Source: a virus. Taken from it: a stretch of DNA of 64,000 nt. This document shows positions 1 through 64,000 of this stretch, piece after piece; position 1 is the stretch's first letter, and each line of letters begins with the position of its first letter. The stretch covers positions 4,261 through 68,260 of the IMG/VR virus record IMGVR_UViG_3300032287_001952; one strand, written 5' to 3'. The position numbers were made by a program, and so were the translations under genes. The notes beneath the pieces are model-generated. The model did no database searches. It was given only the letters and a program-made list of their open reading frames with translations, and was not told the DNA's origin.

Positions 1-346
1 TTACCCCTAAGAGCTCCCTAGATGCGTTTCCTAGAGCCCTTGGTGCCCCAAGAAATGCCGCCATATTGGCTGTACACGAGAACTTACTCGGCTTTGCCTT
101 GGTGATACCCCTTTCCCGCAGCACATCCATTACAGCCCCGTCGAAGCTATAGTTGTGTGCAACCCAGTGTTTCCCGTCGATTTTATCCCAGGGAGCTGTC
201 TCTGGCCTACCCACGTACTCTATCCCCGGCCCAACGACGGACACCAAGTAGATGTCAGTCGTTGGGTGGCGTAGATAGTGCCACTGCCCCATTCGATCGA
301 TGTTTACATCGGACGAATAGGTCGTCTCGAAGTCAATTGCGTACAT
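1..346 (-). CDS. Family A DNA polymerase, N-terminal 3'-5' exonuclease domain (runs off the window)
   Basis: Manual translation from ATG 346 gives MYAIDFETTYS...WVAHNYSFDG...CTANMAAFLGAPRAL. DFET and HNxxFD are the ExoI and ExoII motifs of phage PolA. Not in the ORF track because it is truncated. Confidence 0.85.
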   Translation of the reverse strand, partial: MYAIDFETTYSSDVNIDRMGQWHYLRHPTTDIYLVSVVGPGIEYVGRPETAPWDKIDGKHWVAHNYSFDGAVMDVLRERGITKAKPSKFSCTANMAAFLGAPRALGNASRELLGV

Positions 347-577
347 TTACGGCAATATGATTCGAGAGTCTTGAGCTTCTTGTATCTCTTTATCTCTTTG
401 CGCTGCTTCGCCTGCGAGACTTTCGAACTTGTCTAGGCACATCCCGATGAACGGCTGAAGCCTTGCTACGATTACTTTTTCCAGCTCTGTTCCGCCTTCT
501 TGCTCTAGACTTACCTGCATTGATAGTTCCTTCTTCTCTACATTTTCCGTTACCACTACACGCACAGATGCACTCAT
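347..577 (-). CDS. Hypothetical protein
   Basis: 76-aa ORF whose stop abuts the polymerase start. Confidence 0.6.
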   Translation of the reverse strand: MSASVRVVVTENVEKKELSMQVSLEQEGGTELEKVIVARLQPFIGMCLDKFESLAGEAAQRDKEIQEAQDSRIILP

Positions 578-622
578 TGTTTTTTGTCCTCCAGAATGTG
601 TTTGAATTATAAGCCCGAATTA

Positions 623-826
623 TCATTCGATGCCTGCACCGATAGTTGTATAAGATGTGGACGAGCCATCAGTCTTTGCCCAATTACCGACGATTTCAAT
701 TGGCTCGCTCAAAGTTGTTTTAAACTCCAAGCGTTTCAATCTTTGGTTTGTTACGACATATGTTGCCTGAATCCAGTTAAGCTGTTTCTCAAGCTCCTCG
801 ATTCGTTGTTCAGTCGTAAGTTTCAT
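623..826 (-). CDS. Hypothetical coiled-coil protein
   Basis: ATGA-coupled to the upstream ORF; heptad pattern. Confidence 0.6.
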   Translation of the reverse strand: MKLTTEQRIEELEKQLNWIQATYVVTNQRLKRLEFKTTLSEPIEIVGNWAKTDGSSTSYTTIGAGIE

Positions 827-939
827 CTATTCCTCCACCAGTTGCGGATAGCTAATCCTACAAGCGTTGCGAGGAAAATTGTCGTACCTACGCCCGATAG
901 GACGAAAGATACAAGGATTATGTAACGGATTGTCTCCAT
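823..939 (-). CDS. Small membrane protein (38 aa)
   Basis: Manual translation METIRYIILVSFVLSGVGTTIFLATLVGLAIRNWWRNR; fills the gap between neighbours with an ATGA overlap. Confidence 0.55.
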   Translation of the reverse strand: METIRYIILVSFVLSGVGTTIFLATLVGLAIRNWWRNR

Positions 940-941
940 AA

Positions 942-1169
942 TCATTTGTGCCTTTTCTTCTTGTTCCTTTTAGCGAAGACCTCTTCGGACTTCCTAAACG
1001 GCCAAGGATTAGATACCTTAAAATTTTTAGGGAATGTGTATGACACATAGCTTGTTTTTCCAGAGTTTGTTGTATATCCAGTTGTGGTAAAGGTCACACG
1101 ATGCCTCCACCAAATCCATAACCAATGGATTCCATATCCAAGCAAAGCTCCTAGTACGAAGCTCTTCAT
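942..1169 (-). CDS. Hypothetical protein with N-terminal TM helix
   Basis: ATGA overlap, upstream GGAGG, hydrophobic N-terminus. Confidence 0.6.
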   Translation of the reverse strand: MKSFVLGALLGYGIHWLWIWWRHRVTFTTTGYTTNSGKTSYVSYTFPKNFKVSNPWPFRKSEEVFAKRNKKKRHK

Positions 1170-1399
1170 TTCTTGTCCTCCTTCTTTTGTTCTTGGTACG
1201 CTTTCAAGTTGCGGTTCTCCCGCATCAAGTTTGCGTTCTCATATTCGAGATCGGCTAGAATCGTCAAGTGCTCCTGGCATAGAGTCATCAAGCCTTCGAT
1301 TGTTGAGTGTGTCTCAACCATACGTTTATGGCATTGCCCCATAACGTCTGTCAAGCCACGATAAAAGTCCCTTAACCGAACCACTTCACGATCGCTCAT
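1166..1399 (-). CDS. Hypothetical coiled-coil protein
   Basis: Start moved to ATG 1399 (MSDREVV), which overlaps the stop of 1396..1569. Confidence 0.6.
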   Translation of the reverse strand: MSDREVVRLRDFYRGLTDVMGQCHKRMVETHSTIEGLMTLCQEHLTILADLEYENANLMRENRNLKAYQEQKKEDKK

Positions 1400-1569
1400 A
1401 CTATGTTTTCCTTTTTCATCCACACGTACATTTTTTCAATAGTGTAGTATTTGGTAGAGAAGGCTATCGTTGCAGCTCTTCCGGTTTTTGTATCTGTCGT
1501 GATCATAATATGCTTAAACCACAAGCATCCAAGTTTGACGAATAACCATAATAAAAGTCTATCAATCAT
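1396..1569 (-). CDS. Hypothetical protein (57 aa)
   Basis: Manual translation MIDRLLLWLFVKLGCLWF...KKENIV; ATGA overlaps at both ends. Confidence 0.55.
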   Translation of the reverse strand: MIDRLLLWLFVKLGCLWFKHIMITTDTKTGRAATIAFSTKYYTIEKMYVWMKKENIV

Positions 1570-1835
1570 TTCTTTTTATAGTCCTTTACCACATCTGCGA
1601 TTGCCCTTTTGATGGCATACGCAAACAACTCTTCTCGGTCATCCTTGATCAGTTCAAGTCCCATATCTGCTACAAGTTGAACTGTTTCGTCATCGGTATC
1701 CATAACCATTTCAACCATATCTACTGGCTTTATTTCTTTTACTACAATCTTACCGATATTCTTTCGGTTCTTTTCTGAGATTTCTGCGTGCTCTTTCTTT
1801 ACAAACGCACTGAATTTCTTTTTCTTTTGTTTCAT
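1566..1835 (-). CDS. Hypothetical protein
   Basis: 89-aa ORF, coupled to neighbours. Confidence 0.6.
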   Translation of the reverse strand: MKQKKKKFSAFVKKEHAEISEKNRKNIGKIVVKEIKPVDMVEMVMDTDDETVQLVADMGLELIKDDREELFAYAIKRAIADVVKDYKKK

Positions 1836-2203
1836 TCGATTTTACCTTTCTTTGTTTTGAATAGTAAGAAAGCCGCACGAACTAAGGCACGCTCCAAGTG
1901 ATCTACTGCGTCTTCATTATTTTGATCTGGGCATGGGCGATTCCCGTCCAACTGCATCATTGCTTGGGAGACGTGATTAACTAACCTATCCGAGTTGTAG
2001 CGTCGGCTGTCGGAATGGAACCATTGGCCGAATGTCGATTTATCGCTACCCCTACCCATTATTCTCAAAATTACAGAAGAGGCCATTTCGACCACTTCTT
2101 GTATTTTTGGGCAGTAAAGTTCCGCACTTGTTTCAATGGCCGGGAGGTTAGACAAAACAGCCGCCGCAGGATCTCCCTGCGTACCATGAGTGGGAACTTC
2201 CAT
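1832..2203 (-). CDS. Putative dATP/dGTP diphosphohydrolase-like (DUF5664-like) protein
   Basis: Pattern IMGRGSDK..GQW...RLVNH....DG...D...DHLERALVRAAFLL resembles the all-alpha DUF5664 signature, divergent. Confidence 0.45.
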   Translation of the reverse strand: MEVPTHGTQGDPAAAVLSNLPAIETSAELYCPKIQEVVEMASSVILRIMGRGSDKSTFGQWFHSDSRRYNSDRLVNHVSQAMMQLDGNRPCPDQNNEDAVDHLERALVRAAFLLFKTKKGKIE

Positions 2204-2208
2204 TTTTG

Positions 2209-2952
2209 TTATTTCGACAAGTTACGGACGAACTCGATGAACTTCTCATCGTGTTTCGTACCGAGCTTCACTGTCGGAACGTACCAGCTCCCCATAGAGT
2301 TTGTACGCAACGAGGAAGTCAGCTCGTAACAAGCAGTGTCGATACCAGCACGCAGAGCCAACTGCGAGTCTGTAAAGATCTTCCGACCAGTCTGTTTGTA
2401 AGCCGACTTGGTGAGAAGCCACTGGGCGAGAGCGTAATAGTCCTTGCCGTACTGGAAGGGAAACAAAGCGTGTTCTCCAACTGGGCTTTTGACCAGCACA
2501 ATGCAGGTCATAGCCTCTGAGTAGCGGTCAACACCCTCTTCCGCATCTTGTTCGTTTGCCAGAGCACCACCAGCAGCACGCACGTCACGGATGCTGGAGA
2601 AGTTCTTGGGCATCTCACCAGATCCGAAAGGCAGATCTTGGAGGTAGAATTTTGCAACTCGGGTGAGGGTGATGTGGCAGGGTTTCTTCCCGTCACCGAT
2701 CACGACTTCCCGATTGTAGAGGAAGCTTCCAGCTGGGAAGCTGTTGGACAGCTCGCCAGTCTTGTTGACCAGATTGAGCTTTGGGATGGTCAAATCACTG
2801 CGGGAGAACTCTCCTTGGATCTGGCCGTCCAATCCCTGCACTGGCATTGCGATTTCCGTGCTGGTAGGTTCTTGGACTGCCAGTTCGGTCGTTTCAGCTG
2901 CTTCTTGTTTGATTTGTTGTTTCGTTGTTGGTTTCGCGAATGATGTTTTCAA
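2209..2952 (-). CDS. Putative ssDNA-binding protein
   Basis: D-x-x-IP-x-L-x-L N-terminal motif and C-terminal GSWYVP strand; lies between nuclease and polymerase. Start reassigned to TTG 2952, just after the upstream stop. Confidence 0.5.
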   Translation of the reverse strand: MKTSFAKPTTKQQIKQEAAETTELAVQEPTSTEIAMPVQGLDGQIQGEFSRSDLTIPKLNLVNKTGELSNSFPAGSFLYNREVVIGDGKKPCHITLTRVAKFYLQDLPFGSGEMPKNFSSIRDVRAAGGALANEQDAEEGVDRYSEAMTCIVLVKSPVGEHALFPFQYGKDYYALAQWLLTKSAYKQTGRKIFTDSQLALRAGIDTACYELTSSLRTNSMGSWYVPTVKLGTKHDEKFIEFVRNLSK

Positions 2953-2953
2953 T

Positions 2954-3820
2954 TTATTTATTTTCCTTTTTTCGTTGTAGATATTGAATCTCGTTCCCAC
3001 CCTGCAGAACACCTGCATCGTTGAGTCGATCTTCAATCTCCTGTTTAAGCTTCTCCTTGGAACCTCTCGGTGCCTTATCGGAGTACGCTTTCAGAAGTTG
3101 TGCGACAGAAACTTCCGTCACGGAGGCAAACTCTTCTGGAGTCAGCCTATCCTTGACCAGTTCCCACGTGATCTGAGGATCGGAGACACTACGGCGTCCC
3201 GCCCTAGATTTCAATTCAAATCCTGGGATATCTTCACCCGTCTCGAGTGCGTGCTTTAGGTTCTCTTTCTTGACCTTCTCGCACCACGGCTCAAGCACCC
3301 TGCGGAGGATTTCCGCCTTACCACGAAGCTCTGGTGTAGCCAGTTGCTCTGGGTTGTACAAGTCCAGCAACTCACCATCTGGTGTAAGGCTGGAGAACTT
3401 GCTGGAAATGATGAGAGCTTTCTTGTGCAGTGCCGTGCATGTGGCTTTTGCTCCGCAATAAAGACAAGCCCACTCAGTAGGATTAAGTTCTTTGACGTCG
3501 TGCTTGGCTCTGGCAATTACTGTTGCCACACGCAACTTCATCCGATCCAAATCTACGCTCCTATAGAATGCGTGACGACTCACCATATTCAGTCTTGGCT
3601 GAGCGAATACCACGTCCACCATTTGGACTTCTGGATATTTCTCGAACACTCCGACCGCGTATGCCCACCCCTGAAGATTGTATTCTGCGTCTTCTACCGC
3701 AGTCCAACCAAACTTGGCGTCCCCAATAATCGCTCGATCACCTTTGACCATCACGATGTCGGCAGTTCCGAACGTCGTTCCGTCTAGGATGGAGAGTTTA
3801 AGCTCTTTTTGAATGATCAT
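2954..3820 (-). CDS. DUF2800/Cas4-like PD-(D/E)XK exonuclease, catalytic part
   Basis: FGTADIV...IGDAKFG...NLQGWAYAVG and CLYCGAKATC cluster. Confidence 0.8.
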   Translation of the reverse strand: MIIQKELKLSILDGTTFGTADIVMVKGDRAIIGDAKFGWTAVEDAEYNLQGWAYAVGVFEKYPEVQMVDVVFAQPRLNMVSRHAFYRSVDLDRMKLRVATVIARAKHDVKELNPTEWACLYCGAKATCTALHKKALIISSKFSSLTPDGELLDLYNPEQLATPELRGKAEILRRVLEPWCEKVKKENLKHALETGEDIPGFELKSRAGRRSVSDPQITWELVKDRLTPEEFASVTEVSVAQLLKAYSDKAPRGSKEKLKQEIEDRLNDAGVLQGGNEIQYLQRKKENK

Positions 3821-4067
3821 CTTTTAATTCCTGTTCGAAACTATCGAACAAATCTTTGACCATGTCCACACATCTTTTTTGCTCGTCGTTTAGCTGGGAG
3901 TAGTCCCCAGTTTCAAGAGCTTTGTGCATCATAGTCCCCTCTTCCGCTGCAGCCGAAGAAGGTCCTTCATCTGGTTGCCACCCAGGGCAAGCCTCTCGAT
4001 ACATTAACTGGGATGGTGAGAATTTATGATGTGCACTCACTTGTTTGTCGTCTTGTTTTTGTTTCAT
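3798..4067 (-). CDS. DUF2800 nuclease N-terminal part, as a separate ORF
   Basis: HHKFSPSQ...CPG...AAEEGTMMH is the usual N-terminus of the same family. Confidence 0.75.
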   Translation of the reverse strand: MKQKQDDKQVSAHHKFSPSQLMYREACPGWQPDEGPSSAAAEEGTMMHKALETGDYSQLNDEQKRCVDMVKDLFDSFEQELKDDHSKRA

Positions 4068-5329
4068 ATTGTTTCAATGTCTCCGTCGTTTAGGGTTTCT
4101 ATGTTTTTGAGTTTTGATCTGACTTTCTTCATTACTTGTTCCTCAATTGAGTCAGCCGCAAAAATGATCTTTTGTACAGCTTTAGATTTTGCTCCCGCCC
4201 TGTGAATTCTCCCGAGTGCTTGTTTTAAATCAACGGCAGAGTAGGTGGGACATATGAGCGAGCTCCGAGGGCGTCCCAATGTATCGTGAAGCGATACCCC
4301 TACTCCGCCACTTTGTATCTGGCATACCATCACATGGTTTGCGTCACATTGAAAGTCTGCAATCATCCCCTCTCGCTGGTCGTCTGGTTGCCCTCCCCAG
4401 ATATAACAAGCGTCTTTAAACTTTGTAAGTAAAGTGTCGATCGTGTTTCTAAAGTTGCAGAAGATAACTACGCTTCTCTCCTCGTCTAGCAAAGCCTCCG
4501 CCAAATCGACCAGCACGGGAACTCGGATAAGTTCAGCCTCTTGTCTTGCCCTCAATATTTCCGTCATTGGATGAGGTCGATCCGCGGCCTTGCTGGCTTG
4601 TAGTTCTGCAAGCTTTGCTTGAAGGTCGTCATAAACCCCTTGCACGTTCCCGCAATCATAGGCTTCCGCAAACACTTCGTTATCTGGGAAAGCGTCTCCG
4701 AGTTCCGATATACGTATTCTGCTAGCTTTTTCCCCCATCGATTTGTGAATGTTTGCTAGCTTTGATTTGCCACCAAAATAAGCCAACGCACCCCACGGGG
4801 CTTTCTTCACTCCGTTTTTGATACACCACGGAAAGAAGTCTACGTATTTGTGGAGCCCTAGAACAAACCCAGTCGACCGCATATCTAGCGGGTTCGATGC
4901 GAATGTGGCTGACAACATAAGCGTATAGAACGGACGGCTCGTCACTAGCATTTTCCCATTAAGGCTGTTTGCTCCCTTGCATTTGTGTACTTCGTCCCAG
5001 ATGAGCAAAGTATCTTGCGGTATGTTTGACCATACCCACGCACCTTTCACGAAATCACCAAAACCACTGCTACCAGCTCTTAGCTTTTCGTAATTCAAAA
5101 TAAACATCGGCTCAACTCCAGCCTTCTTGCACCAATCTTTCCAGCTTGGGATAACGGCTTTTGGGCAAATGATGCCTACTGGTTTTCCTAGAGTTTTTGC
5201 AATCCACACTGCTTTAGCCGTCTTACCAGTGCCCGTATCGCTCCAATCTGCTGCGACTCGATGTTCACGCAAACTCTTCAACATATTTTCTGCTGAAGGC
5301 TTCTGCCAATCGTACAAACTAAAACTCAT
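4064..5329 (-). CDS. SNF2-like SF2 helicase
   Basis: DTGTGKT, DEVH, SAT, SGGVGVSL and QALGRIHRAG motifs. Confidence 0.92.
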   Translation of the reverse strand: MSFSLYDWQKPSAENMLKSLREHRVAADWSDTGTGKTAKAVWIAKTLGKPVGIICPKAVIPSWKDWCKKAGVEPMFILNYEKLRAGSSGFGDFVKGAWVWSNIPQDTLLIWDEVHKCKGANSLNGKMLVTSRPFYTLMLSATFASNPLDMRSTGFVLGLHKYVDFFPWCIKNGVKKAPWGALAYFGGKSKLANIHKSMGEKASRIRISELGDAFPDNEVFAEAYDCGNVQGVYDDLQAKLAELQASKAADRPHPMTEILRARQEAELIRVPVLVDLAEALLDEERSVVIFCNFRNTIDTLLTKFKDACYIWGGQPDDQREGMIADFQCDANHVMVCQIQSGGVGVSLHDTLGRPRSSLICPTYSAVDLKQALGRIHRAGAKSKAVQKIIFAADSIEEQVMKKVRSKLKNIETLNDGDIETI

Positions 5330-5784
5330 TCAGTCTTTGCTCCGTATTCCAAGATCAAAAGGGCATCAGCGGTTGAAAGTGTTACGGGTATTGTCGGATA
5401 CAAGTTTTGAGCTTTTGCTTTTAGCTTGTTTTTCCATTTAGTTCGGTTTCCTTCGCTTGTCCCCAAGCTTAAGAAGCCTTGCCATTTCTGAGGCCGAACC
5501 AAAACTATTCTTGCTCCCAAGCATGTGAGTACGCCTAAAATGAACCCGAAATTCCTTCCAAAAGTGAACATGGCTGACCCCGGCTGAGGTCTTCCAATGT
5601 ATCCCCCAACCTCCTCGATGATCACTGTCGGCTTGTCTAGATGGTAATAAATTTCCTTTAGCTTTACTGAAATATCCGTTTCCGTGGGTGGCATCGCTAT
5701 TGCTCTTGTTCCGTAAGCCATTTTCCAAGCTATTCCGCCTGACTTCCCTGGATCGATTGCTATTAGTTCTTTTGTTACATTCAT
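5326..5784 (-). CDS. RuvC-like Holliday junction resolvase
   Basis: IAIDPGKSGGIA, IEEV, FTFG, PQKW and ADALLI motifs. Confidence 0.85.
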   Translation of the reverse strand: MNVTKELIAIDPGKSGGIAWKMAYGTRAIAMPPTETDISVKLKEIYYHLDKPTVIIEEVGGYIGRPQPGSAMFTFGRNFGFILGVLTCLGARIVLVRPQKWQGFLSLGTSEGNRTKWKNKLKAKAQNLYPTIPVTLSTADALLILEYGAKTE

Positions 5785-5880
5785 CTGTACCTTTCGATTG
5801 TGGTTTAAATTTTCCCTTCATATTGGGATACGTATGTAAACACCCACAAGCAGTAGGCAAGAGAAATCTTCTGGGTATGG

Positions 5881-5908
5881 TTGACTAATTAACCCCCACC
5901 CTTAATCT
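5881..5908 (+). promoter_or_regulatory. Promoter starting the plus-strand block (leaderless-type)
   Basis: TTGACT-N16-TAATCT, 7 nt before GTG 5916, at the strand switch. Confidence 0.6.
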
Positions 5909-5915
5909 TTAGTTT

Positions 5916-7238
5916 GTGTCAGATATTTACACTACGCCCACGTACCCCACGTACCAAGACAGCGAGAATCGTTCGCTCTACAAGATCAATCGGCTTTTAG
6001 AGGATAGTTTCGGAATGTCCTCCTCTGGTGCTAGCACCAGTGCATTTCCCATAGACGCTTTTGGTAGATTACGGACAGCTAGCCCTTTCACGCTATTTGA
6101 TTCTAGCCATAGGTACAAAGACAATAACTTGTGGGCTACTTCGTTAGCTACTGGTGGTTCTGCAACATTTGTGGCAAATGAGGGTTTAGTTAATCTTGCT
6201 GTTACCGCTAGTTCTGGGTCTAGTGTCATTCGAGAAACCACAAAAGTCTTTGCTTATCAACCCGGAAAGTCTCTTTTGGTGATGAATACCTTTGTTATGT
6301 CCCCCGCTAAAACTGGTCTTCGCCAACGAATTGGGTATTTTGGCACAGATAACGGAATTTATTTGGAGCTTAACAATAGCACTCTTAGCTTTAATGAACG
6401 CAGTTTGTCTCTTGGTACTACTTCTACTGTCACCCAAGCCAACTGGAATGGTGACAAACTTGACGGAACTGGCCCCTCTGGTCTTACGCTTGATATCACA
6501 AAAGCACAAATTCAGTGGATGGATTTGGAATGGCTCGGTTTGGGTAGTGTGCGTGTTGGTTTTGTGATTAACGGAAAACTTATTGTTTGCCACACTTTCC
6601 GACACTCAAACTTGATTAGCTCGACTTACATCACCACTGCAAGCTTGCCCCTTCGTTATGAGATCACCAATACGGCTGGAACTTCTGGCTCAAGCACCCT
6701 TAAACAAGTTTGTTCTACCGTTGTTTCAGAAGGCGGTTATTCTTTAAGTGGTTTGCAACAATCCATAGGTACAAATGTATCAGCACCCTATGAATTGATT
6801 ACAGCTACTGATACCGATTATCCAGTAATTACGATTCGCCTAAAATCCACGAATCGTGATGCCATTGTTATATTGACGGCTCTTTCGATGTTGCCAGTTA
6901 ATACCGGTAATTATAAATGGAAGATTATTGCCTCTTGTACGACTGCTGGCGGTAGCGGTACTTGGGTTAGTGCCGGGACTAATTCCAGCGTAGAGTATAA
7001 ACAAGACGCAACTAGCATTTCTGGTGGGCGTGTTCTTGGTAGCGGATTTTTAAGCCAAACAAACCAGTCAAATCCCGCAATGGATATTCTTAAAGAAGCT
7101 CTTTTCAAGTTCCAGCTTGAGCGGGATAGTCTTGCCGGCACTTCTTATGAACTTACGCTTGCTGTAGCTGCTGACACTCTTACTGGTGGCAAAGCTAAAA
7201 TTTTGGCATCTCTTGATTGGGAAGAGATTAGTCGCTAG
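5916..7238 (+). CDS. Putative virion structural protein, beta-rich
   Basis: DAFGRLR, YQPGKSL, WNGDKLDG and EWLGLG motifs typical of a widespread aquatic-phage protein; S/T/G rich. Confidence 0.6.
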   Translation: MSDIYTTPTYPTYQDSENRSLYKINRLLEDSFGMSSSGASTSAFPIDAFGRLRTASPFTLFDSSHRYKDNNLWATSLATGGSATFVANEGLVNLAVTASSGSSVIRETTKVFAYQPGKSLLVMNTFVMSPAKTGLRQRIGYFGTDNGIYLELNNSTLSFNERSLSLGTTSTVTQANWNGDKLDGTGPSGLTLDITKAQIQWMDLEWLGLGSVRVGFVINGKLIVCHTFRHSNLISSTYITTASLPLRYEITNTAGTSGSSTLKQVCSTVVSEGGYSLSGLQQSIGTNVSAPYELITATDTDYPVITIRLKSTNRDAIVILTALSMLPVNTGNYKWKIIASCTTAGGSGTWVSAGTNSSVEYKQDATSISGGRVLGSGFLSQTNQSNPAMDILKEALFKFQLERDSLAGTSYELTLAVAADTLTGGKAKILASLDWEEISR

Positions 7239-7287
7239 TTTAAGTTCTTGCTTAAAGCCTTTTTGATTTTACACTCCTAGCTCAATC

Positions 7288-9012
7288 GTGAGCCAAGGTT
7301 TTCAAAAGTATGGGATTGTCTGGCCAGAAGGAACCACGGAAGCCACCATCGAGCTTATTGCGTTTCGTGAGGGCTTTGGCCCAGAACGTGGTGGTCTTGG
7401 TAAGTACGGCCACTTTCGCAGAGTAGTCGAGTTGCTTTGGCCTTACGATAAGAAGAAGAACAAGTCTGGTTTTCAATGGAATCCTTGGGCTGAGCGTATC
7501 TTTGAGGAAGCTTGCAAGTGGAACTATCTTGGCATTTCTGGTCCCAAGTCCTCCAGCAAGACGCATTGTATCGGCATCTGGGGTCTGGTTAACTGGTTGG
7601 CCGATCCTTTTAATACACTTGTTCTAGTAACCACTACTTCAGTTCGGGAGGCTAGAAAGCGGATGTGGGGTGTTATCCGTGAACGGCATCTTCAGATCCC
7701 AGGACTACCTGGTCGTATTGTCGACTCGATGGGAAAACTTATTCTCGACGAAGCTGGCAGTGACAGATCGAGTATTACGCTTATTCCTTCCGCCAAAGAC
7801 AAGGAGAAAGAAGCCACCGAGAAGTTGATCGGATTAAAGAATAAGAGAGTTCTTTTGCTTGTAGACGAGGCGACAGATGTTTCACCCGCCATCTTCGAAG
7901 CCATCCATAACCTAGATTCCAACCCCTACTTCCAGTGTATCGCACTAGGGAACTTTGCTTCGGCTTACGACCCATTTGGGCAGTATATCACACCGAAGAA
8001 TACTTGGAACAGCGTAAATACAGACATGGAGGGGTGGGAGACTTCCCGAGGATACTGCGTCCATTTAGACGGAGAGAAGTCACCTAATCTATCCGCTGAC
8101 GATGAATGGCCATTCTTGCTCACAAGCAAACAGCTTTACGAGGCTCGAGAGTACCAAGGTGAGAATAGTTTGTCGTATTGGCGGTTTATTAGGTCTTTCC
8201 CCGCACCAGTCGGTGCCGAACAGAATATTTACTCGGAAGCAGAAATCCGAAAGTCTGACGGGGAGGCTATGCCGATATGGGAGAAAGCAGTTCCAACCAA
8301 GGTGGCTGGGTTCGATCCTGCGTTTACCAATGGCGGAGACAGATCGGTCTTGTATATTGGCAGTTTTGGTAAGAGTAATCTGGGATTACCCACGATTGCG
8401 TTTACGAAGTCCTACATTGTCCGTGAAGACGCAACAAAAGCTAACGAGCCCAGAAACTTTCAAATTGCTAGGCAAGTAAAAGAGATATGTGAGAAAGAGG
8501 GCGTGAGACCAGAGCATCTCGCAATCGACGCTACTGGCGCAGGAGATCCGTTCTGCGATATCTTAAGCGAGCTTTGGAGCAGTCGAATCTTTCGAGTTAA
8601 GTTTGGTGAAAAGCCAACCGAGCTCCCAATTAGCGTGATGTCCCCAGTCAAGGGTAACGAGAAGTTTGCCAATAGGGTGACCGAGCTTTGGTACGTTGGT
8701 GTTGAGTACCTCCGAGGTCAACAGCTCAAGGGCATTACAGCTGATCTGGCTAGAGAATTGTGTGCCAGAAAGTACAGCACTATGTCTGGTGGACGCCTTG
8801 TGGTAGAGCCCAAAAGGGATATGAAGTCTAGAATGGGACGATCACCCGATTTGGCCGATGCTGCCCTTCTTTTAGTTGACTTATGTCGTCAACGGCTTGG
8901 TGCTTTGGCTGGTGGTAAATATGCGGCCGCAAAGAGCGATAGCTGGTTAAAGACAGCCAGAAAGATGGACGTAGCGTCCTTTGGCGATAACCACGTACTA
9001 AGTAACTCTTGA
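7288..9012 (+). CDS. terL: Terminase large subunit
   Basis: Walker A-like SGPKSSSKT, Walker B LLVDEA, nuclease GFDPAF..GGD, IDATGAG and SPDLADA. Confidence 0.92.
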   Translation: MSQGFQKYGIVWPEGTTEATIELIAFREGFGPERGGLGKYGHFRRVVELLWPYDKKKNKSGFQWNPWAERIFEEACKWNYLGISGPKSSSKTHCIGIWGLVNWLADPFNTLVLVTTTSVREARKRMWGVIRERHLQIPGLPGRIVDSMGKLILDEAGSDRSSITLIPSAKDKEKEATEKLIGLKNKRVLLLVDEATDVSPAIFEAIHNLDSNPYFQCIALGNFASAYDPFGQYITPKNTWNSVNTDMEGWETSRGYCVHLDGEKSPNLSADDEWPFLLTSKQLYEAREYQGENSLSYWRFIRSFPAPVGAEQNIYSEAEIRKSDGEAMPIWEKAVPTKVAGFDPAFTNGGDRSVLYIGSFGKSNLGLPTIAFTKSYIVREDATKANEPRNFQIARQVKEICEKEGVRPEHLAIDATGAGDPFCDILSELWSSRIFRVKFGEKPTELPISVMSPVKGNEKFANRVTELWYVGVEYLRGQQLKGITADLARELCARKYSTMSGGRLVVEPKRDMKSRMGRSPDLADAALLLVDLCRQRLGALAGGKYAAAKSDSWLKTARKMDVASFGDNHVLSNS

Positions 9013-9044
9013 CGAATATTACGGAGTGTTAGAGTTAAGAAGCC

Positions 9045-11252
9045 GTGTCAATTGACCTAGAGACAATCTCAGAGTCGGGGAAAGCTCCACGCACTCGAAT
9101 TAAAGACGCCCGAAGTGCTCACGCCATCTTTACGGCTATCCGTAATGCTGACGACGCCTCGGCTATTGATCGCCGCAAAATCCAGTCAATGTTGGACGGC
9201 GAACCACCCTTTTCTAACTCTCAACTCAAAGCTCTTGGCCAAGGATACCGAGCCAATCTAAACTTCGGTGAAGCAGCTGGAGCTATGGAAGTAGCTCTTT
9301 CCGCTTATTCGGATCTCGTTAACTCTGTCGATAAGCTCGCTCAAGTTAAGACGTCCTTTGGTGACGCATCCGAACGTGTCGAGTGGGAAAACATTATCTC
9401 CGAAGAGTTCCATCGCACTTTGACCGATTGGGACGAGTTCTTCTACAAACAACAGCTATTGGCTCACCAGTTCGTAGCCTACGGAGTTGGGTTTGCTTAC
9501 TTTGATGATAACCGCAACTGGCAGTGGGGTGTTAGCGGTCTTCGTGATTTCCGTGTTCCCCGTGGAACAGCCGCCTCAGATACCAAGTTTGAAATTGCGA
9601 CTGTCGAACGAAACTATATGGCCGGGGAGTTGTATCAGTTTATTGAGAACCCCAAGGTAGCCGCTGAACTCGGTTGGAACGTTGAGGAAACTCGTCGTGC
9701 GTTGTTGCACTCGGTTGAGATTGGCAACGCTACTGGTAGGGATTGGGAGAGACTACAAGAAGAGCTCAAGAATAACGATTTGATGTATTCCCACGCTCGG
9801 TCGAAAGTTATCCGTTGCGTGCACTATTTTGTTAAAGAGTTTGACGGAACCATCTCCCACTATATCGGAACCCGAGCTGGAGATACCGACGATTTCTTGT
9901 TTAAGAAGCCAAGCCGATTCCAACACGCTAATGAAGCGTTTGTGTTGTTTTCTTACGGAATTGGGTCAAACGGATTACTTCATAGTATCCGTGGTCTTGG
10001 CTACAAACTCTTCCCTTTCATTCAGCTTTCCAATCGTCTTCGTAATGCCGTTGTAGACGGAGCAATGCTCTCGTCTGCGTTGATGATCCAGCCTACGACT
10101 GGCGAGGACATCAGCAACCTGACCTTGATGTATAACGGTCCTCTTTCGGTTCTTCCCCCAGGACTGAATGTAGTTGACCGAGCCGCTCCTAATCTTGCTG
10201 GCAACGTTCTCCCAATCGTCCGTGACCTCGACAACGTTCGAATGAATAACACTGGGTCGTACAATCCCCGTCAAACAGTGTATGATGGGGGATCTCGTAC
10301 AGCCACCGAAGTTCAAGCCGAACTAGCTCAGCAGTCCATTCTTGGCACACAAGCTATGAACCTCTACTACGTTCCTTGGCAGAAGTTGCTTGCTGAACAA
10401 TTCCGTCGCCTCGCTACTGTCAAATATCGTGCTGACGAACCCGGTGGCAGGGAAGCCATCGACTTCCGCAAGCGTGTTGAGGCTCGTGGGGTTCCGTGGA
10501 AAGCTGTCGAACAAGTTTATCGTGTGACGGCAGTGCGAGCCGTCGGTGCTGGTAGCTCTGGTGCTCGCTTGCTTGCCTTCAACGAATTTATGCAGATCCT
10601 ACCTCGGTTTGACGAAGTTGGTCAGAGAAATCTTATTCGTGACCGAGTTGCCGCACGTGTTGGTTATGATCAAGTTGATCGGTATATTCCGAAAGGCGAG
10701 ATCGAGCGTATTCCCGTTGACGCCAAGATTGCGGAGCTTGAGAACGACGCAATGCAAGGCGGACGTGCTGTCAGCGTTAATCCTGGTGAGAACCACGCAG
10801 TTCACGCTCGGGTTCATTTGGAAGATTCCATCCGCTTCTTGCAAGCCCTCCAACAAAACCAAGTTGATCCCAAAGTTGCGGTCTCCTATCTCCAACTTCA
10901 GTACCCGCATACAATGGCTCATCTTCAGCAGTTGGCTTCTGACCCAACTCGCAAGTCCGAAGTTGGAGCCGCCAACGAAGTTCTCAATCAGATGCGTGAA
11001 GCCATCCAGAACATCGGCAATCAGATTGCGGCACAAGAACGTCGTAACGCTCAGATGCAAGGCCAGATGGGTGGGCAACAAGGCATTGACCCGAAACTCG
11101 CAGCTCAATTGCAGAAAGCACAGCTTGAGTCCCAGATCAAAATGGAACAAGCCAAACTTGACCAGCAGTTACAGATGGCGGACAGCCAACAAAAGATGGC
11201 AATTCGTGATGCAGAAGCCGCTCAGAAGATCCGTCAAAAAAGTCTTGCGTAA
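9045..11252 (+). CDS. Portal protein
   Basis: 735 aa directly after terL; RTATEV motif; Q-rich coiled-coil C-terminus as in P22-like portals. Confidence 0.85.
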   Translation: MSIDLETISESGKAPRTRIKDARSAHAIFTAIRNADDASAIDRRKIQSMLDGEPPFSNSQLKALGQGYRANLNFGEAAGAMEVALSAYSDLVNSVDKLAQVKTSFGDASERVEWENIISEEFHRTLTDWDEFFYKQQLLAHQFVAYGVGFAYFDDNRNWQWGVSGLRDFRVPRGTAASDTKFEIATVERNYMAGELYQFIENPKVAAELGWNVEETRRALLHSVEIGNATGRDWERLQEELKNNDLMYSHARSKVIRCVHYFVKEFDGTISHYIGTRAGDTDDFLFKKPSRFQHANEAFVLFSYGIGSNGLLHSIRGLGYKLFPFIQLSNRLRNAVVDGAMLSSALMIQPTTGEDISNLTLMYNGPLSVLPPGLNVVDRAAPNLAGNVLPIVRDLDNVRMNNTGSYNPRQTVYDGGSRTATEVQAELAQQSILGTQAMNLYYVPWQKLLAEQFRRLATVKYRADEPGGREAIDFRKRVEARGVPWKAVEQVYRVTAVRAVGAGSSGARLLAFNEFMQILPRFDEVGQRNLIRDRVAARVGYDQVDRYIPKGEIERIPVDAKIAELENDAMQGGRAVSVNPGENHAVHARVHLEDSIRFLQALQQNQVDPKVAVSYLQLQYPHTMAHLQQLASDPTRKSEVGAANEVLNQMREAIQNIGNQIAAQERRNAQMQGQMGGQQGIDPKLAAQLQKAQLESQIKMEQAKLDQQLQMADSQQKMAIRDAEAAQKIRQKSLA

Positions 11253-11281
11253 TATAAGCTGACTGAGTAAAGTCGGCTCCT

Positions 11282-11569
11282 ATGAAATTAAATGATTGGC
11301 TGAAACGAGACGATCTTCAACTAGAGTGGAAACAATTATGGGAGGGTAACGCAACGCTTAAAGCCGGACTTGAAGTGCTTAAGAATGTTGGATTCCCTAT
11401 TGAAACCAGAGGATTACCCGGAGTTGACGCAATCCAACACAACGCATTGATGAACGCACGACGAGAGGGATATTTTGACGCAATCCGAAATATCGAAGCC
11501 TTAAAAGAAGTTAAACAGCAACCCGACGCCCTCCCAGATTCTTGGGAAAGCGTGAAAAAGGAAGACTAA
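11282..11569 (+). CDS. Small head-module protein
   Basis: Position between portal and scaffold; REG motif; own TTGCGT-N17-TAAAGT promoter. Confidence 0.6.
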   Translation: MKLNDWLKRDDLQLEWKQLWEGNATLKAGLEVLKNVGFPIETRGLPGVDAIQHNALMNARREGYFDAIRNIEALKEVKQQPDALPDSWESVKKED

Positions 11570-11572
11570 TTT

Positions 11573-12880
11573 ATGCCAACAGAAACACCAACAGCGACCC
11601 CAACGACCGAAACCGCAACCCCCGTAGCTACCGCTACAACTGCCCCAGCACCCACCGTCAGTTTTTCTGACGCTCTAGACAAAGCTTTGGGCACGAGTGG
11701 CCCCTCCTCTAAGCCTATCAACGCAAAGGCTGAGGCGAAAATTCAGAAACAAGCTCCAGTTGCGAAAGCACCAGAAGCTCCAAAAACTGAAGCAAAGGTA
11801 GAAGCTAAGACTGAAACATCTTCCTCTAAGACTCCCAGTTCTATCCTTGACCAGTTAGGTACGCTTGGGATTGAGGAAAAAGTTGAAGCCAAGACAGAAG
11901 TTAAGTCTGAAGAGACTGTTGAAGAAGTTTCCCCTGAAGTCGCTTCAACTCCCGCAGCTCAGACGGCTTTCGCTAAGCTCACGAAAGAACTTCGTGAAGC
12001 CAAGTCGAAGCTCAAAGAGTTTGAAGGTAAGGTCAGCGACCGGGCTGATGCCGTCGAACAAAAGGGTGGAGATGTCCAGAGTGACGCCCAGCTAAAAGAA
12101 CTCCAGACAAAGCTTGAGCAGTTCCAAGCCGAACGTGATGAGCTTGAGAGTGAGCTCCGTGTTAGCAAGATCGAGTCTACTCGTGAGTATAAGTCTGTAA
12201 TCGGTGAGCCTACCAAGGCCGCTGTCCAGACCATCTCGGACATTGCCAAGACCTACGAAGTTCGTCCCTCGACCATTCTCGAAGCTGTGAATGAAACTGA
12301 CGGAGTGAAACGTCGCACTCTATTGAAAGAGTTGACTGGAGAGATGGACGCAGCCGATGCTTTGGCTGTCCGAATGAAAGTTGATGAGCTTGTGCAGTTG
12401 AACGGCAAACGTGAAGAGATGCTTAAAGAGAGTAAGACTGCTCTTGAAGCCTTGACTAGAGCCGAAGAAGAAGAGGATCGTGCCGAACGCTCCAAGTATG
12501 ACGCCGATGCCAAAAAAGCTTTCGGTGAGGTATGGGGCACATTCCAAGAAGAACTCCCTATCTTGAAGAAGATCGAAGGCAACGAGTCTTGGAACAAGAC
12601 GATTGATGAACTTCGAAGCCACGCCGAGAAACTTGATGCAGAGCCTCTTGATCACAGACAGAGAGCCGCTTTGACTTACCAAGCTGTAAGTCTTCCTCTT
12701 GTTGTCCAAGTGTTCAAGGATTACGTCACAAAGACAAATCAAGAGATGAAGAGTCTTCGTGACAATCTTTCTGACTACCGAAAGGCAACTCCTGGTGCTG
12801 GGTCTGGACAAGCTCCAGCCAAATCAGAGAAACTTGATAAAGGTCTCAGCTTCTTAGACGCCCTCGAAAAAGGTTTGTAA
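11573..12880 (+). CDS. Capsid scaffolding protein
   Basis: Acidic; disordered N-terminus then coiled coils; SF(S/L)DAL(D/E)K repeated near both ends; upstream of the capsid gene. Confidence 0.75.
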   Translation: MPTETPTATPTTETATPVATATTAPAPTVSFSDALDKALGTSGPSSKPINAKAEAKIQKQAPVAKAPEAPKTEAKVEAKTETSSSKTPSSILDQLGTLGIEEKVEAKTEVKSEETVEEVSPEVASTPAAQTAFAKLTKELREAKSKLKEFEGKVSDRADAVEQKGGDVQSDAQLKELQTKLEQFQAERDELESELRVSKIESTREYKSVIGEPTKAAVQTISDIAKTYEVRPSTILEAVNETDGVKRRTLLKELTGEMDAADALAVRMKVDELVQLNGKREEMLKESKTALEALTRAEEEEDRAERSKYDADAKKAFGEVWGTFQEELPILKKIEGNESWNKTIDELRSHAEKLDAEPLDHRQRAALTYQAVSLPLVVQVFKDYVTKTNQEMKSLRDNLSDYRKATPGAGSGQAPAKSEKLDKGLSFLDALEKGL

Positions 12881-12883
12881 TCC

Positions 12884-13786
12884 GTGGTCGACACGCCCTT
12901 CATAAACGATGGGGCTGATGAGTCCCTTCGGAAGACGGTTAGTCTCCTCAATAAGATTGAGGCCAAGACTGGCTCTACCACCATTACTGGCCCTGTTACG
13001 GTCAGTAACGAAGTTGAGGTAACTAATAGTTCTGGTAGCCCCATTCCAGTCAGTGGAAGTGTTTCGGTCTCGAATCTACCAGCGACCCAGCCGATTAGTG
13101 GCTCAGTCTCTGTATCCAACTTCCCAGCGACACAACCCGTAAGTGGCACCTTTTGGCAAGCGACCCAGCCAGTCTCTATAGCATCCGCTCCCGTCACTCC
13201 CGTCACAGATAACGGTGGTTCATTGACCGTTGACGGGACGGTGACAGCAAATATTGGCAATACCCATGACATTATCGGCGGTGGTTACAGTGATTTATTT
13301 TCTTTGGGGGATGACGGCTTACTATATGTGCAAGCTAACGTCACAAATTTCCCAGCGACTCAGCCAATTAGCGGAACAGTTACGGCCGCTCAAGCAACAG
13401 CTTCTTCACTTAAAACTCAAGCACAAGTCCTAAATAGCGCAGGCTCACTTATCACTTACGCAGAGTCTGGAACGTATGGAAGTCCGAGTGTTGATGTTAT
13501 TAGTGTTCAGAACCCACAAGGAACATCCGCAGCGATAGCCACATTTACAAGTACAACGGCATCCACATCTCTTGTTTCAGCCGCTACGGCTAGGAAAACC
13601 CTAACAGTCTACAATTCTGGTCCAGGTGATCTTAATATTTCGCCTACGGCTACCTGCACCACGACCAATTTTCAAATTAGGCTCGCAAGTAATGACTACT
13701 GGGAATGCCCAGATCAACAAGTAACTATGGCTCATACGGCTGTATTTTCATCAGCCGGGACAGCCTACGTGACCACAATAAGTTAA
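12884..13786 (+). CDS. Virion accessory fibre/decoration protein with NFPATQP(V/I)SG repeats
   Basis: At least three imperfect repeats; S/T/V rich. Confidence 0.6.
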   Translation: MVDTPFINDGADESLRKTVSLLNKIEAKTGSTTITGPVTVSNEVEVTNSSGSPIPVSGSVSVSNLPATQPISGSVSVSNFPATQPVSGTFWQATQPVSIASAPVTPVTDNGGSLTVDGTVTANIGNTHDIIGGGYSDLFSLGDDGLLYVQANVTNFPATQPISGTVTAAQATASSLKTQAQVLNSAGSLITYAESGTYGSPSVDVISVQNPQGTSAAIATFTSTTASTSLVSAATARKTLTVYNSGPGDLNISPTATCTTTNFQIRLASNDYWECPDQQVTMAHTAVFSSAGTAYVTTIS

Positions 13787-13787
13787 T

Positions 13788-14600
13788 ATGCCGTCTTTTA
13801 TTGCTCAGCCGTCATACGACACGGATGCTTCAACGTTTTTTACAGCCGCCGGAGTTACCAGAACTGAGTCTAGACAACAGATTTCTCGCTTTGTTACAGG
13901 TATGAAAGACCTTGGTCTTTGGAGCAGTATGGTGTGCTGGCCTTTGCGTTCCTCGCAGAATGCCGACACGGGTACTATAGCATATTCTTTTGGTGGGTTA
14001 GGGACTTACAACGGTACAATTAACACGACACCTACTAGAGCATTTGAAGGCATGTCGTTTTCTGGGACAGGCACAATCCTTAATAATTCAATCGCTTCTG
14101 CCGTAAGATCGACAAACGCTTACTCAACTATTTTGGTATGTTCAAATGTTGCAACTGGAACTGTGAATTTCGGAGTTTTAAAGGGTGGCGGATCAAATCA
14201 AACAGGGGACAACTATACGGGATTCTCAAGGCAATTTAATTTTCTTGCTCAAGCTCAAATATACTTAACCGGTGGGACTGGAGACAGAGGATTCGGTTCT
14301 TTGTCTTTCAATGCTTCTGGCTTTCAATTCTTTGGTTCAGCAAGAAACGGACTAACAGCCCCATCAACAAATACTGGCTCTGTAACTCTCAATGCCTCAA
14401 CAAACTCAACTCTAGCTGGAACTGGCAATCTTCCTTCAACGAACCCATTTGGGGACAACTTCTATGTTCTCGGATCCTCTACTGCTGGAAACTCTTATGC
14501 GTTTGCGTTGGTGACGACGACATCTCTTTCCACGATCAATATGCAAAACATAAGAAGCCTCTACAAAACCACCCTTGGCCTTGGGCTGGATCTACCATAG
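13788..14600 (+). CDS. Virion accessory beta-rich protein
   Basis: D-x-DA..F..A...FV..MKDLGLW N-terminus followed by a lectin-like beta region. Confidence 0.55.
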   Translation: MPSFIAQPSYDTDASTFFTAAGVTRTESRQQISRFVTGMKDLGLWSSMVCWPLRSSQNADTGTIAYSFGGLGTYNGTINTTPTRAFEGMSFSGTGTILNNSIASAVRSTNAYSTILVCSNVATGTVNFGVLKGGGSNQTGDNYTGFSRQFNFLAQAQIYLTGGTGDRGFGSLSFNASGFQFFGSARNGLTAPSTNTGSVTLNASTNSTLAGTGNLPSTNPFGDNFYVLGSSTAGNSYAFALVTTTSLSTINMQNIRSLYKTTLGLGLDLP

Positions 14601-14609
14601 GGAAAAACC

Positions 14610-15254
14610 ATGGCCGTCTACTACGCAAGAGATAAAATATTTGGGAATCTAGCTGTTCCTACCGCTAGGTGCGTTGGTCCTATATCTTCGTATGGTTCTA
14701 ATGCCAACAATCTAACACTTATTAGTTCTTACGTTTCCTTTACTCCTATTTACACAAACACCGCAAGAACTATTACAACGGCTCAATTTATCGTTACCAC
14801 ACAAGCAACAGCTACTGGTACGCCCTCGATACAAGTTGCTATGTACAACTGTAGACTTAACCAGTTAGCCCCAGGTACGCAAATAGCAAATACACTAACC
14901 ACAAACATAGTTGCTACTGCAACTGGCGTAAAAACAATAACATTCTCTCCAACTTGGGTTCTACCAAAGGGCCTAAGTTTTTTCGGTATGAACATAAAAG
15001 CAACTGCAAGTAACAACACTTGTCAAGTAAGAGGATTAGACGGTTCTGGAAGAGAAGGTTCATTTCTCGGTAACATAGGAGCTGGGTGGGATGGCACAAA
15101 CCCCACAAATCAGTTTTCTAATGCCGGAATACCCTATATCTTCATCGGTGAAAATACAAACCTATCCAGCGACTACAGCTCAACAAACGTTGATTATTCA
15201 AACATAGGAGGTGGTCGAACAGATATCTCATACGTTGGGATATTTTTAAAATAA
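14610..15254 (+). CDS. Virion accessory beta-sandwich protein
   Basis: N/S/T rich, AT-rich DNA, ATATGVK motif. Confidence 0.5.
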   Translation: MAVYYARDKIFGNLAVPTARCVGPISSYGSNANNLTLISSYVSFTPIYTNTARTITTAQFIVTTQATATGTPSIQVAMYNCRLNQLAPGTQIANTLTTNIVATATGVKTITFSPTWVLPKGLSFFGMNIKATASNNTCQVRGLDGSGREGSFLGNIGAGWDGTNPTNQFSNAGIPYIFIGENTNLSSDYSSTNVDYSNIGGGRTDISYVGIFLK

Positions 15255-15255
15255 T

Positions 15256-15552
15256 ATGCCACGCCAAGAATTCTATCAAAATGGTGAACTCGTAAGAGTT
15301 GAGGACACCCGAACATTAGCCGAAGCCATTGAGGAGAGAAAAGAGGTGTGGGCAGAGCAGACCACTAGGCTCATCCGCACTAAGGTTACAGAGACCGACG
15401 AACGTAATTGCGCCAATGGAATTTACGATGAAGACAAGAGGGCTCAGATCCTCGGCTGGGTTAACGAGTGCCGTAATAAGTATTTAGCTTGCAAGGCGAC
15501 CGCACTGGCTTGCAGCACTAACGAAGAAGTAGACGCAATCCGCTACGAGTAA
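15256..15552 (+). CDS. Fibre-associated chaperone-like protein
   Basis: Helical; ends EEVDAIRYE like tail-fibre assembly proteins. Confidence 0.45.
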   Translation: MPRQEFYQNGELVRVEDTRTLAEAIEERKEVWAEQTTRLIRTKVTETDERNCANGIYDEDKRAQILGWVNECRNKYLACKATALACSTNEEVDAIRYE

Positions 15553-15573
15553 GCTCAAAATATAGATTAGGTA

Positions 15574-15786
15574 TTGACAGATTCTAAAAGGTATTAGGAT
15601 TTAGATTAGCTGTCTGGAATTGGCATGGGCGTATCCGCGGGCCGCCACCGCGTTAGCTGAGACTGGGTTAGCATCGGGCAATAAAAGCTTCGGGATGCCG
15701 CCGAGGAAACCAAACACAAGAATTGCCATACTCTTCGAGTATGGGTTTACAATTTCTTAACGTATTTCGAAAGGATATTTAATAAT
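15574..15786 (+). promoter_or_regulatory. Major capsid promoter and structured 5' leader
   Basis: TTGACA-N15-TAGGAT, then about 180 nt non-coding with stems cgcgg/ccgcg, gcatc/gatgc and ccatactc/gagtatgg; AAGGA before the ATG. Confidence 0.55.
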
Positions 15787-17109
15787 ATGGGTACTGATTA
15801 TACGAATATCGAGCAGTTGCTGATTTCTGAAAGTAATCGCATCGGCGAAGATATTTATCGCAAGACGGTTGATACGAGCCCCTGGCTCAAATTGGTTAAA
15901 CAAGATGCTTGGCCGGACGAGATGGGTGACACCGTTTCTGTCTTGGTTTACGAGCGGTCGCTTCCTTATGATGCCTCCGGACCTAAGATCAATTGGTCTG
16001 ATCTTACGCAAAACGGTGGTGCTTATGGTGGCACGCTGAGCTACAACGGAACCGGAAACGGCGCCTCTAGCTCGGATTCATTCCCCGCTTCCGGTGGAAC
16101 GCTTGACTTCGGTCAGACGCTTCGGACTTACGGGTTGCAGCACGCTGCTCTCGAATCCCCGAACATCTCGTTGAATGACCTGCGCTTCCCCGTTAAACGG
16201 AAAGAACAGCTCTCCAACATCATGCAGATTATGACTGAATCTACGACTGACGTCTGGATTCAGCGGTATCGTGATCAGTACGTTGACCAAGCCGAAAACA
16301 AGCTCTTGGCTACTTCTGCCACGGATCTTACTGGCTTGACCAACGCTGATACCGCAATCACAGGGACCATTCGCACGTTGAAGACTGGTAACAATACTCG
16401 TGCAAACGTGTCTCCGGCCGCTGCCGACTCTTCATTCGCACACACGACTGCTGCGAATACTGGAGTTACTCAGCTGACTCAGACCATCCTTGATCGGGTG
16501 TACATGGATCTTCTCCGTAACGGAGCAGGTGCAAACGCCTATGACCGGATGAACGGAGCCCCTGTGTTCTTGGCGATCATGTCGCCCGAAACCAGCGATT
16601 CCTTGATCCGCGCCAACGCCGACGTCCGTCAGGACTTCCGCTGGAGCGATCGGGTTAGCGAACTGCTCGCCCCTCTCGGTGTGCAGCGCAGCTACCGCAA
16701 CTTCCATCACTTGGTTGATGCGTTTGCTCCTCGCTACAACCTGGTTAGCAACGTTTGGACACGGATTTATCCGTTTGTCCGCACGACCAACCAGAGCCCT
16801 AGCGCAAGTCGGCAGGGGTTCAAGTATGAGCTGAACTCTAACTACCTCACTGCCACCTACGAAGATACCATCATCTTCGTTCCCGAAGTGTTCACCAGCT
16901 TGGTTCCCAAGCCCTTGAGCATCACGGACGGCATGGAGTTCAACGCTCAGAACTATCGTGGTGAGTTCACATGGAGGAACATCCTCGATCGCGATAACAA
17001 TCCGGACGGGACCCTTGGGTTCTTCCGCGCCATTTTCAGTAACGGCGCGAAACCCATCTTCCCGCACATGGGATATGTTATCCGTCATGCGCGTAACACC
17101 ATCGCCTAA
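15787..17109 (+). CDS. Major capsid protein
   Basis: 440 aa downstream of the scaffold; dedicated promoter, RBS and downstream terminator; biased codon use. Confidence 0.8.
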   Translation: MGTDYTNIEQLLISESNRIGEDIYRKTVDTSPWLKLVKQDAWPDEMGDTVSVLVYERSLPYDASGPKINWSDLTQNGGAYGGTLSYNGTGNGASSSDSFPASGGTLDFGQTLRTYGLQHAALESPNISLNDLRFPVKRKEQLSNIMQIMTESTTDVWIQRYRDQYVDQAENKLLATSATDLTGLTNADTAITGTIRTLKTGNNTRANVSPAAADSSFAHTTAANTGVTQLTQTILDRVYMDLLRNGAGANAYDRMNGAPVFLAIMSPETSDSLIRANADVRQDFRWSDRVSELLAPLGVQRSYRNFHHLVDAFAPRYNLVSNVWTRIYPFVRTTNQSPSASRQGFKYELNSNYLTATYEDTIIFVPEVFTSLVPKPLSITDGMEFNAQNYRGEFTWRNILDRDNNPDGTLGFFRAIFSNGAKPIFPHMGYVIRHARNTIA

Positions 17110-17131
17110 ATAGGGAAAGGAGAATCATAAT

Positions 17132-17377
17132 ATGAGTCTTCCTCTCTCTGTTTCGACGCAAGACCAGGTATTTGCGGCTCAAGTTCGCAATGTTCTGGCC
17201 AATGGTGGAGCTTGGACTGACTTGGTTGCCTTGACCGATAACACGGCAGTCGATATTTCGGCTAGCCCTAATACGATTGCAAACGTTACAGACGTGCAAA
17301 CGGCTGAAAACGCAATCGCTCGGTTGACCGCAAAAGTCAATGCGATCGTCGCATTGCTGAACAAAGTCAACGCCTAA
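17132..17377 (+). CDS. Head fibre/decoration protein
   Basis: Strong AAGGAG RBS; co-transcribed with the capsid gene; IARLTAKVNAIVALL trimer-coil motif. Confidence 0.6.
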   Translation: MSLPLSVSTQDQVFAAQVRNVLANGGAWTDLVALTDNTAVDISASPNTIANVTDVQTAENAIARLTAKVNAIVALLNKVNA

Positions 17378-17387
17378 GTAATTAATG

Positions 17388-17420
17388 GAGGCTCCTAGGG
17401 TTCTATCCCCTAGGAGTCTT
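17388..17420 (+). terminator. Hairpin after the capsid operon
   Basis: gaggctcctaggg-ttctatc-ccctaggagtctt, 13-bp stem with G-U pairs and a weak U tail. Confidence 0.6.
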
Positions 17421-17431
17421 CACCTATACCT

Positions 17432-17767
17432 ATGATGTCCAATCAAGTCACAGTCCAGAAAACCCAGCAAGTAGCCAACGAGACTGGTGCTCGTGAGACC
17501 CCAGTGTCCAAGGATCTTGTGGTCTTCCCGATTCCCAATGGATTCGTCCCTCCCGATGGTGTTCAACCAGGCCAATCGTTTGATGCGGTTTGCCGAGTTA
17601 ACTACCAAAAAGGGCAGATGATTCTTGAGTCAATCGAGGGCAACGAAGTTCGTTTAGCATCGTCCGTTGCTAAAGCTCCTAAAATCAACAAAGCTGCGTC
17701 GTTTGAAGATGCCGTTGAGGAAGGGCTTAGCGAAGACGAGACAGGCGAATATGCGGGGATGGCTTGA
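17432..17767 (+). CDS. Hypothetical protein
   Basis: 111-aa ORF in the late block. Confidence 0.6.
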   Translation: MMSNQVTVQKTQQVANETGARETPVSKDLVVFPIPNGFVPPDGVQPGQSFDAVCRVNYQKGQMILESIEGNEVRLASSVAKAPKINKAASFEDAVEEGLSEDETGEYAGMA

Positions 17768-18035
17768 CCTAACTGCGGCTATTGCTGAACAGGCTATTGC
17801 AGATCTCGATCTAGCTATATCCCCTTGTAAAGCAAAACGCAAACCAGACTGGGCATTTACTCCCGAACACTTCCGTGAATTCTTCGATGCCGCTGAACAT
17901 TTATATCGTGTCTGTGGCTTCCGTTTGAATCCAGAGGCTGTACGTGATAGGCTTAATAGGAAACTAAAAAAACTGGATAAAATATATGCCCCGCAAGGAT
18001 GTAAACGAAATCTGCGTAAAGCTTGCAAGAATTGA
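17751..18035 (+). CDS. Hypothetical protein (AAI..QA..D motif)
   Basis: Start at ATG 17751; helical. Confidence 0.5.
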   Translation: MRGWLDLTAAIAEQAIADLDLAISPCKAKRKPDWAFTPEHFREFFDAAEHLYRVCGFRLNPEAVRDRLNRKLKKLDKIYAPQGCKRNLRKACKN

Positions 18036-18216
18036 TACCAAGCTTGATGGTATTGCTGACTTGATTAAGCGTCACGATGAGACGCTCGAGTCGCAAGATG
18101 GTCGTTTGCGTCATGTCGAAAAGCATGTTAATGTTGTTGTTGGTTGGGCAGGTGCAGTTGGCTTATTTGCCTCACTTGTCGGAACTTGGATTCAAGAGAA
18201 GTTAACTGGCCGTTAA
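17986..18216 (+). CDS. Coiled coil plus C-terminal TM helix, holin/antiholin-like
   Basis: XhlA-like architecture at the start of the lysis cassette. Confidence 0.55.
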   Translation: MPRKDVNEICVKLARIDTKLDGIADLIKRHDETLESQDGRLRHVEKHVNVVVGWAGAVGLFASLVGTWIQEKLTGR

Positions 18217-18253
18217 TTGCTTGCTTATTCACAGCTCTATGACACAATCAGTC

Positions 18254-18649
18254 ATGGGCTTAGTATTTCTGGTAGCTTTGCTCCTTTGTGGATGCACTAC
18301 CGTTTCCCCAAGAGGTCTTCCTAATTTCTCCACTACGGAGGCTAGGCTCGATGCCGCCTCATCCGTGGCCAATCCAGAAGCTAAAGTGCATATAGAGGCC
18401 GCTAGGGAGCAATTAAAGGCCGCTAAAGAGGCTTGTTTCGCTAATACCGAACAACTTGAGCAAGCCATTAAGGAGAAGAACGAAGCTATCAAGGATGTAG
18501 AGGTTTGGAAGGGTAAACAACGTAAAGCCTTAAAAGAGCTTTGGATCTACCGAGGAGCTCTTATTGCGTTAGGGCTATGGGTGTTTAGAGGATTCCTTTT
18601 CAGTGGCGTAATGTTTATTGCTCGTAAATTTGTGGGAGTTCCTTGGTGA
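18254..18649 (+). CDS. Lipoprotein with C-terminal TM helix, spanin candidate
   Basis: MGLVFLVALLLCGC lipobox, coiled coil, hydrophobic C-terminus. Start at ATG 18254 follows TTGCTT-N16-CACAAT. Confidence 0.55.
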   Translation: MGLVFLVALLLCGCTTVSPRGLPNFSTTEARLDAASSVANPEAKVHIEAAREQLKAAKEACFANTEQLEQAIKEKNEAIKDVEVWKGKQRKALKELWIYRGALIALGLWVFRGFLFSGVMFIARKFVGVPW

Positions 18650-18987
18650 AACGCTGGTTATTCTCCAATTTCCAAGGACTTCTTGCACTGGCTGTTGCCA
18701 CGACGATTTTCTTTTTCTTGGGGCCAATACTCCAAGGACTAGACACCACCGCAGGTACGGTCGATCTGGGTTCACTGCATGTTCTAGCCTTCGGTGGTGT
18801 CCGCTTTCTTTTCTGCACATTTTTAGCTTGGTCGGTTCTCCAAATGGATTGGAAGATTTTGGATAAGTATGTTGATCGTGGGCTTTTACAAGATGATTGG
18901 AAAGATGCTTTCCCAAAGACAAGGTTATATGTTTTCGTAGCCGTTTACGGAATCTTGCTTTTGGCCGCCATTTTATCATGTCGCTGA
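18646..18987 (+). CDS. Holin-like membrane protein
   Basis: Three hydrophobic segments, directly upstream of the endolysin. Confidence 0.55.
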   Translation: MKRWLFSNFQGLLALAVATTIFFFLGPILQGLDTTAGTVDLGSLHVLAFGGVRFLFCTFLAWSVLQMDWKILDKYVDRGLLQDDWKDAFPKTRLYVFVAVYGILLLAAILSCR

Positions 18988-19502
18988 TTTATGTTCTGGT
19001 TATTGCGATTCTTACCTACCCGCTGGTTGGTGAAGGAGCTACGTCGTCGAGGGAGCTCATCGTTGACCAGGCAAGAGCAGCAATCGGGATTCGGGAATCC
19101 ACGTGTCGGAACGACGGGGCCGTGGTGGACGAGATCCTTTCATCCGTAGATCTCGAAGGCACTAAAGCTCCTTGGTGTGCCGCCTTTGTTGTTTGGGTTG
19201 GCGATAAAGCTTTAACACGTCCTTTCAACCCTTACCCCAGAACCGCTTGGTCTCCGACTATGCTTGTTCGCCCTACTTGGGATAGGACTAGGGGTGGCAA
19301 GCCTTTACAACCAGCGGATGTGTTCGGCGTTTGGTTCAATAGTATGGGTAGGGTTGCTCATACGGGTATCGTAGAGAAGAACGAAGGGGAGTGGATCGTG
19401 ACTATTGAGGGCAATACAAATGGTGGTGGATCTAGAGATGGAGACGGTGTTTATAGACGGCGAAGGCTTGCTAGGAACATTCTTGGGAGGTCTTGGCTAT
19501 GA
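18978..19502 (+). CDS. CHAP-family endolysin with signal peptide
   Basis: PWCAAFV, HTGIV and IEGNT motifs; hydrophobic N-terminus from ATG 18978. Confidence 0.85.
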   Translation: MSLIYVLVIAILTYPLVGEGATSSRELIVDQARAAIGIRESTCRNDGAVVDEILSSVDLEGTKAPWCAAFVVWVGDKALTRPFNPYPRTAWSPTMLVRPTWDRTRGGKPLQPADVFGVWFNSMGRVAHTGIVEKNEGEWIVTIEGNTNGGGSRDGDGVYRRRRLARNILGRSWL

Positions 19503-19924
19503 GTTTACGCATTGGAGCTATTGGCGTGCAACGAGTGGCCGCAAAACTTTTGGAGCAAGGTTTCTTGGTTTGCACGCCCGTAATTGACGAGGGGTACGAT
19601 TTAATAACCGACTGGAGAGGCAAACTCAAAAGAGTTCAAGTTAAGACGACCTCTGGAGCCTCAGATACAAAGACACGCAACAAGCTTAAATTTTTGGCTG
19701 TAAAAGGCCCTGGGTATGGGTACGGAGCTCTTCTTAAAACTTGTAAGAAAAAGGTGATCTACAACAAAACTGACTGCGATATCTTTATTTTCTACCACAT
19801 TCCACAGGATGCCGTGTTTGTAATCCCACGGGCAAAGCTACCCAAGACGAAGTCTATCTACTTCGCCGCAAACTCTGGCTGGAGAGATAACTGGGATGTC
19901 TTGCGAAATATAAAGAAGGGTTAA
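19499..19924 (+). CDS. Free-standing PD-(D/E)XK endonuclease (homing-type)
   Basis: GF-x-V..P....YDLI...RVQVKT and CDIF motifs. Confidence 0.75.
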   Translation: MSLRIGAIGVQRVAAKLLEQGFLVCTPVIDEGYDLITDWRGKLKRVQVKTTSGASDTKTRNKLKFLAVKGPGYGYGALLKTCKKKVIYNKTDCDIFIFYHIPQDAVFVIPRAKLPKTKSIYFAANSGWRDNWDVLRNIKKG

Positions 19925-19933
19925 ACTCTAAAC

Positions 19934-22300
19934 GTGCTTAATGACGCAACACTTTTAGTCGACGGGCAAGTCGATTGGTCTGGTGGTATGGACTCTAATA
20001 TGAGCCCTCAATTGCTATCCGCCGACACAGTTTCTCGTGCGATTAACGTAACTTTTCGGACTGGCAAAGCCGCCAATCGCCCAGGCTTCACGCAGTTGGG
20101 ATTATCTGACGGGGCAACCCCAGGCCTCGACGCTTTCTCCAACGGATACTACCAAGGTGGAATGCTCTACTCAGAAACTAGGACTACAATCGATTCTTCT
20201 TTGATTTGTGTTTGCGATGGATACGTGTTCAAGATTAACTTGTCGACTGGTGCCACGGATCGATTATACCCTCGAACGTCTGCTGGGATCGACAATACGT
20301 CGCATCGACTTGACCCAGTAGCTAGGTGTTATTTTGTACGTGCCGAGAAGTATATGATCATCCAAGATGGTGTGAGCACTCCTCTCATATTTGACGGAGA
20401 CTATCTGTATGAATCTGGGATCGGCCCATCGCTATCGACTGGCTCAATTTCGCAGATTCACAATATCGGGCCTGGTTCGATTATGGCTTACGGCCAAGGT
20501 CGCCTATTTGTAACAAACGTTGCAAAAACTAAGATTTACGCTGGTGATCTTATCTATGGTGGCAGCACCTCTCAAGTTCAAATCACCAGTGGCGTATTTA
20601 CTTCCCCCTATTACCGACTAACCACCCTCTCCAATCATGGGCTTGCTATCGGCGACGTGATTTCTATTTCTGGCCATTCCTCAGACCAAACTATCAATGG
20701 AACTTGGTCGGTAAAAGCTGTTCCAACAAGTACTACATTTGACATTGATTTTGGAATAACTACCGCAACAGGCACTGGTGGCTATGTTACCGAAGCCAAT
20801 CTGGGATCTGACTCGGATCTTCTTCGTTTTACTGAGCTTACCTATTTAAATGAAGGTGGAGCCCTTCAGCCAGCTACGTTCTTGGGCAAGATCACTGGTC
20901 TCCAGTTTCTGCCCATGCAAGACACCGCTACTGGTCTCGGGGACTTACTAGTTATGTGCGAGCGAGGAATTGTTTCACTTTCCGTTTCAGTCCCTCGAAC
21001 TTCGTGGAAAAACACTTCTGGTTTTCAGCGTATCGTGCTCACCGACGTTGGTTGCGTAGGCCATACAAGTATTTGCTCGACCAACGGTGACGTGTTTTTC
21101 AGAGCCTTTGACGGACTTCGAACATACCGAAATGCACGAGCAGAGATTGGTCTATACGGGCAAGTCCCAATCTCAACCGAGATGGAATATATCTTTAACA
21201 GCGATAGCCAAAACTATCTCGACTATGTGAGTGGCATTACGTTCGACAATCGACTTCTAGTTACTTGCACTCCGAAAGTTGATTACGCCAATAGCACCTA
21301 TAGCACAACCGGTAAATTGCGACCAGTGACCTTCGGTGGGATGGTTGCTCTAGACTTTACGTCAGTTACGGGTATCGGTGCACACAGAACTCCTGCTTAC
21401 GACGGGGTTTGGACTGGTCTTGATATTGTGCAATTACACACAGGTCTTGTCGCTGGAAAGCCAAAAGCTTTCGCTGTTAGCCTCGACTACACTAATTCTG
21501 GTTTACTTGGTGTTTGGGAGATAACGAGATTTGGTGATTCCGATCTTACTTCAGATGGAGTATCTTCCCCAATTCGCTCCATTATCGAAACTCGAGCCTT
21601 GTCTTGTGGAACTCCACTAGAGCAGAAAAAGTTAATTCGATCCGATATGTGGATTTCCGGCATTGAGGGGAGTGTTGATTTTGAAGTTTACTGGAGACCC
21701 GATGAATATCCCTGTTGGCGTCCCTGGCATACTTTCACACGTTGTGCGACAGTTGGTAATTGTGTTGTTGGAACTCCAGTCATAGCAACTTCTTCTGGTT
21801 CGTGGACACTAACCTACAACTCCTCTGCGTTGCAGCGATACAAGATTGTAGCTGACAAAACTGCAACAACCGCACTGCAATTTGCTAACCAAGCCAACGA
21901 CAGCAGTACTGTTTCTACCGCGCTTACTGCTGCGGGGATTACACACGCTTCTGTAACACGCTCTGGAACCTTCCCGAATTATGTTTATACCATTAATGGT
22001 CCAGTCAGCATTAGCGGCACTACGGTCTCCCGTCTAACAGTTACCCCAATTCAAAATCCCACAAGTTCGCAATGCGACGCCGACTTTGCCCCAAAAAATC
22101 TCCTTGCCCAGTACCGACCGCAAATTCGTCTTCCCACGCCTCCAGAGGATACTGATCCTATTGTTAATAAACCATATACCTACGGAAACGATTTTCAGCT
22201 TAGGTTTGAGTGGGAGGGCAAAGCAACTATCAGTAGATATCTTATTCTAGTTCAACGTATCCTTGAGCAGTACCAAGGTATCGATTTTGTGGAGTTATAA
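19934..22300 (+). CDS. Tail tube/nozzle (P22 gp10 or T7 gp12-like) protein
   Basis: 788 aa, beta-propeller-like (GRLFV, DVGCVG, FDNRLLV); internal NHGLAIGDVISISG insert; promoter TTGCGA-N15-TAAACT. Confidence 0.7.
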   Translation: MLNDATLLVDGQVDWSGGMDSNMSPQLLSADTVSRAINVTFRTGKAANRPGFTQLGLSDGATPGLDAFSNGYYQGGMLYSETRTTIDSSLICVCDGYVFKINLSTGATDRLYPRTSAGIDNTSHRLDPVARCYFVRAEKYMIIQDGVSTPLIFDGDYLYESGIGPSLSTGSISQIHNIGPGSIMAYGQGRLFVTNVAKTKIYAGDLIYGGSTSQVQITSGVFTSPYYRLTTLSNHGLAIGDVISISGHSSDQTINGTWSVKAVPTSTTFDIDFGITTATGTGGYVTEANLGSDSDLLRFTELTYLNEGGALQPATFLGKITGLQFLPMQDTATGLGDLLVMCERGIVSLSVSVPRTSWKNTSGFQRIVLTDVGCVGHTSICSTNGDVFFRAFDGLRTYRNARAEIGLYGQVPISTEMEYIFNSDSQNYLDYVSGITFDNRLLVTCTPKVDYANSTYSTTGKLRPVTFGGMVALDFTSVTGIGAHRTPAYDGVWTGLDIVQLHTGLVAGKPKAFAVSLDYTNSGLLGVWEITRFGDSDLTSDGVSSPIRSIIETRALSCGTPLEQKKLIRSDMWISGIEGSVDFEVYWRPDEYPCWRPWHTFTRCATVGNCVVGTPVIATSSGSWTLTYNSSALQRYKIVADKTATTALQFANQANDSSTVSTALTAAGITHASVTRSGTFPNYVYTINGPVSISGTTVSRLTVTPIQNPTSSQCDADFAPKNLLAQYRPQIRLPTPPEDTDPIVNKPYTYGNDFQLRFEWEGKATISRYLILVQRILEQYQGIDFVEL

Positions 22301-22301
22301 T

Positions 22302-22466
22302 ATGGCTGACGAAACATGCGTAGAACTTGATTGTTGCCCACCACCACTACTTCAATTTAGGACGTCCACATCTTCTCTACTTTTAGCCGAAAATAGCACT
22401 GGTGTTGGTGTTCCTACCGATGGCTACACACTGTTGACAGAAGATAGTTTGGAGATAAAAACGTAG
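22302..22466 (+). CDS. Small tail protein
   Basis: MADETCVELDCCPP...LLAE...LLTED; this motif commonly precedes KIS-x-L fibre proteins. Confidence 0.5.
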   Translation: MADETCVELDCCPPPLLQFRTSTSSLLLAENSTGVGVPTDGYTLLTEDSLEIKT

Positions 22467-22476
22467 TACCACCTAT

Positions 22477-24522
22477 ATGGCAGGCGTAAAAATTTCAGCT
22501 CTATCGTCCTCTGCTTCCTTCACGGATACCGATGTTATACCAGTAGTATCTGGTGGCGTTACCAAAAAGGTCACTGGTGCTGTTGTTAAGGCCGCTATTG
22601 GCGTTCCTGCGGCTGGCACTGTAGGTACTACTCAGCTCGCCAACGGGTCGGTGACTAGCCCTAAATTCGCCACTGGAGCCGTTGACGCTGCGGCCATTGG
22701 TGCCTTGGCTGTTGAGACAGCTAAAATCAATGATTCCGCAGTTACTACTGCCAAAATTGCCGACGCCAATGTAACCCTTGGCAAGCTCGAAAGCTCCGTC
22801 CAAGGAACCCTTTCACGAGCTGGCCAATCTAGGTCTGGTACTACAATCCCAACTACTGGTTCTGTTAAAGGGGTTGTTGTTCTTTCTGGTGGTTCTGGCT
22901 ACGCCTCTGGGGTAACAGTTTCTATCGCAGCACCGCCATCCGGTGTTACGGCTACAGCTACAGCCACTGTTTCCAGCGGGGTAGTTACAGCAATCACGAT
23001 TGTTACCGAAGGGTCTGGGTATGTCGACCAGAACCCAGTGGTCACAATAACAGCAGTTGGGGCTGGGTCTGGAGCTACCGCCGTTGCCTACGCAATGGTT
23101 GAGCCTTTAATTAACGACGACGGTTTGCACTCGCGAAATAGTATTTACGCATTCTTCGCCATTTCCTCAAATGATAATATTGTAGTTGCTGGGAACAATA
23201 ATTCATATTCACTTGGCAACGGTCCAAATAATGATGCCGCAAATCACGCAGTAAATTTTCCAATTGTTGGATATGACGGAGTTAAAGTAAAACCAATTGC
23301 TATTTATTCATCAAATGACTCTACTTATGTTCTAGGATCCGATGGATCTTTGTGGAGTGCTGGTCAAAACGACTATGGTCAATTGGGTAGGGGAACTCCT
23401 GGTATTTCTTCGTATACCAATAACAAAACTGTTTTTGAGAAAATTTCGTTTAGTGGTGGTGGGATAGTTAAAAAATTTGCTACATCCCTATCTACAGGAT
23501 CTCAGTCAACTTGTTTAGCTCTTGTCCAAACATCTTCTGGTGAAACATTGTACGGATGGGGTTATAACGGAAATGGACAACTCGGGAACGGCGGGACAGG
23601 CAACGCAAATACACCACAAGTTTTGTCTTGCTCAGATGGAGCCTCCACAGTTACCGACATAGGGGTTATTGGTCGGGCAGCCGGTTGCGTATGTGTAGTA
23701 TTATTTTCTTCGGGCAGGGTTAAAGCCGCTGGGTATAATGGCCATGCCCAATTAAGCCGAGGCAACGCTGTAGCTCAAACTACATTTGATTTCATTAATA
23801 CCTCTTCGGGTACCCCCTTGACAAATGTTGTTGAGCTTGGTGGGATGGACGCAAATTATGCTACATTATTTTTTAGAACAAGTACTGGGTATATATATTC
23901 TGTTGGTTATGGTGTAAATGGCGAGCTTGGCCAAGGGATTTCTGGCGCAGGAGCTTACTCTACAACGTATGTTGCTCAAGTTACCGGTGGAAATGTTTGG
24001 CCTACCGGTACAACTAGGTCAATGTTTTTAAGTGGGGGGTATACCACAGGATTTGGGTTTGCTTTTAAAGCAGACGGAACTTTGTGGGGTTGGGGATACA
24101 ACAATAACGGCCAACTAGGTGATTCAACAATTTCCACTAAATCCTCACCCGTTGCAATTCCGGGTGGATTTAACGTCAGCAATGTTTCTAAAATATGCCC
24201 GTTATCCTCTGAAGACAGCTCAAATACATCATCTTCAGCAATCTTAAAAACGGATGGTTCTATTTTTGCCACTGGTTACAATGGGTATGGTCAACTTGGT
24301 TTAGGGTATCAACTTAGCCCAACCTCCTTTGTACAAGCTAGAATGGATAAAAGTATTGTAAAAAGCATATATTTTATTGGGCACTACGGTTATCAGTATT
24401 ACCTTGGTGTTCACACAACTGACGGAAGTTTTTATACTTCTGGCGACAACACTTATGGTCAAGGGTTGCGCGGTTTTGACTCTGGGTCTAGGACAGCCAC
24501 TTTCGTTCAAGGGAGATTATAA
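22477..24522 (+). CDS. Tail fibre with RCC1/BLIP-II repeats
   Basis: VKISAL N-terminus, AVTTAKIAD repeats, multiple GxNxxGQLG repeats. Confidence 0.85.
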   Translation: MAGVKISALSSSASFTDTDVIPVVSGGVTKKVTGAVVKAAIGVPAAGTVGTTQLANGSVTSPKFATGAVDAAAIGALAVETAKINDSAVTTAKIADANVTLGKLESSVQGTLSRAGQSRSGTTIPTTGSVKGVVVLSGGSGYASGVTVSIAAPPSGVTATATATVSSGVVTAITIVTEGSGYVDQNPVVTITAVGAGSGATAVAYAMVEPLINDDGLHSRNSIYAFFAISSNDNIVVAGNNNSYSLGNGPNNDAANHAVNFPIVGYDGVKVKPIAIYSSNDSTYVLGSDGSLWSAGQNDYGQLGRGTPGISSYTNNKTVFEKISFSGGGIVKKFATSLSTGSQSTCLALVQTSSGETLYGWGYNGNGQLGNGGTGNANTPQVLSCSDGASTVTDIGVIGRAAGCVCVVLFSSGRVKAAGYNGHAQLSRGNAVAQTTFDFINTSSGTPLTNVVELGGMDANYATLFFRTSTGYIYSVGYGVNGELGQGISGAGAYSTTYVAQVTGGNVWPTGTTRSMFLSGGYTTGFGFAFKADGTLWGWGYNNNGQLGDSTISTKSSPVAIPGGFNVSNVSKICPLSSEDSSNTSSSAILKTDGSIFATGYNGYGQLGLGYQLSPTSFVQARMDKSIVKSIYFIGHYGYQYYLGVHTTDGSFYTSGDNTYGQGLRGFDSGSRTATFVQGRL

Positions 24523-24980
24523 TGCCTCTTATACCGGGAACACTTCCACCAGATACGTGCTACGGAACCCCGCAGTCGTTGCTTGAGCTTTTTGCTCAGT
24601 ACCTCGATGCCATTCCTTCGGCCTCCAACACCTCGGTACAATCCGTTGCTTGGGTTGAGTTTGATGTTACTGCGGCTGGGTCTAATCCTCGTACTGTTGC
24701 AAACAACGGGATTAAACGGCAGTATAACGTGGCTAGCGTCAACCGCACGGCTACTGGTGTTTATGCTGTCTCCTTCACTACTTCGCTTTCCTCCGCAAAT
24801 TACACAGTAAACGCCAACATTGGTTTGGCTTCTGGAACTCCGTCTGGAACAACTCAGCCAGTGATTTCATACCATACCAAAACAGCATCTGGCTTTTCCG
24901 TCAGCTTGCTTACTGGTGGCACTGGAACTGCCGCAGATCTCACCAACGGGCTTGTTTCGATCGTGGTATTCGGGAGTTAA
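24522..24980 (+). CDS. Tail fibre-associated protein
   Basis: AWVEF...YNVASVNRTATGVY..F..ANY motif of fibre C-terminal domains. Confidence 0.6.
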   Translation: MPLIPGTLPPDTCYGTPQSLLELFAQYLDAIPSASNTSVQSVAWVEFDVTAAGSNPRTVANNGIKRQYNVASVNRTATGVYAVSFTTSLSSANYTVNANIGLASGTPSGTTQPVISYHTKTASGFSVSLLTGGTGTAADLTNGLVSIVVFGS

Positions 24981-24983
24981 GTT

Positions 24984-26279
24984 ATGGCCATTACTCTTTC
25001 TGAGGCCAAAGCTTTTCTAGCACCTTACGTCGATAACGGCATCTATCCAGGCGACGACCGAGTAATCGCACGTATCAACGAAGCCCAACGTCGTCTTCAC
25101 AGCTATCGTGCTTGGCTTGGTGTCATGGCGAAGTTTGCTGTGAACGTTGTCGGTAATACTTTTGCTCTCCCAGCCCAGACTGGCAACATTAGCACGTTTG
25201 CTGGATTTGGTTTAGAGTCAGCGACACGTATTGCAGAGACTTCCGCTCCAGTTGGTTTTATGACCAACGACGTGCAAGCGTTCATCGGGGACAGCGGATC
25301 TCTTGTTAAGGTTAAATTTGCAGCTGCTATCGGAGACTACAAAACGTTTGAATTGATCGGGGACAGCGTTAACGTAATTCGCGTTGAGGTGACTGGTAAA
25401 CTCAACTATGTCCCAGCAGTTAACGATACCGATCTATTGGTTATCCAAGATTTGGATGCGCTGAAGCTTATGGTCCTTGCTTTGTGGCGAGAACAAGGTG
25501 GTCAGCTTGATGTTGCCAAAGGCTTTATTGATCAAGCCATAGAGAGGCTTACGACAAAAACCGACAGGTCGATTGAAGCGGCAAGACGTGTTAACTTCCA
25601 ATCCCAGGTATATTCTAGCCTACCAGATTCCCTCGGGGATTATCGCGCCCGTCTCGCCTTGGATTTGGCGGACGGAATTAAAATCGCAGACGCCGAACTC
25701 GTCAACATAATCAACGACGCAGAGGAGACAATCTTTGCCCGTGGTCGTTGGTACGGAACTATCGAACGTTATCGATTCAACGTTACCGAAACAAACGAGA
25801 TTTTGGTACCTAGCTCAATCGGCGCAATCCTTTACGTAAGCATGGGGAATGTGCCTACCTACATCTTTGACCGCAATCACGATTTCCACGAAAACGGACG
25901 TGGGTTCAATGAACGTGATTCGCAAGGGTACAACCTCCTTATTGATCGTGGGGAAGTTTTTGCAAACGGGGCGTGGCATCGAAAATACTTTATTCGTGAC
26001 GGAGGAAGGCCAGAATGTATCGAGGTTCTCGCTAAGAAGCGGTGGTTCCCTAAAAATCTGGATTCCGACATGATGGACATTCGAAACTTCCAAGCCCTCA
26101 AGGAAATGGTTATGGCCATCCAAGCCGCCAAGGACAAGCCAGAACTTTCCAAGTTTTACGAAGATCGTTGCATAGCTCTTTTGCAGAAGCAACTTACCGA
26201 AATGCGTGGTGGGGCTAGAACTATGGTTCAAGTTCAGATGCCAGCATTTGCAACCAGTGGAATCCCAGCCCTAATTTAA
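24984..26279 (+). CDS. Head-tail adaptor (tubular A-like), tandem duplicated
   Basis: RINEAQRRL...W-G and IINDAEETI...WYG; DALKLMV and QALKEMV. Confidence 0.6.
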   Translation: MAITLSEAKAFLAPYVDNGIYPGDDRVIARINEAQRRLHSYRAWLGVMAKFAVNVVGNTFALPAQTGNISTFAGFGLESATRIAETSAPVGFMTNDVQAFIGDSGSLVKVKFAAAIGDYKTFELIGDSVNVIRVEVTGKLNYVPAVNDTDLLVIQDLDALKLMVLALWREQGGQLDVAKGFIDQAIERLTTKTDRSIEAARRVNFQSQVYSSLPDSLGDYRARLALDLADGIKIADAELVNIINDAEETIFARGRWYGTIERYRFNVTETNEILVPSSIGAILYVSMGNVPTYIFDRNHDFHENGRGFNERDSQGYNLLIDRGEVFANGAWHRKYFIRDGGRPECIEVLAKKRWFPKNLDSDMMDIRNFQALKEMVMAIQAAKDKPELSKFYEDRCIALLQKQLTEMRGGARTMVQVQMPAFATSGIPALI

Positions 26280-26280
26280 T

Positions 26281-26427
26281 ATGCCAGCCACAGTTACAAC
26301 TGAGTGCACGTATGAAACCTTGGCTTTTGCCACGGAATGCTTACCAGGGGTGTACTATTGGCAAGACTATGATTTAATAGGAGAGAACTGGGAGCAACTA
26401 ACCGACAACTGGGAGACATTAGCATGA
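26281..26427 (+). CDS. Small Trp-repeat protein (48 aa)
   Basis: Manual translation ...YYWQDYDLIGENWEQLTDNWETLA; ATGA overlap with the next gene. Confidence 0.55.
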   Translation: MPATVTTECTYETLAFATECLPGVYYWQDYDLIGENWEQLTDNWETLA

Positions 26428-28007
26428 GTACATTGACAGGACGGACAATTGCGGATTCGTATACTGAGCTGTTAAAGACATCTTCGACAGATGGCTTGTC
26501 TTCAACTCTCGTCACCATTGAGGACGGAGATGCAACAGTTTCAGCTCTTTCGATCTCTACAGCTGGTATCGCCTCTTCTGGTACGCTTAGCGTATCTAGT
26601 TCCACCTCTCTAAATACTTTAGCTGTTTCTGGAGCATCGACGTTTACTGGAAATGCATCTTTCGCCACGTTAAACTCCTCTAACTTCTCCGCCACAATGG
26701 TCGGAGGAACAATCAACGGAGCATCAATCGGGGCTACAAACCCATCGACTGGTGTCTTTACGCAAGTCAATGTAACTGGAGCTGGTGCTCTTCGTTTGGA
26801 GGACACAGCTGGTGGTCAGTATGTTGGGTTTAAATCTCCGACTACAATTGCTACCAGCTATACACTCACTCTTCCGTCAGCAACTGGTTCTGCTGGGTTT
26901 ACGCTTATTACTGACGGATCTGGGAACCTAACCTGGCAGAATCCTTCTGGTGTTGGAGGTGGCGTTTCGCTTATCAGTGCTGGGGATACATCATTGGCAA
27001 TCGTTGATTCTGGTACTGGTACTGTTGTCGGGTCAGTTGACGGAGTTCAAAAGTTTTTGCTAGATGCATCTGGAATGTCCATCACTGGAGACTTGACGGT
27101 TAGCGGAACTTTTGTTGGAACAGCCACGAATGCCAATACTCTCACCACTGGTCGTAACTTCTCGATCACTGGTGATGTAACGGCACCCGCCATTTCTTTC
27201 AACGGATCTGGGAATGTCGCTTTAGCTTCTACACTTGCTAGCGGTGTCGTAAACAACTCGAACGTTGGTGCCTCTGCCGCAATTGCATTCTCAAAGCTCG
27301 CTAGTTTGACCTCTGGCAATATCTTGGTCGGTAACGCATCTAATGTACCGACCTCAGTTGCTGTATCTGGTGATGCCACCATCGCTAATACTGGTGCCGT
27401 AACGATTGCAAACAACGCAATCACGAACGCAAAGGTTTCGACGTCTGCGGCGATTGCTTTCTCAAAGTTAGGTTCTCTCACCACTGGCCAGATTGTTGCT
27501 GGTAATGTTGGGGTTGCCACGGCTACGACTCTCGGTGGTGATGCGACGATCGGTGCTACTGGGACTTTGACGATTGCCAACGATGCAATTACAACTGCGA
27601 AAATTCTTAACTCTAATGTAACTTCCGCCAAAGTCGATACGACTAGCGTAGCAGTTCTTGGAACAGCTCAGCAGTATACACGAACACATAACTTTTACTT
27701 AAACACCCCGCTTACAGATGCCGCGACAATCAGTTGGGATGCCTCCCAAAACCAAGTTGCTACCGTTACCTTGACGGCAACCGGGAGAGCTCTTGCGAAC
27801 CCAACAAATTTAGCGAGTGGGGCCGTTTACATTTTGATCGTCAAACAGAACGGAACTGGGAACAACACATTGTCGTTCGGTGCTAACTACAAGTGGCCCT
27901 CATCTGCCACACCAACGGTGACACAAACAGCAAACTCAGCGAGCATTCTTACCTTCATATCCGACGGAACCTACATGTACGGAGTTTCGTCGTTGAACTA
28001 CACGTAA
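26424..28007 (+). CDS. Tail fibre protein
   Basis: S/T/G/A rich; TDGSGNLTW and AAIAFSKL repeats; C-terminal ISWDAS..Q..L.NPTN domain. Confidence 0.8.
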   Translation: MSTLTGRTIADSYTELLKTSSTDGLSSTLVTIEDGDATVSALSISTAGIASSGTLSVSSSTSLNTLAVSGASTFTGNASFATLNSSNFSATMVGGTINGASIGATNPSTGVFTQVNVTGAGALRLEDTAGGQYVGFKSPTTIATSYTLTLPSATGSAGFTLITDGSGNLTWQNPSGVGGGVSLISAGDTSLAIVDSGTGTVVGSVDGVQKFLLDASGMSITGDLTVSGTFVGTATNANTLTTGRNFSITGDVTAPAISFNGSGNVALASTLASGVVNNSNVGASAAIAFSKLASLTSGNILVGNASNVPTSVAVSGDATIANTGAVTIANNAITNAKVSTSAAIAFSKLGSLTTGQIVAGNVGVATATTLGGDATIGATGTLTIANDAITTAKILNSNVTSAKVDTTSVAVLGTAQQYTRTHNFYLNTPLTDAATISWDASQNQVATVTLTATGRALANPTNLASGAVYILIVKQNGTGNNTLSFGANYKWPSSATPTVTQTANSASILTFISDGTYMYGVSSLNYT

Positions 28008-28010
28008 GCC

Positions 28011-31000
28011 ATGTCTTGGCCAGTCTTGCCTTATGGCTTCCTTGGCACGCAAGGTAGCTCCGAAACCGATACATACCAAGTACCAAGAAGTCTCCGTTTT
28101 AACGGAACGAGTAAGTATCTTACTAGGACTTTTCTAACACCGACAAATAATAAAATTTTTACTTATAGTTGCTGGCTCAAACCTGCCCTTTTGTCTACGA
28201 CACCAAGATTAGGTATATTTATGGCGTCCAACGCGGGGGCATCGAGTATGTTTGGTTTAGAGTTTACAGCAACAACCCAAACCCTATCTGTGTGGGATAG
28301 CAGTATTTCCACTACAGTAGGTTCCATTGTAACATCTCAAGTATTCAGAGATCCAACCGCCTGGTATCACTTGGTTATGGCCGTAGATACAACCCAAGCA
28401 ACAGCCGCGAATCGAGTAAAGTTGTACATAAACGGGGCTCAAATTACATCGTTTTCGTCAGCTAGTTATCCAGCTTTAAACGCAAACCCGTATATGAATT
28501 CCGCTGTGCAACACTCTATTGGTTCTTGGTTCCCGTATGCGGTTGGGTATTACGATGGATATATGGCCGAACTTAATTTTGTTGACGGACAAGCCTTAAC
28601 ACCTTCTAGCTTTGGAGAAACAGAATCTGTAACTGGTCGGTGGAGACCTATCTCGTATACTGGGACATACGGAACTAACGGGTTTTACTTGCCGTTCTCC
28701 CGAAACCAAGCTCCTCAAGAGCTGGGCATTGACCAGAAAACTGGTTCATTCACTAGTGCAACTGGTGGACTACCAATCCTTAACCAAAGCCAAAGGTTTT
28801 TGACCTCTGGGGTTGCCTCAGATTCGAACGCAAGCTCTCTAGTATTGGCGTTGCCCCTAGATACAACTGCCAATTTAACAGCAGACCAATCACCAACTGG
28901 CAGAACGGCTTCAACAAAATCCGTAACAAACGCTAGCGTTACGGCAACGGCTGGTGTGTATGAGTATTATGGTACTGGTTCTGCATTGTTTAACGGAACC
29001 ACAAGTAGGCTCACCGTCCCTAACTCGGCTGATTTTCAATTTGGCACTGGGGATTTCACAATCGAGGGTTGGATTAATTCAGTTGCGTTAAAGGCTAATG
29101 GGATTTTCGCTAAGTGTTCAACCGATAGCTCTTGGACTGCGGGATGGGCTCTAGAAATTAGTAGCGGTTATATTGGTTTCTACGATGGTGTAGCTGGGGT
29201 TAGATATAATGGAGCTACGAATCTTATGGCTGTTAATACTTGGTACCATGTTGCCTGGTCTAGGCAAAGCGGTTCTTTAAAGACATTTGTAAATGGAAAC
29301 CTTGTAAGTACTAATACGATTACGTCAAATTTTAGCCCAACCGTTAGTTTTATTATTGGTAATGACATTACCACAAACACGTATGCTCTGAACGCCTATT
29401 TTCAAGATGTTAGGATCTATAAAGGTGTCGCCAAATATACGGCGGCCTTTGTTGTTCCAAATACTAACGACTTTATACCCGGCGGTTCCCCCACTTTTTC
29501 AGTAACCCCATACGCAACCAACGATAGCCTTGTCGATAGCCCAACTATCTACGGAACGGATACTGGTGTGGGTGGCGAAGTACGTGGTAACTACGCAACG
29601 CTAAACCCTATCAACCAGTTTAAGGGGACAATCCTAAATGGGAACCTAAGTACAAATGCAGGTCTTACTTCGTCTTTTGCGACAATTGGCATGTCGTCTG
29701 GGAAGTGGTACTGCGAAATGTACGTCACGGCTGTTGGTACAGAGTCATCGCTTGGTGTAACAAGGGGGCTTAACGCAACCCAATATATGGGTACTTCAGC
29801 GGATAGTTACGGTTATTATATGAGCGGTCCTTTCTATAATAATGCCACCACAACCTCTTCTGGGGCATCGTGGACTACCGGTGACACAATAGGTGCGGCA
29901 TTTAACGCCGATAGCGGAACTCTCATTTTCTACAAAAACGGAGTATTGCAAGGTACGGCTTTTACGGGACTAACCAGTGGGCCCTACTTCTTCGGGTGTA
30001 ACGGAAGAGCTAACGACGTGACTATGAACTTCGGCCAACAAACCTACAAGTACGCGGCACCTTCTGGATACAAAGCTCTTTGTTCTACAAACTTCCCAAC
30101 CCCAGCTGTCCCAAGGTCGAGTGCCGCAATGGACATTGTTACGTATACTGGCACTGGTGCTTCCTTGGCTAACAGTTCGCTTGGTTTTAGCCCAGATCTT
30201 GTTTGGATTAAAAGCCGTTCCGCGGCAGCAGATCATGCAGTTTATGATTCAGTGCGTGGAGTTACAAAAGATATGGCGGCAAACACAACCTCCGCTGAGA
30301 CAACACAAGCCCAAGGTTTAACGTCATTTGACGCAAGTGGATTCACTATTGGGACATTAGCGAAGATCAACACAGCTTCAGCTACATACGTTGCTTGGGC
30401 TTGGGATGAATCTGTTACGGCGGGCTTTGATATTGTGAGTTATGTTGGAAACGGAACAAACCGAACAATAAGCCATAATCTTGGTGTTACCCCGACATGC
30501 ATGATTGTTCGAGACAGAACCTCAGCGGCATATGATTGGGTGTACTACAACGTTGGTATGAATACTACACCACAAAATGGGTATATGGCATTGAATTCCA
30601 GCATAGCATATACCGCATTAGCCGGTATCTGGAATAACACAGCACCAACTTCATCGAATTTTTCTCTTGGTACAAACACGGCAGTTAATAATACGGGGGA
30701 TAATTACATTGCTTATCTATGGGCTGATGTTGCTGGGTTCAGCAAATTCGGTTCATTTGTAGGTAACGGAGCAGCTGACGGAGCATTCGTCTATTGCGGG
30801 TTTAGGCCAAAGTATGTTCTTTTGCACAACGCAACTACTGGGACATACTTATGGCAAGTATATGATGGGACTAGAGACACATACAACGTAGTTGGCAAAA
30901 CTTTATACCCAAACGCAACTGCTGCTGAAGGTGCTGACGCATCTTTGGACTTTTTATCTAATGGGTTTAAGTGCAGAAGTGCCTCGTATATTAATGACTC

Positions 31001-31064
31001 TGGGTCTACAATCGTGTATTCTGCGTTTGCCGAGGCTCCCTTTAAATATGCGAGGGCTAGGTAA
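28011..31064 (+). CDS. LamG/concanavalin A plus SPRY domain virion protein
   Basis: RSLRFN, FRDPTAWYH, DFTIEGW, GKWYCE, FSPDLVWIK, GFRPK and AFAEAPFK motifs. Confidence 0.85.
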   Translation: MSWPVLPYGFLGTQGSSETDTYQVPRSLRFNGTSKYLTRTFLTPTNNKIFTYSCWLKPALLSTTPRLGIFMASNAGASSMFGLEFTATTQTLSVWDSSISTTVGSIVTSQVFRDPTAWYHLVMAVDTTQATAANRVKLYINGAQITSFSSASYPALNANPYMNSAVQHSIGSWFPYAVGYYDGYMAELNFVDGQALTPSSFGETESVTGRWRPISYTGTYGTNGFYLPFSRNQAPQELGIDQKTGSFTSATGGLPILNQSQRFLTSGVASDSNASSLVLALPLDTTANLTADQSPTGRTASTKSVTNASVTATAGVYEYYGTGSALFNGTTSRLTVPNSADFQFGTGDFTIEGWINSVALKANGIFAKCSTDSSWTAGWALEISSGYIGFYDGVAGVRYNGATNLMAVNTWYHVAWSRQSGSLKTFVNGNLVSTNTITSNFSPTVSFIIGNDITTNTYALNAYFQDVRIYKGVAKYTAAFVVPNTNDFIPGGSPTFSVTPYATNDSLVDSPTIYGTDTGVGGEVRGNYATLNPINQFKGTILNGNLSTNAGLTSSFATIGMSSGKWYCEMYVTAVGTESSLGVTRGLNATQYMGTSADSYGYYMSGPFYNNATTTSSGASWTTGDTIGAAFNADSGTLIFYKNGVLQGTAFTGLTSGPYFFGCNGRANDVTMNFGQQTYKYAAPSGYKALCSTNFPTPAVPRSSAAMDIVTYTGTGASLANSSLGFSPDLVWIKSRSAAADHAVYDSVRGVTKDMAANTTSAETTQAQGLTSFDASGFTIGTLAKINTASATYVAWAWDESVTAGFDIVSYVGNGTNRTISHNLGVTPTCMIVRDRTSAAYDWVYYNVGMNTTPQNGYMALNSSIAYTALAGIWNNTAPTSSNFSLGTNTAVNNTGDNYIAYLWADVAGFSKFGSFVGNGAADGAFVYCGFRPKYVLLHNATTGTYLWQVYDGTRDTYNVVGKTLYPNATAAEGADASLDFLSNGFKCRSASYINDSGSTIVYSAFAEAPFKYARAR

Positions 31065-31065
31065 T

Positions 31066-31362
31066 ATGTGGATTCTCCCAAACAACCAAATCATCAGCGT
31101 TCCGCAAAACGTTGTTATCAACGATATCCAACACCCACAGACCATATTCTACGGCTGGTCTAAAGAGCAACTTTTAGGCATTGGAATACGGGCATACCAC
31201 CCAGGAAATGCCCCAGAAGGGTATAGAGTTACAGCCGCTAGAACAGAGGTTGTGGATGATGAGGTTTACGAGATTTTTGACCTTGAGCAAGTACAAGAAC
31301 CAGAACCAATCGAAGAGCCAACCCAAGAACTAACCGAAGAGCCTTCCACTACAACACCTTGA
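31066..31362 (+). CDS. Fibre partner protein
   Basis: Start at ATG 31066; IQHP..F..WSKEQL..IGI motif. Confidence 0.6.
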   Translation: MWILPNNQIISVPQNVVINDIQHPQTIFYGWSKEQLLGIGIRAYHPGNAPEGYRVTAARTEVVDDEVYEIFDLEQVQEPEPIEEPTQELTEEPSTTTP

Positions 31363-31396
31363 CAAAATGGATGCATCAAACAAAATAGAGCACCCT

Positions 31397-31711
31397 ATGT
31401 TAGAGGCTATTTCCAAGTATCTTGCAAGCAAAATCCCAATGTACAGAGAGGTGGACTCAAAAGCTTTAGTGGTAGACTCACTTATGAGCGGTGGTCTTTT
31501 TACCAAAGAGGACGGGGTTTTGGGGCTATCCAAGATCGAGGAAGGCTTGTGGGAAGTTTTGTTCTTTGCGGCTGAGAGCAAGGAAGCTCGTAAATCCCTA
31601 ATTCGTGAGGCCGCCAAAAAACTTGGTAAGATTTCTATTATGTTCTATAGGCCAAAACACGAAGGTCGTGAAAAGACCTATTCCTACAAGTACTGGATGA
31701 GGCTCGCTTAA
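31397..31711 (+). CDS. Hypothetical protein preceding the ejection genes
   Basis: Start uncertain (31367 or 31397); TTGACA-N16-CAAAAT favours 31397. Confidence 0.5.
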   Translation: MLEAISKYLASKIPMYREVDSKALVVDSLMSGGLFTKEDGVLGLSKIEEGLWEVLFFAAESKEARKSLIREAAKKLGKISIMFYRPKHEGREKTYSYKYWMRLA

Positions 31712-31712
31712 T

Positions 31713-32624
31713 ATGGCAAGTAAACCTAAAAAACCACAATTGGAGCAATACACGCCTCCAGACATCTCGACATCGCTTGACAAGTTCATTGCCCAAGGAG
31801 CCAAGTTCCCTGGGATGCAGGATACACTGACCCAGTCAGCCGCTGAATCGCTCAAAGCAAAAGAAGCCTTGTTCCCAGGCTACATGGGAACCCTCGGCCA
31901 AGCTTGGCAATTGGCTCAGTCTCGTAGTGAGGGGTTGGTTGACCCAGAGACAGCGAAACGTGTTTCTGAAATGGCGGCTCAATATGGGTTTGCTACTGGT
32001 ACTGGTCCGGGTTCAGAGCAGATGGGTTTACAAGGGGCGAAGCAGTATGGGCTGACCGCTGTGGGGTTACAAGATTCTGGCATGCAGATTGGTGCTGGTC
32101 TTCGCGCTGAGGGAAATGCTATGATGCCGTACCAAGCCATCAACCTTGCGTTTACTCCTCAAGCTATTCGAGCTGAAGATCTGTCAATTGGCCAAGCCAA
32201 CACTAACATTCGTAACCAGCAACAGATGGTAAACTACCGATACGACCAGCAATACGGTGGAAATCCTTGGGCTGGTATTGCTGGTGGTTTGCTTGGTGGT
32301 GGTGCTGGGTTTGCTGTTGGAAACGCAATCGCTCCAGGAGTTGGTGGCTTACTCGGTGCTGGCATGGGTTCACAACTCGGTGGTGGAATGGGTGGAGTAT
32401 TTGGTGGAGCTCAGAGCCAGCAACTTGGTGGAATGTTTGGTGGGCTTGGGCAAAGTCTTGGGACTCTTGGCGGGTTACAAATGCTCAAACAAATCGGTGG
32501 CGTCCCAACAAATAACATTGGGCTATCTCTAGGATCTTCTCTTGGATCTTCTGGTAACTACCAAGGAGCCGCAGGATTTAACGGGGAGAATTATTCTCTC
32601 TTCCCCCAATTTAAACTAAAATGA
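31713..32624 (+). CDS. Internal virion/ejection protein 1 (glycine zipper)
   Basis: Q/G/A rich with long GxxxG arrays; first of three genes of increasing size. Confidence 0.65.
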   Translation: MASKPKKPQLEQYTPPDISTSLDKFIAQGAKFPGMQDTLTQSAAESLKAKEALFPGYMGTLGQAWQLAQSRSEGLVDPETAKRVSEMAAQYGFATGTGPGSEQMGLQGAKQYGLTAVGLQDSGMQIGAGLRAEGNAMMPYQAINLAFTPQAIRAEDLSIGQANTNIRNQQQMVNYRYDQQYGGNPWAGIAGGLLGGGAGFAVGNAIAPGVGGLLGAGMGSQLGGGMGGVFGGAQSQQLGGMFGGLGQSLGTLGGLQMLKQIGGVPTNNIGLSLGSSLGSSGNYQGAAGFNGENYSLFPQFKLK

Positions 32625-33751
32625 CGCCCGCTGAATATGGATTTGCGGTAGGCCAACAGATGGCCGCCACTGGGGACAAGTACCTCATGGGCATTCGTAC
32701 TGGTCAAGCCCAGCAAGAGCTTAGCCTTCGCGAGAAGGCTTTCCAAGCCGAACAAGACTGGAACAATCGCCGATATCCGTTGATGGAAAAACAACTGGGT
32801 ATTCAAGCTGATGCCTTAAAAATCCAACAGCAGCAACAACAGACAGCTCTCGATATGCAGAATGCAAATATGAGGGCTACGGCAGAGATCTCCCCCCATC
32901 TTGCAGAACTAGATGTTATCGCTAGAGCTGGGGATGCTGGTAAACTTTCGAGTTACCAGATCCCAGATATTAAGGTTGATACTGGCAACCCTTTGATCGA
33001 TAGCTACGCCTCGACTCTCGCAAGACAAGGTGTTGCCAAGTACCAAAAACAACTCCTAGAGAGCAACCAAGTTTTCAAGACTTGGAACGATGCCGCGGAC
33101 AAGGCTCTTTCTGTTGCGAATAGGTACGACACGCCAACTCCTCTTAAGATGCAACTTATGGAGATGGCTCCTAGGTTGCGTAGTGGTGGTTTCAATGCTC
33201 TTACAGACTTCGAGAAGTACAATCTGTTGCCATACGCCGATAAGACTGCCTACGCCTATAGCCCAGAAAGGCTTGGGATGATCAAGTTGCAACAAGACAT
33301 TACTAAGAGCCAAGAGGAATCTGACACAAAACGTCTTGCGGCATTGGGCAAGATTACTGGAAACATCTTTGTCACGCCAGAAGTCCAACAAGCCACAAGT
33401 GAAGAAATCACAACGATGCTTAAATCCGGCAAGAGCAGAGCTCCATCTGGTGGGCTTATGCCAGAGCAACCAAGTGCACCAAGTGCAGCGGTTCAAGCAC
33501 CAGCTCAAAAAGATCTTAATATGTTTGCGACAAACTTTAAGCAAGGTGCAAATGCAATTCGAAGCGGAACAAGTGCTTTGGATGTTATTAGCCAATTGTC
33601 CGATAACTTGCTCAAAACTTATGGTAAACCCGTAACCGCAAAGAACAAATTAGCGGCTCAAGTCGAAGTACTTAACCTTATGCGTGCAAACGGGATTGAG
33701 CTCCCATTCACGGAAGAAGACTTATCTAGTACTAGCCAAACCGAAGAATAA
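32621..33751 (+). CDS. Internal virion/ejection protein 2
   Basis: Q/A-rich helical protein, ATGA-coupled. Confidence 0.6.
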   Translation: MTPAEYGFAVGQQMAATGDKYLMGIRTGQAQQELSLREKAFQAEQDWNNRRYPLMEKQLGIQADALKIQQQQQQTALDMQNANMRATAEISPHLAELDVIARAGDAGKLSSYQIPDIKVDTGNPLIDSYASTLARQGVAKYQKQLLESNQVFKTWNDAADKALSVANRYDTPTPLKMQLMEMAPRLRSGGFNALTDFEKYNLLPYADKTAYAYSPERLGMIKLQQDITKSQEESDTKRLAALGKITGNIFVTPEVQQATSEEITTMLKSGKSRAPSGGLMPEQPSAPSAAVQAPAQKDLNMFATNFKQGANAIRSGTSALDVISQLSDNLLKTYGKPVTAKNKLAAQVEVLNLMRANGIELPFTEEDLSSTSQTEE

Positions 33752-33768
33752 CGATACAATAGCGTCTC

Positions 33769-36700
33769 ATGGCTCAGACGATCCCAACGCCTGGTAGTGA
33801 CGCAGTAGTAGCTTCTCAACCCTTGCCTGCTGGTGAATTCCCAGGCCTTGTAGATGCTCTAGGGCTTACTGAACAGACGACAAAACTTTCCGAGGGCTTC
33901 TCTGGTTTGGGTAGCCTAAAGCTTTCCGAGCCAATGACGGATTCTGAGAAGGCTCTTGAGAATCCTTTCTTAAAACTACCTAAAGCCAATCCTAAAGATT
34001 TCATTGATACTGTTAGAAAGGATTGGGAAATCGGTCAAGAGGGCGTCAATATTGATATGGCCACTGACGATTTCGCAACGCAGGTTTTAACGTCTGGTCA
34101 GCCGGGAGACTACAGCCAGTTACAAAACAAGCGTAAGGCTTTGGCGAAATCACAGTACTTTAACCAAGCCGACAATCTGGCTAGCCGAGCTGTCCACGGA
34201 ACTGTGCAGATGTTGCCACCGATGGCTCAAGGACAATTGTCTGGTATTGAGAAGGGTGTTGAACGTGGGATGCAGATGGGACTTATTGGGTCTTCTGGGT
34301 TTATTGCTGGGCCAGAGGTTGGTGCACCGATGGTTACTGCGTTTACGGGTGTCGGAGTTGCTGGTGGTAACCTAGAGGGCTCTTTCAACTACTGGACAAA
34401 GCAAGGCCGAGGAGCGTCGTTTGCGGAGTTGGTAGACGCTGGTGTGAACCAAGTCACTGCCGCAAATATCGCTCAATTTGTTGGCCCAGTTTACGCGGCT
34501 ATTGAATATGCTCAGGTTGGAAAACTCTTGGATGTTGTAGGGGGTAAAAAACTTAAGGGTGGTTTATTGCGTGGGGCAATGCGACAACTTGCGAAGGTTG
34601 TCCCCGCTGGTGCTAAAGTTGCCGCAGAGAAAGTAGCTCAAGTTTCGGCTAGGCCACTTGTAAGGGGTGCTGTCGACGTTGCTGGTGATATATTGGTACA
34701 AGCTGGTGAAGAAGCGGCTCAAGGTGCCGTGTCTCAAGCTGGTACTGAATACGGAAAGACGCAACAACAGCTGATTGCCCAAGGTGCTCGTGATGGGGCT
34801 ATGGAAGTGCTCGCAAACCTAGACCTACCAGAAGCTTCTAAACAAGTACTGTCCCGTGGTTTTGACGAGTTTGCAAGTAGCATTGGGCCGATGGCGGTTC
34901 TTACTGGTGGTGCAAAGGGGACGAACTTCCTTCGTAAAGCCTCATGGGATGGGTTTGTATCCCTAGCGAACGGGGACATCCAGAAAGCCGCAGATCAGCG
35001 TGATGCTGTGGCTAAAGCGGGAGCTCCTCAGACTGCACAAGCTTTGGCTGAAACTGTCTTAACGGAGCCAAGTTCGGTTAAGCCGACAGCAGCGACTGTC
35101 ACACCGACAGCTCCAGTGGTTGCCCCTATCGACGAGCCAGCTCTTGACGCTGAACTCGAAGCCGCTGGTCAAGCACCAGTAGAAGTCGAACAGCCCGAAG
35201 CTCCACAGCCTACTGTGGGTCTCCCTGGTGATGAGCTTGGTGCCAGGATCTTCTCGAACATTCGTTCCCGTAAGCCGATTGCTAAAGCTGATCTTGACCA
35301 GGTTGGTGGATTCTCGTTGTCTTCCGATTGGAAGCTGAACGAAGAGACGGGTAACTTCGAATACCAAGGACCAGTTTATGAAAGAAAAGAAGCTCCGCAA
35401 GTTTCAGTCGCAAAAGCAGAAGCCGCCACAATCGAACAGCCAAAAGTCAAAGCTCCCAAAGCTCAAGCCGTCGCTCCTATCGAAGCCGTTAAGCCAGAGC
35501 CTACTCAAAAAGGTGCAGAAGCTATACCTACTTCATTAGGTGTAAAAGTTTTTCAAGCTCCAGACGGAACTTGGGGCTATCAATTTGATTTTCCAAGTTG
35601 GCGAACAACAGAAGAAGGTATCGAATCAGTAAATAAATCTTTTAATCAAAATCAAGGGATCGCCACAAAAGAAGAAGCTTTAGCTTTAGCAACTGAAGGT
35701 AGAAAAAAAGCGATGGCTGGCACAATAAAAGAAGACGAGAGAGTAGCCACAGCACTAGAAAAACGGGGTGATGTACAAAAAGATGATTTACGGAGGGCTA
35801 GAAAATATCGCAAGGCCGCTGAAGAAGGCCGTAAACTATACGAAAAAGAATACCCAGAAGGAACTGCACCGAAGGTCGAAGCTCCTAAAGTTGAAGCACC
35901 GAAGGTTGAGGCTCCTAAAAACCTAGAACAGTTTATAAATAACTTGCCAACATTTAGTCCCGCTATGAAAAGCGGAGAGAGAGATAAACAACGTTTTAGG
36001 CAAGCTTTGGGCCTGTTGAAAAGCAAAAAGACAATTACCAAAGCAGTTCTCCAAAAAGAACTTAATCTGGGCTCGAATTATGCGGATTGGTTAATGGAAC
36101 AATTAACTCTCTCTGGCGCGGTAAGCGAGCAGATATCTGGTAAAGCACCAAAGGTTGAGGCTCCTAAAGTCAAACAACCAGCTCTTCCGAGGTGGGAAGA
36201 AGTCCAGAAGAACAAGGATCAGATCAAGTTCCTCAAGTCCGTTTTCAAGAAGGCAAACGCCAAGCTTACCAAAGAACAGCAAGTAGCCCCCAAGGTTGGC
36301 TGGAAGCGGAAGGATTTCTACTCGGCTCTGGAACGGATGTATGGTCAGCTCACTCAGCTTGAGTTCAAGCAACCTGAGCAAGTTGCACCACCAGCACCGA
36401 AGGTTGGCGAAGCCCAGAAGCCAACTGCGATCAACGAGGCCGAGCAACGCAGAAAGCTCAAGCTTGCTAACCTGCTAAAGGTATTCGGAAACAAGGATCT
36501 CGATGGTGACCAAACTCTCTTCCGTGATATCGCTATGGCTCAAGCTCGAAAAGTTGCATCGCAGATTGCCACACAATTTCAAAACATAACTGACCCAGAC
36601 GGAGAGATCTACAATGGGTTGATTTCGGCTATTGCCACCCGCCTTAAAAAATCTTTTGATAACAAGACACCAGTATTCTTCAACGAAGCTGGTGAGCCGA

Positions 36701-39700
36701 TTGCTATCAATGACGAGTCAGTAAAGAAGTGGCTGATGAAAGCCGCAGATCGTGCTGGACGAGACGCCGCAAGACGCCAATCCGCACAGAGAGAAATCAA
36801 TATCGAGTTTGGTGGCAAGCCAGCCGAAGGAGTTGTTACTCAACCTGAAGCCGCCAAGGAAGAGGCCAAGCCAGAGGGTATGCAAGTCAAAGAGGTTGCT
36901 CCAGAAGTCAAGGAAGAGCCCCGTGGAATTCGAGCAATTCGAGAAGCCGCTCAAGCTATTCGGGAACAGAGCAGCCCAGAAGCAAAGCTTGTTTTGGATT
37001 GGATCGTGTCTCAGTTGGTTGGGGAAGACTCGGCGTTGGGCAAGATCAAGACCTACAAGGAACTCGCAACCTATCTGTCCAAGGTCGCTAAACGGACGAT
37101 CAGCGACAAACGAGTTGGGTTGACTGTAAACGATGTTGTTAAGAAGCTGGCTGACAATCTTTCGGAGATCGGAATTAAGGTAAACGTAGAAGCCCTTGAG
37201 ATGGCACTTAGCCCCGAGGGTCAGAAAGCCAAGGAACGTCTTGCGGCTGAGGAAGCCAAGGCGAAAGCCTCTCGTGACGAGAGAGTGGCTAAGGCGAACC
37301 TATCCGATCGCGCTAGAAATCTTCGTTCTGGTTATGCAGTAAAAGAGAGGCTTGTGGATGCGGTTGCATCAGCAACCCCAGAAAACAGAGCGAGAATTCA
37401 AAACGAAGTCATATCGTTGGCAGAAGAAGATCTTCTAGCCGATGACGACATCAACAACAGACTCGATAACATCGAGAAAGGATTACCGAATGAAAAGCCA
37501 GCAATTGGACAACCTGTTTCCCGGCGTAGACGCCGAGGCGTTAAACAAGCTAAAGAAGGCGAAGTTCTCGGCGGAACTGGAGAAGGCGTCGAAGGTGCAC
37601 GGGGGACTACCGGCCCTGTCGCAACTGCTGAAGGACAACCCCAACCTGGGGCACGAGGAGCTGAACCAGTCAGTCCACGACCTAGCGGAGCTGGACAGCA
37701 AGTGGGCGGAAAACAGCAAACAACTACGAGAAATGTTTCCGTTGACGTAAAGTTATCTGAAAACAATAGAAGCCCTGCGGTAAAGACTTTGGTCGAAACT
37801 GCCACTTCAAACGGAGTTCCAGTCACATTACAAGATTCTCCAGAAAGTGGATCGGCTGTTGGTGTAGACACCAATCAAGTCGAAGGACAAGAAGTACCGA
37901 TCATCCGAGTTAACCAGAACAAGCTTAAAGAAGTTCGTCGAACACTTGGGCCAAAGGCTTTTGCCGAATGGTCTTGGAGAGCTATCAACCAAGAGATTAT
38001 CCACTTTAGGCATCTCAAGCTTCTTGAGCGTCTGGCCAAAGAGGAAGGTACTGATTACAAGAGCTACCTCAAGAAAGAAGCCAAGAGGATCGTACAGATC
38101 ATCAAGAGGCAGCGTGGTCTTCGCAAGAGGATCGAGGCTATCTACAACAACGGCGAGAAGATGGATGACTTCAACCTTGCGTTCGAGTTCACCCGAATGC
38201 TTGTCGAAGAGAAGATGATGGGCGGAATTACAGAGTCCTCCTATATGGACATCGCCAAGGTTCTTAACTCTGTGGATGCCGAAGGTCGAGGATTTATCTT
38301 TAGGTTTATGGAGCTTGTTCGGGATTTGATGTACGGATTGACTGGGCGTACCGCAGCGGAGACCAAGTTCCTTCGTGCAACGGCTGACGCTATCATCAGC
38401 GAGCAACGCAAAGTTATGCGGGACTTATACAACCCGACTGAAAAACTCCCCGTACAAGTAAATTTCTATACACCAAAGGAAAAGGTTATCGTTGGTTCAG
38501 CCGCTGACCGCAAAGCGTCTGAAGAGGAGATCAAACAAGATAGTGGCTTGAACCGAGCCAGTATGGCTTTCCTACGTGAATACGCCAGAGAGCTCGGAAT
38601 CAAGGAGCCTATGGGTCAGCGGAAGATGGAGGTTCGTGACGAAAAGACTGGTAAGATTTCAATTAAGAAACTCTCGTTCCCAGTTTGGAAGAAGCCCGAC
38701 TACGCAAAGGCGATCAAAGAGAAGCTCAAGGAACTCGGTAAGAAGCCAAAGGAACTTGGTGCCGCAATGCCTATGCGGTTCAAGACCGAGTATGCCTTCC
38801 AGCAGATCGATCGATCATTTGGGGCTAAGAGGGGAATCTTCAAGGGTCTGACTGTCGATAACAACGATACGCTTCCCTGGGAGAATCTGAAAGCGAAGAT
38901 CCTTAAGGGGACGAGTAAGGCTGAAGCCAATTGGGTTCTTCCGACAATGGAAGCTCTTGTCCGAAACGGACGTGTCAACGTTGATATGGCTGTTGAGGCG
39001 ATGCAAGCTTTGGCGAAAAACAAGATAACCGTAAAAAAACTTAGTGAAGAAACAACAGCTATTCAAAATCAACCAAAAGAAATTCAAGCTTTCATTAGGC
39101 TAGAAGAAGCTAAGAACCAAATTAGGCATGAAGCTGAATCGCAATTTACAGACGTAGAAGAAGCTATCAGAATTGCTGGAAGTTTACTGTATTTAGATAC
39201 CTACGACATATTTTCTAAAAATAAATTGCTAATGGATGATTACCGCTATCGCCAAACAAAGCTTGAAATAGAGGAAACACTTAAAAATGGTCTAAATAAT
39301 ACTTCTTTTGACGAACGAGAAATAAAAAAGCTTGGGGATAAGTTAGCAAACGTCTACGCATCTTTTGCAAAAGATCTTTATAATTTGGATAGTAGAGATT
39401 ATCTTTCATCGTTTGGGTTTGGGAGATCACAAATAGAGGCTGTGGATCAGGCATTTTCTATCGTAAGCAATCTTAAAAATGCAGACGAGCAACAGAAAGT
39501 TTTTGCAAGAATAGGTTTCTATATAGCAAGATCGGGAGGGATAGAGGTATCTGACTTGGGATTAGACCAAAGAGCATCCGCAAGATATAAATTTGTGAAC
39601 CCAAAGCCTTTTTCGGAAATGGAGGATGTGCGGGAAATTTTGGTTAAGACCCCAATTGGTGCTGTAGCTAAAGCAAAATCACACTTCGAAGATAAAGATG

Positions 39701-42700
39701 TTGTTGGTTTTGGGAGAATGTACACAACAAAACAAGGTGATAAAACTGTAACATTTTTATTCGAGGCACAAACGGATGCGTCAACGTCACCCTTAAACGA
39801 GATGGCAGACGAAAACCATCCAATGACCGCTCTGGATTATACCCCGGTATTTGAAGCAGAACTTGAAGACTTGAAAAACGCTTTGCAAGAAATCGTCGGA
39901 GAAAAACGACCTATCTATATGGACGAGGTTGGGAATCTTGCGTACAACGGAAATTTCAAGTCAATCACACCAACCTCAGTTACATCGAAATACACAATTG
40001 CTAGACATAAAGAAGGTAATCTTTACGAAGTTAATGGGGATCTAGGTTTTCATATTCTCGAAAAGTCTAGAACAGATAAAAATTTGGCAAATAGGGTAAG
40101 GCCATATTTAAAAGATAGCCAAACAGCTTCCATGATTGAGTGGGATAGGATGTTAACAGAAGCCGCTCCTCTGATAAGTGCATACGAATCACTCGTATTA
40201 AAGAACGCTATTGCGGATGCCATATCTAAAAATCACGATGCTATTGCAATTACCGACGATGGAACGGCAGCAATGACAGAGGGTCATCCGCAAATAAATG
40301 ACGGCATGCGGGCTCACTATGGGGTTCGAAATGGGAGTCTTCATAACTTAGCTAAAAAGCTTACTGGAGATACTGGAACTCCATTTAATGACGGATCTTC
40401 GATTTATGTGTATGAGCAGGAACAAGCCGATAAACTCGAAACACCATTCGAAGTTTACAGATTCCCGAAGAAAGAGGTAACTGGGGTATCCTATAGCCTG
40501 GATAAAGTGAAGGCTCTCGGGGATGCAAGCGATGTTTACAATATCCTCGGAGCCGCATTGCCAACCGATCGGCCTTACTGGCTGAAAGATGACGGAGAGG
40601 TTCTTGATGTCGAAGAGAATGCTCTCGTCGATATGAACTCAATCGGTAGCCACTCCGAAGCCGCAGTTCAGTTCCTCCAGGAGAACGATCCAGAGAACCC
40701 TTTCTTGATGGAGTGGTCTCTTTTAGATCCGTTAGAAAAGAAGGATCGTCAGCAGTTGCCAGTCCAAGAGATGTTCAACAGAGGTTGGCTCCGTGTTATC
40801 GGTGACGGGTTTAACTTGTTCTTTGAGGGCAATCCGAACAAGACCCAGTTAGACAAGCTGTTCGAGGCCGCAATCGAGGATGAGGTTAAGCTGATTCACG
40901 ACAAGACCGGATTGTCGGGTAGGCCAAAATCTAATCTACTATATGAGCCACCGCTCGAGGACGAACTTAACGCCGCAATGCCTCGTCGGGGCTTCTCTTC
41001 TAGTGAGCCTAGATTCAGTAAGTCTTGGAAAGCTCTTCCAGATTCCGTAGCTGGTTTGACTGAAGTATACAAAATGAAGCGTGGAACTAACGATGTCCGC
41101 CTATACCGAGATGAGATGGGCGATACATTCGTAGTCAAGCGTGGGCAATCGCAGGAGCAATTTGAAAATGAAGTAGCCGCCGACAATGTTTATCGAATTC
41201 TAAACTACCCAGTGCCCCCTTCGAGGCTGATCACAGATGAGAATGGTGAAACAGCCAAGATCGCCAATTACGTGGCTGGTCCGATACTCGCAGATTTCCA
41301 AGAGAATATGGAAGAAGCAGACCCAGATGCTGTTAAAACAGTGTTTGAGGAACTTGGTGATGGGCTTTTGATTGACGCCTTCTTGTTTAACTATGACGTC
41401 CTAGGGGAAGGTCTGGACAACATTGTTGTCGCTCACGAAGAAATTACAGAAGAAGACGGGCTGGCATTCCCAGAGCCGTTGATCAAATACACGGCATACA
41501 GAATCGATAATGGCGGAACTCTGGACACTCGGGCAATGGGTCTCAAGAGAGACGAACCATTCTTCTACGACTCGTTCTCTAGGCTGGCCGACAAATACCC
41601 GCAGTTTAATCTCACAGCCACGGATCTTGTGGCACAGCTTTCCGATATCATACTCAACAGCGATGCTATTCTAAATGCAATCCCAGCCAGACTACGACCT
41701 ATGATGGCTCAAAGGATCCAATGGATGGCAGATCAGCTAAGTGCGGTGGACACAATCCCTTCAGCAATCGGGTACTCTGACGAGGAGGTCACAGCACATT
41801 TCGCCAAATTGGCTAAGGAGATGGACTCCATTAAGGTTGTTCGGAACGCTCAAGGAGAGCTGATAAACGAAAAGACTGGTGAGCCTTCTAGGATTTATCT
41901 AATCGACACAAACGGAAAAACAATTGGCTTTATCCCGAAGTCCGAATTTAGGTACAAGCTGGAGAGAACTAAAGCTTTCAAGATGTGGTTTGGGGATTGG
42001 GAGAATGCACCAGAAGCTTTGGGGACAAGCAAGATGCTTGATGAGGCTGGTGAGCCCATGATGATGTATCACGGGACAAACTGGACTACGAAAGAGTCGA
42101 TGTACATGTTTAAGGACGACATCGATAAAGAAACACAAGGGTTGAATCTATACCGCAGACGTTTCTCGCAAGGCAACCTATTCCGAGGAACCTGGACTTC
42201 AACAAGCCGTAAGTTCTCCGAGGACTGGGCAAACGAAACCTCGGCTGGGGAATACGCTCAACAGGTTGTCATACCAGTATACGTAAAGAGCACAAACCCA
42301 TTTGACCCACGTAACTCAGATCACAACGCCAAGTTGGTAAACTACCTTGAAGAGAAGTACTCTGCTGATTCTGGGGTCAACGCCTTTATCCCGACTCGTG
42401 ATATGCGTGTGGCTATGGAGTTCGGATTCTACGACTGGTCTTACTTTGAAACGACTCGCCCAGAGTACCCATCCATGGGTTCAGACTTTGAAGAGATGGA
42501 AGAAGACTCTCGTCGTAAAGAGTTCTTTGCGAAACATCCATATCCAGTTCTTGAAGCAATTATTAATCTTGGGTTCGACGGACTATGGGTTAGGGAAAAA
42601 GGTCTTGGGTATTCTGGGTCTCTCGAAAGTGGCCCAAAGAATTTAGTTCAAGAACTGGAGATCATTCGTAGGAGTGATGACAAGAGCACGGAGAAACAGA

Positions 42701-45700
42701 CGATCCAAAATTTGAAAGAAGATGTCATCGCTTACAATAACAACTCGGTCTGGAATCATTTGTCCTTCCGATCTGACGGCATCAAGTCATCGGCTAATAC
42801 GGGTAAGTTTAAGGCTGATAAACGTAAAAAGTTCAAGCCTTACCAGGAAGCCAAACGTTTTGTAAACTTAGTAACCCGTAATGGTAAGACCCTCTGGAAC
42901 GAGTTCCAGAAGGGTGGTAAGACATTTGCTTCCTACGACTCAGCAGAGAACCTAGTAACTTACGCCTACTCAGATCCGAGTACTCTGGCAAAGGCTGGAA
43001 TCGAGAAGACTGAGATGAAGAACGGGGTTGTGTTCTTTAGTGCTCGGTCGGTTGAGGGTGTGCGTAGCCCAGACCGCAAGCCTACCGATATTCTCGGAGC
43101 CGCGATGCCCCGCCAGTTTGGAGTTCGTATTAGGGATAAGATGCAGGCCGATGCTTACGAGAGGCTTAAGAACTTAACTTACGAGCCGATCCCGGATAGT
43201 ATGGTTCAAGAAGAAGCCGAAGCGTATCTAGAGAAACACGGAATCCGTGGTGCTATGGATGCTACAATTTCCAAGTCTAGTCCGCTCGAGCACGGATCTC
43301 GTGAGCTGTTGGCTCAGATGATTATCCTAAAACTTAACGAGCAGTATAGGAAGACCAAGGACGCAAGAGTTCTAGAAGAGCTGATCGACTACACCGATAC
43401 ATTCTTATCGATCACTTCTGAAGCTGGACGTGCTCTTAGGCAGTTATCTTTCTGGGACAAGCTGTCACCCGAGGGGATGTTGATGCTCTACAAGAAGAAG
43501 CTGGATGAATCAAATCGTGAGACCCGTGACCGATTCAATGAATTTTTTGCGAAGGTAAAGCGTGAGCTATCGACGTTGCCAGCTGGAGCACTGGATCAAG
43601 CCTTGAAGAGTATGGAAGGTTTGCTGGGTAAAGCCGATAAAGCCGCAGAAGAATCTCGTAAGAAGCTTGCTACCAGCAACACTATGACCTTCTGGGAAAA
43701 CTTCTCAAAGCAGATTGGCGATAGCCTTGTCCAGAAATCTCGAGAGCAACTCGATATCGCTGAGGAAGAGCTTGCCCGTACCGCTGGTGGAGAGGCGACG
43801 CCCGAGGGTGAATTGGCTAAGAATAAGGTCAACAACGCAAAGACGATCAACCAGGCAGCTCAAGAAATGAGCCGCAATATCAAGCAGATGTTCCTAGCTC
43901 TTGCCAAAGAACAAGGTAAGAACATTCGCGATCCTCGGGTTATCACGGACGAAGAGTTCGCCAATAAGACAGACGAAGAGATTGCGAAGATTCAGCAAGC
44001 GGAGCGGGACTCTAAGCAAGCACAGAAGTTTACTGATATGTTGGCGAGATGGCCGAAAGCCTTGCAAGCTTGGCAAACGGCGACAGCTGCGATTCGTGCT
44101 CAGACATCCGTCAATCCAGAATTGGCTACTATGTTCCAGAGTTTTCTAGACCTCACTCTTGAGACTCCTTTTACGATGCCACAACTCAAACGATTCTTGT
44201 CTCTGAGAGGCGTTAAACTAGAAGACCTAATTCGTGAGCATTACCAAGAAGGGAAGTTGGCTCAAAACGCATACGATGTAGCAAGAGAGATGGTCGAAAA
44301 AGCGGGTCTTGGGGCATGGGAAGAAGAAATTGGGGTGGACGTAAAAGAGGGCGATAAGTTTTTTGAATACGAAAAGCGTGAAGAGGATATGGCTAAAGAA
44401 GAGCCATCTAAGCGTGCACCAACCAAATCAATGTCTGAGCGTCTTACGCAAGCCCTTGCGTCTCAAATTGAGAAATATGCAGAAGCGGAGACAGAAAAGA
44501 AGCTTAACCGATTGATTGATTCTTACGCTGACAAACGTCTTGAACCATCTCTCAAACGCTTTATGAAGCGTATGGTTCAGTACCAAGCTTTGGGTTTATT
44601 CAGCAACTCCTATGCCTGGAACGAGTTCCAGAAACAAGAAGGACTGGATAAAGTAAAGCCAGAGGTTGTGAATCAGATCCTCGATATTATGGGGAAAGCC
44701 CAGAAGCTTACCGGGTTTAGGAAAGAAGAGGCATACGCCGATGCCCTTTCACTTATCTCTTACCACACGAACACGGGCGTTTGGAACTTCACCAAGTCTT
44801 GGTGGTACTTGAGCATATTGTCGGGCTTCACTACTCAGGTCGCCAATATTGCGGGCAATGCCTACAACACGATGCTGTTGACTATCCCAACAATTGGTAA
44901 GCATCTTGTCGCTGTAACTGTTAACCCAGAGCGGAGTAAGGCAATCGTTAAACAAATGTTTAGGGCAATGTCTCTGTCGCTACAGGATTTTGGATACTTG
45001 CTCACGACTGGTAGGGTTGGAACTCGCAAATCAGATAACCCCTTCTTCTCGCGGGCAAGCACAGATTACTTCGAAGTTATTGCGAAGAATACCCCGTATC
45101 GAGCCGCAAGGATTTCTGCTACCACAGCCGCTATGGTGCGTAGAGTTATGTCGGCAGTTGATATGATGTTTTACAACTTTAACAAAGAAGTTTACCTATT
45201 TGATTCGGCATACAATGCCGCAAAGAAATCTGGGCTGAAGGGGTCCGAGGCTACAGCTAAAGCTCTTGAGGTAACTTTCCGAAGTTCGCAGGCGTTGCAA
45301 AACGCTCTCAACTTAGCTATAGGGGAAGGTTATGTGGTCGAAGGAGAACCTCTCGGGTTCTATAAAGCCTTAACCAAAATAGAATCCCCGAAGGCCAAAC
45401 TTGAACGGGCAAAACAAAAAATAGAGCAATCGATTCGTATCCAAGAGATCATCGACGCAAACGTTACTGGGTCTGCGGAGAGTTCAAGGGTTGCTATTGG
45501 GGCGCAAGTATACGGAGAAGAGCTTACGTATAACGAGGAGCCCAAGGGTTTCTTGGGTGCTGTGCATAGGTCTATCTCTGCCCTTTCGGTTAAGTATGGT
45601 TTGGTATCTGTGCCGATCCCTTTCACAAAGATCGTAGCAAACGTATGGAACCAAGGTCTCGACGCTGCTGGTCTCGGGATTTTTAGGTCTGGGAAGTTAG

Positions 45701-46803
45701 CCCACGGAAAATTGGCTAAAGCTTTCCCATTCCTTAAGGTTCTTGAACGATTCGAGATGAAAGGTCTTAAAGGTTCAGCTGACGAGGTTCAAGCTCAGAA
45801 GGATATGATGTTCGCAAGATCATTTAATGCTTTTGTCGCATTAGGTATTATTACACTCCTCGATCGGGTTCTTTGCGGTCAGTATGAAACTTATGGGTTT
45901 GAACTTTGCATAAACGGTCCTGGTCCTAAAGAGCCAGCACAAAAAGAACTTCTTAAGAATCGCTTAAGCTGGAAACCAAATTCTCTTTTCCTTCGCTTAC
46001 CAGGCATAGGCGGCTTCTATCTTAGTTATATGTTGTCGCCTTTGGCTATTCCGTTGGCTGGTTTCGGATTAATAAAGGATAACGAGATTTATAACTACTA
46101 CGCCAAGAAATCACCAAAGGACGCTTCTCTAGCTATGGCTCATAGACTGTTGACTGTTCCAATGGAGATGAACTTCTTGTCGGGTCTTGGGGATATGTTT
46201 GAAATCTTAAGCCCAAGTAACCCAGAGACCGCTCTTGCTAAAGCCAAGTCATTCCTTTCAAGAATGGGTTCATCAATGCTTGTCCCGAACTTCTTTAGGG
46301 ATGTCGACCAGCTTATTGTGTCTAGCCTGCCGGGTGTGCTTAACCCAAGGACGGCTAGAGAAGACATTATACAAGCAGCATTTATTTCGAATACCCCAAT
46401 CATTCGGCAAATGTACGGAAGTGCTGAGCTTGATATCTTAGGTCAACCAATTGAGATGACTTCACGAGTTGTAAGCGTTGCTGGGAAAGATACTTTGGTT
46501 GATGTACTCATCCAAAAGAATGCTCTCCCGACTGCTCCCAAAAAAGACAAATTGCTTGGTCTTGTCCCAATGGACGATACTCAATACGCACAGTATCGTG
46601 AATACAGAGCAAAACAACTTGGGGAAGATCTTAACACGCCAGAAATGATTGAAACCCTATCTAGAATGGAACCTGGAATGGCTCAGATGTATGTTCAGAA
46701 ATATACCCAGAAAGCTAGCCAATTGGCTAAAGCAAAGATTCTGAGGGGAAGCCCAGAGATACTAAAAGAGGCAAGAGAAACAAAAGCTAAACAGATTAAA
46801 TAG
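33769..46803 (+). CDS. Giant polyvalent ejection protein (4344 aa)
   Basis: Hydrophobic G/A-rich N-terminus with EEAAQ; central effector domains (see findings); helical C-terminus with LSG..T...N..GN and PF.K...N motifs typical of large ejection proteins. Confidence 0.85.
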   Translation: MAQTIPTPGSDAVVASQPLPAGEFPGLVDALGLTEQTTKLSEGFSGLGSLKLSEPMTDSEKALENPFLKLPKANPKDFIDTVRKDWEIGQEGVNIDMATDDFATQVLTSGQPGDYSQLQNKRKALAKSQYFNQADNLASRAVHGTVQMLPPMAQGQLSGIEKGVERGMQMGLIGSSGFIAGPEVGAPMVTAFTGVGVAGGNLEGSFNYWTKQGRGASFAELVDAGVNQVTAANIAQFVGPVYAAIEYAQVGKLLDVVGGKKLKGGLLRGAMRQLAKVVPAGAKVAAEKVAQVSARPLVRGAVDVAGDILVQAGEEAAQGAVSQAGTEYGKTQQQLIAQGARDGAMEVLANLDLPEASKQVLSRGFDEFASSIGPMAVLTGGAKGTNFLRKASWDGFVSLANGDIQKAADQRDAVAKAGAPQTAQALAETVLTEPSSVKPTAATVTPTAPVVAPIDEPALDAELEAAGQAPVEVEQPEAPQPTVGLPGDELGARIFSNIRSRKPIAKADLDQVGGFSLSSDWKLNEETGNFEYQGPVYERKEAPQVSVAKAEAATIEQPKVKAPKAQAVAPIEAVKPEPTQKGAEAIPTSLGVKVFQAPDGTWGYQFDFPSWRTTEEGIESVNKSFNQNQGIATKEEALALATEGRKKAMAGTIKEDERVATALEKRGDVQKDDLRRARKYRKAAEEGRKLYEKEYPEGTAPKVEAPKVEAPKVEAPKNLEQFINNLPTFSPAMKSGERDKQRFRQALGLLKSKKTITKAVLQKELNLGSNYADWLMEQLTLSGAVSEQISGKAPKVEAPKVKQPALPRWEEVQKNKDQIKFLKSVFKKANAKLTKEQQVAPKVGWKRKDFYSALERMYGQLTQLEFKQPEQVAPPAPKVGEAQKPTAINEAEQRRKLKLANLLKVFGNKDLDGDQTLFRDIAMAQARKVASQIATQFQNITDPDGEIYNGLISAIATRLKKSFDNKTPVFFNEAGEPIAINDESVKKWLMKAADRAGRDAARRQSAQREINIEFGGKPAEGVVTQPEAAKEEAKPEGMQVKEVAPEVKEEPRGIRAIREAAQAIREQSSPEAKLVLDWIVSQLVGEDSALGKIKTYKELATYLSKVAKRTISDKRVGLTVNDVVKKLADNLSEIGIKVNVEALEMALSPEGQKAKERLAAEEAKAKASRDERVAKANLSDRARNLRSGYAVKERLVDAVASATPENRARIQNEVISLAEEDLLADDDINNRLDNIEKGLPNEKPAIGQPVSRRRRRGVKQAKEGEVLGGTGEGVEGARGTTGPVATAEGQPQPGARGAEPVSPRPSGAGQQVGGKQQTTTRNVSVDVKLSENNRSPAVKTLVETATSNGVPVTLQDSPESGSAVGVDTNQVEGQEVPIIRVNQNKLKEVRRTLGPKAFAEWSWRAINQEIIHFRHLKLLERLAKEEGTDYKSYLKKEAKRIVQIIKRQRGLRKRIEAIYNNGEKMDDFNLAFEFTRMLVEEKMMGGITESSYMDIAKVLNSVDAEGRGFIFRFMELVRDLMYGLTGRTAAETKFLRATADAIISEQRKVMRDLYNPTEKLPVQVNFYTPKEKVIVGSAADRKASEEEIKQDSGLNRASMAFLREYARELGIKEPMGQRKMEVRDEKTGKISIKKLSFPVWKKPDYAKAIKEKLKELGKKPKELGAAMPMRFKTEYAFQQIDRSFGAKRGIFKGLTVDNNDTLPWENLKAKILKGTSKAEANWVLPTMEALVRNGRVNVDMAVEAMQALAKNKITVKKLSEETTAIQNQPKEIQAFIRLEEAKNQIRHEAESQFTDVEEAIRIAGSLLYLDTYDIFSKNKLLMDDYRYRQTKLEIEETLKNGLNNTSFDEREIKKLGDKLANVYASFAKDLYNLDSRDYLSSFGFGRSQIEAVDQAFSIVSNLKNADEQQKVFARIGFYIARSGGIEVSDLGLDQRASARYKFVNPKPFSEMEDVREILVKTPIGAVAKAKSHFEDKDVVGFGRMYTTKQGDKTVTFLFEAQTDASTSPLNEMADENHPMTALDYTPVFEAELEDLKNALQEIVGEKRPIYMDEVGNLAYNGNFKSITPTSVTSKYTIARHKEGNLYEVNGDLGFHILEKSRTDKNLANRVRPYLKDSQTASMIEWDRMLTEAAPLISAYESLVLKNAIADAISKNHDAIAITDDGTAAMTEGHPQINDGMRAHYGVRNGSLHNLAKKLTGDTGTPFNDGSSIYVYEQEQADKLETPFEVYRFPKKEVTGVSYSLDKVKALGDASDVYNILGAALPTDRPYWLKDDGEVLDVEENALVDMNSIGSHSEAAVQFLQENDPENPFLMEWSLLDPLEKKDRQQLPVQEMFNRGWLRVIGDGFNLFFEGNPNKTQLDKLFEAAIEDEVKLIHDKTGLSGRPKSNLLYEPPLEDELNAAMPRRGFSSSEPRFSKSWKALPDSVAGLTEVYKMKRGTNDVRLYRDEMGDTFVVKRGQSQEQFENEVAADNVYRILNYPVPPSRLITDENGETAKIANYVAGPILADFQENMEEADPDAVKTVFEELGDGLLIDAFLFNYDVLGEGLDNIVVAHEEITEEDGLAFPEPLIKYTAYRIDNGGTLDTRAMGLKRDEPFFYDSFSRLADKYPQFNLTATDLVAQLSDIILNSDAILNAIPARLRPMMAQRIQWMADQLSAVDTIPSAIGYSDEEVTAHFAKLAKEMDSIKVVRNAQGELINEKTGEPSRIYLIDTNGKTIGFIPKSEFRYKLERTKAFKMWFGDWENAPEALGTSKMLDEAGEPMMMYHGTNWTTKESMYMFKDDIDKETQGLNLYRRRFSQGNLFRGTWTSTSRKFSEDWANETSAGEYAQQVVIPVYVKSTNPFDPRNSDHNAKLVNYLEEKYSADSGVNAFIPTRDMRVAMEFGFYDWSYFETTRPEYPSMGSDFEEMEEDSRRKEFFAKHPYPVLEAIINLGFDGLWVREKGLGYSGSLESGPKNLVQELEIIRRSDDKSTEKQTIQNLKEDVIAYNNNSVWNHLSFRSDGIKSSANTGKFKADKRKKFKPYQEAKRFVNLVTRNGKTLWNEFQKGGKTFASYDSAENLVTYAYSDPSTLAKAGIEKTEMKNGVVFFSARSVEGVRSPDRKPTDILGAAMPRQFGVRIRDKMQADAYERLKNLTYEPIPDSMVQEEAEAYLEKHGIRGAMDATISKSSPLEHGSRELLAQMIILKLNEQYRKTKDARVLEELIDYTDTFLSITSEAGRALRQLSFWDKLSPEGMLMLYKKKLDESNRETRDRFNEFFAKVKRELSTLPAGALDQALKSMEGLLGKADKAAEESRKKLATSNTMTFWENFSKQIGDSLVQKSREQLDIAEEELARTAGGEATPEGELAKNKVNNAKTINQAAQEMSRNIKQMFLALAKEQGKNIRDPRVITDEEFANKTDEEIAKIQQAERDSKQAQKFTDMLARWPKALQAWQTATAAIRAQTSVNPELATMFQSFLDLTLETPFTMPQLKRFLSLRGVKLEDLIREHYQEGKLAQNAYDVAREMVEKAGLGAWEEEIGVDVKEGDKFFEYEKREEDMAKEEPSKRAPTKSMSERLTQALASQIEKYAEAETEKKLNRLIDSYADKRLEPSLKRFMKRMVQYQALGLFSNSYAWNEFQKQEGLDKVKPEVVNQILDIMGKAQKLTGFRKEEAYADALSLISYHTNTGVWNFTKSWWYLSILSGFTTQVANIAGNAYNTMLLTIPTIGKHLVAVTVNPERSKAIVKQMFRAMSLSLQDFGYLLTTGRVGTRKSDNPFFSRASTDYFEVIAKNTPYRAARISATTAAMVRRVMSAVDMMFYNFNKEVYLFDSAYNAAKKSGLKGSEATAKALEVTFRSSQALQNALNLAIGEGYVVEGEPLGFYKALTKIESPKAKLERAKQKIEQSIRIQEIIDANVTGSAESSRVAIGAQVYGEELTYNEEPKGFLGAVHRSISALSVKYGLVSVPIPFTKIVANVWNQGLDAAGLGIFRSGKLAHGKLAKAFPFLKVLERFEMKGLKGSADEVQAQKDMMFARSFNAFVALGIITLLDRVLCGQYETYGFELCINGPGPKEPAQKELLKNRLSWKPNSLFLRLPGIGGFYLSYMLSPLAIPLAGFGLIKDNEIYNYYAKKSPKDASLAMAHRLLTVPMEMNFLSGLGDMFEILSPSNPETALAKAKSFLSRMGSSMLVPNFFRDVDQLIVSSLPGVLNPRTAREDIIQAAFISNTPIIRQMYGSAELDILGQPIEMTSRVVSVAGKDTLVDVLIQKNALPTAPKKDKLLGLVPMDDTQYAQYREYRAKQLGEDLNTPEMIETLSRMEPGMAQMYVQKYTQKASQLAKAKILRGSPEILKEARETKAKQIK
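37490..37750 (+). CDS. Nested out-of-frame small protein (86 aa)
   Basis: AAGGA 7 nt upstream of the ATG; amphipathic helical sequence; the host frame becomes G/R/Q/P low-complexity over the same interval. Confidence 0.55.
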   Translation: MKSQQLDNLFPGVDAEALNKLKKAKFSAELEKASKVHGGLPALSQLLKDNPNLGHEELNQSVHDLAELDSKWAENSKQLREMFPLT

Positions 46804-46968
46804 CTGTCGGACTACAAACCTTAAGAAGTACATAGAGTACCCAATCAAAACGAAACTAAACAAAATGGTTATTGAAGCAAAGGCCGCCTCAAAGCAATGC
46901 AGTCCAAATGATTTGGGGTCATACGAAGGTTTATCTTCTACCAACTTAGATTGACTTTTCTTTTTCAT
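46762..46968 (-). CDS. Small membrane protein
   Basis: AAGGAG RBS; basic N-terminus followed by a TM segment. Confidence 0.5.
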   Translation of the reverse strand: MKKKSQSKLVEDKPSYDPKSFGLHCFEAAFASITILFSFVLIGYSMYFLRFVVRQLFNLFSFCFSCLF

Positions 46969-46988
46969 AATTTAATCTCCTTATAGTT

Positions 46989-47255
46989 ATGCCACTTTCA
47001 CGAGTCAACAAGGATAAAATGCCTTGCAATAAACCACGCCGAAGCACACGCCCCGGCAAAAAGATGATGGTTAAAGCTTGTGAAGGTGGCAAAGAAAAAC
47101 TGATTCATTTCGGGGATAGCTCTATGCAAGACTATCGCCAACACAAAAGCAAGGCCAGACGACGAAGCTACTGCGCTAGGTCTGGTGGTATCAAAGGAAA
47201 GAACAGCAAACTGTCTGCGAACTATTGGGCACGTCATAAACTTTGGAGTTGCTGA
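46989..47255 (+). CDS. Small basic protein (DUF5754-like)
   Basis: KK.MV...IHFG...DY..HK..RR.SY.AR...SANYWA...LW; promoter TTGACT-N16-TAATCT. Confidence 0.65.
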   Translation: MPLSRVNKDKMPCNKPRRSTRPGKKMMVKACEGGKEKLIHFGDSSMQDYRQHKSKARRRSYCARSGGIKGKNSKLSANYWARHKLWSC

Positions 47256-47256
47256 T

Positions 47257-47736
47257 ATGGGTTTAGGTACTGCTAATCCTGGAAGCTCGAAACTGGAAGG
47301 TATCTTTGGGAAGGGTGCTCTCAAGGGCAAGGCTGGCATGGTTGTGGAGTCTGCGGTCAAGGCTGGCATCGATCCTAACTTATTTGCGGCTGTAATCGCT
47401 CACGAAACTGGTGCGGGAACCAGTAACGCTATCATCAATTACAACAACCCAGCGGGTATTATGGACCCAAAATCCAAGTGGACGAAGCTCAAGAAGTTCG
47501 GAAGTCTGGCAGAAGGGTTAGCCTATTCAGCCAACAACTTAAAGAAACGGGTAGATCAAGCTGGTGGTGACTTTACTAAGCTGGCTCAGATTTATGCGCC
47601 AGTCGGTGCGGAGAACGATCCTAAAGGGCTCAATGCTAATTGGACAACGGGGGTTAGCAAATTCTACAACTTGCTTGCAAGCGGCGAAACAGACCAGGGT
47701 GCACCCGCAGAAGAACAAACCCAAGAAGCACGATAA
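47257..47736 (+). CDS. Lysozyme-fold glucosaminidase-like peptidoglycan hydrolase
   Basis: AVIAHETG, NNPAGIM, IYAP.GA.NDP and W..GV motifs. Confidence 0.75.
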   Translation: MGLGTANPGSSKLEGIFGKGALKGKAGMVVESAVKAGIDPNLFAAVIAHETGAGTSNAIINYNNPAGIMDPKSKWTKLKKFGSLAEGLAYSANNLKKRVDQAGGDFTKLAQIYAPVGAENDPKGLNANWTTGVSKFYNLLASGETDQGAPAEEQTQEAR

Positions 47737-47787
47737 GAAGTTTGATTAAGAACACTGGTAAGATTACCAGTAAGATCGGTATGTGCT

Positions 47788-48012
47788 TTAATCGTACCAT
47801 TCTAATGAGAGATCCATATCATTCTCATCGTTTGGGGTGGCGATAATTTGAAACCCTTTATGCTTGTGGCACTCATCGGATAGTTCGGCCAAAGCTTTTT
47901 TAGATACGTTTAGAATCCCATTGTTATCGATGATTGCCGAAGCTAAGAAGATACGCAGTAGCTTGTTAGCAACTGAGCCACCCCCATCAATTGAGTAAGT
48001 TTCGTGATCCAC
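47788..48012 (-). CDS. Hypothetical protein
   Basis: GTG start 6 nt after the promoter -10. Confidence 0.55.
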   Translation of the reverse strand: MDHETYSIDGGGSVANKLLRIFLASAIIDNNGILNVSKKALAELSDECHKHKGFQIIATPNDENDMDLSLEWYD

Positions 48013-48055
48013 ATAACCAGCTTGAAAGTATAAGCAATTGTGTCAAGCTGAGTAA
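48013..48055. promoter_or_regulatory. Symmetric bidirectional promoter
   Basis: Both strands read TTGAxA-N16-CAAGCT-N6-GTG. Confidence 0.6.
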
Positions 48056-48394
48056 GTGAAACTAAAAGATAAACTAAAAAGACCACCGATTGGATTTGTG
48101 TATCAAGATCCAGATACAAAGATGGTTGTTACTGGCAATACATTCGATGAGTTGGTTAGGAATGTTAATAGACATAGATATTTAAATGGTGTTGGTTTTT
48201 ACCACGATCAAGAACAGATGATTCAAGATCAGCTATGCGATAAGCTTGGTGCTGAGTACTGCGAAGGTTATGGGCTAGGCGACGCAGTACATGCAATCGC
48301 CCAACCCATAGCCAAAGCAATCGATCGGGTTATCAAAACCAACATTAAAGGATGTTCATCATGCGCCCAAAGAAGAGCGAGACTGAATTCCTAA
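48056..48394 (+). CDS. Cys-containing hypothetical protein
   Basis: GLGD.V...CSSCAQRRARLN motif. Confidence 0.65.
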   Translation: MKLKDKLKRPPIGFVYQDPDTKMVVTGNTFDELVRNVNRHRYLNGVGFYHDQEQMIQDQLCDKLGAEYCEGYGLGDAVHAIAQPIAKAIDRVIKTNIKGCSSCAQRRARLNS

Positions 48395-48576
48395 TACCAC
48401 CCAATAGTCCTCTATGGGATGAGTTATCGGAAACGTCCGATCTTCGAAGGTTGCCCGATGCGATCTGCGATATCCTCTTGCTGGCAAGAGCCGCAACTAT
48501 GGATCTAATATCCCTCAAGGATCTCGAACGACATCTCGACAGGTTCGAAGACTGGCTTGACAAAGCCAATCCGTAA
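48352..48576 (+). CDS. Hypothetical protein
   Basis: Protein-like composition; overlaps both neighbours. Confidence 0.4.
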   Translation: MFIMRPKKSETEFLIPPNSPLWDELSETSDLRRLPDAICDILLLARAATMDLISLKDLERHLDRFEDWLDKANP

Positions 48577-48843
48577 ACCCGCTCCATAAGTATTCGATAC
48601 CCCGTAATAGGATTCGGGAGAACCTATTGGGCCGTAATCATTTGTGAATGAGTAATACGACTCTGGTGCTCCCCAAGGTCCATAGTCATTGGAGGTTGAT
48701 AGGTATAGGTCGGGATTGGCGGAGATGATTGGCTCGCCAATTCCTACAAGCAATGCCGGCCTAGCTTCTGTCAGCAGTTGACCAAAGGCCAACGATGGCA
48801 AGAGCAAAGCAAGCGTTACAATATGTCTGTATCTTCTTTCCAT
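48505..48843 (-). CDS. Exported protein with NDYGP-x-G-x-PESYY tandem repeat
   Basis: Signal peptide (ALLLPSLAFG) and two 17-aa repeats. Confidence 0.6.
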   Translation of the reverse strand: MERRYRHIVTLALLLPSLAFGQLLTEARPALLVGIGEPIISANPDLYLSTSNDYGPWGAPESYYSFTNDYGPIGSPESYYGVSNTYGAGLRIGFVKPVFEPVEMSFEILEGY

Positions 48844-49055
48844 AAGTCTCCTGGTTCTACGGCTGGCATTGAGTTCTTGACTGGATAGTCTTTGTCGACC
48901 TCAACACCAAGCCATTCCATACATACACCACTTGATTCAACAGCACAACATTCGTGCCCTTGTTCGCAAGTATGCGTTGCTGGTTCATCAGCCGCCCAAC
49001 TCCAATAACCATATCGAAGAAGCTTGTCTGATAGATCTGGTTTAGGTTCGTTCAC
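48816..49055 (-). CDS. Hypothetical Cys/His protein
   Basis: CEQGHECC..C. Confidence 0.5.
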   Translation of the reverse strand: MNEPKPDLSDKLLRYGYWSWAADEPATHTCEQGHECCAVESSGVCMEWLGVEVDKDYPVKNSMPAVEPGDLWKEDTDIL

Positions 49056-49425
49056 TAAATAACTCTGGACGATAGGTCATAAACAAGTTGAGCCACAGCT
49101 GTCCGTAAGCGTCGGCCTTGTCTTGCTGGTGATCGCTTTCAGAAATCTCGTCCTTGAAATTTGGATAGGTGATCGTCTCTGCAAGCGTTGCAAGCGTTGT
49201 ACTAAGCTCTTCCTTGGTTTCAAGGTAGATGCGGTACGGGTAATCTGACTTCTCATATTCATGTGTTGGGATATCCCGATTCAGCTTAGGTTGAATAACT
49301 TCGATAAGACGCTGGAGATCACCGAAGGTTCTTGTCCGAACAACAAACAATTTCTCTCCATTAGGGCGAAGATGATGTTGCTTCTCGACAATAGAATAGA
49401 ATCCAATGTTTGTGGCTAACCACAT
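49042..49425 (-). CDS. Conserved-looking hypothetical protein
   Basis: MWL.T..GFYS.V...VR.R..DL...DYPYR...I.YPNFK. Confidence 0.65.
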   Translation of the reverse strand: MWLATNIGFYSIVEKQHHLRPNGEKLFVVRTRTFGDLQRLIEVIQPKLNRDIPTHEYEKSDYPYRIYLETKEELSTTLATLAETITYPNFKDEISESDHQQDKADAYGQLWLNLFMTYRPELFSERT

Positions 49426-49426
49426 A

Positions 49427-50923
49427 TTATTTGTTACCTTTCATGTGTTGGTCAATACGATTCCCGATCCACTGCATACATGGAACAGCCATTGAATTGC
49501 CAAGGGCTTTGTAGCGTGGTCCATCGGGACAATCCTTAGCGGACTTATTCCGCCAAGGGATACGGGTGTGGTCAACTGGGAAGCCTTGAAGCTTCTCACA
49601 TTCCGACGGCATGATTCTCCTAACAGCCGATCGAACACGTGTGTCCAGCACACCACCCGTGTGATTGATATCTGAAGCCGCCGACGACAGAGACTGACTC
49701 AAATCGCTGACGGATTGGTTGTAGGCATCGATAGCTTGAACTAGCGGGACGTTACCACCGCCAGTACCATAGCGTGAAACACAACTGGGTGCAACTTCAA
49801 GCGGTCCAGTTATACGGGAATCATTGGGGTGATTCTCATAAAGGACGGCATGCTTGTCACCTTTGGTTAAGGTTGGACAAGGGTCACTAGGTTTACCTAT
49901 ACCTAACCCATTACCCTTACCATCCGACTTGTCTCCGTGTTTACCAGAGTGTCGAGTGGCTTGGTCATGGATAGGAACAACGTAAGGTTGCTCAGTCTGC
50001 TTGATGAGGGTTGGTGCGATCTCGTGATTGATCGACGCATTAGCTTGCCCATCGCTAGCACAGATAGCTCCTTGGGCTACAAGCAATCGACCAGTGGTCA
50101 AGTCTTGGTTGCCCATGCCCTTGTAATCTCTGGCCAGCAGAGTATCGCAAGGTAGGCTAGGGTCGTTCCAATAAGTAGGAACGATATGTCCAGCCTTGAC
50201 GCTCTGATGGGTTAGCTTTCCAGCTCCGCACTCGGTGTCGAGGGCTCCGATACAACTTGCATCAAAGCCTCTTTCAGCCTCGGAGGAAGTTCCTTCCCCC
50301 GCTTTTCTGCTCGGCGCAATATCCCTGCGCAACCCTTCGAACTCAAATAGAAGTGAGGAGGGATCTCCTTGGTCTGGAGCACATGCGACAACAAACACAC
50401 GCTTGCGTCGTTGGGCCAAGCCGAAGTATTGGGCATCAAAGCACCGCCAAGCGACTGACCTTTTGGGTCCGTACACACAACCAGAGTCCGACCATCTTTT
50501 CCCTGACGGCTTGAGCTCACACTCTTCTCCCGACAAGCTTCCCAAAAAGCAACCGAAGGCGTTGTCTTTGGAGCTGAGGACTCCTGGTACGTTCTCCCAG
50601 ATAACCCATTTGGGGTTGAAGTGGTCGGCCATTTTGACGTAGGTGAGGGTGAGTCCGCCTCTTGGATCGTCGAGTCCTCCACGGACTCCAGCGACGCTGA
50701 ACGCTTGACACGGTGTTCCTCCGACCAAAACGTCAACTGGTTCTGCGAATTTCCATGATTCATATTTTGTCATATCTCCTAGGTTGGGAACCTCTGGCCA
50801 GTGATGCTTCAGCACCGCTGACGGGAAAGGTTCGATTTCCGAAAACGCAAGAGGCTTCCATCCTAGCTTCTCCCAAGCTACGGATGCCGCCTCGATGCCC
50901 GAACAAACTGACAGATACTTCAT
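49427..50923 (-). CDS. C5-cytosine DNA methyltransferase (alpha chain)
   Basis: CSGIEA (I), GGTPCQ (IV), WENVPG (VI), QRRKR (VIII) and GNS (X). Confidence 0.93.
   Translation of the reverse strand: MKYLSVCSGIEAASVAWEKLGWKPLAFSEIEPFPSAVLKHHWPEVPNLGDMTKYESWKFAEPVDVLVGGTPCQAFSVAGVRGGLDDPRGGLTLTYVKMADHFNPKWVIWENVPGVLSSKDNAFGCFLGSLSGEECELKPSGKRWSDSGCVYGPKRSVAWRCFDAQYFGLAQRRKRVFVVACAPDQGDPSSLLFEFEGLRRDIAPSRKAGEGTSSEAERGFDASCIGALDTECGAGKLTHQSVKAGHIVPTYWNDPSLPCDTLLARDYKGMGNQDLTTGRLLVAQGAICASDGQANASINHEIAPTLIKQTEQPYVVPIHDQATRHSGKHGDKSDGKGNGLGIGKPSDPCPTLTKGDKHAVLYENHPNDSRITGPLEVAPSCVSRYGTGGGNVPLVQAIDAYNQSVSDLSQSLSSAASDINHTGGVLDTRVRSAVRRIMPSECEKLQGFPVDHTRIPWRNKSAKDCPDGPRYKALGNSMAVPCMQWIGNRIDQHMKGNK
50212..50763 (-). 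CDS. Nested alternative-frame methyltransferase beta polypeptide
   Basis: LSHVLQ..IPPHFYLSSKGCAGILRRAEKRGKELP, as in the nested beta chain of M.EcoHK31I-type enzymes. Confidence 0.7.
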   Translation of the reverse strand: MNHGNSQNQLTFWSEEHRVKRSASLESVEDSTIQEADSPSPTSKWPTTSTPNGLSGRTYQESSAPKTTPSVAFWEACREKSVSSSRQGKDGRTLVVCTDPKGQSLGGALMPNTSAWPNDASVCLLSHVLQTKEIPPHFYLSSKGCAGILRRAEKRGKELPPRLKEALMQVVSEPSTPSAELES

Positions 50924-51645
50924 ACATTAAGTTTCCCTTTCTTTGAGTAACCAGTCCAGCCTTTCTTCCGCAAGATTTGCAAAGCCTTCGAGGCTTCGCT
51001 ACCAGCTGGCTGTGTTCCGTGAATCAACAATGCAAACGAATCGCCAGACTTATAAGCGTGGCTATCGTCGTGGTCAATCTCCAATCCTTTCCGCTCTGCC
51101 TCTTCAATACTGAAGACAACTTCAGCAGACTTAAGTTTGTAAGTGCCGATCAACCAATCGTGGATACCACCACGACTAGCGTTCAGTGCAAAGTTAGAGG
51201 GGATAGAATCTAAACGATCTACCCAAATATGTAGACTTTTGGTGTAGGCATAGAAGGTACGCAAGGGATTTTTGCGTGCAACTTGCATCCAAGCGTCAAA
51301 GTATTGTGGGCTGAAGAAGTCTCCAGAGACGTGGACACGGATAAGGTTGGCCTTCTTGGGAAGGCTCGCCTCAATCAACTCCGCCATCTCTTCGGTAGAT
51401 TTACCTTTCAACAAGTCAAAGTTGTGCCATCGCTGTTCACGAGTGTTCTTGTATTGAGCTTCGTCAGATGCCGCAAAGCATCGGAACTTAGTTTCTAACC
51501 CGTCTTTGATTCCACTCCCGTGGCGACCAGCACGGGACAAACATTCCTTTGCACCAGGACAAGAGTATCCAGCTGGTAAGCTGAATGTATAAATGTCATT
51601 GGCAAGCTTGGCATTACCTTTGTTGAACTTGAGTAGTTGAATCAT
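50920..51645 (-). CDS. GP88-family protein
   Basis: GNAKL, FSLPAG.SCPGA..C, CFA, RVHVSGDF and YAYTKS motifs. Confidence 0.8.
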   Translation of the reverse strand: MIQLLKFNKGNAKLANDIYTFSLPAGYSCPGAKECLSRAGRHGSGIKDGLETKFRCFAASDEAQYKNTREQRWHNFDLLKGKSTEEMAELIEASLPKKANLIRVHVSGDFFSPQYFDAWMQVARKNPLRTFYAYTKSLHIWVDRLDSIPSNFALNASRGGIHDWLIGTYKLKSAEVVFSIEEAERKGLEIDHDDSHAYKSGDSFALLIHGTQPAGSEASKALQILRKKGWTGYSKKGKLNV

Positions 51646-51818
51646 TTGATTGTCTTGCCCTTGCTAGGCAACTGACCGATATGGCTTAGCAACCAACTGG
51701 TCAGCATATGCTCAGCACGATTGACGAACTGGTCGCTAACACGTGTGAACTTGTGATGCCGTTTGCTGGCGATCTCAAGGGTAGTACGTTTGAACTTAGC
51801 TTTGTTTAGTATGCTCAT
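51642..51818 (-). CDS. Minimal histone-fold candidate (58 aa)
   Basis: Manual translation MSILNKAKFKRTTLEIASKRHHKFTRVSDQFVNRAEHMLTSWLLSHIGQLPSKGKTIK; AAGGA RBS; ATGA overlaps at both ends. Confidence 0.55.
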   Translation of the reverse strand: MSILNKAKFKRTTLEIASKRHHKFTRVSDQFVNRAEHMLTSWLLSHIGQLPSKGKTIK

Positions 51819-52258
51819 AGTTTAATCCTTTTAGTTGTATGCCTCGGGTGCGGTTCAGCTTTGAACCCTTTCCCCTTGGCGTGTTTAAGTGTAGCTTTCG
51901 AGACGCCCCATTGAGAGGCAATCTCACCGAGAGGCACACCATTTTCGTATGCCTCTTTCCAGCGATCCCACCGATTCTTCACGCTATTGAAATCTCGGTA
52001 ATATCCAACGCCACCATCCTTACGGATCTTTAGATACTCCTTAGTTGCCATCTTCCGCATATCATCAAGTGTGCGTTTGGCTGATATCTCTTTGCTTAGC
52101 TTGTCCACTAGCTTGATATGTTCGCTTACATCCTTGGCCATCTTGAAAACAAAGTTCTCAAGATATTGCAATGATCGGTGAAGGTTGTCGATGCGGTCAT
52201 CCAAGCGTGGGATTTCTGATGCTTCGATTAACTTTTTGACTTTACTCGTAACATTCAC
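51815..52258 (-). CDS. Coiled coil plus HTH protein
   Basis: GVPLGEIASQWGVSKATL HTH; GTG start after GAAAGGGA. Confidence 0.6.
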   Translation of the reverse strand: MNVTSKVKKLIEASEIPRLDDRIDNLHRSLQYLENFVFKMAKDVSEHIKLVDKLSKEISAKRTLDDMRKMATKEYLKIRKDGGVGYYRDFNSVKNRWDRWKEAYENGVPLGEIASQWGVSKATLKHAKGKGFKAEPHPRHTTKRIKL

Positions 52259-52568
52259 TGGCTTCCCTTTCTGCCTTCTGTTGGGTAGCACTGAACAATG
52301 CTTCCTTGGCTGCTTCTAACAGATACTTCGAGGGTTCTTTAACTTCCTCTTGAGTATCAAGATGAGTAAGACTTAAGTCCGAGAACTCGGCTTGAGCATA
52401 CTCACTGAAGAAGGCAATCTCTGTCTGGCACTCACGAGCACCTTGGTACTCGTAGTCGCCTATGCCCACATCTTCGGATTCAATGTGGTGAACCACTGTG
52501 CCACCAACCACATACCACATATTACTGAATTGAAACTTTACGTCACACTCTTCGACTTCGATTTCCAT
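52242..52568 (-). CDS. Acidic hypothetical protein
   Basis: AAGGA RBS; GIGDYEYQG motif. Confidence 0.6.
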   Translation of the reverse strand: MEIEVEECDVKFQFSNMWYVVGGTVVHHIESEDVGIGDYEYQGARECQTEIAFFSEYAQAEFSDLSLTHLDTQEEVKEPSKYLLEAAKEALFSATQQKAEREASECYE

Positions 52569-52768
52569 AATGTGTATCCTTCTGTTTCGGGGTTTAGTTC
52601 CTTACTATGGATGTAGTGTTGGTAGTCTGACAACAAAGAATCGCACCAACGGATTACCTCGTTGGCTGGGATTCTATTTAGATCTACACCTCCGTGATCT
52701 TCGAACGCTTGCTTCATTGACTTAACGAACAAGCCAAGCCTCACGATAAGCTGGGCACTCTCGCTCAT
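52538..52768 (-). CDS. Hypothetical protein
   Basis: Coupled ORF. Confidence 0.55.
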   Translation of the reverse strand: MSESAQLIVRLGLFVKSMKQAFEDHGGVDLNRIPANEVIRWCDSLLSDYQHYIHSKELNPETEGYTLWKSKSKSVT

Positions 52769-52917
52769 TGCGTAAACTCAAGGAGTATCCATAGAGCATA
52801 GAAGGATGCTGTGGCGAAGAGTATGCCACCGGCAAATAAGACTCCAGTCGCTAGCAGATCTGCGATACGTTTCCAGTTAACATATGTTTTACCATTTCGT
52901 TTACGTGTTAGTTTCAT
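52765..52917 (-). CDS. Small membrane protein
   Basis: AAGGAGG upstream of ATG 52917; TM segment. Confidence 0.55.
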   Translation of the reverse strand: MKLTRKRNGKTYVNWKRIADLLATGVLFAGGILFATASFYALWILLEFTQ

Positions 52918-53128
52918 TGAGAGTAAACCTCCTTCGCACTTCTTCAGAGACGTGCCGATAGTATAGTGACTCTTGTTGCTTCTTGGTTTCAAGTTCGTAT
53001 TGCAACTTGACCAACTGCTCGTTAGACATTTTATTTATTTTCATATAGATAACTTGAAGGGTGTTCAACTGGGCAGACACACTAACGAAGCCCGTTCGGA
53101 AACATCTTCCGACTCTATGCCCCTTCAA
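52901..53128 (-). CDS. Hypothetical protein (start TTG 53128 or ATG 53044)
   Basis: RBS before the TTG; the first 28 codons overlap a structured element. Confidence 0.5.
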   Translation of the reverse strand: MKGHRVGRCFRTGFVSVSAQLNTLQVIYMKINKMSNEQLVKLQYELETKKQQESLYYRHVSEEVRRRFTLNETNT

Positions 53129-53148
53129 TAGTGTTTCCTTTCTTTGGT

Positions 53149-53409
53149 TTAGTCTGATGCGTGGTTGTAAATCATCTTTTCTAGAATATCGGGGTGCTCG
53201 TTGGCTAGCTCGTTGAGTTCTTCGTCGTTCATCGCAGTGCCGTCCTCAAATTGGCCAGCACTAAAGAATGCATCGCAGAAGTCTGGAGCATCCCAGTAAT
53301 TGACACCGTCGATTTCGAGGGAACCGACATCAACAACTCTAGTAACGAGATGTCTATCTTCACCGATAGGCAGTTGTCTAAGTACGATTTTGCTTTTGTC
53401 TTTTTCCAT
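53149..53409 (-). CDS. Hypothetical protein
   Basis: EIDGV...DAPDFCDAF...DG..M.DEEL motif. Confidence 0.65.
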   Translation of the reverse strand: MEKDKSKIVLRQLPIGEDRHLVTRVVDVGSLEIDGVNYWDAPDFCDAFFSAGQFEDGTAMNDEELNELANEHPDILEKMIYNHASD

Positions 53410-53429
53410 TATGCCTTTCGGTGTGGTGT

Positions 53430-53711
53430 TTAGACCCCTTCCACTGATATAGACGGCGAGCCTAAGTCAACTTCTGTGATGTTAAGGAATCCAGGTCCAT
53501 TACCCTCTTCGTCTCGGTATACCCAAGCCACCGAAGGTTTGCGATCACTGATTCCAGACTTGAACACTAGCCCGTAGACTGGCTCACCATTGAGGCCGTC
53601 ATCATCTTTAACCACGTCGACAAGAATCTTGCCACGTAGCTTTAGATACTCTTTGAGATAGGGATCTGACTTAGTCGTTGGCACTGCCGTTCCTCCCATC
53701 ACTGACGCCAA
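53430..53711 (-). CDS. Hypothetical protein
   Basis: RDEEGNGPGFL motif; start uncertain. Confidence 0.6.
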   Translation of the reverse strand: MASVMGGTAVPTTKSDPYLKEYLKLRGKILVDVVKDDDGLNGEPVYGLVFKSGISDRKPSVAWVYRDEEGNGPGFLNITEVDLGSPSISVEGV

Positions 53712-53988
53712 GCTTGGCTAGCGTCATAGCGTAGAACATACCGAAGTACTTCTCGCCAATCAAGGCGATGTCGTCGGCGTTGCTAGGCTCTTCGTTACGG
53801 AGCTTGGCGTAAGCCAAAGCACACGCTTGGCCGAGCACATACTTTCCACGGATGGACTGAAGCAACTCTGTCGCTGCATCTTTCCGTGCTTCATCTGATA
53901 GTCTGATGTACTTGCTCTTGTAGTTCTTTGCGTAATCGCTAACAAGTTTTTGCTGTGATACTTTCTTTTTCTTAACTGGTTTCTTCAT
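53671..53988 (-). CDS. Hypothetical protein
   Basis: AAGGAG RBS before ATG 53988. Confidence 0.6.
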   Translation of the reverse strand: MKKPVKKKKVSQQKLVSDYAKNYKSKYIRLSDEARKDAATELLQSIRGKYVLGQACALAYAKLRNEEPSNADDIALIGEKYFGMFYAMTLAKLGVSDGRNGSAND

Positions 53989-54004
53989 ATGTTTCTCCTT
54001 ATGT

Positions 54005-54214
54005 TTAGGGTTTGGCTTCTTCTTCATGTAAACTTTCCGAGCTATGGACTCGGCAGTTCTCTTCAATCTCGTCCCACTCGAATCGAGTGTTGTCACAATC
54101 TTGTTCCCACATATGGTAGGCTTTGTCTTGTGCGAGTGTTTCTGACTCTGCTTCAACTTCAACGTAAGCGTCGAACTCAACGGTTCTACGCAGTTCAACT
54201 AGATACTTTGCCAT
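54005..54214 (-). CDS. Acidic hypothetical protein
   Basis: AAGGAGG RBS; Y.V.....VEVEAESE..A motif. Confidence 0.6.
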   Translation of the reverse strand: MAKYLVELRRTVEFDAYVEVEAESETLAQDKAYHMWEQDCDNTRFEWDEIEENCRVHSSESLHEEEAKP

Positions 54215-54237
54215 ACTCTTTCCTCCTTTGTTGTTGG

Positions 54238-54495
54238 TTATTTATGTTTGTCTTCAGCTAATAGCTTTGTGACAAAATCTGCGTCACGATCAGACATCGA
54301 TTTAGTAGTGCCGACCACTAGTGGAATATGTCCACCAGAAACACGGGCAATCATCGCTTCGATACAAGACAAGCCATTGAGAACGCAGTCAGTTATCTCA
54401 ATGTAGGCGTCGTGCTTTGACTGGCCGTCTCGTCGGTCTTCAATGTGTTTTAATAATTGGTCATTATCAATCTCGATACTAAGTTTGATCTTCAT
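54238..54495 (-). CDS. Hypothetical protein
   Basis: GAGG RBS. Confidence 0.55.
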   Translation of the reverse strand: MKIKLSIEIDNDQLLKHIEDRRDGQSKHDAYIEITDCVLNGLSCIEAMIARVSGGHIPLVVGTTKSMSDRDADFVTKLLAEDKHK

Positions 54496-54508
54496 TTAGT
54501 TGTGTCCT

Positions 54509-54712
54509 CTATTCGTATAGGTTGTGGTCGGAACGTGTGGTTATTGGAACTACACGGAATCCTCCCCCAAGGTATTTGTTTAAGTCATCACATTCTGACA
54601 AGGCTTCCTTCTTGGTTTCAAAGAAGTAGTCCTTGTAATTGTCAGAGCCATCGTCGCTCTTGCGAAGATCGCCCCAGCCGAATGTGCATTGTGTCTGTAT
54701 CTTGTATCTCAT
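54509..54712 (-). CDS. Hypothetical protein
   Basis: FETKKEA motif; coupled. Confidence 0.55.
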   Translation of the reverse strand: MRYKIQTQCTFGWGDLRKSDDGSDNYKDYFFETKKEALSECDDLNKYLGGGFRVVPITTRSDHNLYE

Positions 54713-54915
54713 ATTGGTGTTACTTTCTGACCTAGGAAATCTAAGTTCAATACATTCTGGTTGTGCCTATCGCACCAGACCTGGAAGCCCTTGGTTGTCC
54801 ATCCCACATTGAGTCTTGCCCAAGTAGCTGGACTCTGATCTTCGGGTATCTCTTCCAAGCAGTGTCTACAATGTAGATATGATCTGATGTCGGGAACGTT
54901 TGCTTTAGCTTTCAT
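54709..54915 (-). CDS. Zn-binding-like protein
   Basis: HCRHC...QVWCDRH; ATGA overlap at 54915. Confidence 0.6.
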   Translation of the reverse strand: MKAKANVPDIRSYLHCRHCLEEIPEDQSPATWARLNVGWTTKGFQVWCDRHNQNVLNLDFLGQKVTPI

Positions 54916-55124
54916 TCGACCCCCATAGGTTCGTGGTCTCGGTATGGTGTGAAGAGATGGATCTCGTCGACGCAACAATCCTCTGGCGAATACCACCCAG
55001 ACTTGAGTTTGTATTGTCGAGTGTGCATCTTCAAAGCCTTTGTTAATACGTTGAGTGCTTTCTCTTCGGTTAAAGCAAAAGCCTCGAACTCAAAACTAGG
55101 CGACTCGTATCTTGCTCTGAACAT
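54912..55124 (-). CDS. Hypothetical protein
   Basis: GAGGA RBS before ATG 55124. Confidence 0.55.
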   Translation of the reverse strand: MFRARYESPSFEFEAFALTEEKALNVLTKALKMHTRQYKLKSGWYSPEDCCVDEIHLFTPYRDHEPMGVE

Positions 55125-55296
55125 TATATCCTCACCCCTTCTGACTTTGCCCACAAGTACAACTGCTCATCGTTGGATAACCACAGACGGCGTTCACGAT
55201 CATTCAGTCTGTGGATATTACCACCGCATACATCTCGTATATGCTGATCGATATCGGCTTTGTGTTCTCTAATAAAAGATGAGATCGCTTTTTGTT

Positions 55297-55515
55297 TCAT
55301 TGTATTGTTGCTACTCCTTGGTTAATTATTACGTTGGTTGCCCATCCACGAATGACACATCGTGGTTGAGACTTACGCTCGTGGCTTTCACACGGCGTAT
55401 TGATCTTGATGTTGCGTACTAGATGGCAAGCATCCTTGTAGTGAAGGGTCATAATCGTATGACCGCTACGCCTACTAGCTGGCTTGTTGTAGTGCATAAA
55501 CCATCTGGTCTTCAT
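55297..55515 (-). CDS. Hypothetical protein
   Basis: F.HYNKPAS...T.H...C...QPR.V..G motif. Confidence 0.6.
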   Translation of the reverse strand: MKTRWFMHYNKPASRRSGHTIMTLHYKDACHLVRNIKINTPCESHERKSQPRCVIRGWATNVIINQGVATIQ

Positions 55516-55624
55516 TCATCTTTCTTGAGGGCAACGATCGCCCTCTTGATATCCTCAAGTCCTTCCCGAATGGTTTCGGTTAGGATGGTGAATTGTCTTT
55601 CGTCCATAACAAATACCTCCTTCA

Positions 55625-56017
55625 TTAGATTGAGTAGAACTTAACGTCCATTAACTTGTCCATCTCCGCAGTCGTAGGAACTGCATCTACCCATTGGACA
55701 ATCGCTTGGATTTCCTCAATGGTGGAAGCGGGAGAGATTGTCTCACCTTCCATACCAGTTCCGACAACGAGGGTTCGACCGACAAGATGGGATTGCGTAC
55801 TACCCTTGAGGGTATAGCAACCAGCCAGTTGCATATGCTCGTCGCCCTTCAGCAATCCTTCGTCGTCGCATAGGGCAACGTCGTCGCCTCGTATGCCGAA
55901 CGATGTGATGCAACTACAACCAAGCAACGCATAGATTTCGTGAAGATCAAAGCCAGTAGCAGACTCGACCTCGGTGATCGACTTGGCTTTAGGATCGATG
56001 AGGATTCCCTTAATCAT
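55625..56017 (-). CDS. DUF3846-like protein
   Basis: ILIDP...L..IY.LLGC...DDEGLL...LVG..LVVG...GE. Confidence 0.65.
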   Translation of the reverse strand: MIKGILIDPKAKSITEVESATGFDLHEIYALLGCSCITSFGIRGDDVALCDDEGLLKGDEHMQLAGCYTLKGSTQSHLVGRTLVVGTGMEGETISPASTIEEIQAIVQWVDAVPTTAEMDKLMDVKFYSI

Positions 56018-56186
56018 AGTAGGACTTTCCAACGGTGTTCCCGTTAGTATCGAGGAGCGTATGCTCAACATCGTTACAGCTATGGATAGCATTGACCAAG
56101 CCTTGTAGGATGATGGCAATCTGACCTTCGGGGTAATCCCCGAACGCTGCGTTGTCTGTACGAATCTCTAACTTAAACGTAGCCAT
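56010..56186 (-). CDS. Hypothetical protein (58 aa)
   Basis: Manual translation MATFKLEIRTDNAAF...LLDTNGNTVG; AAGGAG RBS. Confidence 0.6.
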   Translation of the reverse strand: MATFKLEIRTDNAAFGDYPEGQIAIILQGLVNAIHSCNDVEHTLLDTNGNTVGKSYYD

Positions 56187-56187
56187 A

Positions 56188-56649
56188 TTAGTATTCTCCT
56201 TTCATCCCGTATGCACTTCGCATCGGGTTGTTGTCTTGTATATCTTCCGCAAAGGTGTGAGCTTTGTGGTTGACCGACATACACTGGTTGACTTCATCAA
56301 GCCAGTCGAACTTCTCTTCGGGAAGTTTCTCAGTCCGACCCATCCAAGGTTTCGGACTAATGTTTATGAACCAGTCTTGCATCGTTGGGATTCTCCCAAG
56401 ATCTTCTTTGACGTGTTGCTCTGCTACCCATCGTGTAGGGATTCGTCGTCCCTCACTAGTAGTAATCGTATGACCAAAGATACGCTCTGCCATAAAGCAT
56501 CCCTCGGCGTGATGCCGTAGTGCTCTATGACGGAAGTCAGCGAACATCATCTTTGACTCATCGAACCAGTCGTGAATCTTCTGGTAGTCATCTGGCTTAC
56601 CGCCCCACTTTCTCGCCGAACTAACTGCGTGGTGGTAGGGGTTAGCCAT
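56188..56649 (-). CDS. DUF6915-like His-rich protein
   Basis: PYHHAVSSA.KWGG..DY..IHDWFDESK..D.RHRALRHH..EQHV.ED. Confidence 0.75.
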   Translation of the reverse strand: MANPYHHAVSSARKWGGKPDDYQKIHDWFDESKMMFADFRHRALRHHAEGCFMAERIFGHTITTSEGRRIPTRWVAEQHVKEDLGRIPTMQDWFINISPKPWMGRTEKLPEEKFDWLDEVNQCMSVNHKAHTFAEDIQDNNPMRSAYGMKGEY

Positions 56650-57161
56650 TAGTAGGTCTCGTTGTATTCGTTGACTTCCTCGACACGCTCGTTGTACTCG
56701 AGAGCAATCTCTGTGTCGCCTACTTTCAATTCAAACTCTCCGTAAGAACCAGCGTTGATCTCCCATCCTCCGTGGTTGTTCTCGAGTAGGTCATAGCAGA
56801 TACTTTCGACCAGCTCGGAGATCGTAGGAGTCTTGGTAGTATAAACCCACTCTTTCTTCTTGGGATTCCAAGTAGACTCGTTGGAAATCAAAGCTCCCTC
56901 AACAAGAGTGTCCTTAACAGCATCTGTAAGGGCAACTCTCACTCTGTTAGCTTCGGCACCACGGAAGAACTCTGGCTCTTCCATCTGTCCAGAGTCACCA
57001 CTACCATCAAATTGCACCTCAACGAATGAGATGTTGTGGGCAGATAGTGCACTGAACAACAAGGGTTTGTTGTACTTGATTCGTGAGCTGGCGTTCTTCA
57101 TAACTTTTGCTTTCATAGTGGACGCAATTTTCTCCACTGCTTTCATAATATCTTTAGGCAT
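56649..57161 (-). CDS. DUF6878-like protein
   Basis: FDGSGDSGQ.E and GWEIN.G.YG motifs. Confidence 0.7.
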   Translation of the reverse strand: MPKDIMKAVEKIASTMKAKVMKNASSRIKYNKPLLFSALSAHNISFVEVQFDGSGDSGQMEEPEFFRGAEANRVRVALTDAVKDTLVEGALISNESTWNPKKKEWVYTTKTPTISELVESICYDLLENNHGGWEINAGSYGEFELKVGDTEIALEYNERVEEVNEYNETY

Positions 57162-57182
57162 AGTATCAATATCCTTTCTTTG

Positions 57183-58535
57183 TTAGTGAGCAATCGCCCC
57201 AATAAGTTGAGGACCGCATTTGGCTTGTCCTTGTGCAACTTGTTTGAGGTAGGTGACCGCATCTTCAATACGTTTGTACATAACAGCCTTGGCCTTGATG
57301 GCTAACGCCTTGGCCTCGGCAGTAAGATGTGCGTAGCAATTATCACGCTGACCATCAGTAACGCATCCGTCGCAGACCCAGAGCACTGGCTCGTTCTGGA
57401 AACGCTTGGCCTTGATCGCCCAGCGTAGAGCTGGTCCGTCAACACCATTACCACCACCACGACGCTTGGGTAACTTGTCGATCATCTTGCCGTCCTTGGC
57501 TAGTATCCAGAAGTTGGGTACGTCCTTGGTACCCGGTGCGTGGGAGTAGAGTGCGATAGTAGCCCCAGGTGCTGCGTTAAGTATCTTGAGTACGTCCTCA
57601 CTCTCGACGCCCATAGAACCAGAGCCGTCGATCAATACGACACCGCCAGAGTTACGCTTCGTCCGATCAAAGATCCGACGATACGGGTCAGTCAGCATAC
57701 GATGGATACGCCGAGGGTTGCGACCCGTAGGAGAGGCCAGCTTGATCTTGCCAAGGTTGCCGTTGTGCATCTTGACTAGAGGGGCTGAGCCTTCGCACAA
57801 GTCTGCGAACTTGGCGGTCATATCAGAATTGGCGTGGTCGGATGGCCTACGATTACGGAACGATGGAACTCTGCCAGTCTCCTTGGCAAGCTCGATGCAC
57901 TTGTCTAGTAGCATCGCAATACGTTCGCTAATAGCAAAGCCACGGGTCATCATCTTGGAACGTGAACCAGCGATGGTTTTGTCCGACGTAAGATCGGACG
58001 AATACTTCTCAAGAACCTCATCGATAGACTCTGCAAGATTGCAGATGGACTCGAACATACTGAAGTCGTCGATTTCCGTACAAGCTTTCTTGACGCCACC
58101 AACCCAGTCCTTCCAACCAGCAGTACCAATGACGGCGGATGTGCCATATACTAGGCGTGTCATATCCTTGGCTTTCGCACAAGTGTATGCGTTGTTGCCG
58201 TCGTTGATGTCTGTTAGATGGGTCTCTGGGTCAAAGCCAACCTTCTTCATAGCACGATTGACACGTGCTTCCTCCGCTGCAAGGAGGGAATCGAAGGTAG
58301 CGTTTCCTCGTCTGAGCCACGGACGCAAGTCAGATGGACTCAACCGAACGTGCATCAATTCGTGTGCTCGTATGTGACGAGCTGTTTCGTCGGCGTCCAA
58401 GGGGACGTGCATCGTACTAGTAGCAATGCTTGTCTTGGGAGCACCACGAATGCCAGCACATCGAACGATGTCCCAACACTCATTGACTCCACGTACACCA
58501 CCGCTCTGTCGTACAAACTCTGGATATACTTTCAT
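57183..58535 (-). CDS. Zincin-like plus vWA domain protein (CobT-like)
   Basis: HELMH...EEARVN and MIDAS motif IDGSGSM. Confidence 0.8.
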   Translation of the reverse strand: MKVYPEFVRQSGGVRGVNECWDIVRCAGIRGAPKTSIATSTMHVPLDADETARHIRAHELMHVRLSPSDLRPWLRRGNATFDSLLAAEEARVNRAMKKVGFDPETHLTDINDGNNAYTCAKAKDMTRLVYGTSAVIGTAGWKDWVGGVKKACTEIDDFSMFESICNLAESIDEVLEKYSSDLTSDKTIAGSRSKMMTRGFAISERIAMLLDKCIELAKETGRVPSFRNRRPSDHANSDMTAKFADLCEGSAPLVKMHNGNLGKIKLASPTGRNPRRIHRMLTDPYRRIFDRTKRNSGGVVLIDGSGSMGVESEDVLKILNAAPGATIALYSHAPGTKDVPNFWILAKDGKMIDKLPKRRGGGNGVDGPALRWAIKAKRFQNEPVLWVCDGCVTDGQRDNCYAHLTAEAKALAIKAKAVMYKRIEDAVTYLKQVAQGQAKCGPQLIGAIAH

Positions 58536-58568
58536 CGACCCTCCTTTCAGCGAAGGTTAAAGGTTTAG

Positions 58569-59294
58569 TTAGCTCTTGTTGATCGTGTCGATCTTCGTAG
58601 CGTCCAAGAACTCCTTGGCCGACTCACCGAAGATGAGGTAAGCCGCACGCTCTGCACCGATAGCCTTGCGGAGATTGTCGTAGGCATAGAAGGAACGCAG
58701 ATCAATACGGCGTTCTCCCAAGTCAGCGGCACGCTCTGCATAGGCACGCAAGTCGGGAGACAAGCGATCGAGTGCAGTCTTGTGGGGCTTGTTGACACGA
58801 ACACGAATCGGGAAGCGGGAACGAATCGCCTCGGGCAATTCCTCGAGCTGTTCCAGATTCGTAGTCATCACTACGCTGAAGCCTTCAGCGGGAGTCTCGG
58901 TCTTACCAGTCTGGGGATTCTCCCAACGGCAAGACTCGGGGCTGTCAGTCATAGCAAGCAAGGTGGCGAACACGTCACCACCAGCCTTGTCGATCTCATC
59001 GACAATCAGCCGACCACCAGTACGCCAAGCCTTAACAGCTTGACCCTCGTGCCAGCTAAACGTGCCCTTCTCGTTGGGCATCCAAGCACCAGTCACATCG
59101 GCATTGGTCATATCTGGCGTGCAGATAAGACGGAATGTCGGGCGGTCTTGCGTAGCCATCGTGAGACCAGCATACGTCTTGCCAGTTCCAGGAGGTCCGT
59201 AAAGGACTAGGCGATTGACGCCAGCCGATAATGCGGTTTCGATATCCGTCCAACAATCGTTGGATGTCGTAGGTTGTTTCGATTTGGTAGCCAT
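58569..59294 (-). CDS. MoxR/CbbQ/CobS-like AAA+ ATPase
   Basis: GPPGTGKT, IVDEID, TTN and AIRSRF motifs. Confidence 0.9.
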   Translation of the reverse strand: MATKSKQPTTSNDCWTDIETALSAGVNRLVLYGPPGTGKTYAGLTMATQDRPTFRLICTPDMTNADVTGAWMPNEKGTFSWHEGQAVKAWRTGGRLIVDEIDKAGGDVFATLLAMTDSPESCRWENPQTGKTETPAEGFSVVMTTNLEQLEELPEAIRSRFPIRVRVNKPHKTALDRLSPDLRAYAERAADLGERRIDLRSFYAYDNLRKAIGAERAAYLIFGESAKEFLDATKIDTINKS

Positions 59295-59312
59295 AGTAGT
59301 ATCCTCCTTTGT

Positions 59313-59711
59313 TTATTTGTTGTTGTTGTTGTCTGCGTCAGCTTGAGCTTTCCTCTGCTCGAGCTGTAGTTCTTTCATCTTCTCCCGCATCTTGACCAAT
59401 GCCTCTGGGACATCGTGTACGGGGAACTCGGCATCCGACAATAGGGTCGATGCCATTACCGAAACCATCATACAAGACTTGTGATACTCCTCTTCATCCT
59501 TGATGGATAGCAAGGCCAAGGCAGACAAGACGGCACGGACTTGATAGCCACGTTGGTCGTTCTTGTGCTCGTTCATTGGTGCGATCTTGTCGAGGATGTT
59601 AATGAAAAGATGGTAGAAACTTGCGTCGTTACCATTATCTTTTCCGTGTACCACTGACATCGAGGGTTGATCCTCGTTGCTGTCTTTGTTGAAGTTGATT
59701 CGTCCGCTCAT
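59313..59711 (-). CDS. Hypothetical protein
   Basis: 132-aa ORF in the early block. Confidence 0.6.
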   Translation of the reverse strand: MSGRINFNKDSNEDQPSMSVVHGKDNGNDASFYHLFINILDKIAPMNEHKNDQRGYQVRAVLSALALLSIKDEEEYHKSCMMVSVMASTLLSDAEFPVHDVPEALVKMREKMKELQLEQRKAQADADNNNNK

Positions 59712-59713
59712 AG

Positions 59714-59905
59714 TTAGTTAGCCTTTCTTGTAGGGGTTGGAGTTGTGTGGTTTGTCAGCTTGATGCAAGCCTTCTCGTCCCACTCCCATCCTTGATTGAC
59801 AAGGTAGGTGTAGGCTTGTTTGGCTCGTAGGAATGTTTTAACTAGGACGTGCTTCTTTAGTAGCTTGTCCCAATAGAACACTCCGAATGGCTGTTGTATT
59901 GGCAT
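59714..59905 (-). CDS. Hypothetical protein
   Basis: Coupled ORF. Confidence 0.5.
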   Translation of the reverse strand: MPIQQPFGVFYWDKLLKKHVLVKTFLRAKQAYTYLVNQGWEWDEKACIKLTNHTTPTPTRKAN

Positions 59906-60186
59906 CAGTCAATGATGTGCTTCGGAGCGGAAGCAACACTGAAGTTGACGGGAAGGTAAGTCCCGTCACTTGCCATCAGTCCCATCTTCGAACCATCGGG
60001 GAACTGACTGATGATGCGTCCCCAATGTAGGAACTCTTGTCGGCAATCGGCAATGTTGTAATGCCGAAGGCCAGACACTGGACGTCCGTTACGCATAACG
60101 ATCCAGTTGTGTTTCGTTGCAACCTTGTTCAGAGTAGAACGAAGGTTGTTGTTGTCCCGCCATTGACCGAGGGTTGCTTGTGCCAT
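59905..60186 (-). CDS. Hypothetical protein
   Basis: AAGGAG RBS. Confidence 0.55.
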   Translation of the reverse strand: MAQATLGQWRDNNNLRSTLNKVATKHNWIVMRNGRPVSGLRHYNIADCRQEFLHWGRIISQFPDGSKMGLMASDGTYLPVNFSVASAPKHIID

Positions 60187-60226
60187 ATTAGTTTGACTCC
60201 TTACGTCCTTCTGTTACAAGTAGTCT

Positions 60227-60829
60227 ATGCCGAAGGACTTGGGCATCGACTGGAAAGTCATTGAGTTGGAATACCTTAAGGGTATGCGTGTAACTCACAT
60301 TGCATCTACGTACAAAATCAAGCAGTCTACTCTTGAAGCTCGTATTCGTAGGATGGGTTGGAAAGACAAACGCCTTGCAATGGAGAGTGCAATAGCCCAC
60401 AAAGAAGCACAGAAAACCATACAAACGCTCGCCACAAAGGCGACCTCGTATCTTGAAAGGGTAGTAAAGGAAGTTGATAAGGGAATGAACGTGCTCGAAA
60501 CCCAACATCCAGCCACTGCGAAGGAACTCAACGAGCATTTCGATGCACTTGGTAAGATCGATAAGGTGGCGAGACCAGCCTTGGGGCTTTCGTCTGAAGG
60601 AAATGGCGGAAAAGCGAGCGTAGTGAATGTCGCTGTGCTTCAACAATTTGCGGACATTGAACCTCAAAAAAGCATTGTAGTTGATAATCAACAACTTACT
60701 ACTGAAGTTGATGCAATGCCTATTGTGCGACTTATTAAAGAGCCTCATTCCAGTCCCCTTTCCGTTGAACCAAACTCACAACCTTCGCAGAACGAATTGG
60801 CTTCAGTGCCCGATCAGCTTTCCGAGTAG
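60227..60829 (+). CDS. Terminase small subunit-like HTH protein
   Basis: DWKVIELEYLKG.....IA..Y.I...TL..RI.R.GW N-terminus, helical core, LGL motif. Confidence 0.6.
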   Translation: MPKDLGIDWKVIELEYLKGMRVTHIASTYKIKQSTLEARIRRMGWKDKRLAMESAIAHKEAQKTIQTLATKATSYLERVVKEVDKGMNVLETQHPATAKELNEHFDALGKIDKVARPALGLSSEGNGGKASVVNVAVLQQFADIEPQKSIVVDNQQLTTEVDAMPIVRLIKEPHSSPLSVEPNSQPSQNELASVPDQLSE

Positions 60830-61085
60830 CTTGGTAGTTAGCTTCGAAGTCCATTGCTCTGACGATGCGAGCCTTACTGATACGTACAAAGCCATAAGAG
60901 TAATCACGAGCCTTGATCGTTCGCTTCTTGAGACTCCAGATAGTGGCTCGGTTCTGATACAGCTCGGTCTGGTAGCAAGCGTTCATAGTAGGAGAAGCCT
61001 TACCCTCGAACGAATTGTTCATCTTGGGAGTCGGAACACCATCGAAACCAACAGCAACCAACTGATCTCGTAGACTTGTATTCAT
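60735..61085 (-). CDS. Basic hypothetical protein
   Basis: GGAGG RBS. Confidence 0.55.
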   Translation of the reverse strand: MNTSLRDQLVAVGFDGVPTPKMNNSFEGKASPTMNACYQTELYQNRATIWSLKKRTIKARDYSYGFVRISKARIVRAMDFEANYQATRKADRALKPIRSAKVVSLVQRKGDWNEAL

Positions 61086-61107
61086 ATACCTCCAGGAATT
61101 AAGGGTT

Positions 61108-61146
61108 AAAAAAAAGAAACACCGAGGGGAATTGAACCCCTCGGTG
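61108..61146 (-). terminator. Rho-independent terminator
   Basis: caccgagggg/cccctcggtg 10-bp stem followed on the minus strand by TTTCTTTTTTTT. Confidence 0.75.
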
Positions 61147-61163
61147 CTTCGGTGAATCTCTCT

Positions 61164-61463
61164 TTAGAGAGATTCCGTGAAAGTTCCCACCTTGACTGCT
61201 TTCTTGGGAGCAGCAGAAGCTGGAGGAACAGAGATCCCGACTCTCACAAAGTACTTACGATCTGAACCTTGTGGCTGAACCATCTGACCAGCTTTGGACA
61301 GAGAGAACGGAGTGAGGTTTGTCCAACCAGTATCACCAGTTGAACTCTGACTCCGCAGATACTCTCCAGAGAATACCATCACAAAGTAGTCTTTACCATC
61401 TACTTCGATCTTGGCAGAACTCCAGTTGACCAATGATTTGATTAGGTTTGTGAGTGATTTCAT
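61164..61463 (-). CDS. Hypothetical protein, first gene of the early block
   Basis: 99-aa ORF followed by a terminator. Confidence 0.6.
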   Translation of the reverse strand: MKSLTNLIKSLVNWSSAKIEVDGKDYFVMVFSGEYLRSQSSTGDTGWTNLTPFSLSKAGQMVQPQGSDRKYFVRVGISVPPASAAPKKAVKVGTFTESL

Positions 61464-61748
61464 ATTTAATTACTCTTTCTTTGTTAGTTGTTTTAGTTTT
61501 GTTCAGAGGAACTTCTGTTCCCCTTGCCAACCGAACAACGAAACCGACCGAAAAAAAGCCGACCGACCCCCCGCCAAAAACCCGAAGGGTTTTTGAACCC
61601 CAAAGTATAAGATGATATAAGATAGAGAATATACCCTGGGGGAGTAGTACCCCTCTTTATTATTACAAGGAATCACGGGGGGTGATGTAAAAAATTTTTT
61701 TTATATTTTGGGCTCTGGACAAAACGCCCGAACCGATACAATGCACTT

Positions 61749-61994
61749 ATGCCTCTTGGACGTAACTACGCTATGGAGTACCGCCGGTACCACAGTTCGC
61801 GAAAAGCGAAACAAGACAGAGCGGCTAGAAACGCTGCCAGGAGAAGGTTGATATCGAAAGGTCGAGTTCGGAAGGGCGACGGAAAAGACGTCGACCACCG
61901 GGACGGAGATCCACGCAACAATCGTGCGGGGAACTTGAGGGTTATGTCAAAAGGTGCCAATCGTGGCCGGGACAATAACTCTTGGAGATACTAA
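61749..61994 (+). CDS. HNH-type small basic protein
   Basis: KGDGKDVDH.DG.P.NN..NLRV.S..ANR. Confidence 0.8.
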   Translation: MPLGRNYAMEYRRYHSSRKAKQDRAARNAARRRLISKGRVRKGDGKDVDHRDGDPRNNRAGNLRVMSKGANRGRDNNSWRY

Positions 61995-62143
61995 TGCCAC
62001 TCGGTCGACAAAAGAAAACGAAGCCGAAGGACGCTTGCTACAACAAGGTTAAGTCTCGGTACAAGGTTTGGCCATCTGCATACGCCAGTGGAGCACTAGT
62101 GAAGTGTCGCAAGGTCGGAGCAAAGAACTGGGGAAACAAATAA
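61994..62143 (+). CDS. Small basic protein (49 aa)
   Basis: Manual translation MPLGRQ...DACYNKVKSRYKVWPSAYASGALVKCRKVGAKNWG; TAATG overlaps. Confidence 0.7.
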   Translation: MPLGRQKKTKPKDACYNKVKSRYKVWPSAYASGALVKCRKVGAKNWGNK

Positions 62144-62376
62144 TGGCTTTCGAATTGGAAAAGAAATTCGGGTTGCACGGATGGTTCAAACGTAATAAGG
62201 GCAAGGGTTGGATCAACTGCAAAACAGGAGGCCCGTGTGGACGGGAAGACTCGAGCAAAGGAAGTTACCCAGCCTGTCGTCCGACCAAGGCAATGTGCAA
62301 TTCGGCTGCACGGAAAAAGAAAAGCTCAAAGCGTATAAGTTGGAAAAACAAGCGTGGGCTTGGCGGAAGAGCTTGA
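62143..62376 (+). CDS. Small basic Cys protein (DUF5872-like)
   Basis: L..WF...W...KTG.PCGR....YP.CRP. Confidence 0.65.
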   Translation: MAFELEKKFGLHGWFKRNKGKGWINCKTGGPCGREDSSKGSYPACRPTKAMCNSAARKKKSSKRISWKNKRGLGGRA

Positions 62377-62406
62377 CGCAAATTTGACTTAGAATAGGAT
62401 CTGAAC

Positions 62407-62562
62407 ATGCCTCTAGGACGTAACGTATCAGCCAACATTCGGGAGCTCTACGCCGATAACAAGAAAAAAGGTAAAGAGCGTGGTGCAAAAGGAAAGATGC
62501 GGTCGAAAAAACAGATCATCGCAATCGCCTTGTCCGCTGCTGGTAAGTCGAATAAGAAATAA
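62407..62562 (+). CDS. Small basic protein (DUF6496-like, 51 aa)
   Basis: SANIREL...KQIIAIALSAAGKS; promoter TTGACG-N16-TAGGAT 6 nt upstream. Confidence 0.65.
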   Translation: MPLGRNVSANIRELYADNKKKGKERGAKGKMRSKKQIIAIALSAAGKSNKK

Positions 62563-62620
62563 CAGCTGACAACATTCGTCAGCGGTATTGACACCTTACG
62601 ATTGTTTCCATCATCTAGGG

Positions 62621-62779
62621 ATGGACAAAAACCTAGAAAAGCTCAAAGAACAGATTGCCATCGAGGGCTTCATGGAAGCCAGCAAGGTATTCAGCTGGGA
62701 TCCTCTAGACTTCAAGGATAAGGACAAGGATAACATAGACGATCGTGCAGAGCACCCAGATGAGGTAGACGAGGTTTAA
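62621..62779 (+). CDS. Small acidic protein
   Basis: ATG 62621 follows TTGACA-N15-CATCAT. Confidence 0.5.
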   Translation: MDKNLEKLKEQIAIEGFMEASKVFSWDPLDFKDKDKDNIDDRAEHPDEVDEV

Positions 62780-62938
62780 GTGGACGACACCCTAATCGAA
62801 CTTGCAAAGCAGCTGGCGGCCTTATTAGGCCTGTTTACAGCGATTGTACTGACCATTGGAGTAGGCACGATTGGATGGGTAACAATAGCTTGGTTTGGCG
62901 ATATTATCTCTAAAGTACTACGCACAAGACTTAAGTAA
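62780..62938 (+). CDS. Small membrane protein
   Basis: GAGG RBS, GTG start, TM segment. Confidence 0.5.
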   Translation: MDDTLIELAKQLAALLGLFTAIVLTIGVGTIGWVTIAWFGDIISKVLRTRLK

Positions 62939-63461
62939 TTGGTAATCAACATTAGTGGGTATGTTTAGGTTTGTCCTCAACCCACTGACCAAACCCACTT
63001 GACCTAAAACCTTATAATAGTAGGTACTTATATATATATTCTTTCAAAAAGTGTATTAAGTGTATTAGTTTTAGATCGGAGGGTTTGGCAATTTATTTTT
63101 ATTGCCACAAAATAAAATATTATAGGTAATGGGTTTTTTCCACGATCCCCAACCCCCTTTCCCACTTTTCGTATCTAACCCTCGACTATCCAACCATTTA
63201 CGAAAACTGAACCACAAGTGGGATGAAACTCAAACCACTGAAACACAAAGGTTGATTTACAACGACTTACGTTTTTGGCGTTTCGATCTTGTAACTCGTT
63301 TAGGCTTAACGTTTTTCCAAACCTCGAACTTATCGTCCAGGTCGACAGACTTCAGCATAAGCCATTTGTAGACTTGGTAGCCTACGGTGAACCGCATTAG
63401 GAAGGTTCTAGAGACGATGTCTCCAAGCCAATAAAAAGCTTTGGAGGCTAGGAGTTTAATG

Positions 63462-63728
63462 TTACTGAAGTAGCTGGTAGGCTACGATTGAAGGGCTGGC
63501 AGAGGTAGGAGTGATTGCCGTAAAGTTCCCGTAGATTGTCGCACCAACAGGGATTGCCAAACCAGTGATCTGAGTTCCACCATTCCAGTTAGTGGCAGTC
63601 AAAGTAACCGTCGTTGCGGCAAGAGCAGTGATTGCTTGCCAAGGTCCACCAGTTAGTGCTGTATTTTGAGTTGCTCCACGTACTGCCGTGCTTTGAGCTA
63701 AGTCCAACAATGATGCTCCGTTTGCCAT
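63462..63728 (-). CDS. Small beta-sandwich virion decoration-like protein
   Basis: A/T/G rich; IP.G.TIYG.FT.IT..S...VAY; promoter TTGACA-N15-TAAATT. Confidence 0.6.
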   Translation of the reverse strand: MANGASLLDLAQSTAVRGATQNTALTGGPWQAITALAATTVTLTATNWNGGTQITGLAIPVGATIYGNFTAITPTSASPSIVAYQLLQ

Positions 63729-63759
63729 ATGGTTTGAATTTAATCCCTTTTTAGTTTTG

Positions 63760-63999
63760 TCAATCGTTCTTGGGCAATTCTATTTCCCATTGCGTGATTC
63801 CGTTCAACAGCAGAAGACGTTTGACACGTGTGTTATCCAGAACGGAGATCGACGCAAGCAAACGACCAAGCATTCTGGAACTAGGCACGAACATCTTCAC
63901 GCTCTGGCTGAGCTTTGCGTCTTGTTGGAATGCTAGGAGTAGCTCGATCGCAGATCCCTTCCAGTGAGTCTCCGCAGGATTATCTTTCTTGAATTGGAA
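63760..63999 (-). CDS. C-terminus of a gene entering the window, possibly primase-helicase
   Basis: Open frame ...HWKGSAIELL...SSRMLGRLL...NGITQWEIELPKND, winged-helix-like; no primase is seen elsewhere in the window. Confidence 0.45.
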   Translation of the reverse strand, partial: FQFKKDNPAETHWKGSAIELLLAFQQDAKLSQSVKMFVPSSRMLGRLLASISVLDNTRVKRLLLLNGITQWEIELPKND

Positions 64000-64000
64000 C

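Follow-up and report, generated by a model that had tools for sequence, protein, structure and literature searches.

The question raised by this locus is what role is played by a short peptide that recurs within a single giant phage protein. An earlier note, made from the sequence alone, had described an injected polyprotein whose effector cassettes are delimited by a repeated LGAAMP-type motif, and had proposed this motif to be a processing or docking signal, a recombination handle for cassette exchange, or both. The window (the whole stretch of DNA analysed, 64,000 nucleotides) originates from an uncultured 68-kb phage for which a close cultured relative was not found.

Modules of the giant protein

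A single ORF, labelled P0001 (Table 1), encodes a protein with a full-length size of 480 kDa. The gene belongs to the late structural block, being preceded by tail-fibre-like genes and followed by a lysozyme-like gene. Unrelated effector domains are combined in this one phage polypeptide, and the best reading of P0001 is that of a phage polyvalent protein, i.e. a virion-type multi-effector polyprotein, which is presumably packaged in the virion and ejected with the DNA. Its late-block gene position and the hydrophobic helices of its C-terminal module are the context available on delivery. Whole P0001 matched 0 families of PHROGs. The family comparisons were made with 27 homologous proteins (38-93% identity).

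The ADP-ribosyltransferase was identified by a match to ART-PolyVal (PF18760) of 31.8 bits, against a gathering cut-off of 31.2 (E 2.8e-7), that spans only positions 1-71 of the 140 of the profile; this family was precomputed for 25/27 homologues. The FtsK-gamma-like winged helix sits in an 88-aa segment (aa 716-803) that is deleted in most homologues and whose borders do not carry the motif. Cassette 2 is strongly conserved and has motifs on both sides in every homologue, with no usable match to it in the ESM Atlas. The hydrophobic helices of the C-terminal module (aa 4013-4037 and 4084-4102) belong to a part with distant relatives within other large phage proteins, among them P0037 and P0039, which are 22% identical to it and do not possess the motif. 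In P0037, GVGPAPRR was observed ahead of an ART-like part. A search for shorter or split forms gave 11 matches, mostly fragments. In BFVD the matches were to phage proteins that are either uncharacterised or listed as 'large polyvalent protein associated domain' (E 2e-6 to 1e-3), and they point to no function.

Table 1. Features of P0001, with nucleotide positions numbered along the window
Feature	Position	Strand	Residues	Remarks
Whole ORF P0001	33769..46803	+	4,344 aa	
FtsK-gamma-like winged helix	35986..36150	+	aa 740-794	Pfam PF09397, E 0.0011, below cut-off
MPTase (zincin)-like domain	37732..38733	+	aa 1322-1655	putative active-site helix QEIIHFRH
Motif 1, ELGAAMP	38752..38772	+	aa 1662-1668	10-residue block pLDDT 32
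Cassette 1	38773..40542	+	aa 1669-2258	conserved N-part, predicted GNAT-like fold aa ~1744-2259
AT-rich helical insertion in GNAT-like fold	39058..39564	+	aa 1764-1932	GC 0.351
Motif 2, ILGAALP	40543..40563	+	aa 2259-2265	10-residue block pLDDT 35
Cassette 2	40564..40962	+	aa 2266-2398	133 aa, TDRPYW...GWLRV.GDGF
Motif 3, ELNAAMP	40963..40983	+	aa 2399-2405	10-residue blocks pLDDT 27-32
Protein-kinase-like domain	41038..41760	+	~aa 2424-2664	actin-fragmin kinase / CtkA / HipA-like
ART-PolyVal ADP-ribosyltransferase match	42040..42348	+	aa 2758-2860	
Motif 4, ILGAAMP	43090..43110	+	aa 3108-3114	10-residue blocks pLDDT 25-26
C-terminal module	43111..46800	+	aa 3115-4344	long helices, with two hydrophobic ones after them

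The repeated motif and the borders of cassette 1

P0001 contains four copies of the pattern L[GN]AA[ML]P, with leucine codons at nt 38755, 40546, 40966 and 43093 (aa 1663, 2260, 2400 and 3109; the heptamers of Table 1 begin one codon earlier), in agreement with the positions originally reported. Shuffling the residues of P0001 2,000 times gave a mean of 0.0035 copies and a maximum of 1, and no further copy was found in the six frames of the window. A 12-column PSSM derived from the family instances scored the four sites at 27-35 bits, with no other site of at least 12 bits in six frames and a best score of 13.7 bits over 200 shuffles. Scoring the four sites with this PSSM is circular, and its informative part is the absence of other matches. 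A search with a relaxed motif also gave no match elsewhere in the window (41 other ORFs, among them those of the presumed capsid, portal and scaffold region), and this confinement to P0001 fits a dedicated enzyme. The family consensus was determined to be [D/E]-x-[L/I]-G-A-A-[M/L/V/I]-P-R-R-[F/G]. At the DNA level, copies 1-4 read, in order, GCCGCAATGCC, GCCGCATTGCC, GCCGCAATGCC and GCCGCGATGCC, as had been described.

Absence of the motif from homologues had been named as an outcome that would speak against the earlier proposal; the motif was instead found to be kept in 27/27 at every border present. Sites 2, 3 and 4 retain it in 27/27 homologues, and site 1 in 9/9 of those having cassette 1 (9/27 overall), with retention holding down to 36-39% identity. 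For site 2 this count includes seven proteins reading VIGAAIP, broken up by the alignment, in addition to the 20/27 matched by the regular expression. Variants among homologues were IGAPAMPRRGF, LGAAEVRPRRFG and IGASPMRF.

Placement of the motifs at domain borders, another part of the original description, agreed with two AlphaFold models, in which all four copies lie in coil (block pLDDT 25-35) flanked by better-folded parts. Motifs 1-3 fall in stretches 368-399, 963-979 and 1076-1131 of the first model (coil, pLDDT <50), while in the second model motifs 3 and 4 occupy stretches 1-34 and 708-761. These models are moderate (mean pLDDT 56.9 and 59.2), and since about one third of their residues have a pLDDT <50, the low-pLDDT position of the motifs is weak evidence. 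The predicted location in disordered linkers at module borders is thus supportive, not decisive. Other linkers, such as that between kinase and ART, do not carry the motif, nor do the borders of indels at aa 587-709, 716-803, 1764-1932 and 2007-2105.

Cassette 1 was confirmed to be AT-richer than the whole gene (GC 0.407, GC3 0.355, vs 0.467), its lowest-GC stretch being the helical insertion at aa 1764-1932 (GC3 0.26), which is variable or missing in homologues. It is the sole cassette with presence/absence variation, being missing in 18/27 homologues, and the edges of this variation fall within the motif. In the 18 proteins that lack it, one chimeric motif (...ELGAA|LPTDRPYW) marks the junction, while P0013 and P0014 possess two intact motifs 2 residues apart. 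Mapping cassette 1 presence onto a backbone tree (28 proteins) required 7 changes; with shuffled labels the mean was 8.4.

Similarity of the cassette was found to be incongruent with that of the backbone. For P0007 and P0001 the similarity is 95% over the backbone and 54% over the cassette C-part, and for P0008 and P0018 it is 39% and 84%, respectively. For the allelic swap between P0001 and P0007 the breakpoints were placed near aa 1745 and 2240, within cassette 1 rather than at the motifs. A recent transfer of cassette 1 between the phage of the window and that of locus L017 was not supported, third-position identity at identical residues being 25-62% in cassette and flanks alike. Hence, the expectation that cassettes vary exactly between motifs held for the edges of cassette 1, but not for cassettes 2 and 3, which are constant in 27/27 homologues, nor for swaps, which break inside the cassette. 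No alternative cassette type was identified in any slot among the 27 proteins, the viral-contig loci and 8 metagenome loci. The viral-contig loci (n=16) comprised two sets of 9 and 7, of which 4/9 and 7/7 encode a relative that spans the query wholly or for the most part; the remaining 5/9 matched only over a ~100-residue ART stretch and lack a long ORF.

Candidate processing and its alternatives

The modules are ordered as an N-terminal part with the MPTase-like domain, the GNAT-like cassette, a small domain, the kinase with the ADP-ribosyltransferase, and a C-terminal helical and hydrophobic part. In the mechanism proposed here, the motif would serve as a protein-level signal in an exposed linker at every module border. 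Among the explanations weighed, its likeliest function would be that of an endoproteolytic processing site, for which five products are predicted (aa 1-~1665, ~1666-2262, ~2263-2402, ~2403-3111 and ~3112-4344). The likeliest enzyme would be the MPTase-like domain, which ends ~7 residues ahead of site 1 and may act in cis on its own C-terminus and in trans at the remaining sites. Modules would then be gained or lost only together with one copy of the site, which would account for the position of the variable cassette's edges within the motif. Cutting after ...LGAA would presumably leave C-termini resembling the ssrA ...LAA degron, this being speculation. We infer cleavage, its enzyme, the scissile bond, when it takes place (inside the capsid or following ejection) and delivery to the host. 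We suggest, tentatively, that the motif copies are polyvalent-protein processing sites, possibly cut by the embedded atypical zincin.

The claim that the cassettes lie just downstream of a zincin-like domain was borne out in part. Residues E1409, H1412 and E1437 are invariant in the family, and P0001 reads QEIIH in place of the canonical HExxH. Among the 27 homologues, 13 read HETVH, 7 QExxH and 7 EExxH, the canonical form being confined to a distant clade; Q or E thus occupies the position of the first His in 14/27 homologues as well as in P0001, and the domain may accordingly be inactive as a zincin. Conservation of the motif in the Q/E clades is nevertheless no poorer than elsewhere. The MPTase core described in the text of PMC5512222 consists of an N-terminal helix, a three-stranded sheet, the motif helix and a helix with a Glu ligand. 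The AF2 model (pLDDT 65-80) has a helix (47-58), strands (63-67, 75-77 and 89-92), a helix (106-136) with E120 and H123, and a helix (141-158) with the invariant E148, and its predicted topology matches this core as judged by eye, without structural alignment. This topology and the HExxH of 13/27 homologues favour the claim, against which stands the QEIIH of P0001. Among the matches listed for P0001, no zincin was seen in Pfam or PDB sequence profiles, nor by Foldseek PDB or VIA with the 1,131-residue multi-domain model, for which the match list of the VIA wide fold search was filled by the GNAT part. When aligned with hhalign to the MPTase region of N4 vRNAP (aa 2130-2448), the domain gave a probability of 0.2%. 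These outcomes do not count as negative evidence.

A profile of the MPTase-like domain searched against 1.84 billion representatives retrieved 8 proteins at E 0.001 or better, 5 of which belong to the family. Two others, P0041 and P0043, are large, distantly related proteins with EExxH (EEMSH and EEIIH) and without the motif, and P0042 looks like a repeat-protein false positive. In the ESM Atlas the domain fell in unnamed clusters, one of which, at rank 23, has LPD23 in 18% of members, and this is a lead only. Complex prediction of the domain with a 41-residue motif-4 peptide gave no answer (score 0.00 in two runs without controls) and speaks neither way on binding.

Alternatively, the motif may be an uncleaved short linear motif, acting as a docking or tethering peptide or as a conserved hinge that starts each module, a possible if rather doubtful reading. 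It is not obvious why a docking peptide should be at every border or should travel with an inserted cassette. In addition, a hydrophobic residue, three small residues and a hydrophobic-Pro pair followed by basic residues is the typical composition of a polyprotein cut site, which counts against a peptide that is not cut. However, a conserved island in disordered linkers has the look of any linear motif, and by the account of PMC5512222, N4 vRNAP, a virion protein that also bears an MPTase, enters the virion uncut. Docking partners considered were a chaperone, the capsid interior, the portal and a host factor.

A cleavage site for a different enzyme, namely an unrecognised phage prohead or maturation protease or a host protease, is unlikely. 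This possibility is favoured by the embedded domain lacking the first zinc-binding His in the clade of the window. The consensus motifs of the T4 and phiKZ prohead proteases are known. A precedent is also provided by the prohead-protease systems of SPN3US gp245, phiKZ and T4 gp21. In giant phages, packaged proteins that are ejected are cut by such a protease at a short consensus (PMC10052503). In such systems, however, the motif is also present in capsid and scaffold proteins, with the protease encoded by a gene of its own, whereas in the phage of P0001 the motif occurs in one protein and is absent from the 41 other ORFs, including presumed head genes that a prohead protease normally also cuts. 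A prohead-protease motif common to head proteins was rejected, there being neither a relaxed-motif match in these ORFs nor a PSSM match of at least 12 bits. No protease family was identified among neighbouring genes by Pfam (10 ORFs) or PHROGs (20), most of which match nothing.

That selection acts on the DNA of the motif, as a microhomology handle for exchanging cassettes, is very unlikely, and the suggestion of a recombination handle was not upheld. It would agree with cassette 1 edges that lie in the repeat, with the 7 changes on the tree as opposed to 8.4, with the incongruence between cassette and backbone, and with the GCCGC common to the four copies of the window. However, the Gly codon differs among five lineages (GGT/GGA/GGC/GGG), as does that of the M/L/V/I position (ATG, TTG, GTG, CTC, TTA, CTT, ATC and GTT), and motif codons also differ among copies inside other genomes. 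As synonymous codons vary freely across the five lineages, the constraint is on the peptide, and the comparison supports selection at the peptide level. The first codon of Ala-Ala pairs is GCS in 26/33, 44/49, 25/35, 25/35 and 28/31 cases, and GCWGC is depleted (56 observed vs 116 +/- 9 expected). The GCC-GCN core therefore follows the usage of all Ala-Ala pairs, GCCGC being common because GCWGC is avoided genome-wide. DNA conservation does not go beyond that of the peptide plus this codon-pair bias, making a selected handle unlikely. Moreover, the P0001/P0007 swap does not break at motifs, and sites 3 and 4 are equally conserved though nothing varies there.

Least probable of all is that the motif is a signal or relic of separate translation (GGAG-N5-ATG as an in-frame Shine-Dalgarno plus start, or the former MP... 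start of fused genes). In its favour, sites 2 and 4 of the window read GGAGCCGC(A/G)(T/A)TG and many genes of the phage begin with MP. Other lineages, however, use GGT, GGC or GGG for Gly, and several have CTC, TTA, CTT, ATC or GTT at the M position, which are not usual starts; moreover, a relic would not persist at 36-39% overall identity. The unconserved Gly and M/L/V/I codons argue against an internal translation start as a general function. Three small ORFs of the phage begin with MPLGR.

Related systems and implications

Cleavage at the motif may be compared with what is proposed for known polyvalent proteins, for which the 2017 paper of Iyer, Burroughs, Anand, de Souza and Aravind predicts autoprocessing by embedded MPTases (PMC5512222). 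P0001 likewise strings together ART-PolyVal, kinase, GNAT-like and FtsK-gamma-like classes named in the text of that paper, and has a putative MPTase-like domain, but an atypical one with Q for the first His (Q or E in 14/27 homologues). It also has a defined peptide at each module border, whereas the main text of PMC5512222 gives no cleavage motif, 'linker' and 'processing site' each occurring 0 times.

MARTX toxins carry an effector array with unstructured segments that contain a short Leu-containing cut site, from which an embedded protease releases the effectors (passages of PMC2900308), with effector content differing between strains (PMC2900308 and PMC5555677). The likeness to P0001 is a functional analogy only, on paper. 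A CPD-like cysteine protease was not in the Pfam or fold lists, the latter covering the middle part of the protein, and no invariant Cys was found in the P0001 family. MARTX is a secreted bacterial toxin with an InsP6 trigger, whereas P0001 is a phage protein, with a bacterial target cell and without such a trigger. Eukaryotic RNA-virus polyproteins combine an embedded protease with small-residue linker cut sites, as proposed for P0001, and the same analogy is drawn by Iyer et al. (text of PMC5512222). There is no homology between the two, and P0001 is from a dsDNA phage, made late and presumably delivered pre-made.

Taken together, P0001 can tentatively be pictured as a plug-and-play polyprotein, in which an atypical zincin would cut a dedicated ~10-residue site, and any cassette bearing that site could be inserted and then released in the infected cell. 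Phages and plasmids widely carry polyvalent proteins, whose cutting by embedded peptidases has been proposed since 2017, with no defined cut site for them found in full-text literature searches or in the passages of PMC5512222 consulted. A conserved peptide borne by linkers gives exact places to look, making the 2017 autoprocessing hypothesis directly testable. If confirmed, the motif would predict mature products in metagenomic phage proteins, help find new effector cassettes and explain how modules are gained and lost without loss of function. Were cutting after LGAA true, the ssrA-like ends could time the decay of released effectors. If the proposal is true, no cleavage code would have been defined for polyvalent proteins before this motif, and P0001 would be the counterpart, in a bacterial virus, of MARTX toxins and of the polyproteins of RNA viruses.

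Motif copies, genome setting and homologues

The pattern L[GN]AA[ML]P was found at aa 1663, 2260, 2400 and 3109 (sites 1 to 4) of P0001, the giant protein of the window, as the earlier note had located it. Chance expectation from shuffles of the protein was 0.0035 copies, no further copies were present in the six frames of the window, and a PSSM search matched just the same four places. The flanks were also alike, with an acidic or hydrophobic residue before the motif and P-R-R/Q-F/G after sites 1, 3 and 4. The post-motif residues MPRR, MPRQ and MPMR resemble the N-termini of small basic ORFs, three beginning MPLGR and one MPLSR (61749, 61994, 62407, 46989, all +), and several larger genes also start MP with no Shine-Dalgarno visible 5' (13788, 15256, 24522, +); this likeness may be coincidence or a common N-terminal feature.

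The virus record totals 68,260 bp with direct terminal repeats, of which the window spans bases 4261-68260. Genes matching tail-fibre and virion-structural PHROGs lie 5' of the giant ORF, with the large terminase gene farther upstream and a lysozyme-like gene 3'. The methyltransferase-like protein of the window, if packaged or early, would suit an anti-restriction theme. No close cultured phage was identified by tblastn: the C-terminal 2,838 aa matched six records, all weakly and over short stretches, and a query with the N-terminal 1,662 aa matched none.

Features of the window discussed in the text
Feature	Coordinates (residues)	Strand	Remarks
Giant ORF (P0001)	33769-46803	+	4,344 residues; part of same-strand late block
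Second mobile module, holding an FtsK-gamma-like winged helix	35914-36177 (aa 716-803)		88 aa; Pfam E 0.0011, below cut-off
Cassette 2	40564-40962 (aa 2266-2398)		Motif-flanked in every homologue
DNA methyltransferase-like protein	49427-50923	-	498 aa; PHROG phrog_116, E 2.6e-87

A whole-length search in which 1,602 candidates were scored gave 27 homologues of 2,665-4,219 aa, forming three clades whose members are approximately 74-93%, 50-56% and 36-39% identical to P0001. The motif was found in 27/27 at sites 3 and 4 and likewise at site 2 (a regex finds 20, the remaining seven being VIGAAIP split by the alignment), while site 1 was present in all nine homologues possessing cassette 1 (9/27 overall). 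Length variants in the distant clade (IGASPMRF, IGAPAMPRRGF and LGAAEVRPRRFG) reduce the constant core to [L/I]-G-small-small ... P-R-R. The same pattern occurs in seven viral-contig and eight metagenome-contig loci, several of which lie on the contigs that also gave the homologue proteins. Five further IMG/VR contigs (L005-L009, 30-100 kb) match only over approximately 100 residues where the ART region begins, with 34% identity; none has an ORF of at least 800 aa under code 11, and they may be recoded or of different architecture.

Modules surrounding the motif

Two AF2 models, each from a 26-row alignment, covered aa 1290-2420 (mean pLDDT 56.9) and aa 2385-3560 (59.2). In these models all four motifs lie in coil within stretches of pLDDT <50, in keeping with their earlier placement at domain borders. 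Cassette 2, which had no match in ESM Atlas or VIA searches, is better conserved than any other piece of the variable region: between clades it is 61-69% identical, vs 39-57% for the backbone, and D2267, H2295, E2305, D2346 and E2353 are invariant. In P0018 the first half of this cassette is a divergent allele. Cassette 3 comprises a kinase fold and ART-PolyVal, and in the C-terminal module two hydrophobic helices come after a set of long ones.

Upstream of the array, aa 1322-1655 were modelled as a helix and three strands, then a long helix that carries E1409 and H1412 and another that carries the invariant E1437, an arrangement resembling the one given for zincin-like MPTase in PMC5512222. 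The putative active-site helix reads HETVHNVH in the distant clade, EEVVHF(K/R)Y in the middle clade and QEIIHFRH in the window clade, and a profile search of 1.84 billion proteins added two remote relatives, with EEMSH and EEIIH there. As this active-site sequence is clade-dependent and no library search matched this domain to a zincin, the earlier 'zincin-like' label is kept as plausible but unproven; the modelled topology favours it, and the QEIIH of the window clade does not.

Gain, loss and exchange of the first cassette

Cassette 1 (aa 1669-2258, GNAT-like) is the sole cassette varying as a unit, being missing in 18/27 homologues, 16 of which carry one chimeric motif at the junction. In the other two, P0013 and P0014, two intact motifs stand 2 residues apart. 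The tandem TLGAALP-xx-LGASMPTDRPYW, seen in these and in contig loci L004/L016 (aa 1487-1500), has the appearance of an 'empty slot' with both sites retained. On a downstream-backbone tree (28 tips, 10 with cassette 1), presence required 7 changes vs a mean of 8.4 for shuffled labels, and the cassette sequence was incongruent with the backbone, indicating that this region recombines often. The GC content of cassette 1 (0.407; 0.351 in its insertion) confirmed the AT-richness noticed earlier and is consistent with foreign origin.

The proposal that cassettes vary exactly between motifs held for the junctions of cassette 1 loss. It is limited by the P0001/P0007 swap, whose breakpoints (approximately aa 1745 and 2240) fall within cassette 1, by indels elsewhere without a motif at their bounds, and by cassettes 2 and 3 being constant as units. 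The FtsK-gamma-like segment, absent from nearly all homologues and with most of its length present only in P0005, has APKVE repeats on either side, and the LGAAMP motif does not bound it.

Possible roles of the motif

Presence in 27/27 homologues, restriction to one protein, peptide-level selection, position in border linkers and movement with the sole mobile cassette together look as expected of a dedicated processing site, but they suit any functional linear motif equally. Cleavage at the motif, by whichever protease, is predicted at somewhat under an even chance. That the embedded MPTase-like domain would make the cut is a tentative proposal. An uncleaved docking or hinge peptide, which the same traits would suit, is rather unlikely, and cutting by a protease other than the embedded domain is improbable.

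A DNA handle, as the earlier note had also proposed, and an internal start or relic are both very improbable. Among five lineages with DNA, each position of the motif shows synonymous codon variation, the codons at the M/L/V/I position being ATG, TTG, GTG, CTC, TTA, CTT, ATC and GTT, which removes both a conserved Shine-Dalgarno-plus-start and a conserved DNA handle. The GCCGC shared by the window motifs looked special because GCC makes up 21% of Ala codons in the giant gene. GCWGC, a 5-base palindrome, is two-fold depleted in the window (1-64000; 56 observed vs 116.3 +/- 8.8 expected from 100 dinucleotide shuffles, all with at least 56), suggesting avoidance of a host restriction site. Because of this depletion the first codon of Ala-Ala pairs is mostly GCC or GCG (26/33, 44/49, 25/35, 25/35 and 28/31 in five genes), and the shared DNA core is thus a by-product of the peptide plus palindrome avoidance.

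Polyvalent proteins are already known, as are their ART, kinase and GNAT domains and the hypothesis that they are processed, and a processing site fits the autoprocessing proposed for them in PMC5512222. Candidate sites between modules would also match the logic of MARTX toxins. A full-text literature search, within the text it returned, found no description of a defined conserved inter-module peptide for polyvalent proteins. The motif brings the eight-year-old processing prediction within reach of a one-construct experiment, but the case for it is inferential and comes from a small family of uncultured phages.

Follow-up and report, generated by a model that had tools for sequence, protein, structure and literature searches.

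A predicted sigma-factor-like module within a giant, putatively packaged polyvalent protein of an uncultured phage

Two ways in which phages start transcription are known: the unaided host polymerase is used, or a whole polymerase is brought in the particle. The virion RNA polymerases of N4-like (Schitoviridae) and crAss-like phages, together with Alt of phage T4, share the idea of particle-borne transcription machinery or polymerase modifiers, as outlined in the main text of a survey of phage polyvalent proteins (Iyer, Burroughs, Anand, de Souza and Aravind 2017, PMC5512222). Polyvalent proteins are giant multi-domain chains with ART-PolyVal, encoded beside virion genes, and are predicted in that main text to be packaged, injected and able to "jump-start transcription". 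The term "sigma" is absent from the main text, and the supplementary domain lists of the survey may hold more. No description of a sigma-like module in a phage giant protein was found in the literature searched. Sigma factors encoded by phages SU10 and phiEco32 work with the host core polymerase (PMC4281155), and the SU10 particle proteomics table of that report contains the sigma factor with one peptide, no virion role being claimed there.

In this study, such a module was analyzed in the genome of an uncultured 68-kb phage (IMG/VR record IMGVR_UViG_3300032287_001952; full record 68,260 bp). Coordinates refer to the window, i.e. the whole stretch of 64,000 nucleotides that was analyzed (positions 4,261 to 68,260 of the record). 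Residues are numbered as in the protein or as in alignment A1, which has 10 rows and in which residue 1 is protein residue 893. The features are as follows:

33769-46803, + strand: giant ORF, an uninterrupted frame of 4,344 aa (from translation)
35986-36150, + strand: weak FtsK-gamma-like winged helix (PF09397; protein residues 740-794), ~100 residues upstream of the module
36445-36810, + strand: Domain 1, sigma2-like, helical (protein residues 893-1014; A1 residues 1-122)
36799-36912, + strand: inter-domain linker (A1 residues 119-156), with pLDDT <50 and yet a conserved acidic motif
36913-37182, + strand: Domain 2, sigma4-like helix-turn-helix (HTH) (protein residues 1049-1138; A1 residues 157-246)
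37213-37479, + strand: Domain 3, helical and strongly conserved, immediately following Domain 2 (A1 residues 257-345)
42040-42348, + strand: ART-PolyVal ADP-ribosyltransferase domain (PF18760; protein residues 2758-2860)
61715-61751, + strand: promoter-like element CTGGACAAA-N13-TACAAT-N6-ATG, preceding the rightward early gene (61749), which heads an operon of small genes

The giant gene closes the virion gene block, with terminase, tail-fibre and virion-protein genes upstream on the same strand (PHROGs), and thus stands in a virion/packaging gene context. The tail block also contains a weak match to SU10_adaptor, below the cut-off. A comparison of the giant protein with PHROGs revealed no structural family, and a canonical HExxH zincin motif was found nowhere in it. 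The very large chain combines unrelated domains, including the signature ART-PolyVal above the Pfam cut-off (E 2.8e-7; 31.8 bits vs. a cut-off of 31.2), which is also precomputed on 12 of the 13 homologues. The ART-PolyVal domain, the presence of just two Cys among 4,344 residues and the position at the end of the virion block fit a candidate injected polyvalent protein, and cassette swapping between close relatives (described below) is a further likeness to this class. In line with what has been proposed for this class of phage protein, it would be packed in the particle and would exit together with the DNA.

The original prediction for this locus placed a combined sigma2 and sigma4 domain in the interval 36502-37173, which corresponds to residues 912-1135 of the translated ORF. 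All strings quoted in its favour (DGDQTLFRDI, ARKVA, DPDGEI, RLKKSFD, SVKKWLMKAADRAGRDAARRQ, IREAAQAI, SPEAKLVL, TYKELATYL, ISDKRV and VKKLADNL) are present, in frame and in the order given. It had also anticipated an HHpred-type match to Sigma70_r2 and r4, and this was not obtained with either Pfam or hhalign. The Sigma70 families PF04542, PF04545 and PF08281 were absent at E-values up to 10 from the whole protein, from a 300-aa segment and from the 10 alignment members, and phmmer and profile searches against PDB sequences did not find a sigma factor. With hhalign, RpoE and six E. coli sigmas were matched at a non-significant probability of 0.6-2.8%, in a register that sets GDQ..F...KVAS on region 2.1-2.2 of RpoE and the HTH on region 4.2. 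In sigma factors, the core-binding motif of region 2.2 is of the D-L-I/V-Q-E type. The residues opposite this motif in the non-significant register read G-E-I-Y-N(G/R); E54, I55 and Y56 (A1) are conserved within the module family and differ from the sigma region 2.2 residues.

The structure of the module was predicted with AlphaFold2 from the 10-row alignment (mean pLDDT 77.9). The model consists of two confident helical domains (block pLDDT 81-94 for Domain 1 and 80-88 for Domain 2) separated by a disordered, conserved linker. Sigma factors take the top ranks in three structure libraries. In the Foldseek search of the PDB, 40 of the 48 matches listed are sigma chains (judged by entry title); the best is SigL (6dv9_F, probability 0.90), and the alignments span 210-290 columns, hence both domains. 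The VIA-align comparison with 48,161 chains returned entries naming a sigma factor as 24 of the best 50, with sigma2 as the counterpart of Domain 1 and sigma4 as that of Domain 2, and with both domains spanned by complete ECF factors (158 of 174 residues of 6dv9_F were aligned to the module). In BFVD, the best match is a phage sigma subunit (E 1.2e-2, probability 0.99), and 19 of the best 50 entries are named as sigma or RNA polymerase subunits. The predicted structure therefore contains a sigma2 fold (regions 2.1-2.4) and, C-terminal to it, a sigma4 fold with an HTH (regions 4.1-4.2), as originally proposed. The nearest named clusters of the whole module in a protein-language-model search all belong to PF04542, PF04545 or PF08281 (scores 0.94-0.95), and for Domain 1 alone the Sigma70_r2 set accounts for 18 of 30 named hits. 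On the evidence of these models, the likeness of the module to sigma factors is beyond chance at the level of the fold, without significance at the level of the sequence.

Sigma2, a short linker and sigma4 follow one another as in ECF (group 4) factors (e.g. sigmaE/RpoE of E. coli, SigR of S. coelicolor, SigL, SigH and SigK of M. tuberculosis and SigW of B. subtilis), which are similar in size to the module of ~245 residues with its linker of ~38 residues. Parallels are seen in region 2.1 (GDQ..F), in W-L...A...D..RR, in region 4.1 (SPE.K..L.W) and in the HTH of region 4.2. Unlike the free-standing ECF factors, the module is embedded in a 4,344-aa protein and is followed by a further helical domain; its helix 3-4 loop is conserved and ~17 residues long, its HTH turn is 6 residues longer, and it lacks a significant Sigma70_r2, r4 or r4_2 match. 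Its best viral structural neighbours are the free-standing phage sigmas (gp36 of phiEco32, gp32 of SU10 and those in BFVD), likewise phage-borne and much diverged. The phiEco32 and SU10 sigmas are encoded by separate middle genes and made after infection, whereas the module is part of a late giant gene of the virion block.

Residues 870-1190 are matched by 13 giant proteins (3,488-4,219 aa; E 1e-72 to 1e-191), and the module matches 5 clusters in a library of 1.84 billion representatives, the farthest at 29.5-33% identity. Module identity of 45-55% is retained despite saturated synonymous sites. Invariant or near-invariant A1 residues are Q23, F26-R27-D28, E54-I55-Y56, P76, F79-N80, P178-E179, K181, D185-W186, Y204, L207-A208, S220, K222 and V224, with the invariant ones clustered in the helix 3-4 loop (P76, F79, N80, G83) and in the recognition helix (S220, K222, V224). 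The linker, which coincides with a low-complexity segment (protein residues 1024-1057), carries the motif AEG.VTQPEAA.EEAKP, in which T132 and Q133 are invariant and P134 and E135 nearly so. Domain 3 (block pLDDT 87-93) was matched by VIA-align to designed or coiled helical proteins only; its invariant residues are P257, E258, G259, L286, D288, R289, R291, R315, R317, E321, R339, L340, N342, I343, K345 and G346. The whole cassette extends over approximately residues 900-1258 and is bounded by low-complexity linkers.

Among the relatives, G008 (83% terminase identity) and G011 (80%) encode giant proteins that are differently composed and do not match A1, that of G008 carrying SNF2/ResIII, LysM and HATPase in place of the module. 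Since such close relatives lack it, the module is a dispensable cassette. That relatives manage without it, and that a significant sequence link to any sigma family is missing, would suit a pair of small helical domains acting as spacer, packing or capsid-targeting elements, whose resemblance to sigma factors arose by convergence or by ancient descent without function. We regard this as rather improbable, because all three libraries pair each domain with its proper sigma counterpart, in the ECF order and with a linker of ECF length, the alignment-free protein-language-model method agrees with sigma, the hhalign motif register is correct, and conservation is focused on loop and recognition-helix positions.

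The best explanation, put forward tentatively and at somewhat less than an even chance, is that residues ~893-1138 represent a much-diverged module of the sigma-70-family type, built on the ECF (group 4) plan, in a putatively packaged polyvalent protein, and that it putatively engages core RNA polymerase. The module would bind the core enzyme of the host, with sigma2 on the beta-prime clamp helices (gamma subunit in cyanobacteria) and sigma4 on the beta flap. It may be a genuine specificity subunit that selects promoters on phage DNA, or may tether the polymerase to the entering genome, and would work alongside the ADP-ribosyltransferase domain of the same chain.

A module of this kind could also bind DNA without contacting RNA polymerase. 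In such a case the HTH, either alone or with the help of the FtsK-gamma-like winged helix, would recognize a site in the phage genome and couple the giant protein to DNA in packaging, ejection or protection. Conservation within Domain 2 is highest in the recognition helix (with S220, K222 and V224 invariant), the winged helix upstream is suggested by a sub-threshold match (E 0.0011; 19 bits vs. a cut-off of 30.6), and DNA-binding domains are frequent in polyvalent proteins according to the main text of the survey (PMC5512222). Moreover, a ~300-bp non-coding region with several invariant blocks is present in 3/3 module-bearing relatives vs. 0/4 relatives without the module (all at least 90% complete), although this co-occurrence is confounded by kinship, as the early region in its entirety is confined to the same subgroup. 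Sequence-specific anchoring leaves the sigma2-like domain, the ECF-like order and the linker unexplained, and we consider it unlikely, if less so than a functionless resemblance.

The original prediction was also argued from need, as no RNA polymerase gene was visible and no obvious TTGACA-type promoter was seen at the early region. The first point is consistent with the results, but carries little weight: no polymerase fold was detected by Pfam in the giant protein and PF00940 had no match in the 68,260-bp record, while the control was also silent. The second point did not hold. Upstream of the leftward gene (61463) lies TTGGCA-N17-TCTGAA, and the element before the rightward gene reads TGGACA-N15-TACAAT (61715-61742) and is invariant in G000, G001, G004 and G002 save for one G/A. 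Its full pattern occurs once in the window vs. 0.58 occurrences expected by chance. With sigma70-like elements before both early genes, the rightward one conserved, the host primary sigma could serve both, and a phage sigma is therefore unneeded to explain early transcription. What stands of the sigma interpretation is the predicted two-domain fold, while the argument from need and the match to family profiles do not.

The rightward element looks like a primary-sigma promoter with a 15-nt spacer, and is a candidate target of the module and equally a candidate promoter for a host sigma; this spacing is poor for the host primary sigma. In the most far-reaching form of the sigma reading, which we think doubtful, the packaged sigma would dock on the host core RNA polymerase at entry and direct it to this single leaderless-type promoter, CTGGACAAA-N13-TACAAT (61715-61742), while the co-delivered ADP-ribosyltransferase would modify the host polymerase. 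Phages would then have, in addition to the virion polymerases of the N4-like and crAss-like groups, a third means of starting transcription that requires no new protein synthesis.

A sigma activity might, finally, be exerted in the producing cell. Freshly synthesized giant protein, either whole or as an N-terminal processing product, would there serve as a late sigma factor or a sigma-like regulator, whether it is packaged afterwards or not at all. This role would be comparable with that of the free-standing ECF-like sigmas of phiEco32 and SU10. In those phages, an own ECF sigma drives both middle and late genes (PMC4281155). The 68,260-bp record has no separate sigma gene (no match to PF04542), its nearest cultured terminase relatives are the E. 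coli phages PTXU04 and Pondi (~25% identity), and the sub-cut-off SU10_adaptor match in the tail block points the same way. Kinship with SU10-like phages is nevertheless very remote, a search of the window for a recurrent promoter word specific to the phage gave none, and a module encoded within a late gene could not be what switches on late transcription. Of the explanations considered, this one appears the least probable.

If the sigma reading is true, phage transcription could be started by a cheaper, third route, in which the particle brings in a specificity subunit for the host polymerase; immediate takeover by some phages that encode neither a polymerase nor a sigma factor would then be explained. 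The cargo of N4-like and crAss-like phages, and Alt in the case of T4, is a complete polymerase or an enzyme that modifies the host polymerase, whereas the candidate cargo here is a specificity or docking subunit only. A transcription-factor fold would join the catalogue of polyvalent-protein cargo; should the module do no more than anchor DNA, or only look like a sigma factor, it would be an ordinary addition to the list of giant-protein cassettes. The defined 245-residue fragment and the one candidate promoter are testable in vitro without growth of the phage.

Elsewhere in the giant protein, the C-terminal 865 residues gave a model too poor for structure search (pLDDT 47). The host can be guessed, from gene sharing, to be a marine picocyanobacterium. 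LGAAMP-like motifs occur in the giant protein at residues 1663, 2260, 2400 and 3109.

The interval 36502-37173, in which a sigma2- and sigma4-like domain pair within an ejected virion protein had been predicted, lies in a single plus-strand ORF (33769-46803) encoding 4,344 aa, of which it constitutes residues 912-1135, and all of the amino acid strings quoted in the original prediction were found within these residues. The fold of residues 893-1275 was predicted together with nine homologous segments (alignment A1, ten rows, in which residue 1 is residue 893 of the protein) and comprised the following parts:

A1 residues 1-122: domain 1, sigma2-like (block pLDDT 81-94)
A1 residues 119-156: linker (pLDDT <50)
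A1 residues 157-246: domain 2, sigma4-like helix-turn-helix (block pLDDT 80-88)
A1 residues 257-345: domain 3, a conserved helical domain (block pLDDT 87-93)

Three structure libraries agree on a sigma-like fold for the modelled module. In the Foldseek comparison with the PDB, sigma chains constituted 40 of the 48 matches listed (counted by title), with 210-290 aligned columns and no row at an E-value of up to 0.001. In VIA-align, run against 48,161 representatives, domain 1 was matched by sigma2 chains, domain 2 by sigma4 chains and the two domains together by whole ECF factors; a sigma factor was named in 24 of the 50 matches listed. Phage sigma factors ranked first in BFVD (best E-value 1.2e-2, probability 0.99). 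In the alignment-free ESM Atlas, the named neighbours of the module were sigma families only, and for domain 1 alone the Sigma70_r2 set accounted for 18 of 30 named neighbours. Two VIA-align results count against this assignment, namely that two DUF1048 chains equalled the best sigma2 match and that domain 3 matched designed helical proteins only.

At the sequence level, Pfam searches with E-values of up to 10 yielded no Sigma70 family, whether the query was the giant protein, the segment or one of the ten A1 rows, and no sigma factor was recovered in PDB sequence searches with the module. The hhalign targets were RpoE and an alignment combining three RpoE homologues with the six sigma-70-family proteins of E. 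coli; the six E. coli genes were used because a search for RpoE homologues gave only relatives of at least 86% identity, useless for a broad profile. The resulting register was as expected, pairing GDQ..F...KVAS with region 2.1-2.2 and TYKELA...ISDKRVG with the helix-turn-helix of region 4.2, with probabilities of only 0.6-2.8% and pairwise E-values of 0.016-0.09. As none of the Pfam, PDB-sequence or hhalign matches was significant, the sigma2/sigma4 reading is borne out by the predicted fold but not by profile matches to Sigma70 families, and the case for a sigma-type module is built on its fold, domain order, size and motif register.

The module retains 45-55% identity in two of the compared genomes (G001 and G012) and 27-36% in two others (G002 and G003) despite saturated synonymous sites; with saturation in all four comparisons, dN/dS for domains 1-3 took no value. 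Invariant A1 residues cluster in the long loop joining helices 3 and 4 (P76, F79, N80 and G83), in the SPE.K..DW stretch and in the recognition helix (S220, K222 and V224), and the motif AEG.VTQPEAA.EEAKP is retained in the disordered linker. It seems quite improbable that the module is a functionless look-alike of a sigma factor.

The carrier protein, for which PHROGs gave no significant match, has the following features, all encoded on the plus strand:

residues 740-794: FtsK_gamma match, below threshold (Pfam)
residues 865-899, 1024-1057 and 1259-1325: low-complexity linkers framing the module
residues 1663, 2260, 2400 and 3109 (window about 38755, 40546, 40966 and 43093): LGAAMP-like motifs, (E/I)L(G/N)AA(M/L)P
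residues 2758-2860: ART-PolyVal, barely above cut-off (Pfam)
near residues 4013-4037: the one strongly hydrophobic segment
near residues 4036-4047: both cysteines of the protein

The recurrence of LGAAMP-like motifs stood up to inspection: the four copies lie at apparent cassette borders and are candidate processing sites, and no HExxH peptidase motif is present anywhere in the giant protein. Only 2 of the 4,344 residues are Cys, and seven homologues have 0-2; so marked a shortage would suit a protein obliged to remain unfolded or to cross an oxidising compartment. The C-terminal 865 residues, folded with 7 rows, reached a mean pLDDT of 47, too poor for a structure search, and Pfam returned nothing over the cut-off for the same 7 rows. 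A DxDGD motif at residue 910 was considered as a hidden polymerase site and rejected, as it is not kept in the homologues.

ART-PolyVal, low Cys content, motifs and linkers fit the class of phage polyvalent proteins as outlined in the text of PMC5512222, where Iyer et al. 2017 predict packaging and injection of such proteins. By analogy, we infer that the giant protein would be packaged in the particle. A sigma factor used only in the producing cell would be an alternative to delivery and is regarded as very unlikely.

Carrier residues 870-1190 match 13 giant proteins, and in a single-sequence search of 1.84 billion representatives the same stretch recovered 5 clusters, of 1,891 to 3,583 aa. 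Run against proteins of 210-695 aa, the A1 profile scored 8,000 candidates and gave none with an E-value of 0.01 or lower; with only these 5 large clusters, no free-standing relative of the module was thus found. Within the terminase family (63 loci), 5 of the 12 larger IMG/VR records possess the module. The complete genome G008 (terminase 83% identity) encodes a giant ORF of 5,241 aa lacking an A1-type module (locus L084, 104-15829, minus strand) and giving SNF2/ResIII, LysM and HATPase_c matches and several weak helix-turn-helix matches, and genome G011 (terminase 80% identity) has a giant ORF of 5,132 aa with other cassettes. Both show only weak C-terminal likeness to the carrier. Since such close relatives bear other cassettes, the module is a cassette rather than a fixed part, and cassette turnover in the giant gene is, on these comparisons, fast.

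Other genes of the phage are arranged as follows:

5916-7238, plus strand: 440-aa protein, 65% identity to a virion structural protein of Synechococcus T4-like phages, among them S-RIM8, S-RIM50 and S-WAM2
upstream of the giant ORF, plus strand: terminase (phrog_2)
upstream of the giant ORF, plus strand: tail-fibre-like genes
upstream of the giant ORF, plus strand: 1,017-aa protein common to cyanophages, pelagiphages and a Methylophilales phage
minus-strand blocks: family A DNA polymerase, helicase, methyltransferase and AAA ATPase

The likeness of the 440-aa protein hints at a host or gene pool in common with marine cyanophages, and from gene sharing our guess at the host is a marine picocyanobacterium. 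The best terminase match among cultured phages has about 25% identity, and no match was found in the phage collection for the module segment (tblastn) or for the DNA of 30000-50000 (megablast); the phage is, judged by such comparisons, distant from cultured phages. No PF04542 sigma factor was found in the whole 68,260-bp record, of which the window takes up bases 4261-68260, and no PF00940 polymerase either, the latter search showing little, as its control also matched nowhere. The intergenic region 5785-5915, before the virion operon, gave no alignment among relatives. The record ends in a 123-bp direct repeat. Because an ORF on the minus strand (locus L008, 3-2027), 675 aa or longer, passes beyond the record start, the repeat probably stems from overlap in the assembly of a circular or permuted map and does not mark a physical end. 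This ORF was missed by the greedy gene map, which cannot be relied on where genes are small.

Domain 1 (A1 residues 1-122) was co-folded with RPOC1_SYNSC residues 200-400, a range set by guessed numbering outside which the clamp helices may fall; the ipSAE values, 0.07 and 0.04, stayed below the mark of 0.32, and this outcome bears on binding in neither direction. A role as DNA anchor is unlikely. Our preferred reading, held tentatively and somewhat short of evenly balanced, is that the polyvalent protein carries, as cargo, a diverged sigma-type module with the ECF plan, which would most likely engage the host RNA polymerase as a sigma factor or a tether. Full-text literature searching retrieved no paper in which a sigma module is described for an ejected or polyvalent phage protein, and the paper on polyvalent proteins (PMC5512222) does not use the word 'sigma' in its main text. 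For SU10, a free-standing ECF sigma factor appears in the particle proteomics table with one peptide (PMC4281155).

An argument from need had also been made, namely that the first early gene (61463) has no obvious TTGACA-type promoter. It fails, as sigma70-like elements are present in the intergenic region at this place:

61464-61748: non-coding intergenic region of about 285 bp
61715-61751, rightward, ahead of the gene at 61749: CT(G/A)GACAAA-N13-TACAAT-N6/7-ATG (blocks CTGGACAAA and TACAAT)
within 61464-61748, ahead of the leftward gene: TTGGCA-N17-TCTGAA

The rightward element combines a good -10 and a -35-like TGGACA, spaced 15 nt apart, with a leaderless-type start; its full pattern occurs once in the window, in which a repeat search revealed no repeated phage-specific promoter-like word. 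The intergenic region is strongly conserved in three compared genomes (G001, G002 and G004). It is present in 3/3 module-bearing relatives and 0/4 without the module (all at least 90% complete), a co-occurrence that may reflect kinship alone, because the whole early region is confined to the same subgroup.

Also in this intergenic region are a hairpin, AAAAACCC-GAA-GGGTTTTT, in which compensatory changes occur (CCC/GGG, GCC/GGC and CCCC/GGGG), and the invariant blocks CGACCCC(C)ACCGC, TATACCCCC and GGGGTGATGTAAAAAATTTTTT. Candidate identities for the region are small RNA, bidirectional terminator, origin and packaging site.

Just 3' of domain 3, a nested ORF of 102 aa (37442-37750, plus strand) lies in the +1 frame of the giant gene, and its reading frame is uninterrupted at this position in all five genomes examined (G000, G001, G012, G002 and G003). 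In the last four, its product shares 61, 61, 51 and 51% identity with that of G000, compared with 47, 46, 39 and 39% for the main-frame G/R/Q/P linker encoded by the same DNA. Main-frame synonymous divergence is low over the nested ORF (0.23, 33 codons) and saturated elsewhere, and this pattern of substitution suggests that 37442-37750 is likely an overlapping gene or a frameshift product.

Follow-up and report, generated by a model that had tools for sequence, protein, structure and literature searches.

In the spanin genes Rz and Rz1 of phage lambda, the +1 frame of the larger gene contains, on the same strand, the whole of the smaller one together with its start, and the two products cooperate. 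In Bacillus subtilis, comS (46 aa) is nested out of frame in srfAB, a gene of a bacterial operon, where it overlaps an enzymatic module; comS is expressed from the mRNA of the giant gene, and its product is a small regulatory protein. Overprinted genes are also present in phiX174, where B lies in A and E lies in D. To our knowledge, long overlapping genes on the same strand that have clean comparative support are seldom found beyond the very small viruses, and such genes are missed by annotation pipelines.

Overprinted genes of small viruses are covered in a review (PMC8227390), and another paper (PMC11044054) describes tombusvirus p19 as overprinted in p22. According to Iyer et al. 2017 (PMC5512222), polyvalent proteins are giant multidomain proteins of phages and plasmids that carry PolyVal-type domains. 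Full-text searches of the literature and of that paper, supplements apart, yielded no account of a second gene lying within the gene of a polyvalent protein.

In this work, we analysed a window of 64,000 nucleotides (the whole stretch of DNA under study) from the complete 68-kb genome of an uncultured phage. Our main conclusion is that 37490-37750 is probably, with a likelihood of roughly 0.85, a genuine second protein-coding gene in the +1 frame of a giant polyvalent-protein gene. The features of the locus are listed below.

Table. Features of the locus, in window coordinates
Feature	Position	Strand	Description
Giant 'polyvalent' protein ORF	33769..46803	+	Host gene, 4,344 aa, within the block of particle genes
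Main-frame upstream module, residues 900-1240	36466..37488	+	Candidate sigma-like two-domain part, then helical stretch
Shine-Dalgarno GAGAAAGGA, core AGAAAGGA	37474..37482	+	7 nt 5' of the start codon
Main-frame linker, codons 1241-1327	37489..37749	+	G/R/P/Q-rich, pI 10.8; same bases as the nested gene
Putative nested +1-frame gene	37490..37750	+	ATG at 37490, 86 codons, TAA at 37748-37750
Main-frame downstream module, residues 1328-1660	37750..38748	+	Invariant E1409 and H1412 (xExxH)

The arrangement is like that of lambda Rz/Rz1 in that a larger phage gene contains, in its +1 frame, an entire small gene that has a start to itself, and like that of comS/srfAB in that a giant multi-module gene encloses a small one equipped with a ribosome-binding site. 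Unlike the lipoprotein Rz1, with its signal peptide and lipobox cysteine, the nested protein has no cysteine and a polar N-terminus (MKSQQLDNLFPG). Moreover, the host gene is here a 13-kb polyvalent protein gene, and the overlap is confined to its linker. The latter also separates the locus from comS/srfAB, where the overlap is with an enzymatic module and the setting is a bacterial operon rather than a phage.

The host protein is classed as polyvalent because it is a giant multidomain protein of 4,344 aa with an ART-PolyVal domain above the Pfam cut-off (residues 2758-2860, E-value 2.8e-07, 31.8 bits against a cut-off of 31.2). PF18760 is present in 11 of the 13 homologous giant proteins. The genes adjoining the giant ORF match virion/tail-fibre and tail-lysozyme PHROGs, and the giant protein has no PHROG match at E <= 0.001. 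The phage clade is an uncultured one of freshwater type.

The upstream module comprises a sigma-like part (approximately residues 907-1138) and, after it, some 100 aa of conserved helical sequence. Its AF2 model (A4) has a mean pLDDT of 81.4, with model residues 112-149 disordered. The label 'sigma-like', which goes back to the initial annotation, receives middling support from this model: VIA gives Z values of 6-8 against chains of sigma region 2 and region 4, whereas the best rows of Foldseek are ECF sigma factors with E-values of at least 0.1. SigE/RseA, SigW/RsiW, SigL/RslA and SigK/RskA are among the structural matches, and the module has neither a Pfam match nor a PDB sequence match. The downstream module, which the initial annotation had called zincin-like, has no Pfam match; its motif reads QExxH in the window, and the full HExxH occurs only in distant lineages. 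Between the two modules, the main frame reads NEKPAIGQPVSRRRRRG...GGKQQTTTRNVSVDV (residues 1241-1327). The initial annotation had noted a G/R/Q/P linker over exactly the nested span, and the composition of these residues, pooled over seven lineages, agrees (G 15, R 12, P 12, E 9, V 9, S 9, A 8 and Q 7%). The linker is of almost constant length among homologues.

The nested frame is the +1 frame relative to the giant ORF, that is, its codon position 1 is position 2 of the main frame. Direct reading of the sequence gives a spacer ttaccga at 37483-37489 and then the ATG at 37490-37492, just as the initial annotation had described for the opening of an 86-aa ORF. However, of the span 37474-37750 given there, only the end can be retained as such: position 37474 belongs to the Shine-Dalgarno sequence, and the ORF proper begins at 37490. 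The encoded protein reads MKSQQLDNLFPGV...REMFPLT. The ORF listing extends this frame to 37442-37750 (102 aa) by means of an ATG further upstream, which is not kept as a start in the relatives. A comparable Shine-Dalgarno sequence is found before other genes of the same phage, for example, aagaaaggat before 57161. The G+C content around the nested ORF is elevated to 0.52-0.54, and no sigma-70-like internal promoter site was found within 36800-38200.

The nested ORF and its ATG are kept, within a long main frame, at all 12 related loci, which represent seven lineages, and AGAAAGGA-N7-ATG is identical at 10 of 10 loci from the seven lineages. This invariant start region covers silent sites of the main frame, namely, AAA and not AAG, GGA and not GGN, AAT and not AAC. 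Across the seven non-redundant lineages, the nested frame contains no stop, as against 4-11 stops per lineage in the third sense frame. Thus, with the frame open at 12 of 12 loci and the Shine-Dalgarno/ATG pair intact at 10 of 10, neither stops in the homologues nor loss of the ribosome-binding site was seen. Gene callers list the nested ORF as a separate small protein 13 times in public data (86-102 aa, 40-95% identity); annotations of the giant gene omit it, and it appears just sporadically as an orphan 'hypothetical protein'. Two antisense ORFs, 37398-37874 and 37483-37719, were considered as genes and rejected: antisense frames are open in five and two of the seven lineages, and none is open in all seven.

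The variability of the main frame changes over the overlap. In the comparison of seven lineages, variability at main-frame position 3 is 0.25, 0.32 and 0.21 in the three bins that span codons 1241-1327, whereas each of the 21 flanking bins has a value of 0.57-0.73. The dip is bounded exactly by the nested start and stop. Inside the overlap, the order of variability is that of the nested frame (position 3 > position 1 > position 2). We also scanned the whole gene in thirty-codon windows, using five lineages and 2,614 columns. Outside the overlap, position 3 is less variable than position 1 in none of 2,465 such windows, and its minimum is 0.50; inside the overlap, this holds for 51 of 51 windows, and the maximum is 0.40.

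The initial annotation had proposed conservation and dN/dS of the +1 frame in homologues as a check. By the Nei-Gojobori method, 15 of 16 pairs have a nested-frame dN/dS of 0.06-0.58, and the near-identical pair L002-L005 has 0.90, while the apparent dN/dS of the main frame is 1.35-5.5 in the same 15 pairs. The amino-acid identity of the nested protein exceeds that of the linker in 15 of the 16 pairs; note that the seven lineages form one phage clade, so that these pairwise counts are not independent. Variants among close relatives were taken from the DNA contigs of four runs over 36900-38300 (40 listed of 97); no RNA data set was among the 20 runs listed. Six of the seven listed variants inside the ORF are silent in the nested frame and alter the linker, with K>R as the remaining one. 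Of the 33 listed variants in the flanks, 29 are silent in the main frame.

Each of the two frames can be fixed in turn and the codons of the other left to chance. When the nested protein of each lineage was fixed and random synonymous codons were used (20,000 trials), the main frame remained open in at most 0.25% of the trials (P <= 0.0025) in all seven lineages. When the main protein was fixed and its codons were resampled, the +1 frame was open in 7% of the trials with the window and in 9-41% of those with the six relatives. The length of the nested ORF is therefore not significant by itself (P 0.07-0.41 per lineage); elsewhere in the giant gene, the +1 frame has longer open runs (127 and 116 codons). 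Codon usage is of little help with the age of the two frames. In the window, the mean log RSCU is -0.16 for the nested frame, 0.01 for the linker and -0.06 (sd 0.04) for ordinary non-coding +1 frames, so that the nested codons fit the usage of the gene worse than either. In the other six lineages, the nested and linker frames are about equal; thus codon usage is contradictory across lineages, and the composition criterion points in the opposite direction.

Taken together, the kept start signals, the depressed position-3 variability, the dN/dS of the nested frame and the main frame held open lead us to conclude that the overlap is truly dual-coding, and the out-of-frame gene over the linker proposed in the initial annotation is borne out by the comparison of seven lineages. 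By this comparison, selection keeps both readings of the overlap. Most of the amino-acid constraint lies on the nested frame, and the main frame is held open, at a near-fixed length, as a basic low-complexity tether between two folded modules. The locus is like the overprints of small viruses in that one frame is structured and the other biased or disordered, and in that the silent-site variability of the host frame is depressed. It differs from them in that the genome is that of a 68-kb tailed phage under little size pressure, and in that the embedded frame is the more constrained one, with the host frame a mere tether.

The same observations bear on several other explanations. There might be no second protein at all if the overlap were a conserved nucleic-acid element (RNA structure, packaging or regulatory) or a chance ORF of a stop-poor linker, and both the frequency with which the +1 frame of the linker is open by chance (7-41% of resamplings) and the local G+C content of 0.52-0.54 would fit such an explanation. 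We regard it as very improbable, because variability follows the codon periodicity of the nested frame and its dip ends exactly at the nested start and stop, the nested dN/dS stays at 0.06-0.58 with six of seven listed variants silent in that frame, conservation is higher for the nested protein than for the linker in 15 of 16 pairs, and RNA folding at the nested ORF is ordinary (z = -0.30). The resemblance of the nested frame to a normal protein, and of the main frame to out-of-frame sequence, could alternatively be due to a sequencing or assembly artefact or to compensating frameshifts; the real main frame would then be the nested one, with the linker reading as an error. This is hardly credible, since the main frame is open at 12 of 12 loci and in 13 of 13 homologous giant proteins with hardly any change in length, the contigs of the four runs contain no indels over 36900-38300, and the main frame is open far beyond chance. 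The version in which a compensated frameshift left the nested frame as the ancestral one was rejected as well; blastp of the nested peptide against the 13 giant proteins gave a best E-value of 1.3.

Programmed +1 frameshifting on A-AAG-G of AGAAAGGA would yield a different product, a trans-frame protein of about 1,237 N-terminal residues and about 91 further ones. In principle, the invariant AGAAAGGA could act as the site of the shift or stimulate it; every lineage has an open +1 frame through this motif, and in lineage L015 the nearest upstream +1 stop lies directly before AGA. However, a frameshift needs neither the ATG nor the 7-nt spacing, and both, including the silent T of AAT, are invariant at 10 of 10 loci. 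In addition, AGAAAGGA fits the Shine-Dalgarno type of other genes in the same phage, the motif is not followed by a stop of the prfB type or a rare codon, the RNA structure is unexceptional, and gene callers place the start of the protein at the conserved ATG. We consider frameshifting improbable.

The nested protein is helical and mildly acidic (pI 5.9), and its frame is rich in L, K, E, A and S, in accordance with the normal helical composition stated in the initial annotation. Its AF2 model, made from 11 sequences, is of moderate confidence (mean pLDDT 72). A Pfam scan of three nested proteins gave no family at E <= 1, the anti-sigma families included. No cysteine occurs in the 11 aligned nested proteins or in 11 further ones, and consequently the zinc anti-sigma motif (HxxxCxxC) is absent. 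Foldseek with the model against PDB and BFVD gave nothing at E <= 0.001. The best Z value across VIA is 4.6, which is within the noise for helical models, and no anti-sigma chain is among the best 50 VIA rows. The sole PHROG match is phrog_34191 (function unknown), obtained with 4 of 11 members at a best E-value of 0.0014. The PF14198 (TnpV) profile found nothing in the six frames of the whole phage genome at E <= 10, nor among the nested proteins at E <= 1; the latter are also shorter, with 86-95 aa against a profile of 111 positions.

We also looked for relatives of the gene beyond this setting. Neither blastn with 36900-38300 nor tblastn with the nested peptide gave a match in 50,697 phage records. 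A search by phmmer against 1.84 billion representatives, a profile search among proteins of 47-167 aa, and scans of viral contigs, JGI metagenome contigs, one genome per prokaryote species and the ESM Atlas gave either nested copies alone or no match, and thus no free-standing homologue. Two repeat proteins, P0018 and P0019, were returned by phmmer and treated as spurious, because their scores add up over 4-6 stretches. Judged from these searches, the nested proteins appear to be a new, clade-wide phage protein family that exists only as a gene within a gene.

As for function, the initial annotation had suggested a co-expressed inhibitor or chaperone (anti-sigma factor or antitoxin) and co-folding with the effector domains. 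The gene itself holds up, whereas the function gains nothing from the searches (no Pfam family, no cysteine, no fold match). We predicted one complex of two main-frame chains, 900-1240 and 1328-1660, with the nested protein as the partner. The score is 0.44 (runs 0.17, 0.44 and 0.50), which is graded as 'weak support', and the best of three controls is 0.00; no interface was given. When the upstream chain (900-1240) was replaced, the score fell to 0.00. Contact agreement between runs was at least 67%, and the pLDDT of the partner was at least 66. In the calibration of this score, 58 of 80 solved complexes passed the mark, as did 2 of 110 mismatched pairs, but scores of 0.60 or below comprised only 7 of those 80 complexes plus both of the passing mismatches; these counts hold only roughly here, because our own alignments and three chains were used. 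Support of such a grade is wrong in more cases than not, except where the pairing was already likely. With a score of 0.44, therefore, the anti-sigma or chaperone idea is put forward as a hypothesis.

Whether or not this hypothesis holds, ribosomes probably initiate on their own at the kept AGAAAGGA-N7-ATG within the late transcript of the giant gene, so that a separate helical and mildly acidic protein of 86 aa would be made when and where the giant protein is made. Under the hypothesis, the small protein could serve as a cognate partner that holds the upstream module inactive, or folds or escorts it, until it is packed into the particle. The predicted complex makes binding to the upstream-encoded part (the sigma-like domain and the 100-aa helical stretch) a tentative reading, which we think rather unlikely to be correct. 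That the nested gene is a dedicated anti-sigma-like safety catch or escort, so that one late mRNA would deliver both an injected transcription-takeover module and the factor that silences or folds it, is more doubtful again. The arrangement would be like that of ECF sigma/anti-sigma pairs in that the gene of a small helical protein follows a sigma-like module directly, presumably on a shared mRNA, and in that modelling points weakly to contact with the sigma-like segment. Unlike ECF anti-sigma factors, the nested protein lacks HxxxCxxC and any anti-sigma Pfam match, and no anti-sigma chain is among its best 50 fold rows. The sigma-like fold itself reaches no more than Z values of 6-8. In addition, the partner is read in another frame of one ORF and is not a separate downstream gene.

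The nested gene may equally well be real and its product act elsewhere, on a host target or in another phage process, without binding the giant protein; we give this an even chance. The linker would then be a tolerant, late-expressed and convenient place to overprint or shelter a small gene. The lack of a recognisable anti-sigma, antitoxin or chaperone family or fold is in line with such a role, as is the low grade of the complex score. There is also a precedent in phiX174, in which E acts independently of D, the gene that contains it. On the other hand, the score of 0.44 against 0.00 in the controls, together with its loss on replacement of the upstream chain, points weakly to an interaction, and throughout the phage, viral, bacterial and metagenome collections the family is found solely nested in the giant gene.

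Whichever role the product has, the overlap at 37490-37750 shows that constraint can be stronger on an embedded frame than on its host frame, which persists as a tether. Nested genes may settle preferentially in the linkers of giant injected 'polyvalent' proteins. If the product does bind the sigma-like module, this would be the first case in which a sigma-like module and its antagonist share an ORF in two frames, and it would help to explain how effectors that are made in advance and injected are kept harmless while phage particles are assembled.

The giant gene belongs to a complete, uncultured viral genome of 68,260 bp with direct terminal repeats. It lies after genes with virion-structural and tail-fibre PHROG matches and before a tail-lysozyme-like gene, and its product reaches the curated cut-off for the Pfam ART-PolyVal domain, so that it is a "polyvalent protein" as the term is used by Iyer et al. 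2017 (PMC5512222). The sequence confirms the initial annotation in its description of an SD sequence, a seven-base spacer and an ATG that open an 86-codon ORF in the +1 frame over a G/R/P/Q-rich linker. Codon positions 1 and 3 of the nested frame coincide with positions 2 and 1, respectively, of the main frame. The linker (residues 1241-1327 of the main frame) is rich in G, R, P, Q, E, V, S and A and basic (pI 10.8); the nested-frame product is rich in L, K, E, A and S and mildly acidic (pI 5.9).

Coordinates of the giant gene and of the elements nested in it (window positions)
Feature	Position	Strand	Description
Giant ORF	33769-46803	+	single ORF, 4,344 codons
SD sequence	37474-37482	+	GAGAAAGGA, read directly; 7 bases, then ATG
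Nested ORF	ATG 37490; TAA 37748-37750	+	86 codons

The length of the nested ORF is not remarkable by itself. When the main protein was held fixed and its synonymous codons were redrawn from the giant gene's own usage (20,000 trials), the +1 frame stayed open by chance in 7% of those run with the window's protein and in 9-41% with the proteins of six relatives; further +1 open runs, of 127, 116, 101 and 99 codons, occur elsewhere in the giant gene. The case for a gene therefore depends wholly on comparison. For this purpose, a word-indexed search with residues 1050-1650 gave 13 giant homologues (identity 33-97%), and seven viral and nine metagenome DNA loci were found to be related, five of the nine being new. 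These form seven lineages: the window; L009; L002/L005; L004; L006; L003/L007/L008/L012; and L015/L016/L017. In the seven viral loci, main-frame identity to the window over 270 residues around the site is 29-47%.

In every related locus the +1 ORF runs without a stop inside a long main frame, while the third sense frame carries 4-11 stops per lineage. Neither stops in the +1 frame nor a missing ribosome binding site was found in the homologues: 10 of 10 loci share AGAAAGGA, the 7-nt spacer and the ATG unchanged, including main-frame silent sites that never vary there (the A of AAA, the A of GGA and the T of AAT), and the same type of SD sequence precedes other genes of this phage. An upstream ATG at 37442 is not kept as a start in the relatives. 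Gene callers have called members of the small-protein family 13 times (86-102 aa, identity 40-95%).

In the seven-lineage codon alignment, variability at main-frame third positions drops from 0.57-0.73 in all 21 flanking bins to 0.25, 0.32 and 0.21 in the three bins of 29 codons over the linker; within the overlap, main position 1 (nested position 3) varies most. In a gene-wide control using thirty-codon windows (five lineages, 2,614 ungapped columns), third-position variability outside the overlap was 0.652 +/- 0.042 with a minimum of 0.50, as against 0.40 or less inside it, and it fell below that of position 1 in none of 2,465 windows outside and in all 51 inside. No such dip was found gene-wide at the other four long +1 runs, which are thus not conserved genes and look like chance ORFs, so that the nested ORF stands alone. 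Nei-Gojobori dN/dS in the nested frame was 0.06-0.58 in 15 of 16 pairs, the sixteenth being the nearly identical pair L002-L005 (0.90), while the same bases gave an apparent main-frame dN/dS of 1.35-5.5 in the same 15 pairs. Conservation of the nested protein also exceeds that of the linker in 15 of 16 pairs (65% vs 41% between the window and L004).

Contigs of four public runs from close relatives were compared over 36900-38300, and 40 of the 97 differences were listed. In the flanks of the nested ORF, 29 of 33 listed differences leave the main-frame residue unchanged; inside it, six of seven leave the nested protein unchanged and alter a linker residue, and the seventh, a K to R change in the nested frame, is silent in the linker frame. 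No insertion or deletion occurs among the listed differences. Of the 40 listed, 17 crowd into 37751-37848, about 100 bases directly after the nested stop, and nearly all of these are silent in the main frame; 36900-37489 holds 11 of the 40, and 37849-38300 five. Such a patch of older divergence may indicate that a recombination boundary coincides with the end of the nested gene.

The reverse test, in which each lineage's nested protein was fixed and its synonymous codons were redrawn (20,000 trials), left the main frame open by chance in at most 0.25% of trials in all seven lineages, and the linker hardly changes in length even among homologues as distant as about 30% identity. Both frames are thus under selection, and the dual coding proposed from the sequence alone is upheld with high confidence across the seven lineages. 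In the nested frame selection acts on the amino acids, in the main frame mainly on its staying open and keeping a fixed length. We put the probability that the nested gene is real at about 90%.

Other causes of this pattern fare poorly. If a pair of frameshifts had displaced the true main frame, the nested peptide should match the giant homologues in their called frame; no match was found in the 13 (best E 1.3), so the nested frame is not simply a shifted main frame. Conservation due to RNA structure is not supported: the fold z is -0.30, and the periodicity of variability is that of codons. On the minus strand, the nested gene is overlain by ORFs at 37398-37874 (158 codons) and 37483-37719 (78 codons). 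One antisense frame is open in five of the seven lineages and another in two, none in all of them, so neither is conserved throughout; the ORFs are probably by-products of a stop-poor, dual-coding stretch.

As to expression, no sigma-70-like promoter was found in 36800-38200. Because the SD sequence, spacer and ATG are invariant, ribosomes would begin the nested protein by initiating internally, in the ordinary way, on the mRNA of the giant gene, and a real nested gene expressed in this way is very probable, if slightly less so than the gene itself. A programmed +1 shift on A-AAG-G would also give access to the nested frame, but it leaves the invariant ATG and spacing unexplained and is most improbable.

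The nested protein has a predicted all-helical structure of seven short helices (mean pLDDT 72) and lacks both cysteine and a signal peptide; among its invariant positions are L9-F10-P11, V62-H63, L65-A66, W72, L79-R80 and F83-P84. No Pfam family matches it, one unnamed PHROG does so weakly, and its model matches neither solved folds nor predicted viral folds. A TnpV profile found nothing in this phage genome at E <= 10, so the family is either independent of TnpV or too remote a relative to detect. Two repeat proteins, P0018 (900 aa) and P0019 (456 aa), matched the nested peptide at E 3.6e-06 and 6e-05; a repeat of P0019 contains ...SKYHGGFPAFRKLLGE..., similar to SKVHGGLPALSQLLKD of the nested protein. 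Both were treated as spurious, being repeats with scores summed over 4-6 stretches.

Upstream of the linker, the AF2 model of residues 900-1240 (window 36466-37488; mean pLDDT 81) has two helical domains with a disordered joint at model residues 112-149. Foldseek matches were mostly ECF sigma factors, all at E >= 0.1, and VIA gave Z of 6-8 for sigma region 2 (model residues ~8-114) and region 4 (~147-239); the predicted fold is consistent with a sigma-like reading, of middling strength. Residues 1139-1240 add a confidently predicted, conserved helical stretch of about 100 residues that has no match. Downstream, the HExxH site (window 37990-38010, residues 1408-1412) is complete (THETVH) only in the distant lineages of L003 and L015; the window has QEIIH, and L004, L002 and L006 have EExxH, while E1409 and H1412 do not vary among 14 proteins. 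In the window's clade, the label "zincin-like" may accordingly stand for a site that is inactive or altered.

The initial annotation had cast the small protein as a co-expressed inhibitor or chaperone, such as an anti-sigma factor or antitoxin. A three-chain complex prediction on custom alignments, which set the nested protein as partner against the upstream and downstream segments, scored 0.44 (runs 0.17, 0.44 and 0.50; verdict "weak support"), against 0.00 for the best of three controls, one of which replaced the upstream chain; contact agreement between runs was at least 67% and partner pLDDT at least 66. Among 80 solved complexes 58 passed the mark, and among 110 mismatches 2 did, a benchmark that is rough for such a three-chain job on custom alignments, and scores of 0.60 or below included only 7 of the 80 solved complexes and both false passes. 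The predicted docking is hence a lead, not a result. The nested protein has neither HxxxCxxC nor an anti-sigma profile match and, failing these sequence tests for known families, might at most "work like" an anti-sigma factor. We regard it as unlikely that the small protein is the upstream module's cognate partner, and a specific anti-sigma-like role as more doubtful still.

Rz1 in Rz and comS in srfAB are small genes nested in larger genes, and the nested ORF shares its anatomy with them. The same likeness extends to overprinted genes of small viruses (PMC8227390, PMC11044054). For host genes of the polyvalent class, we found no report of such nesting in the full texts searched, PMC5512222 among them. 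Nested overlapping genes are an already known kind; the family of the nested protein is new, and it is known only in nested form.
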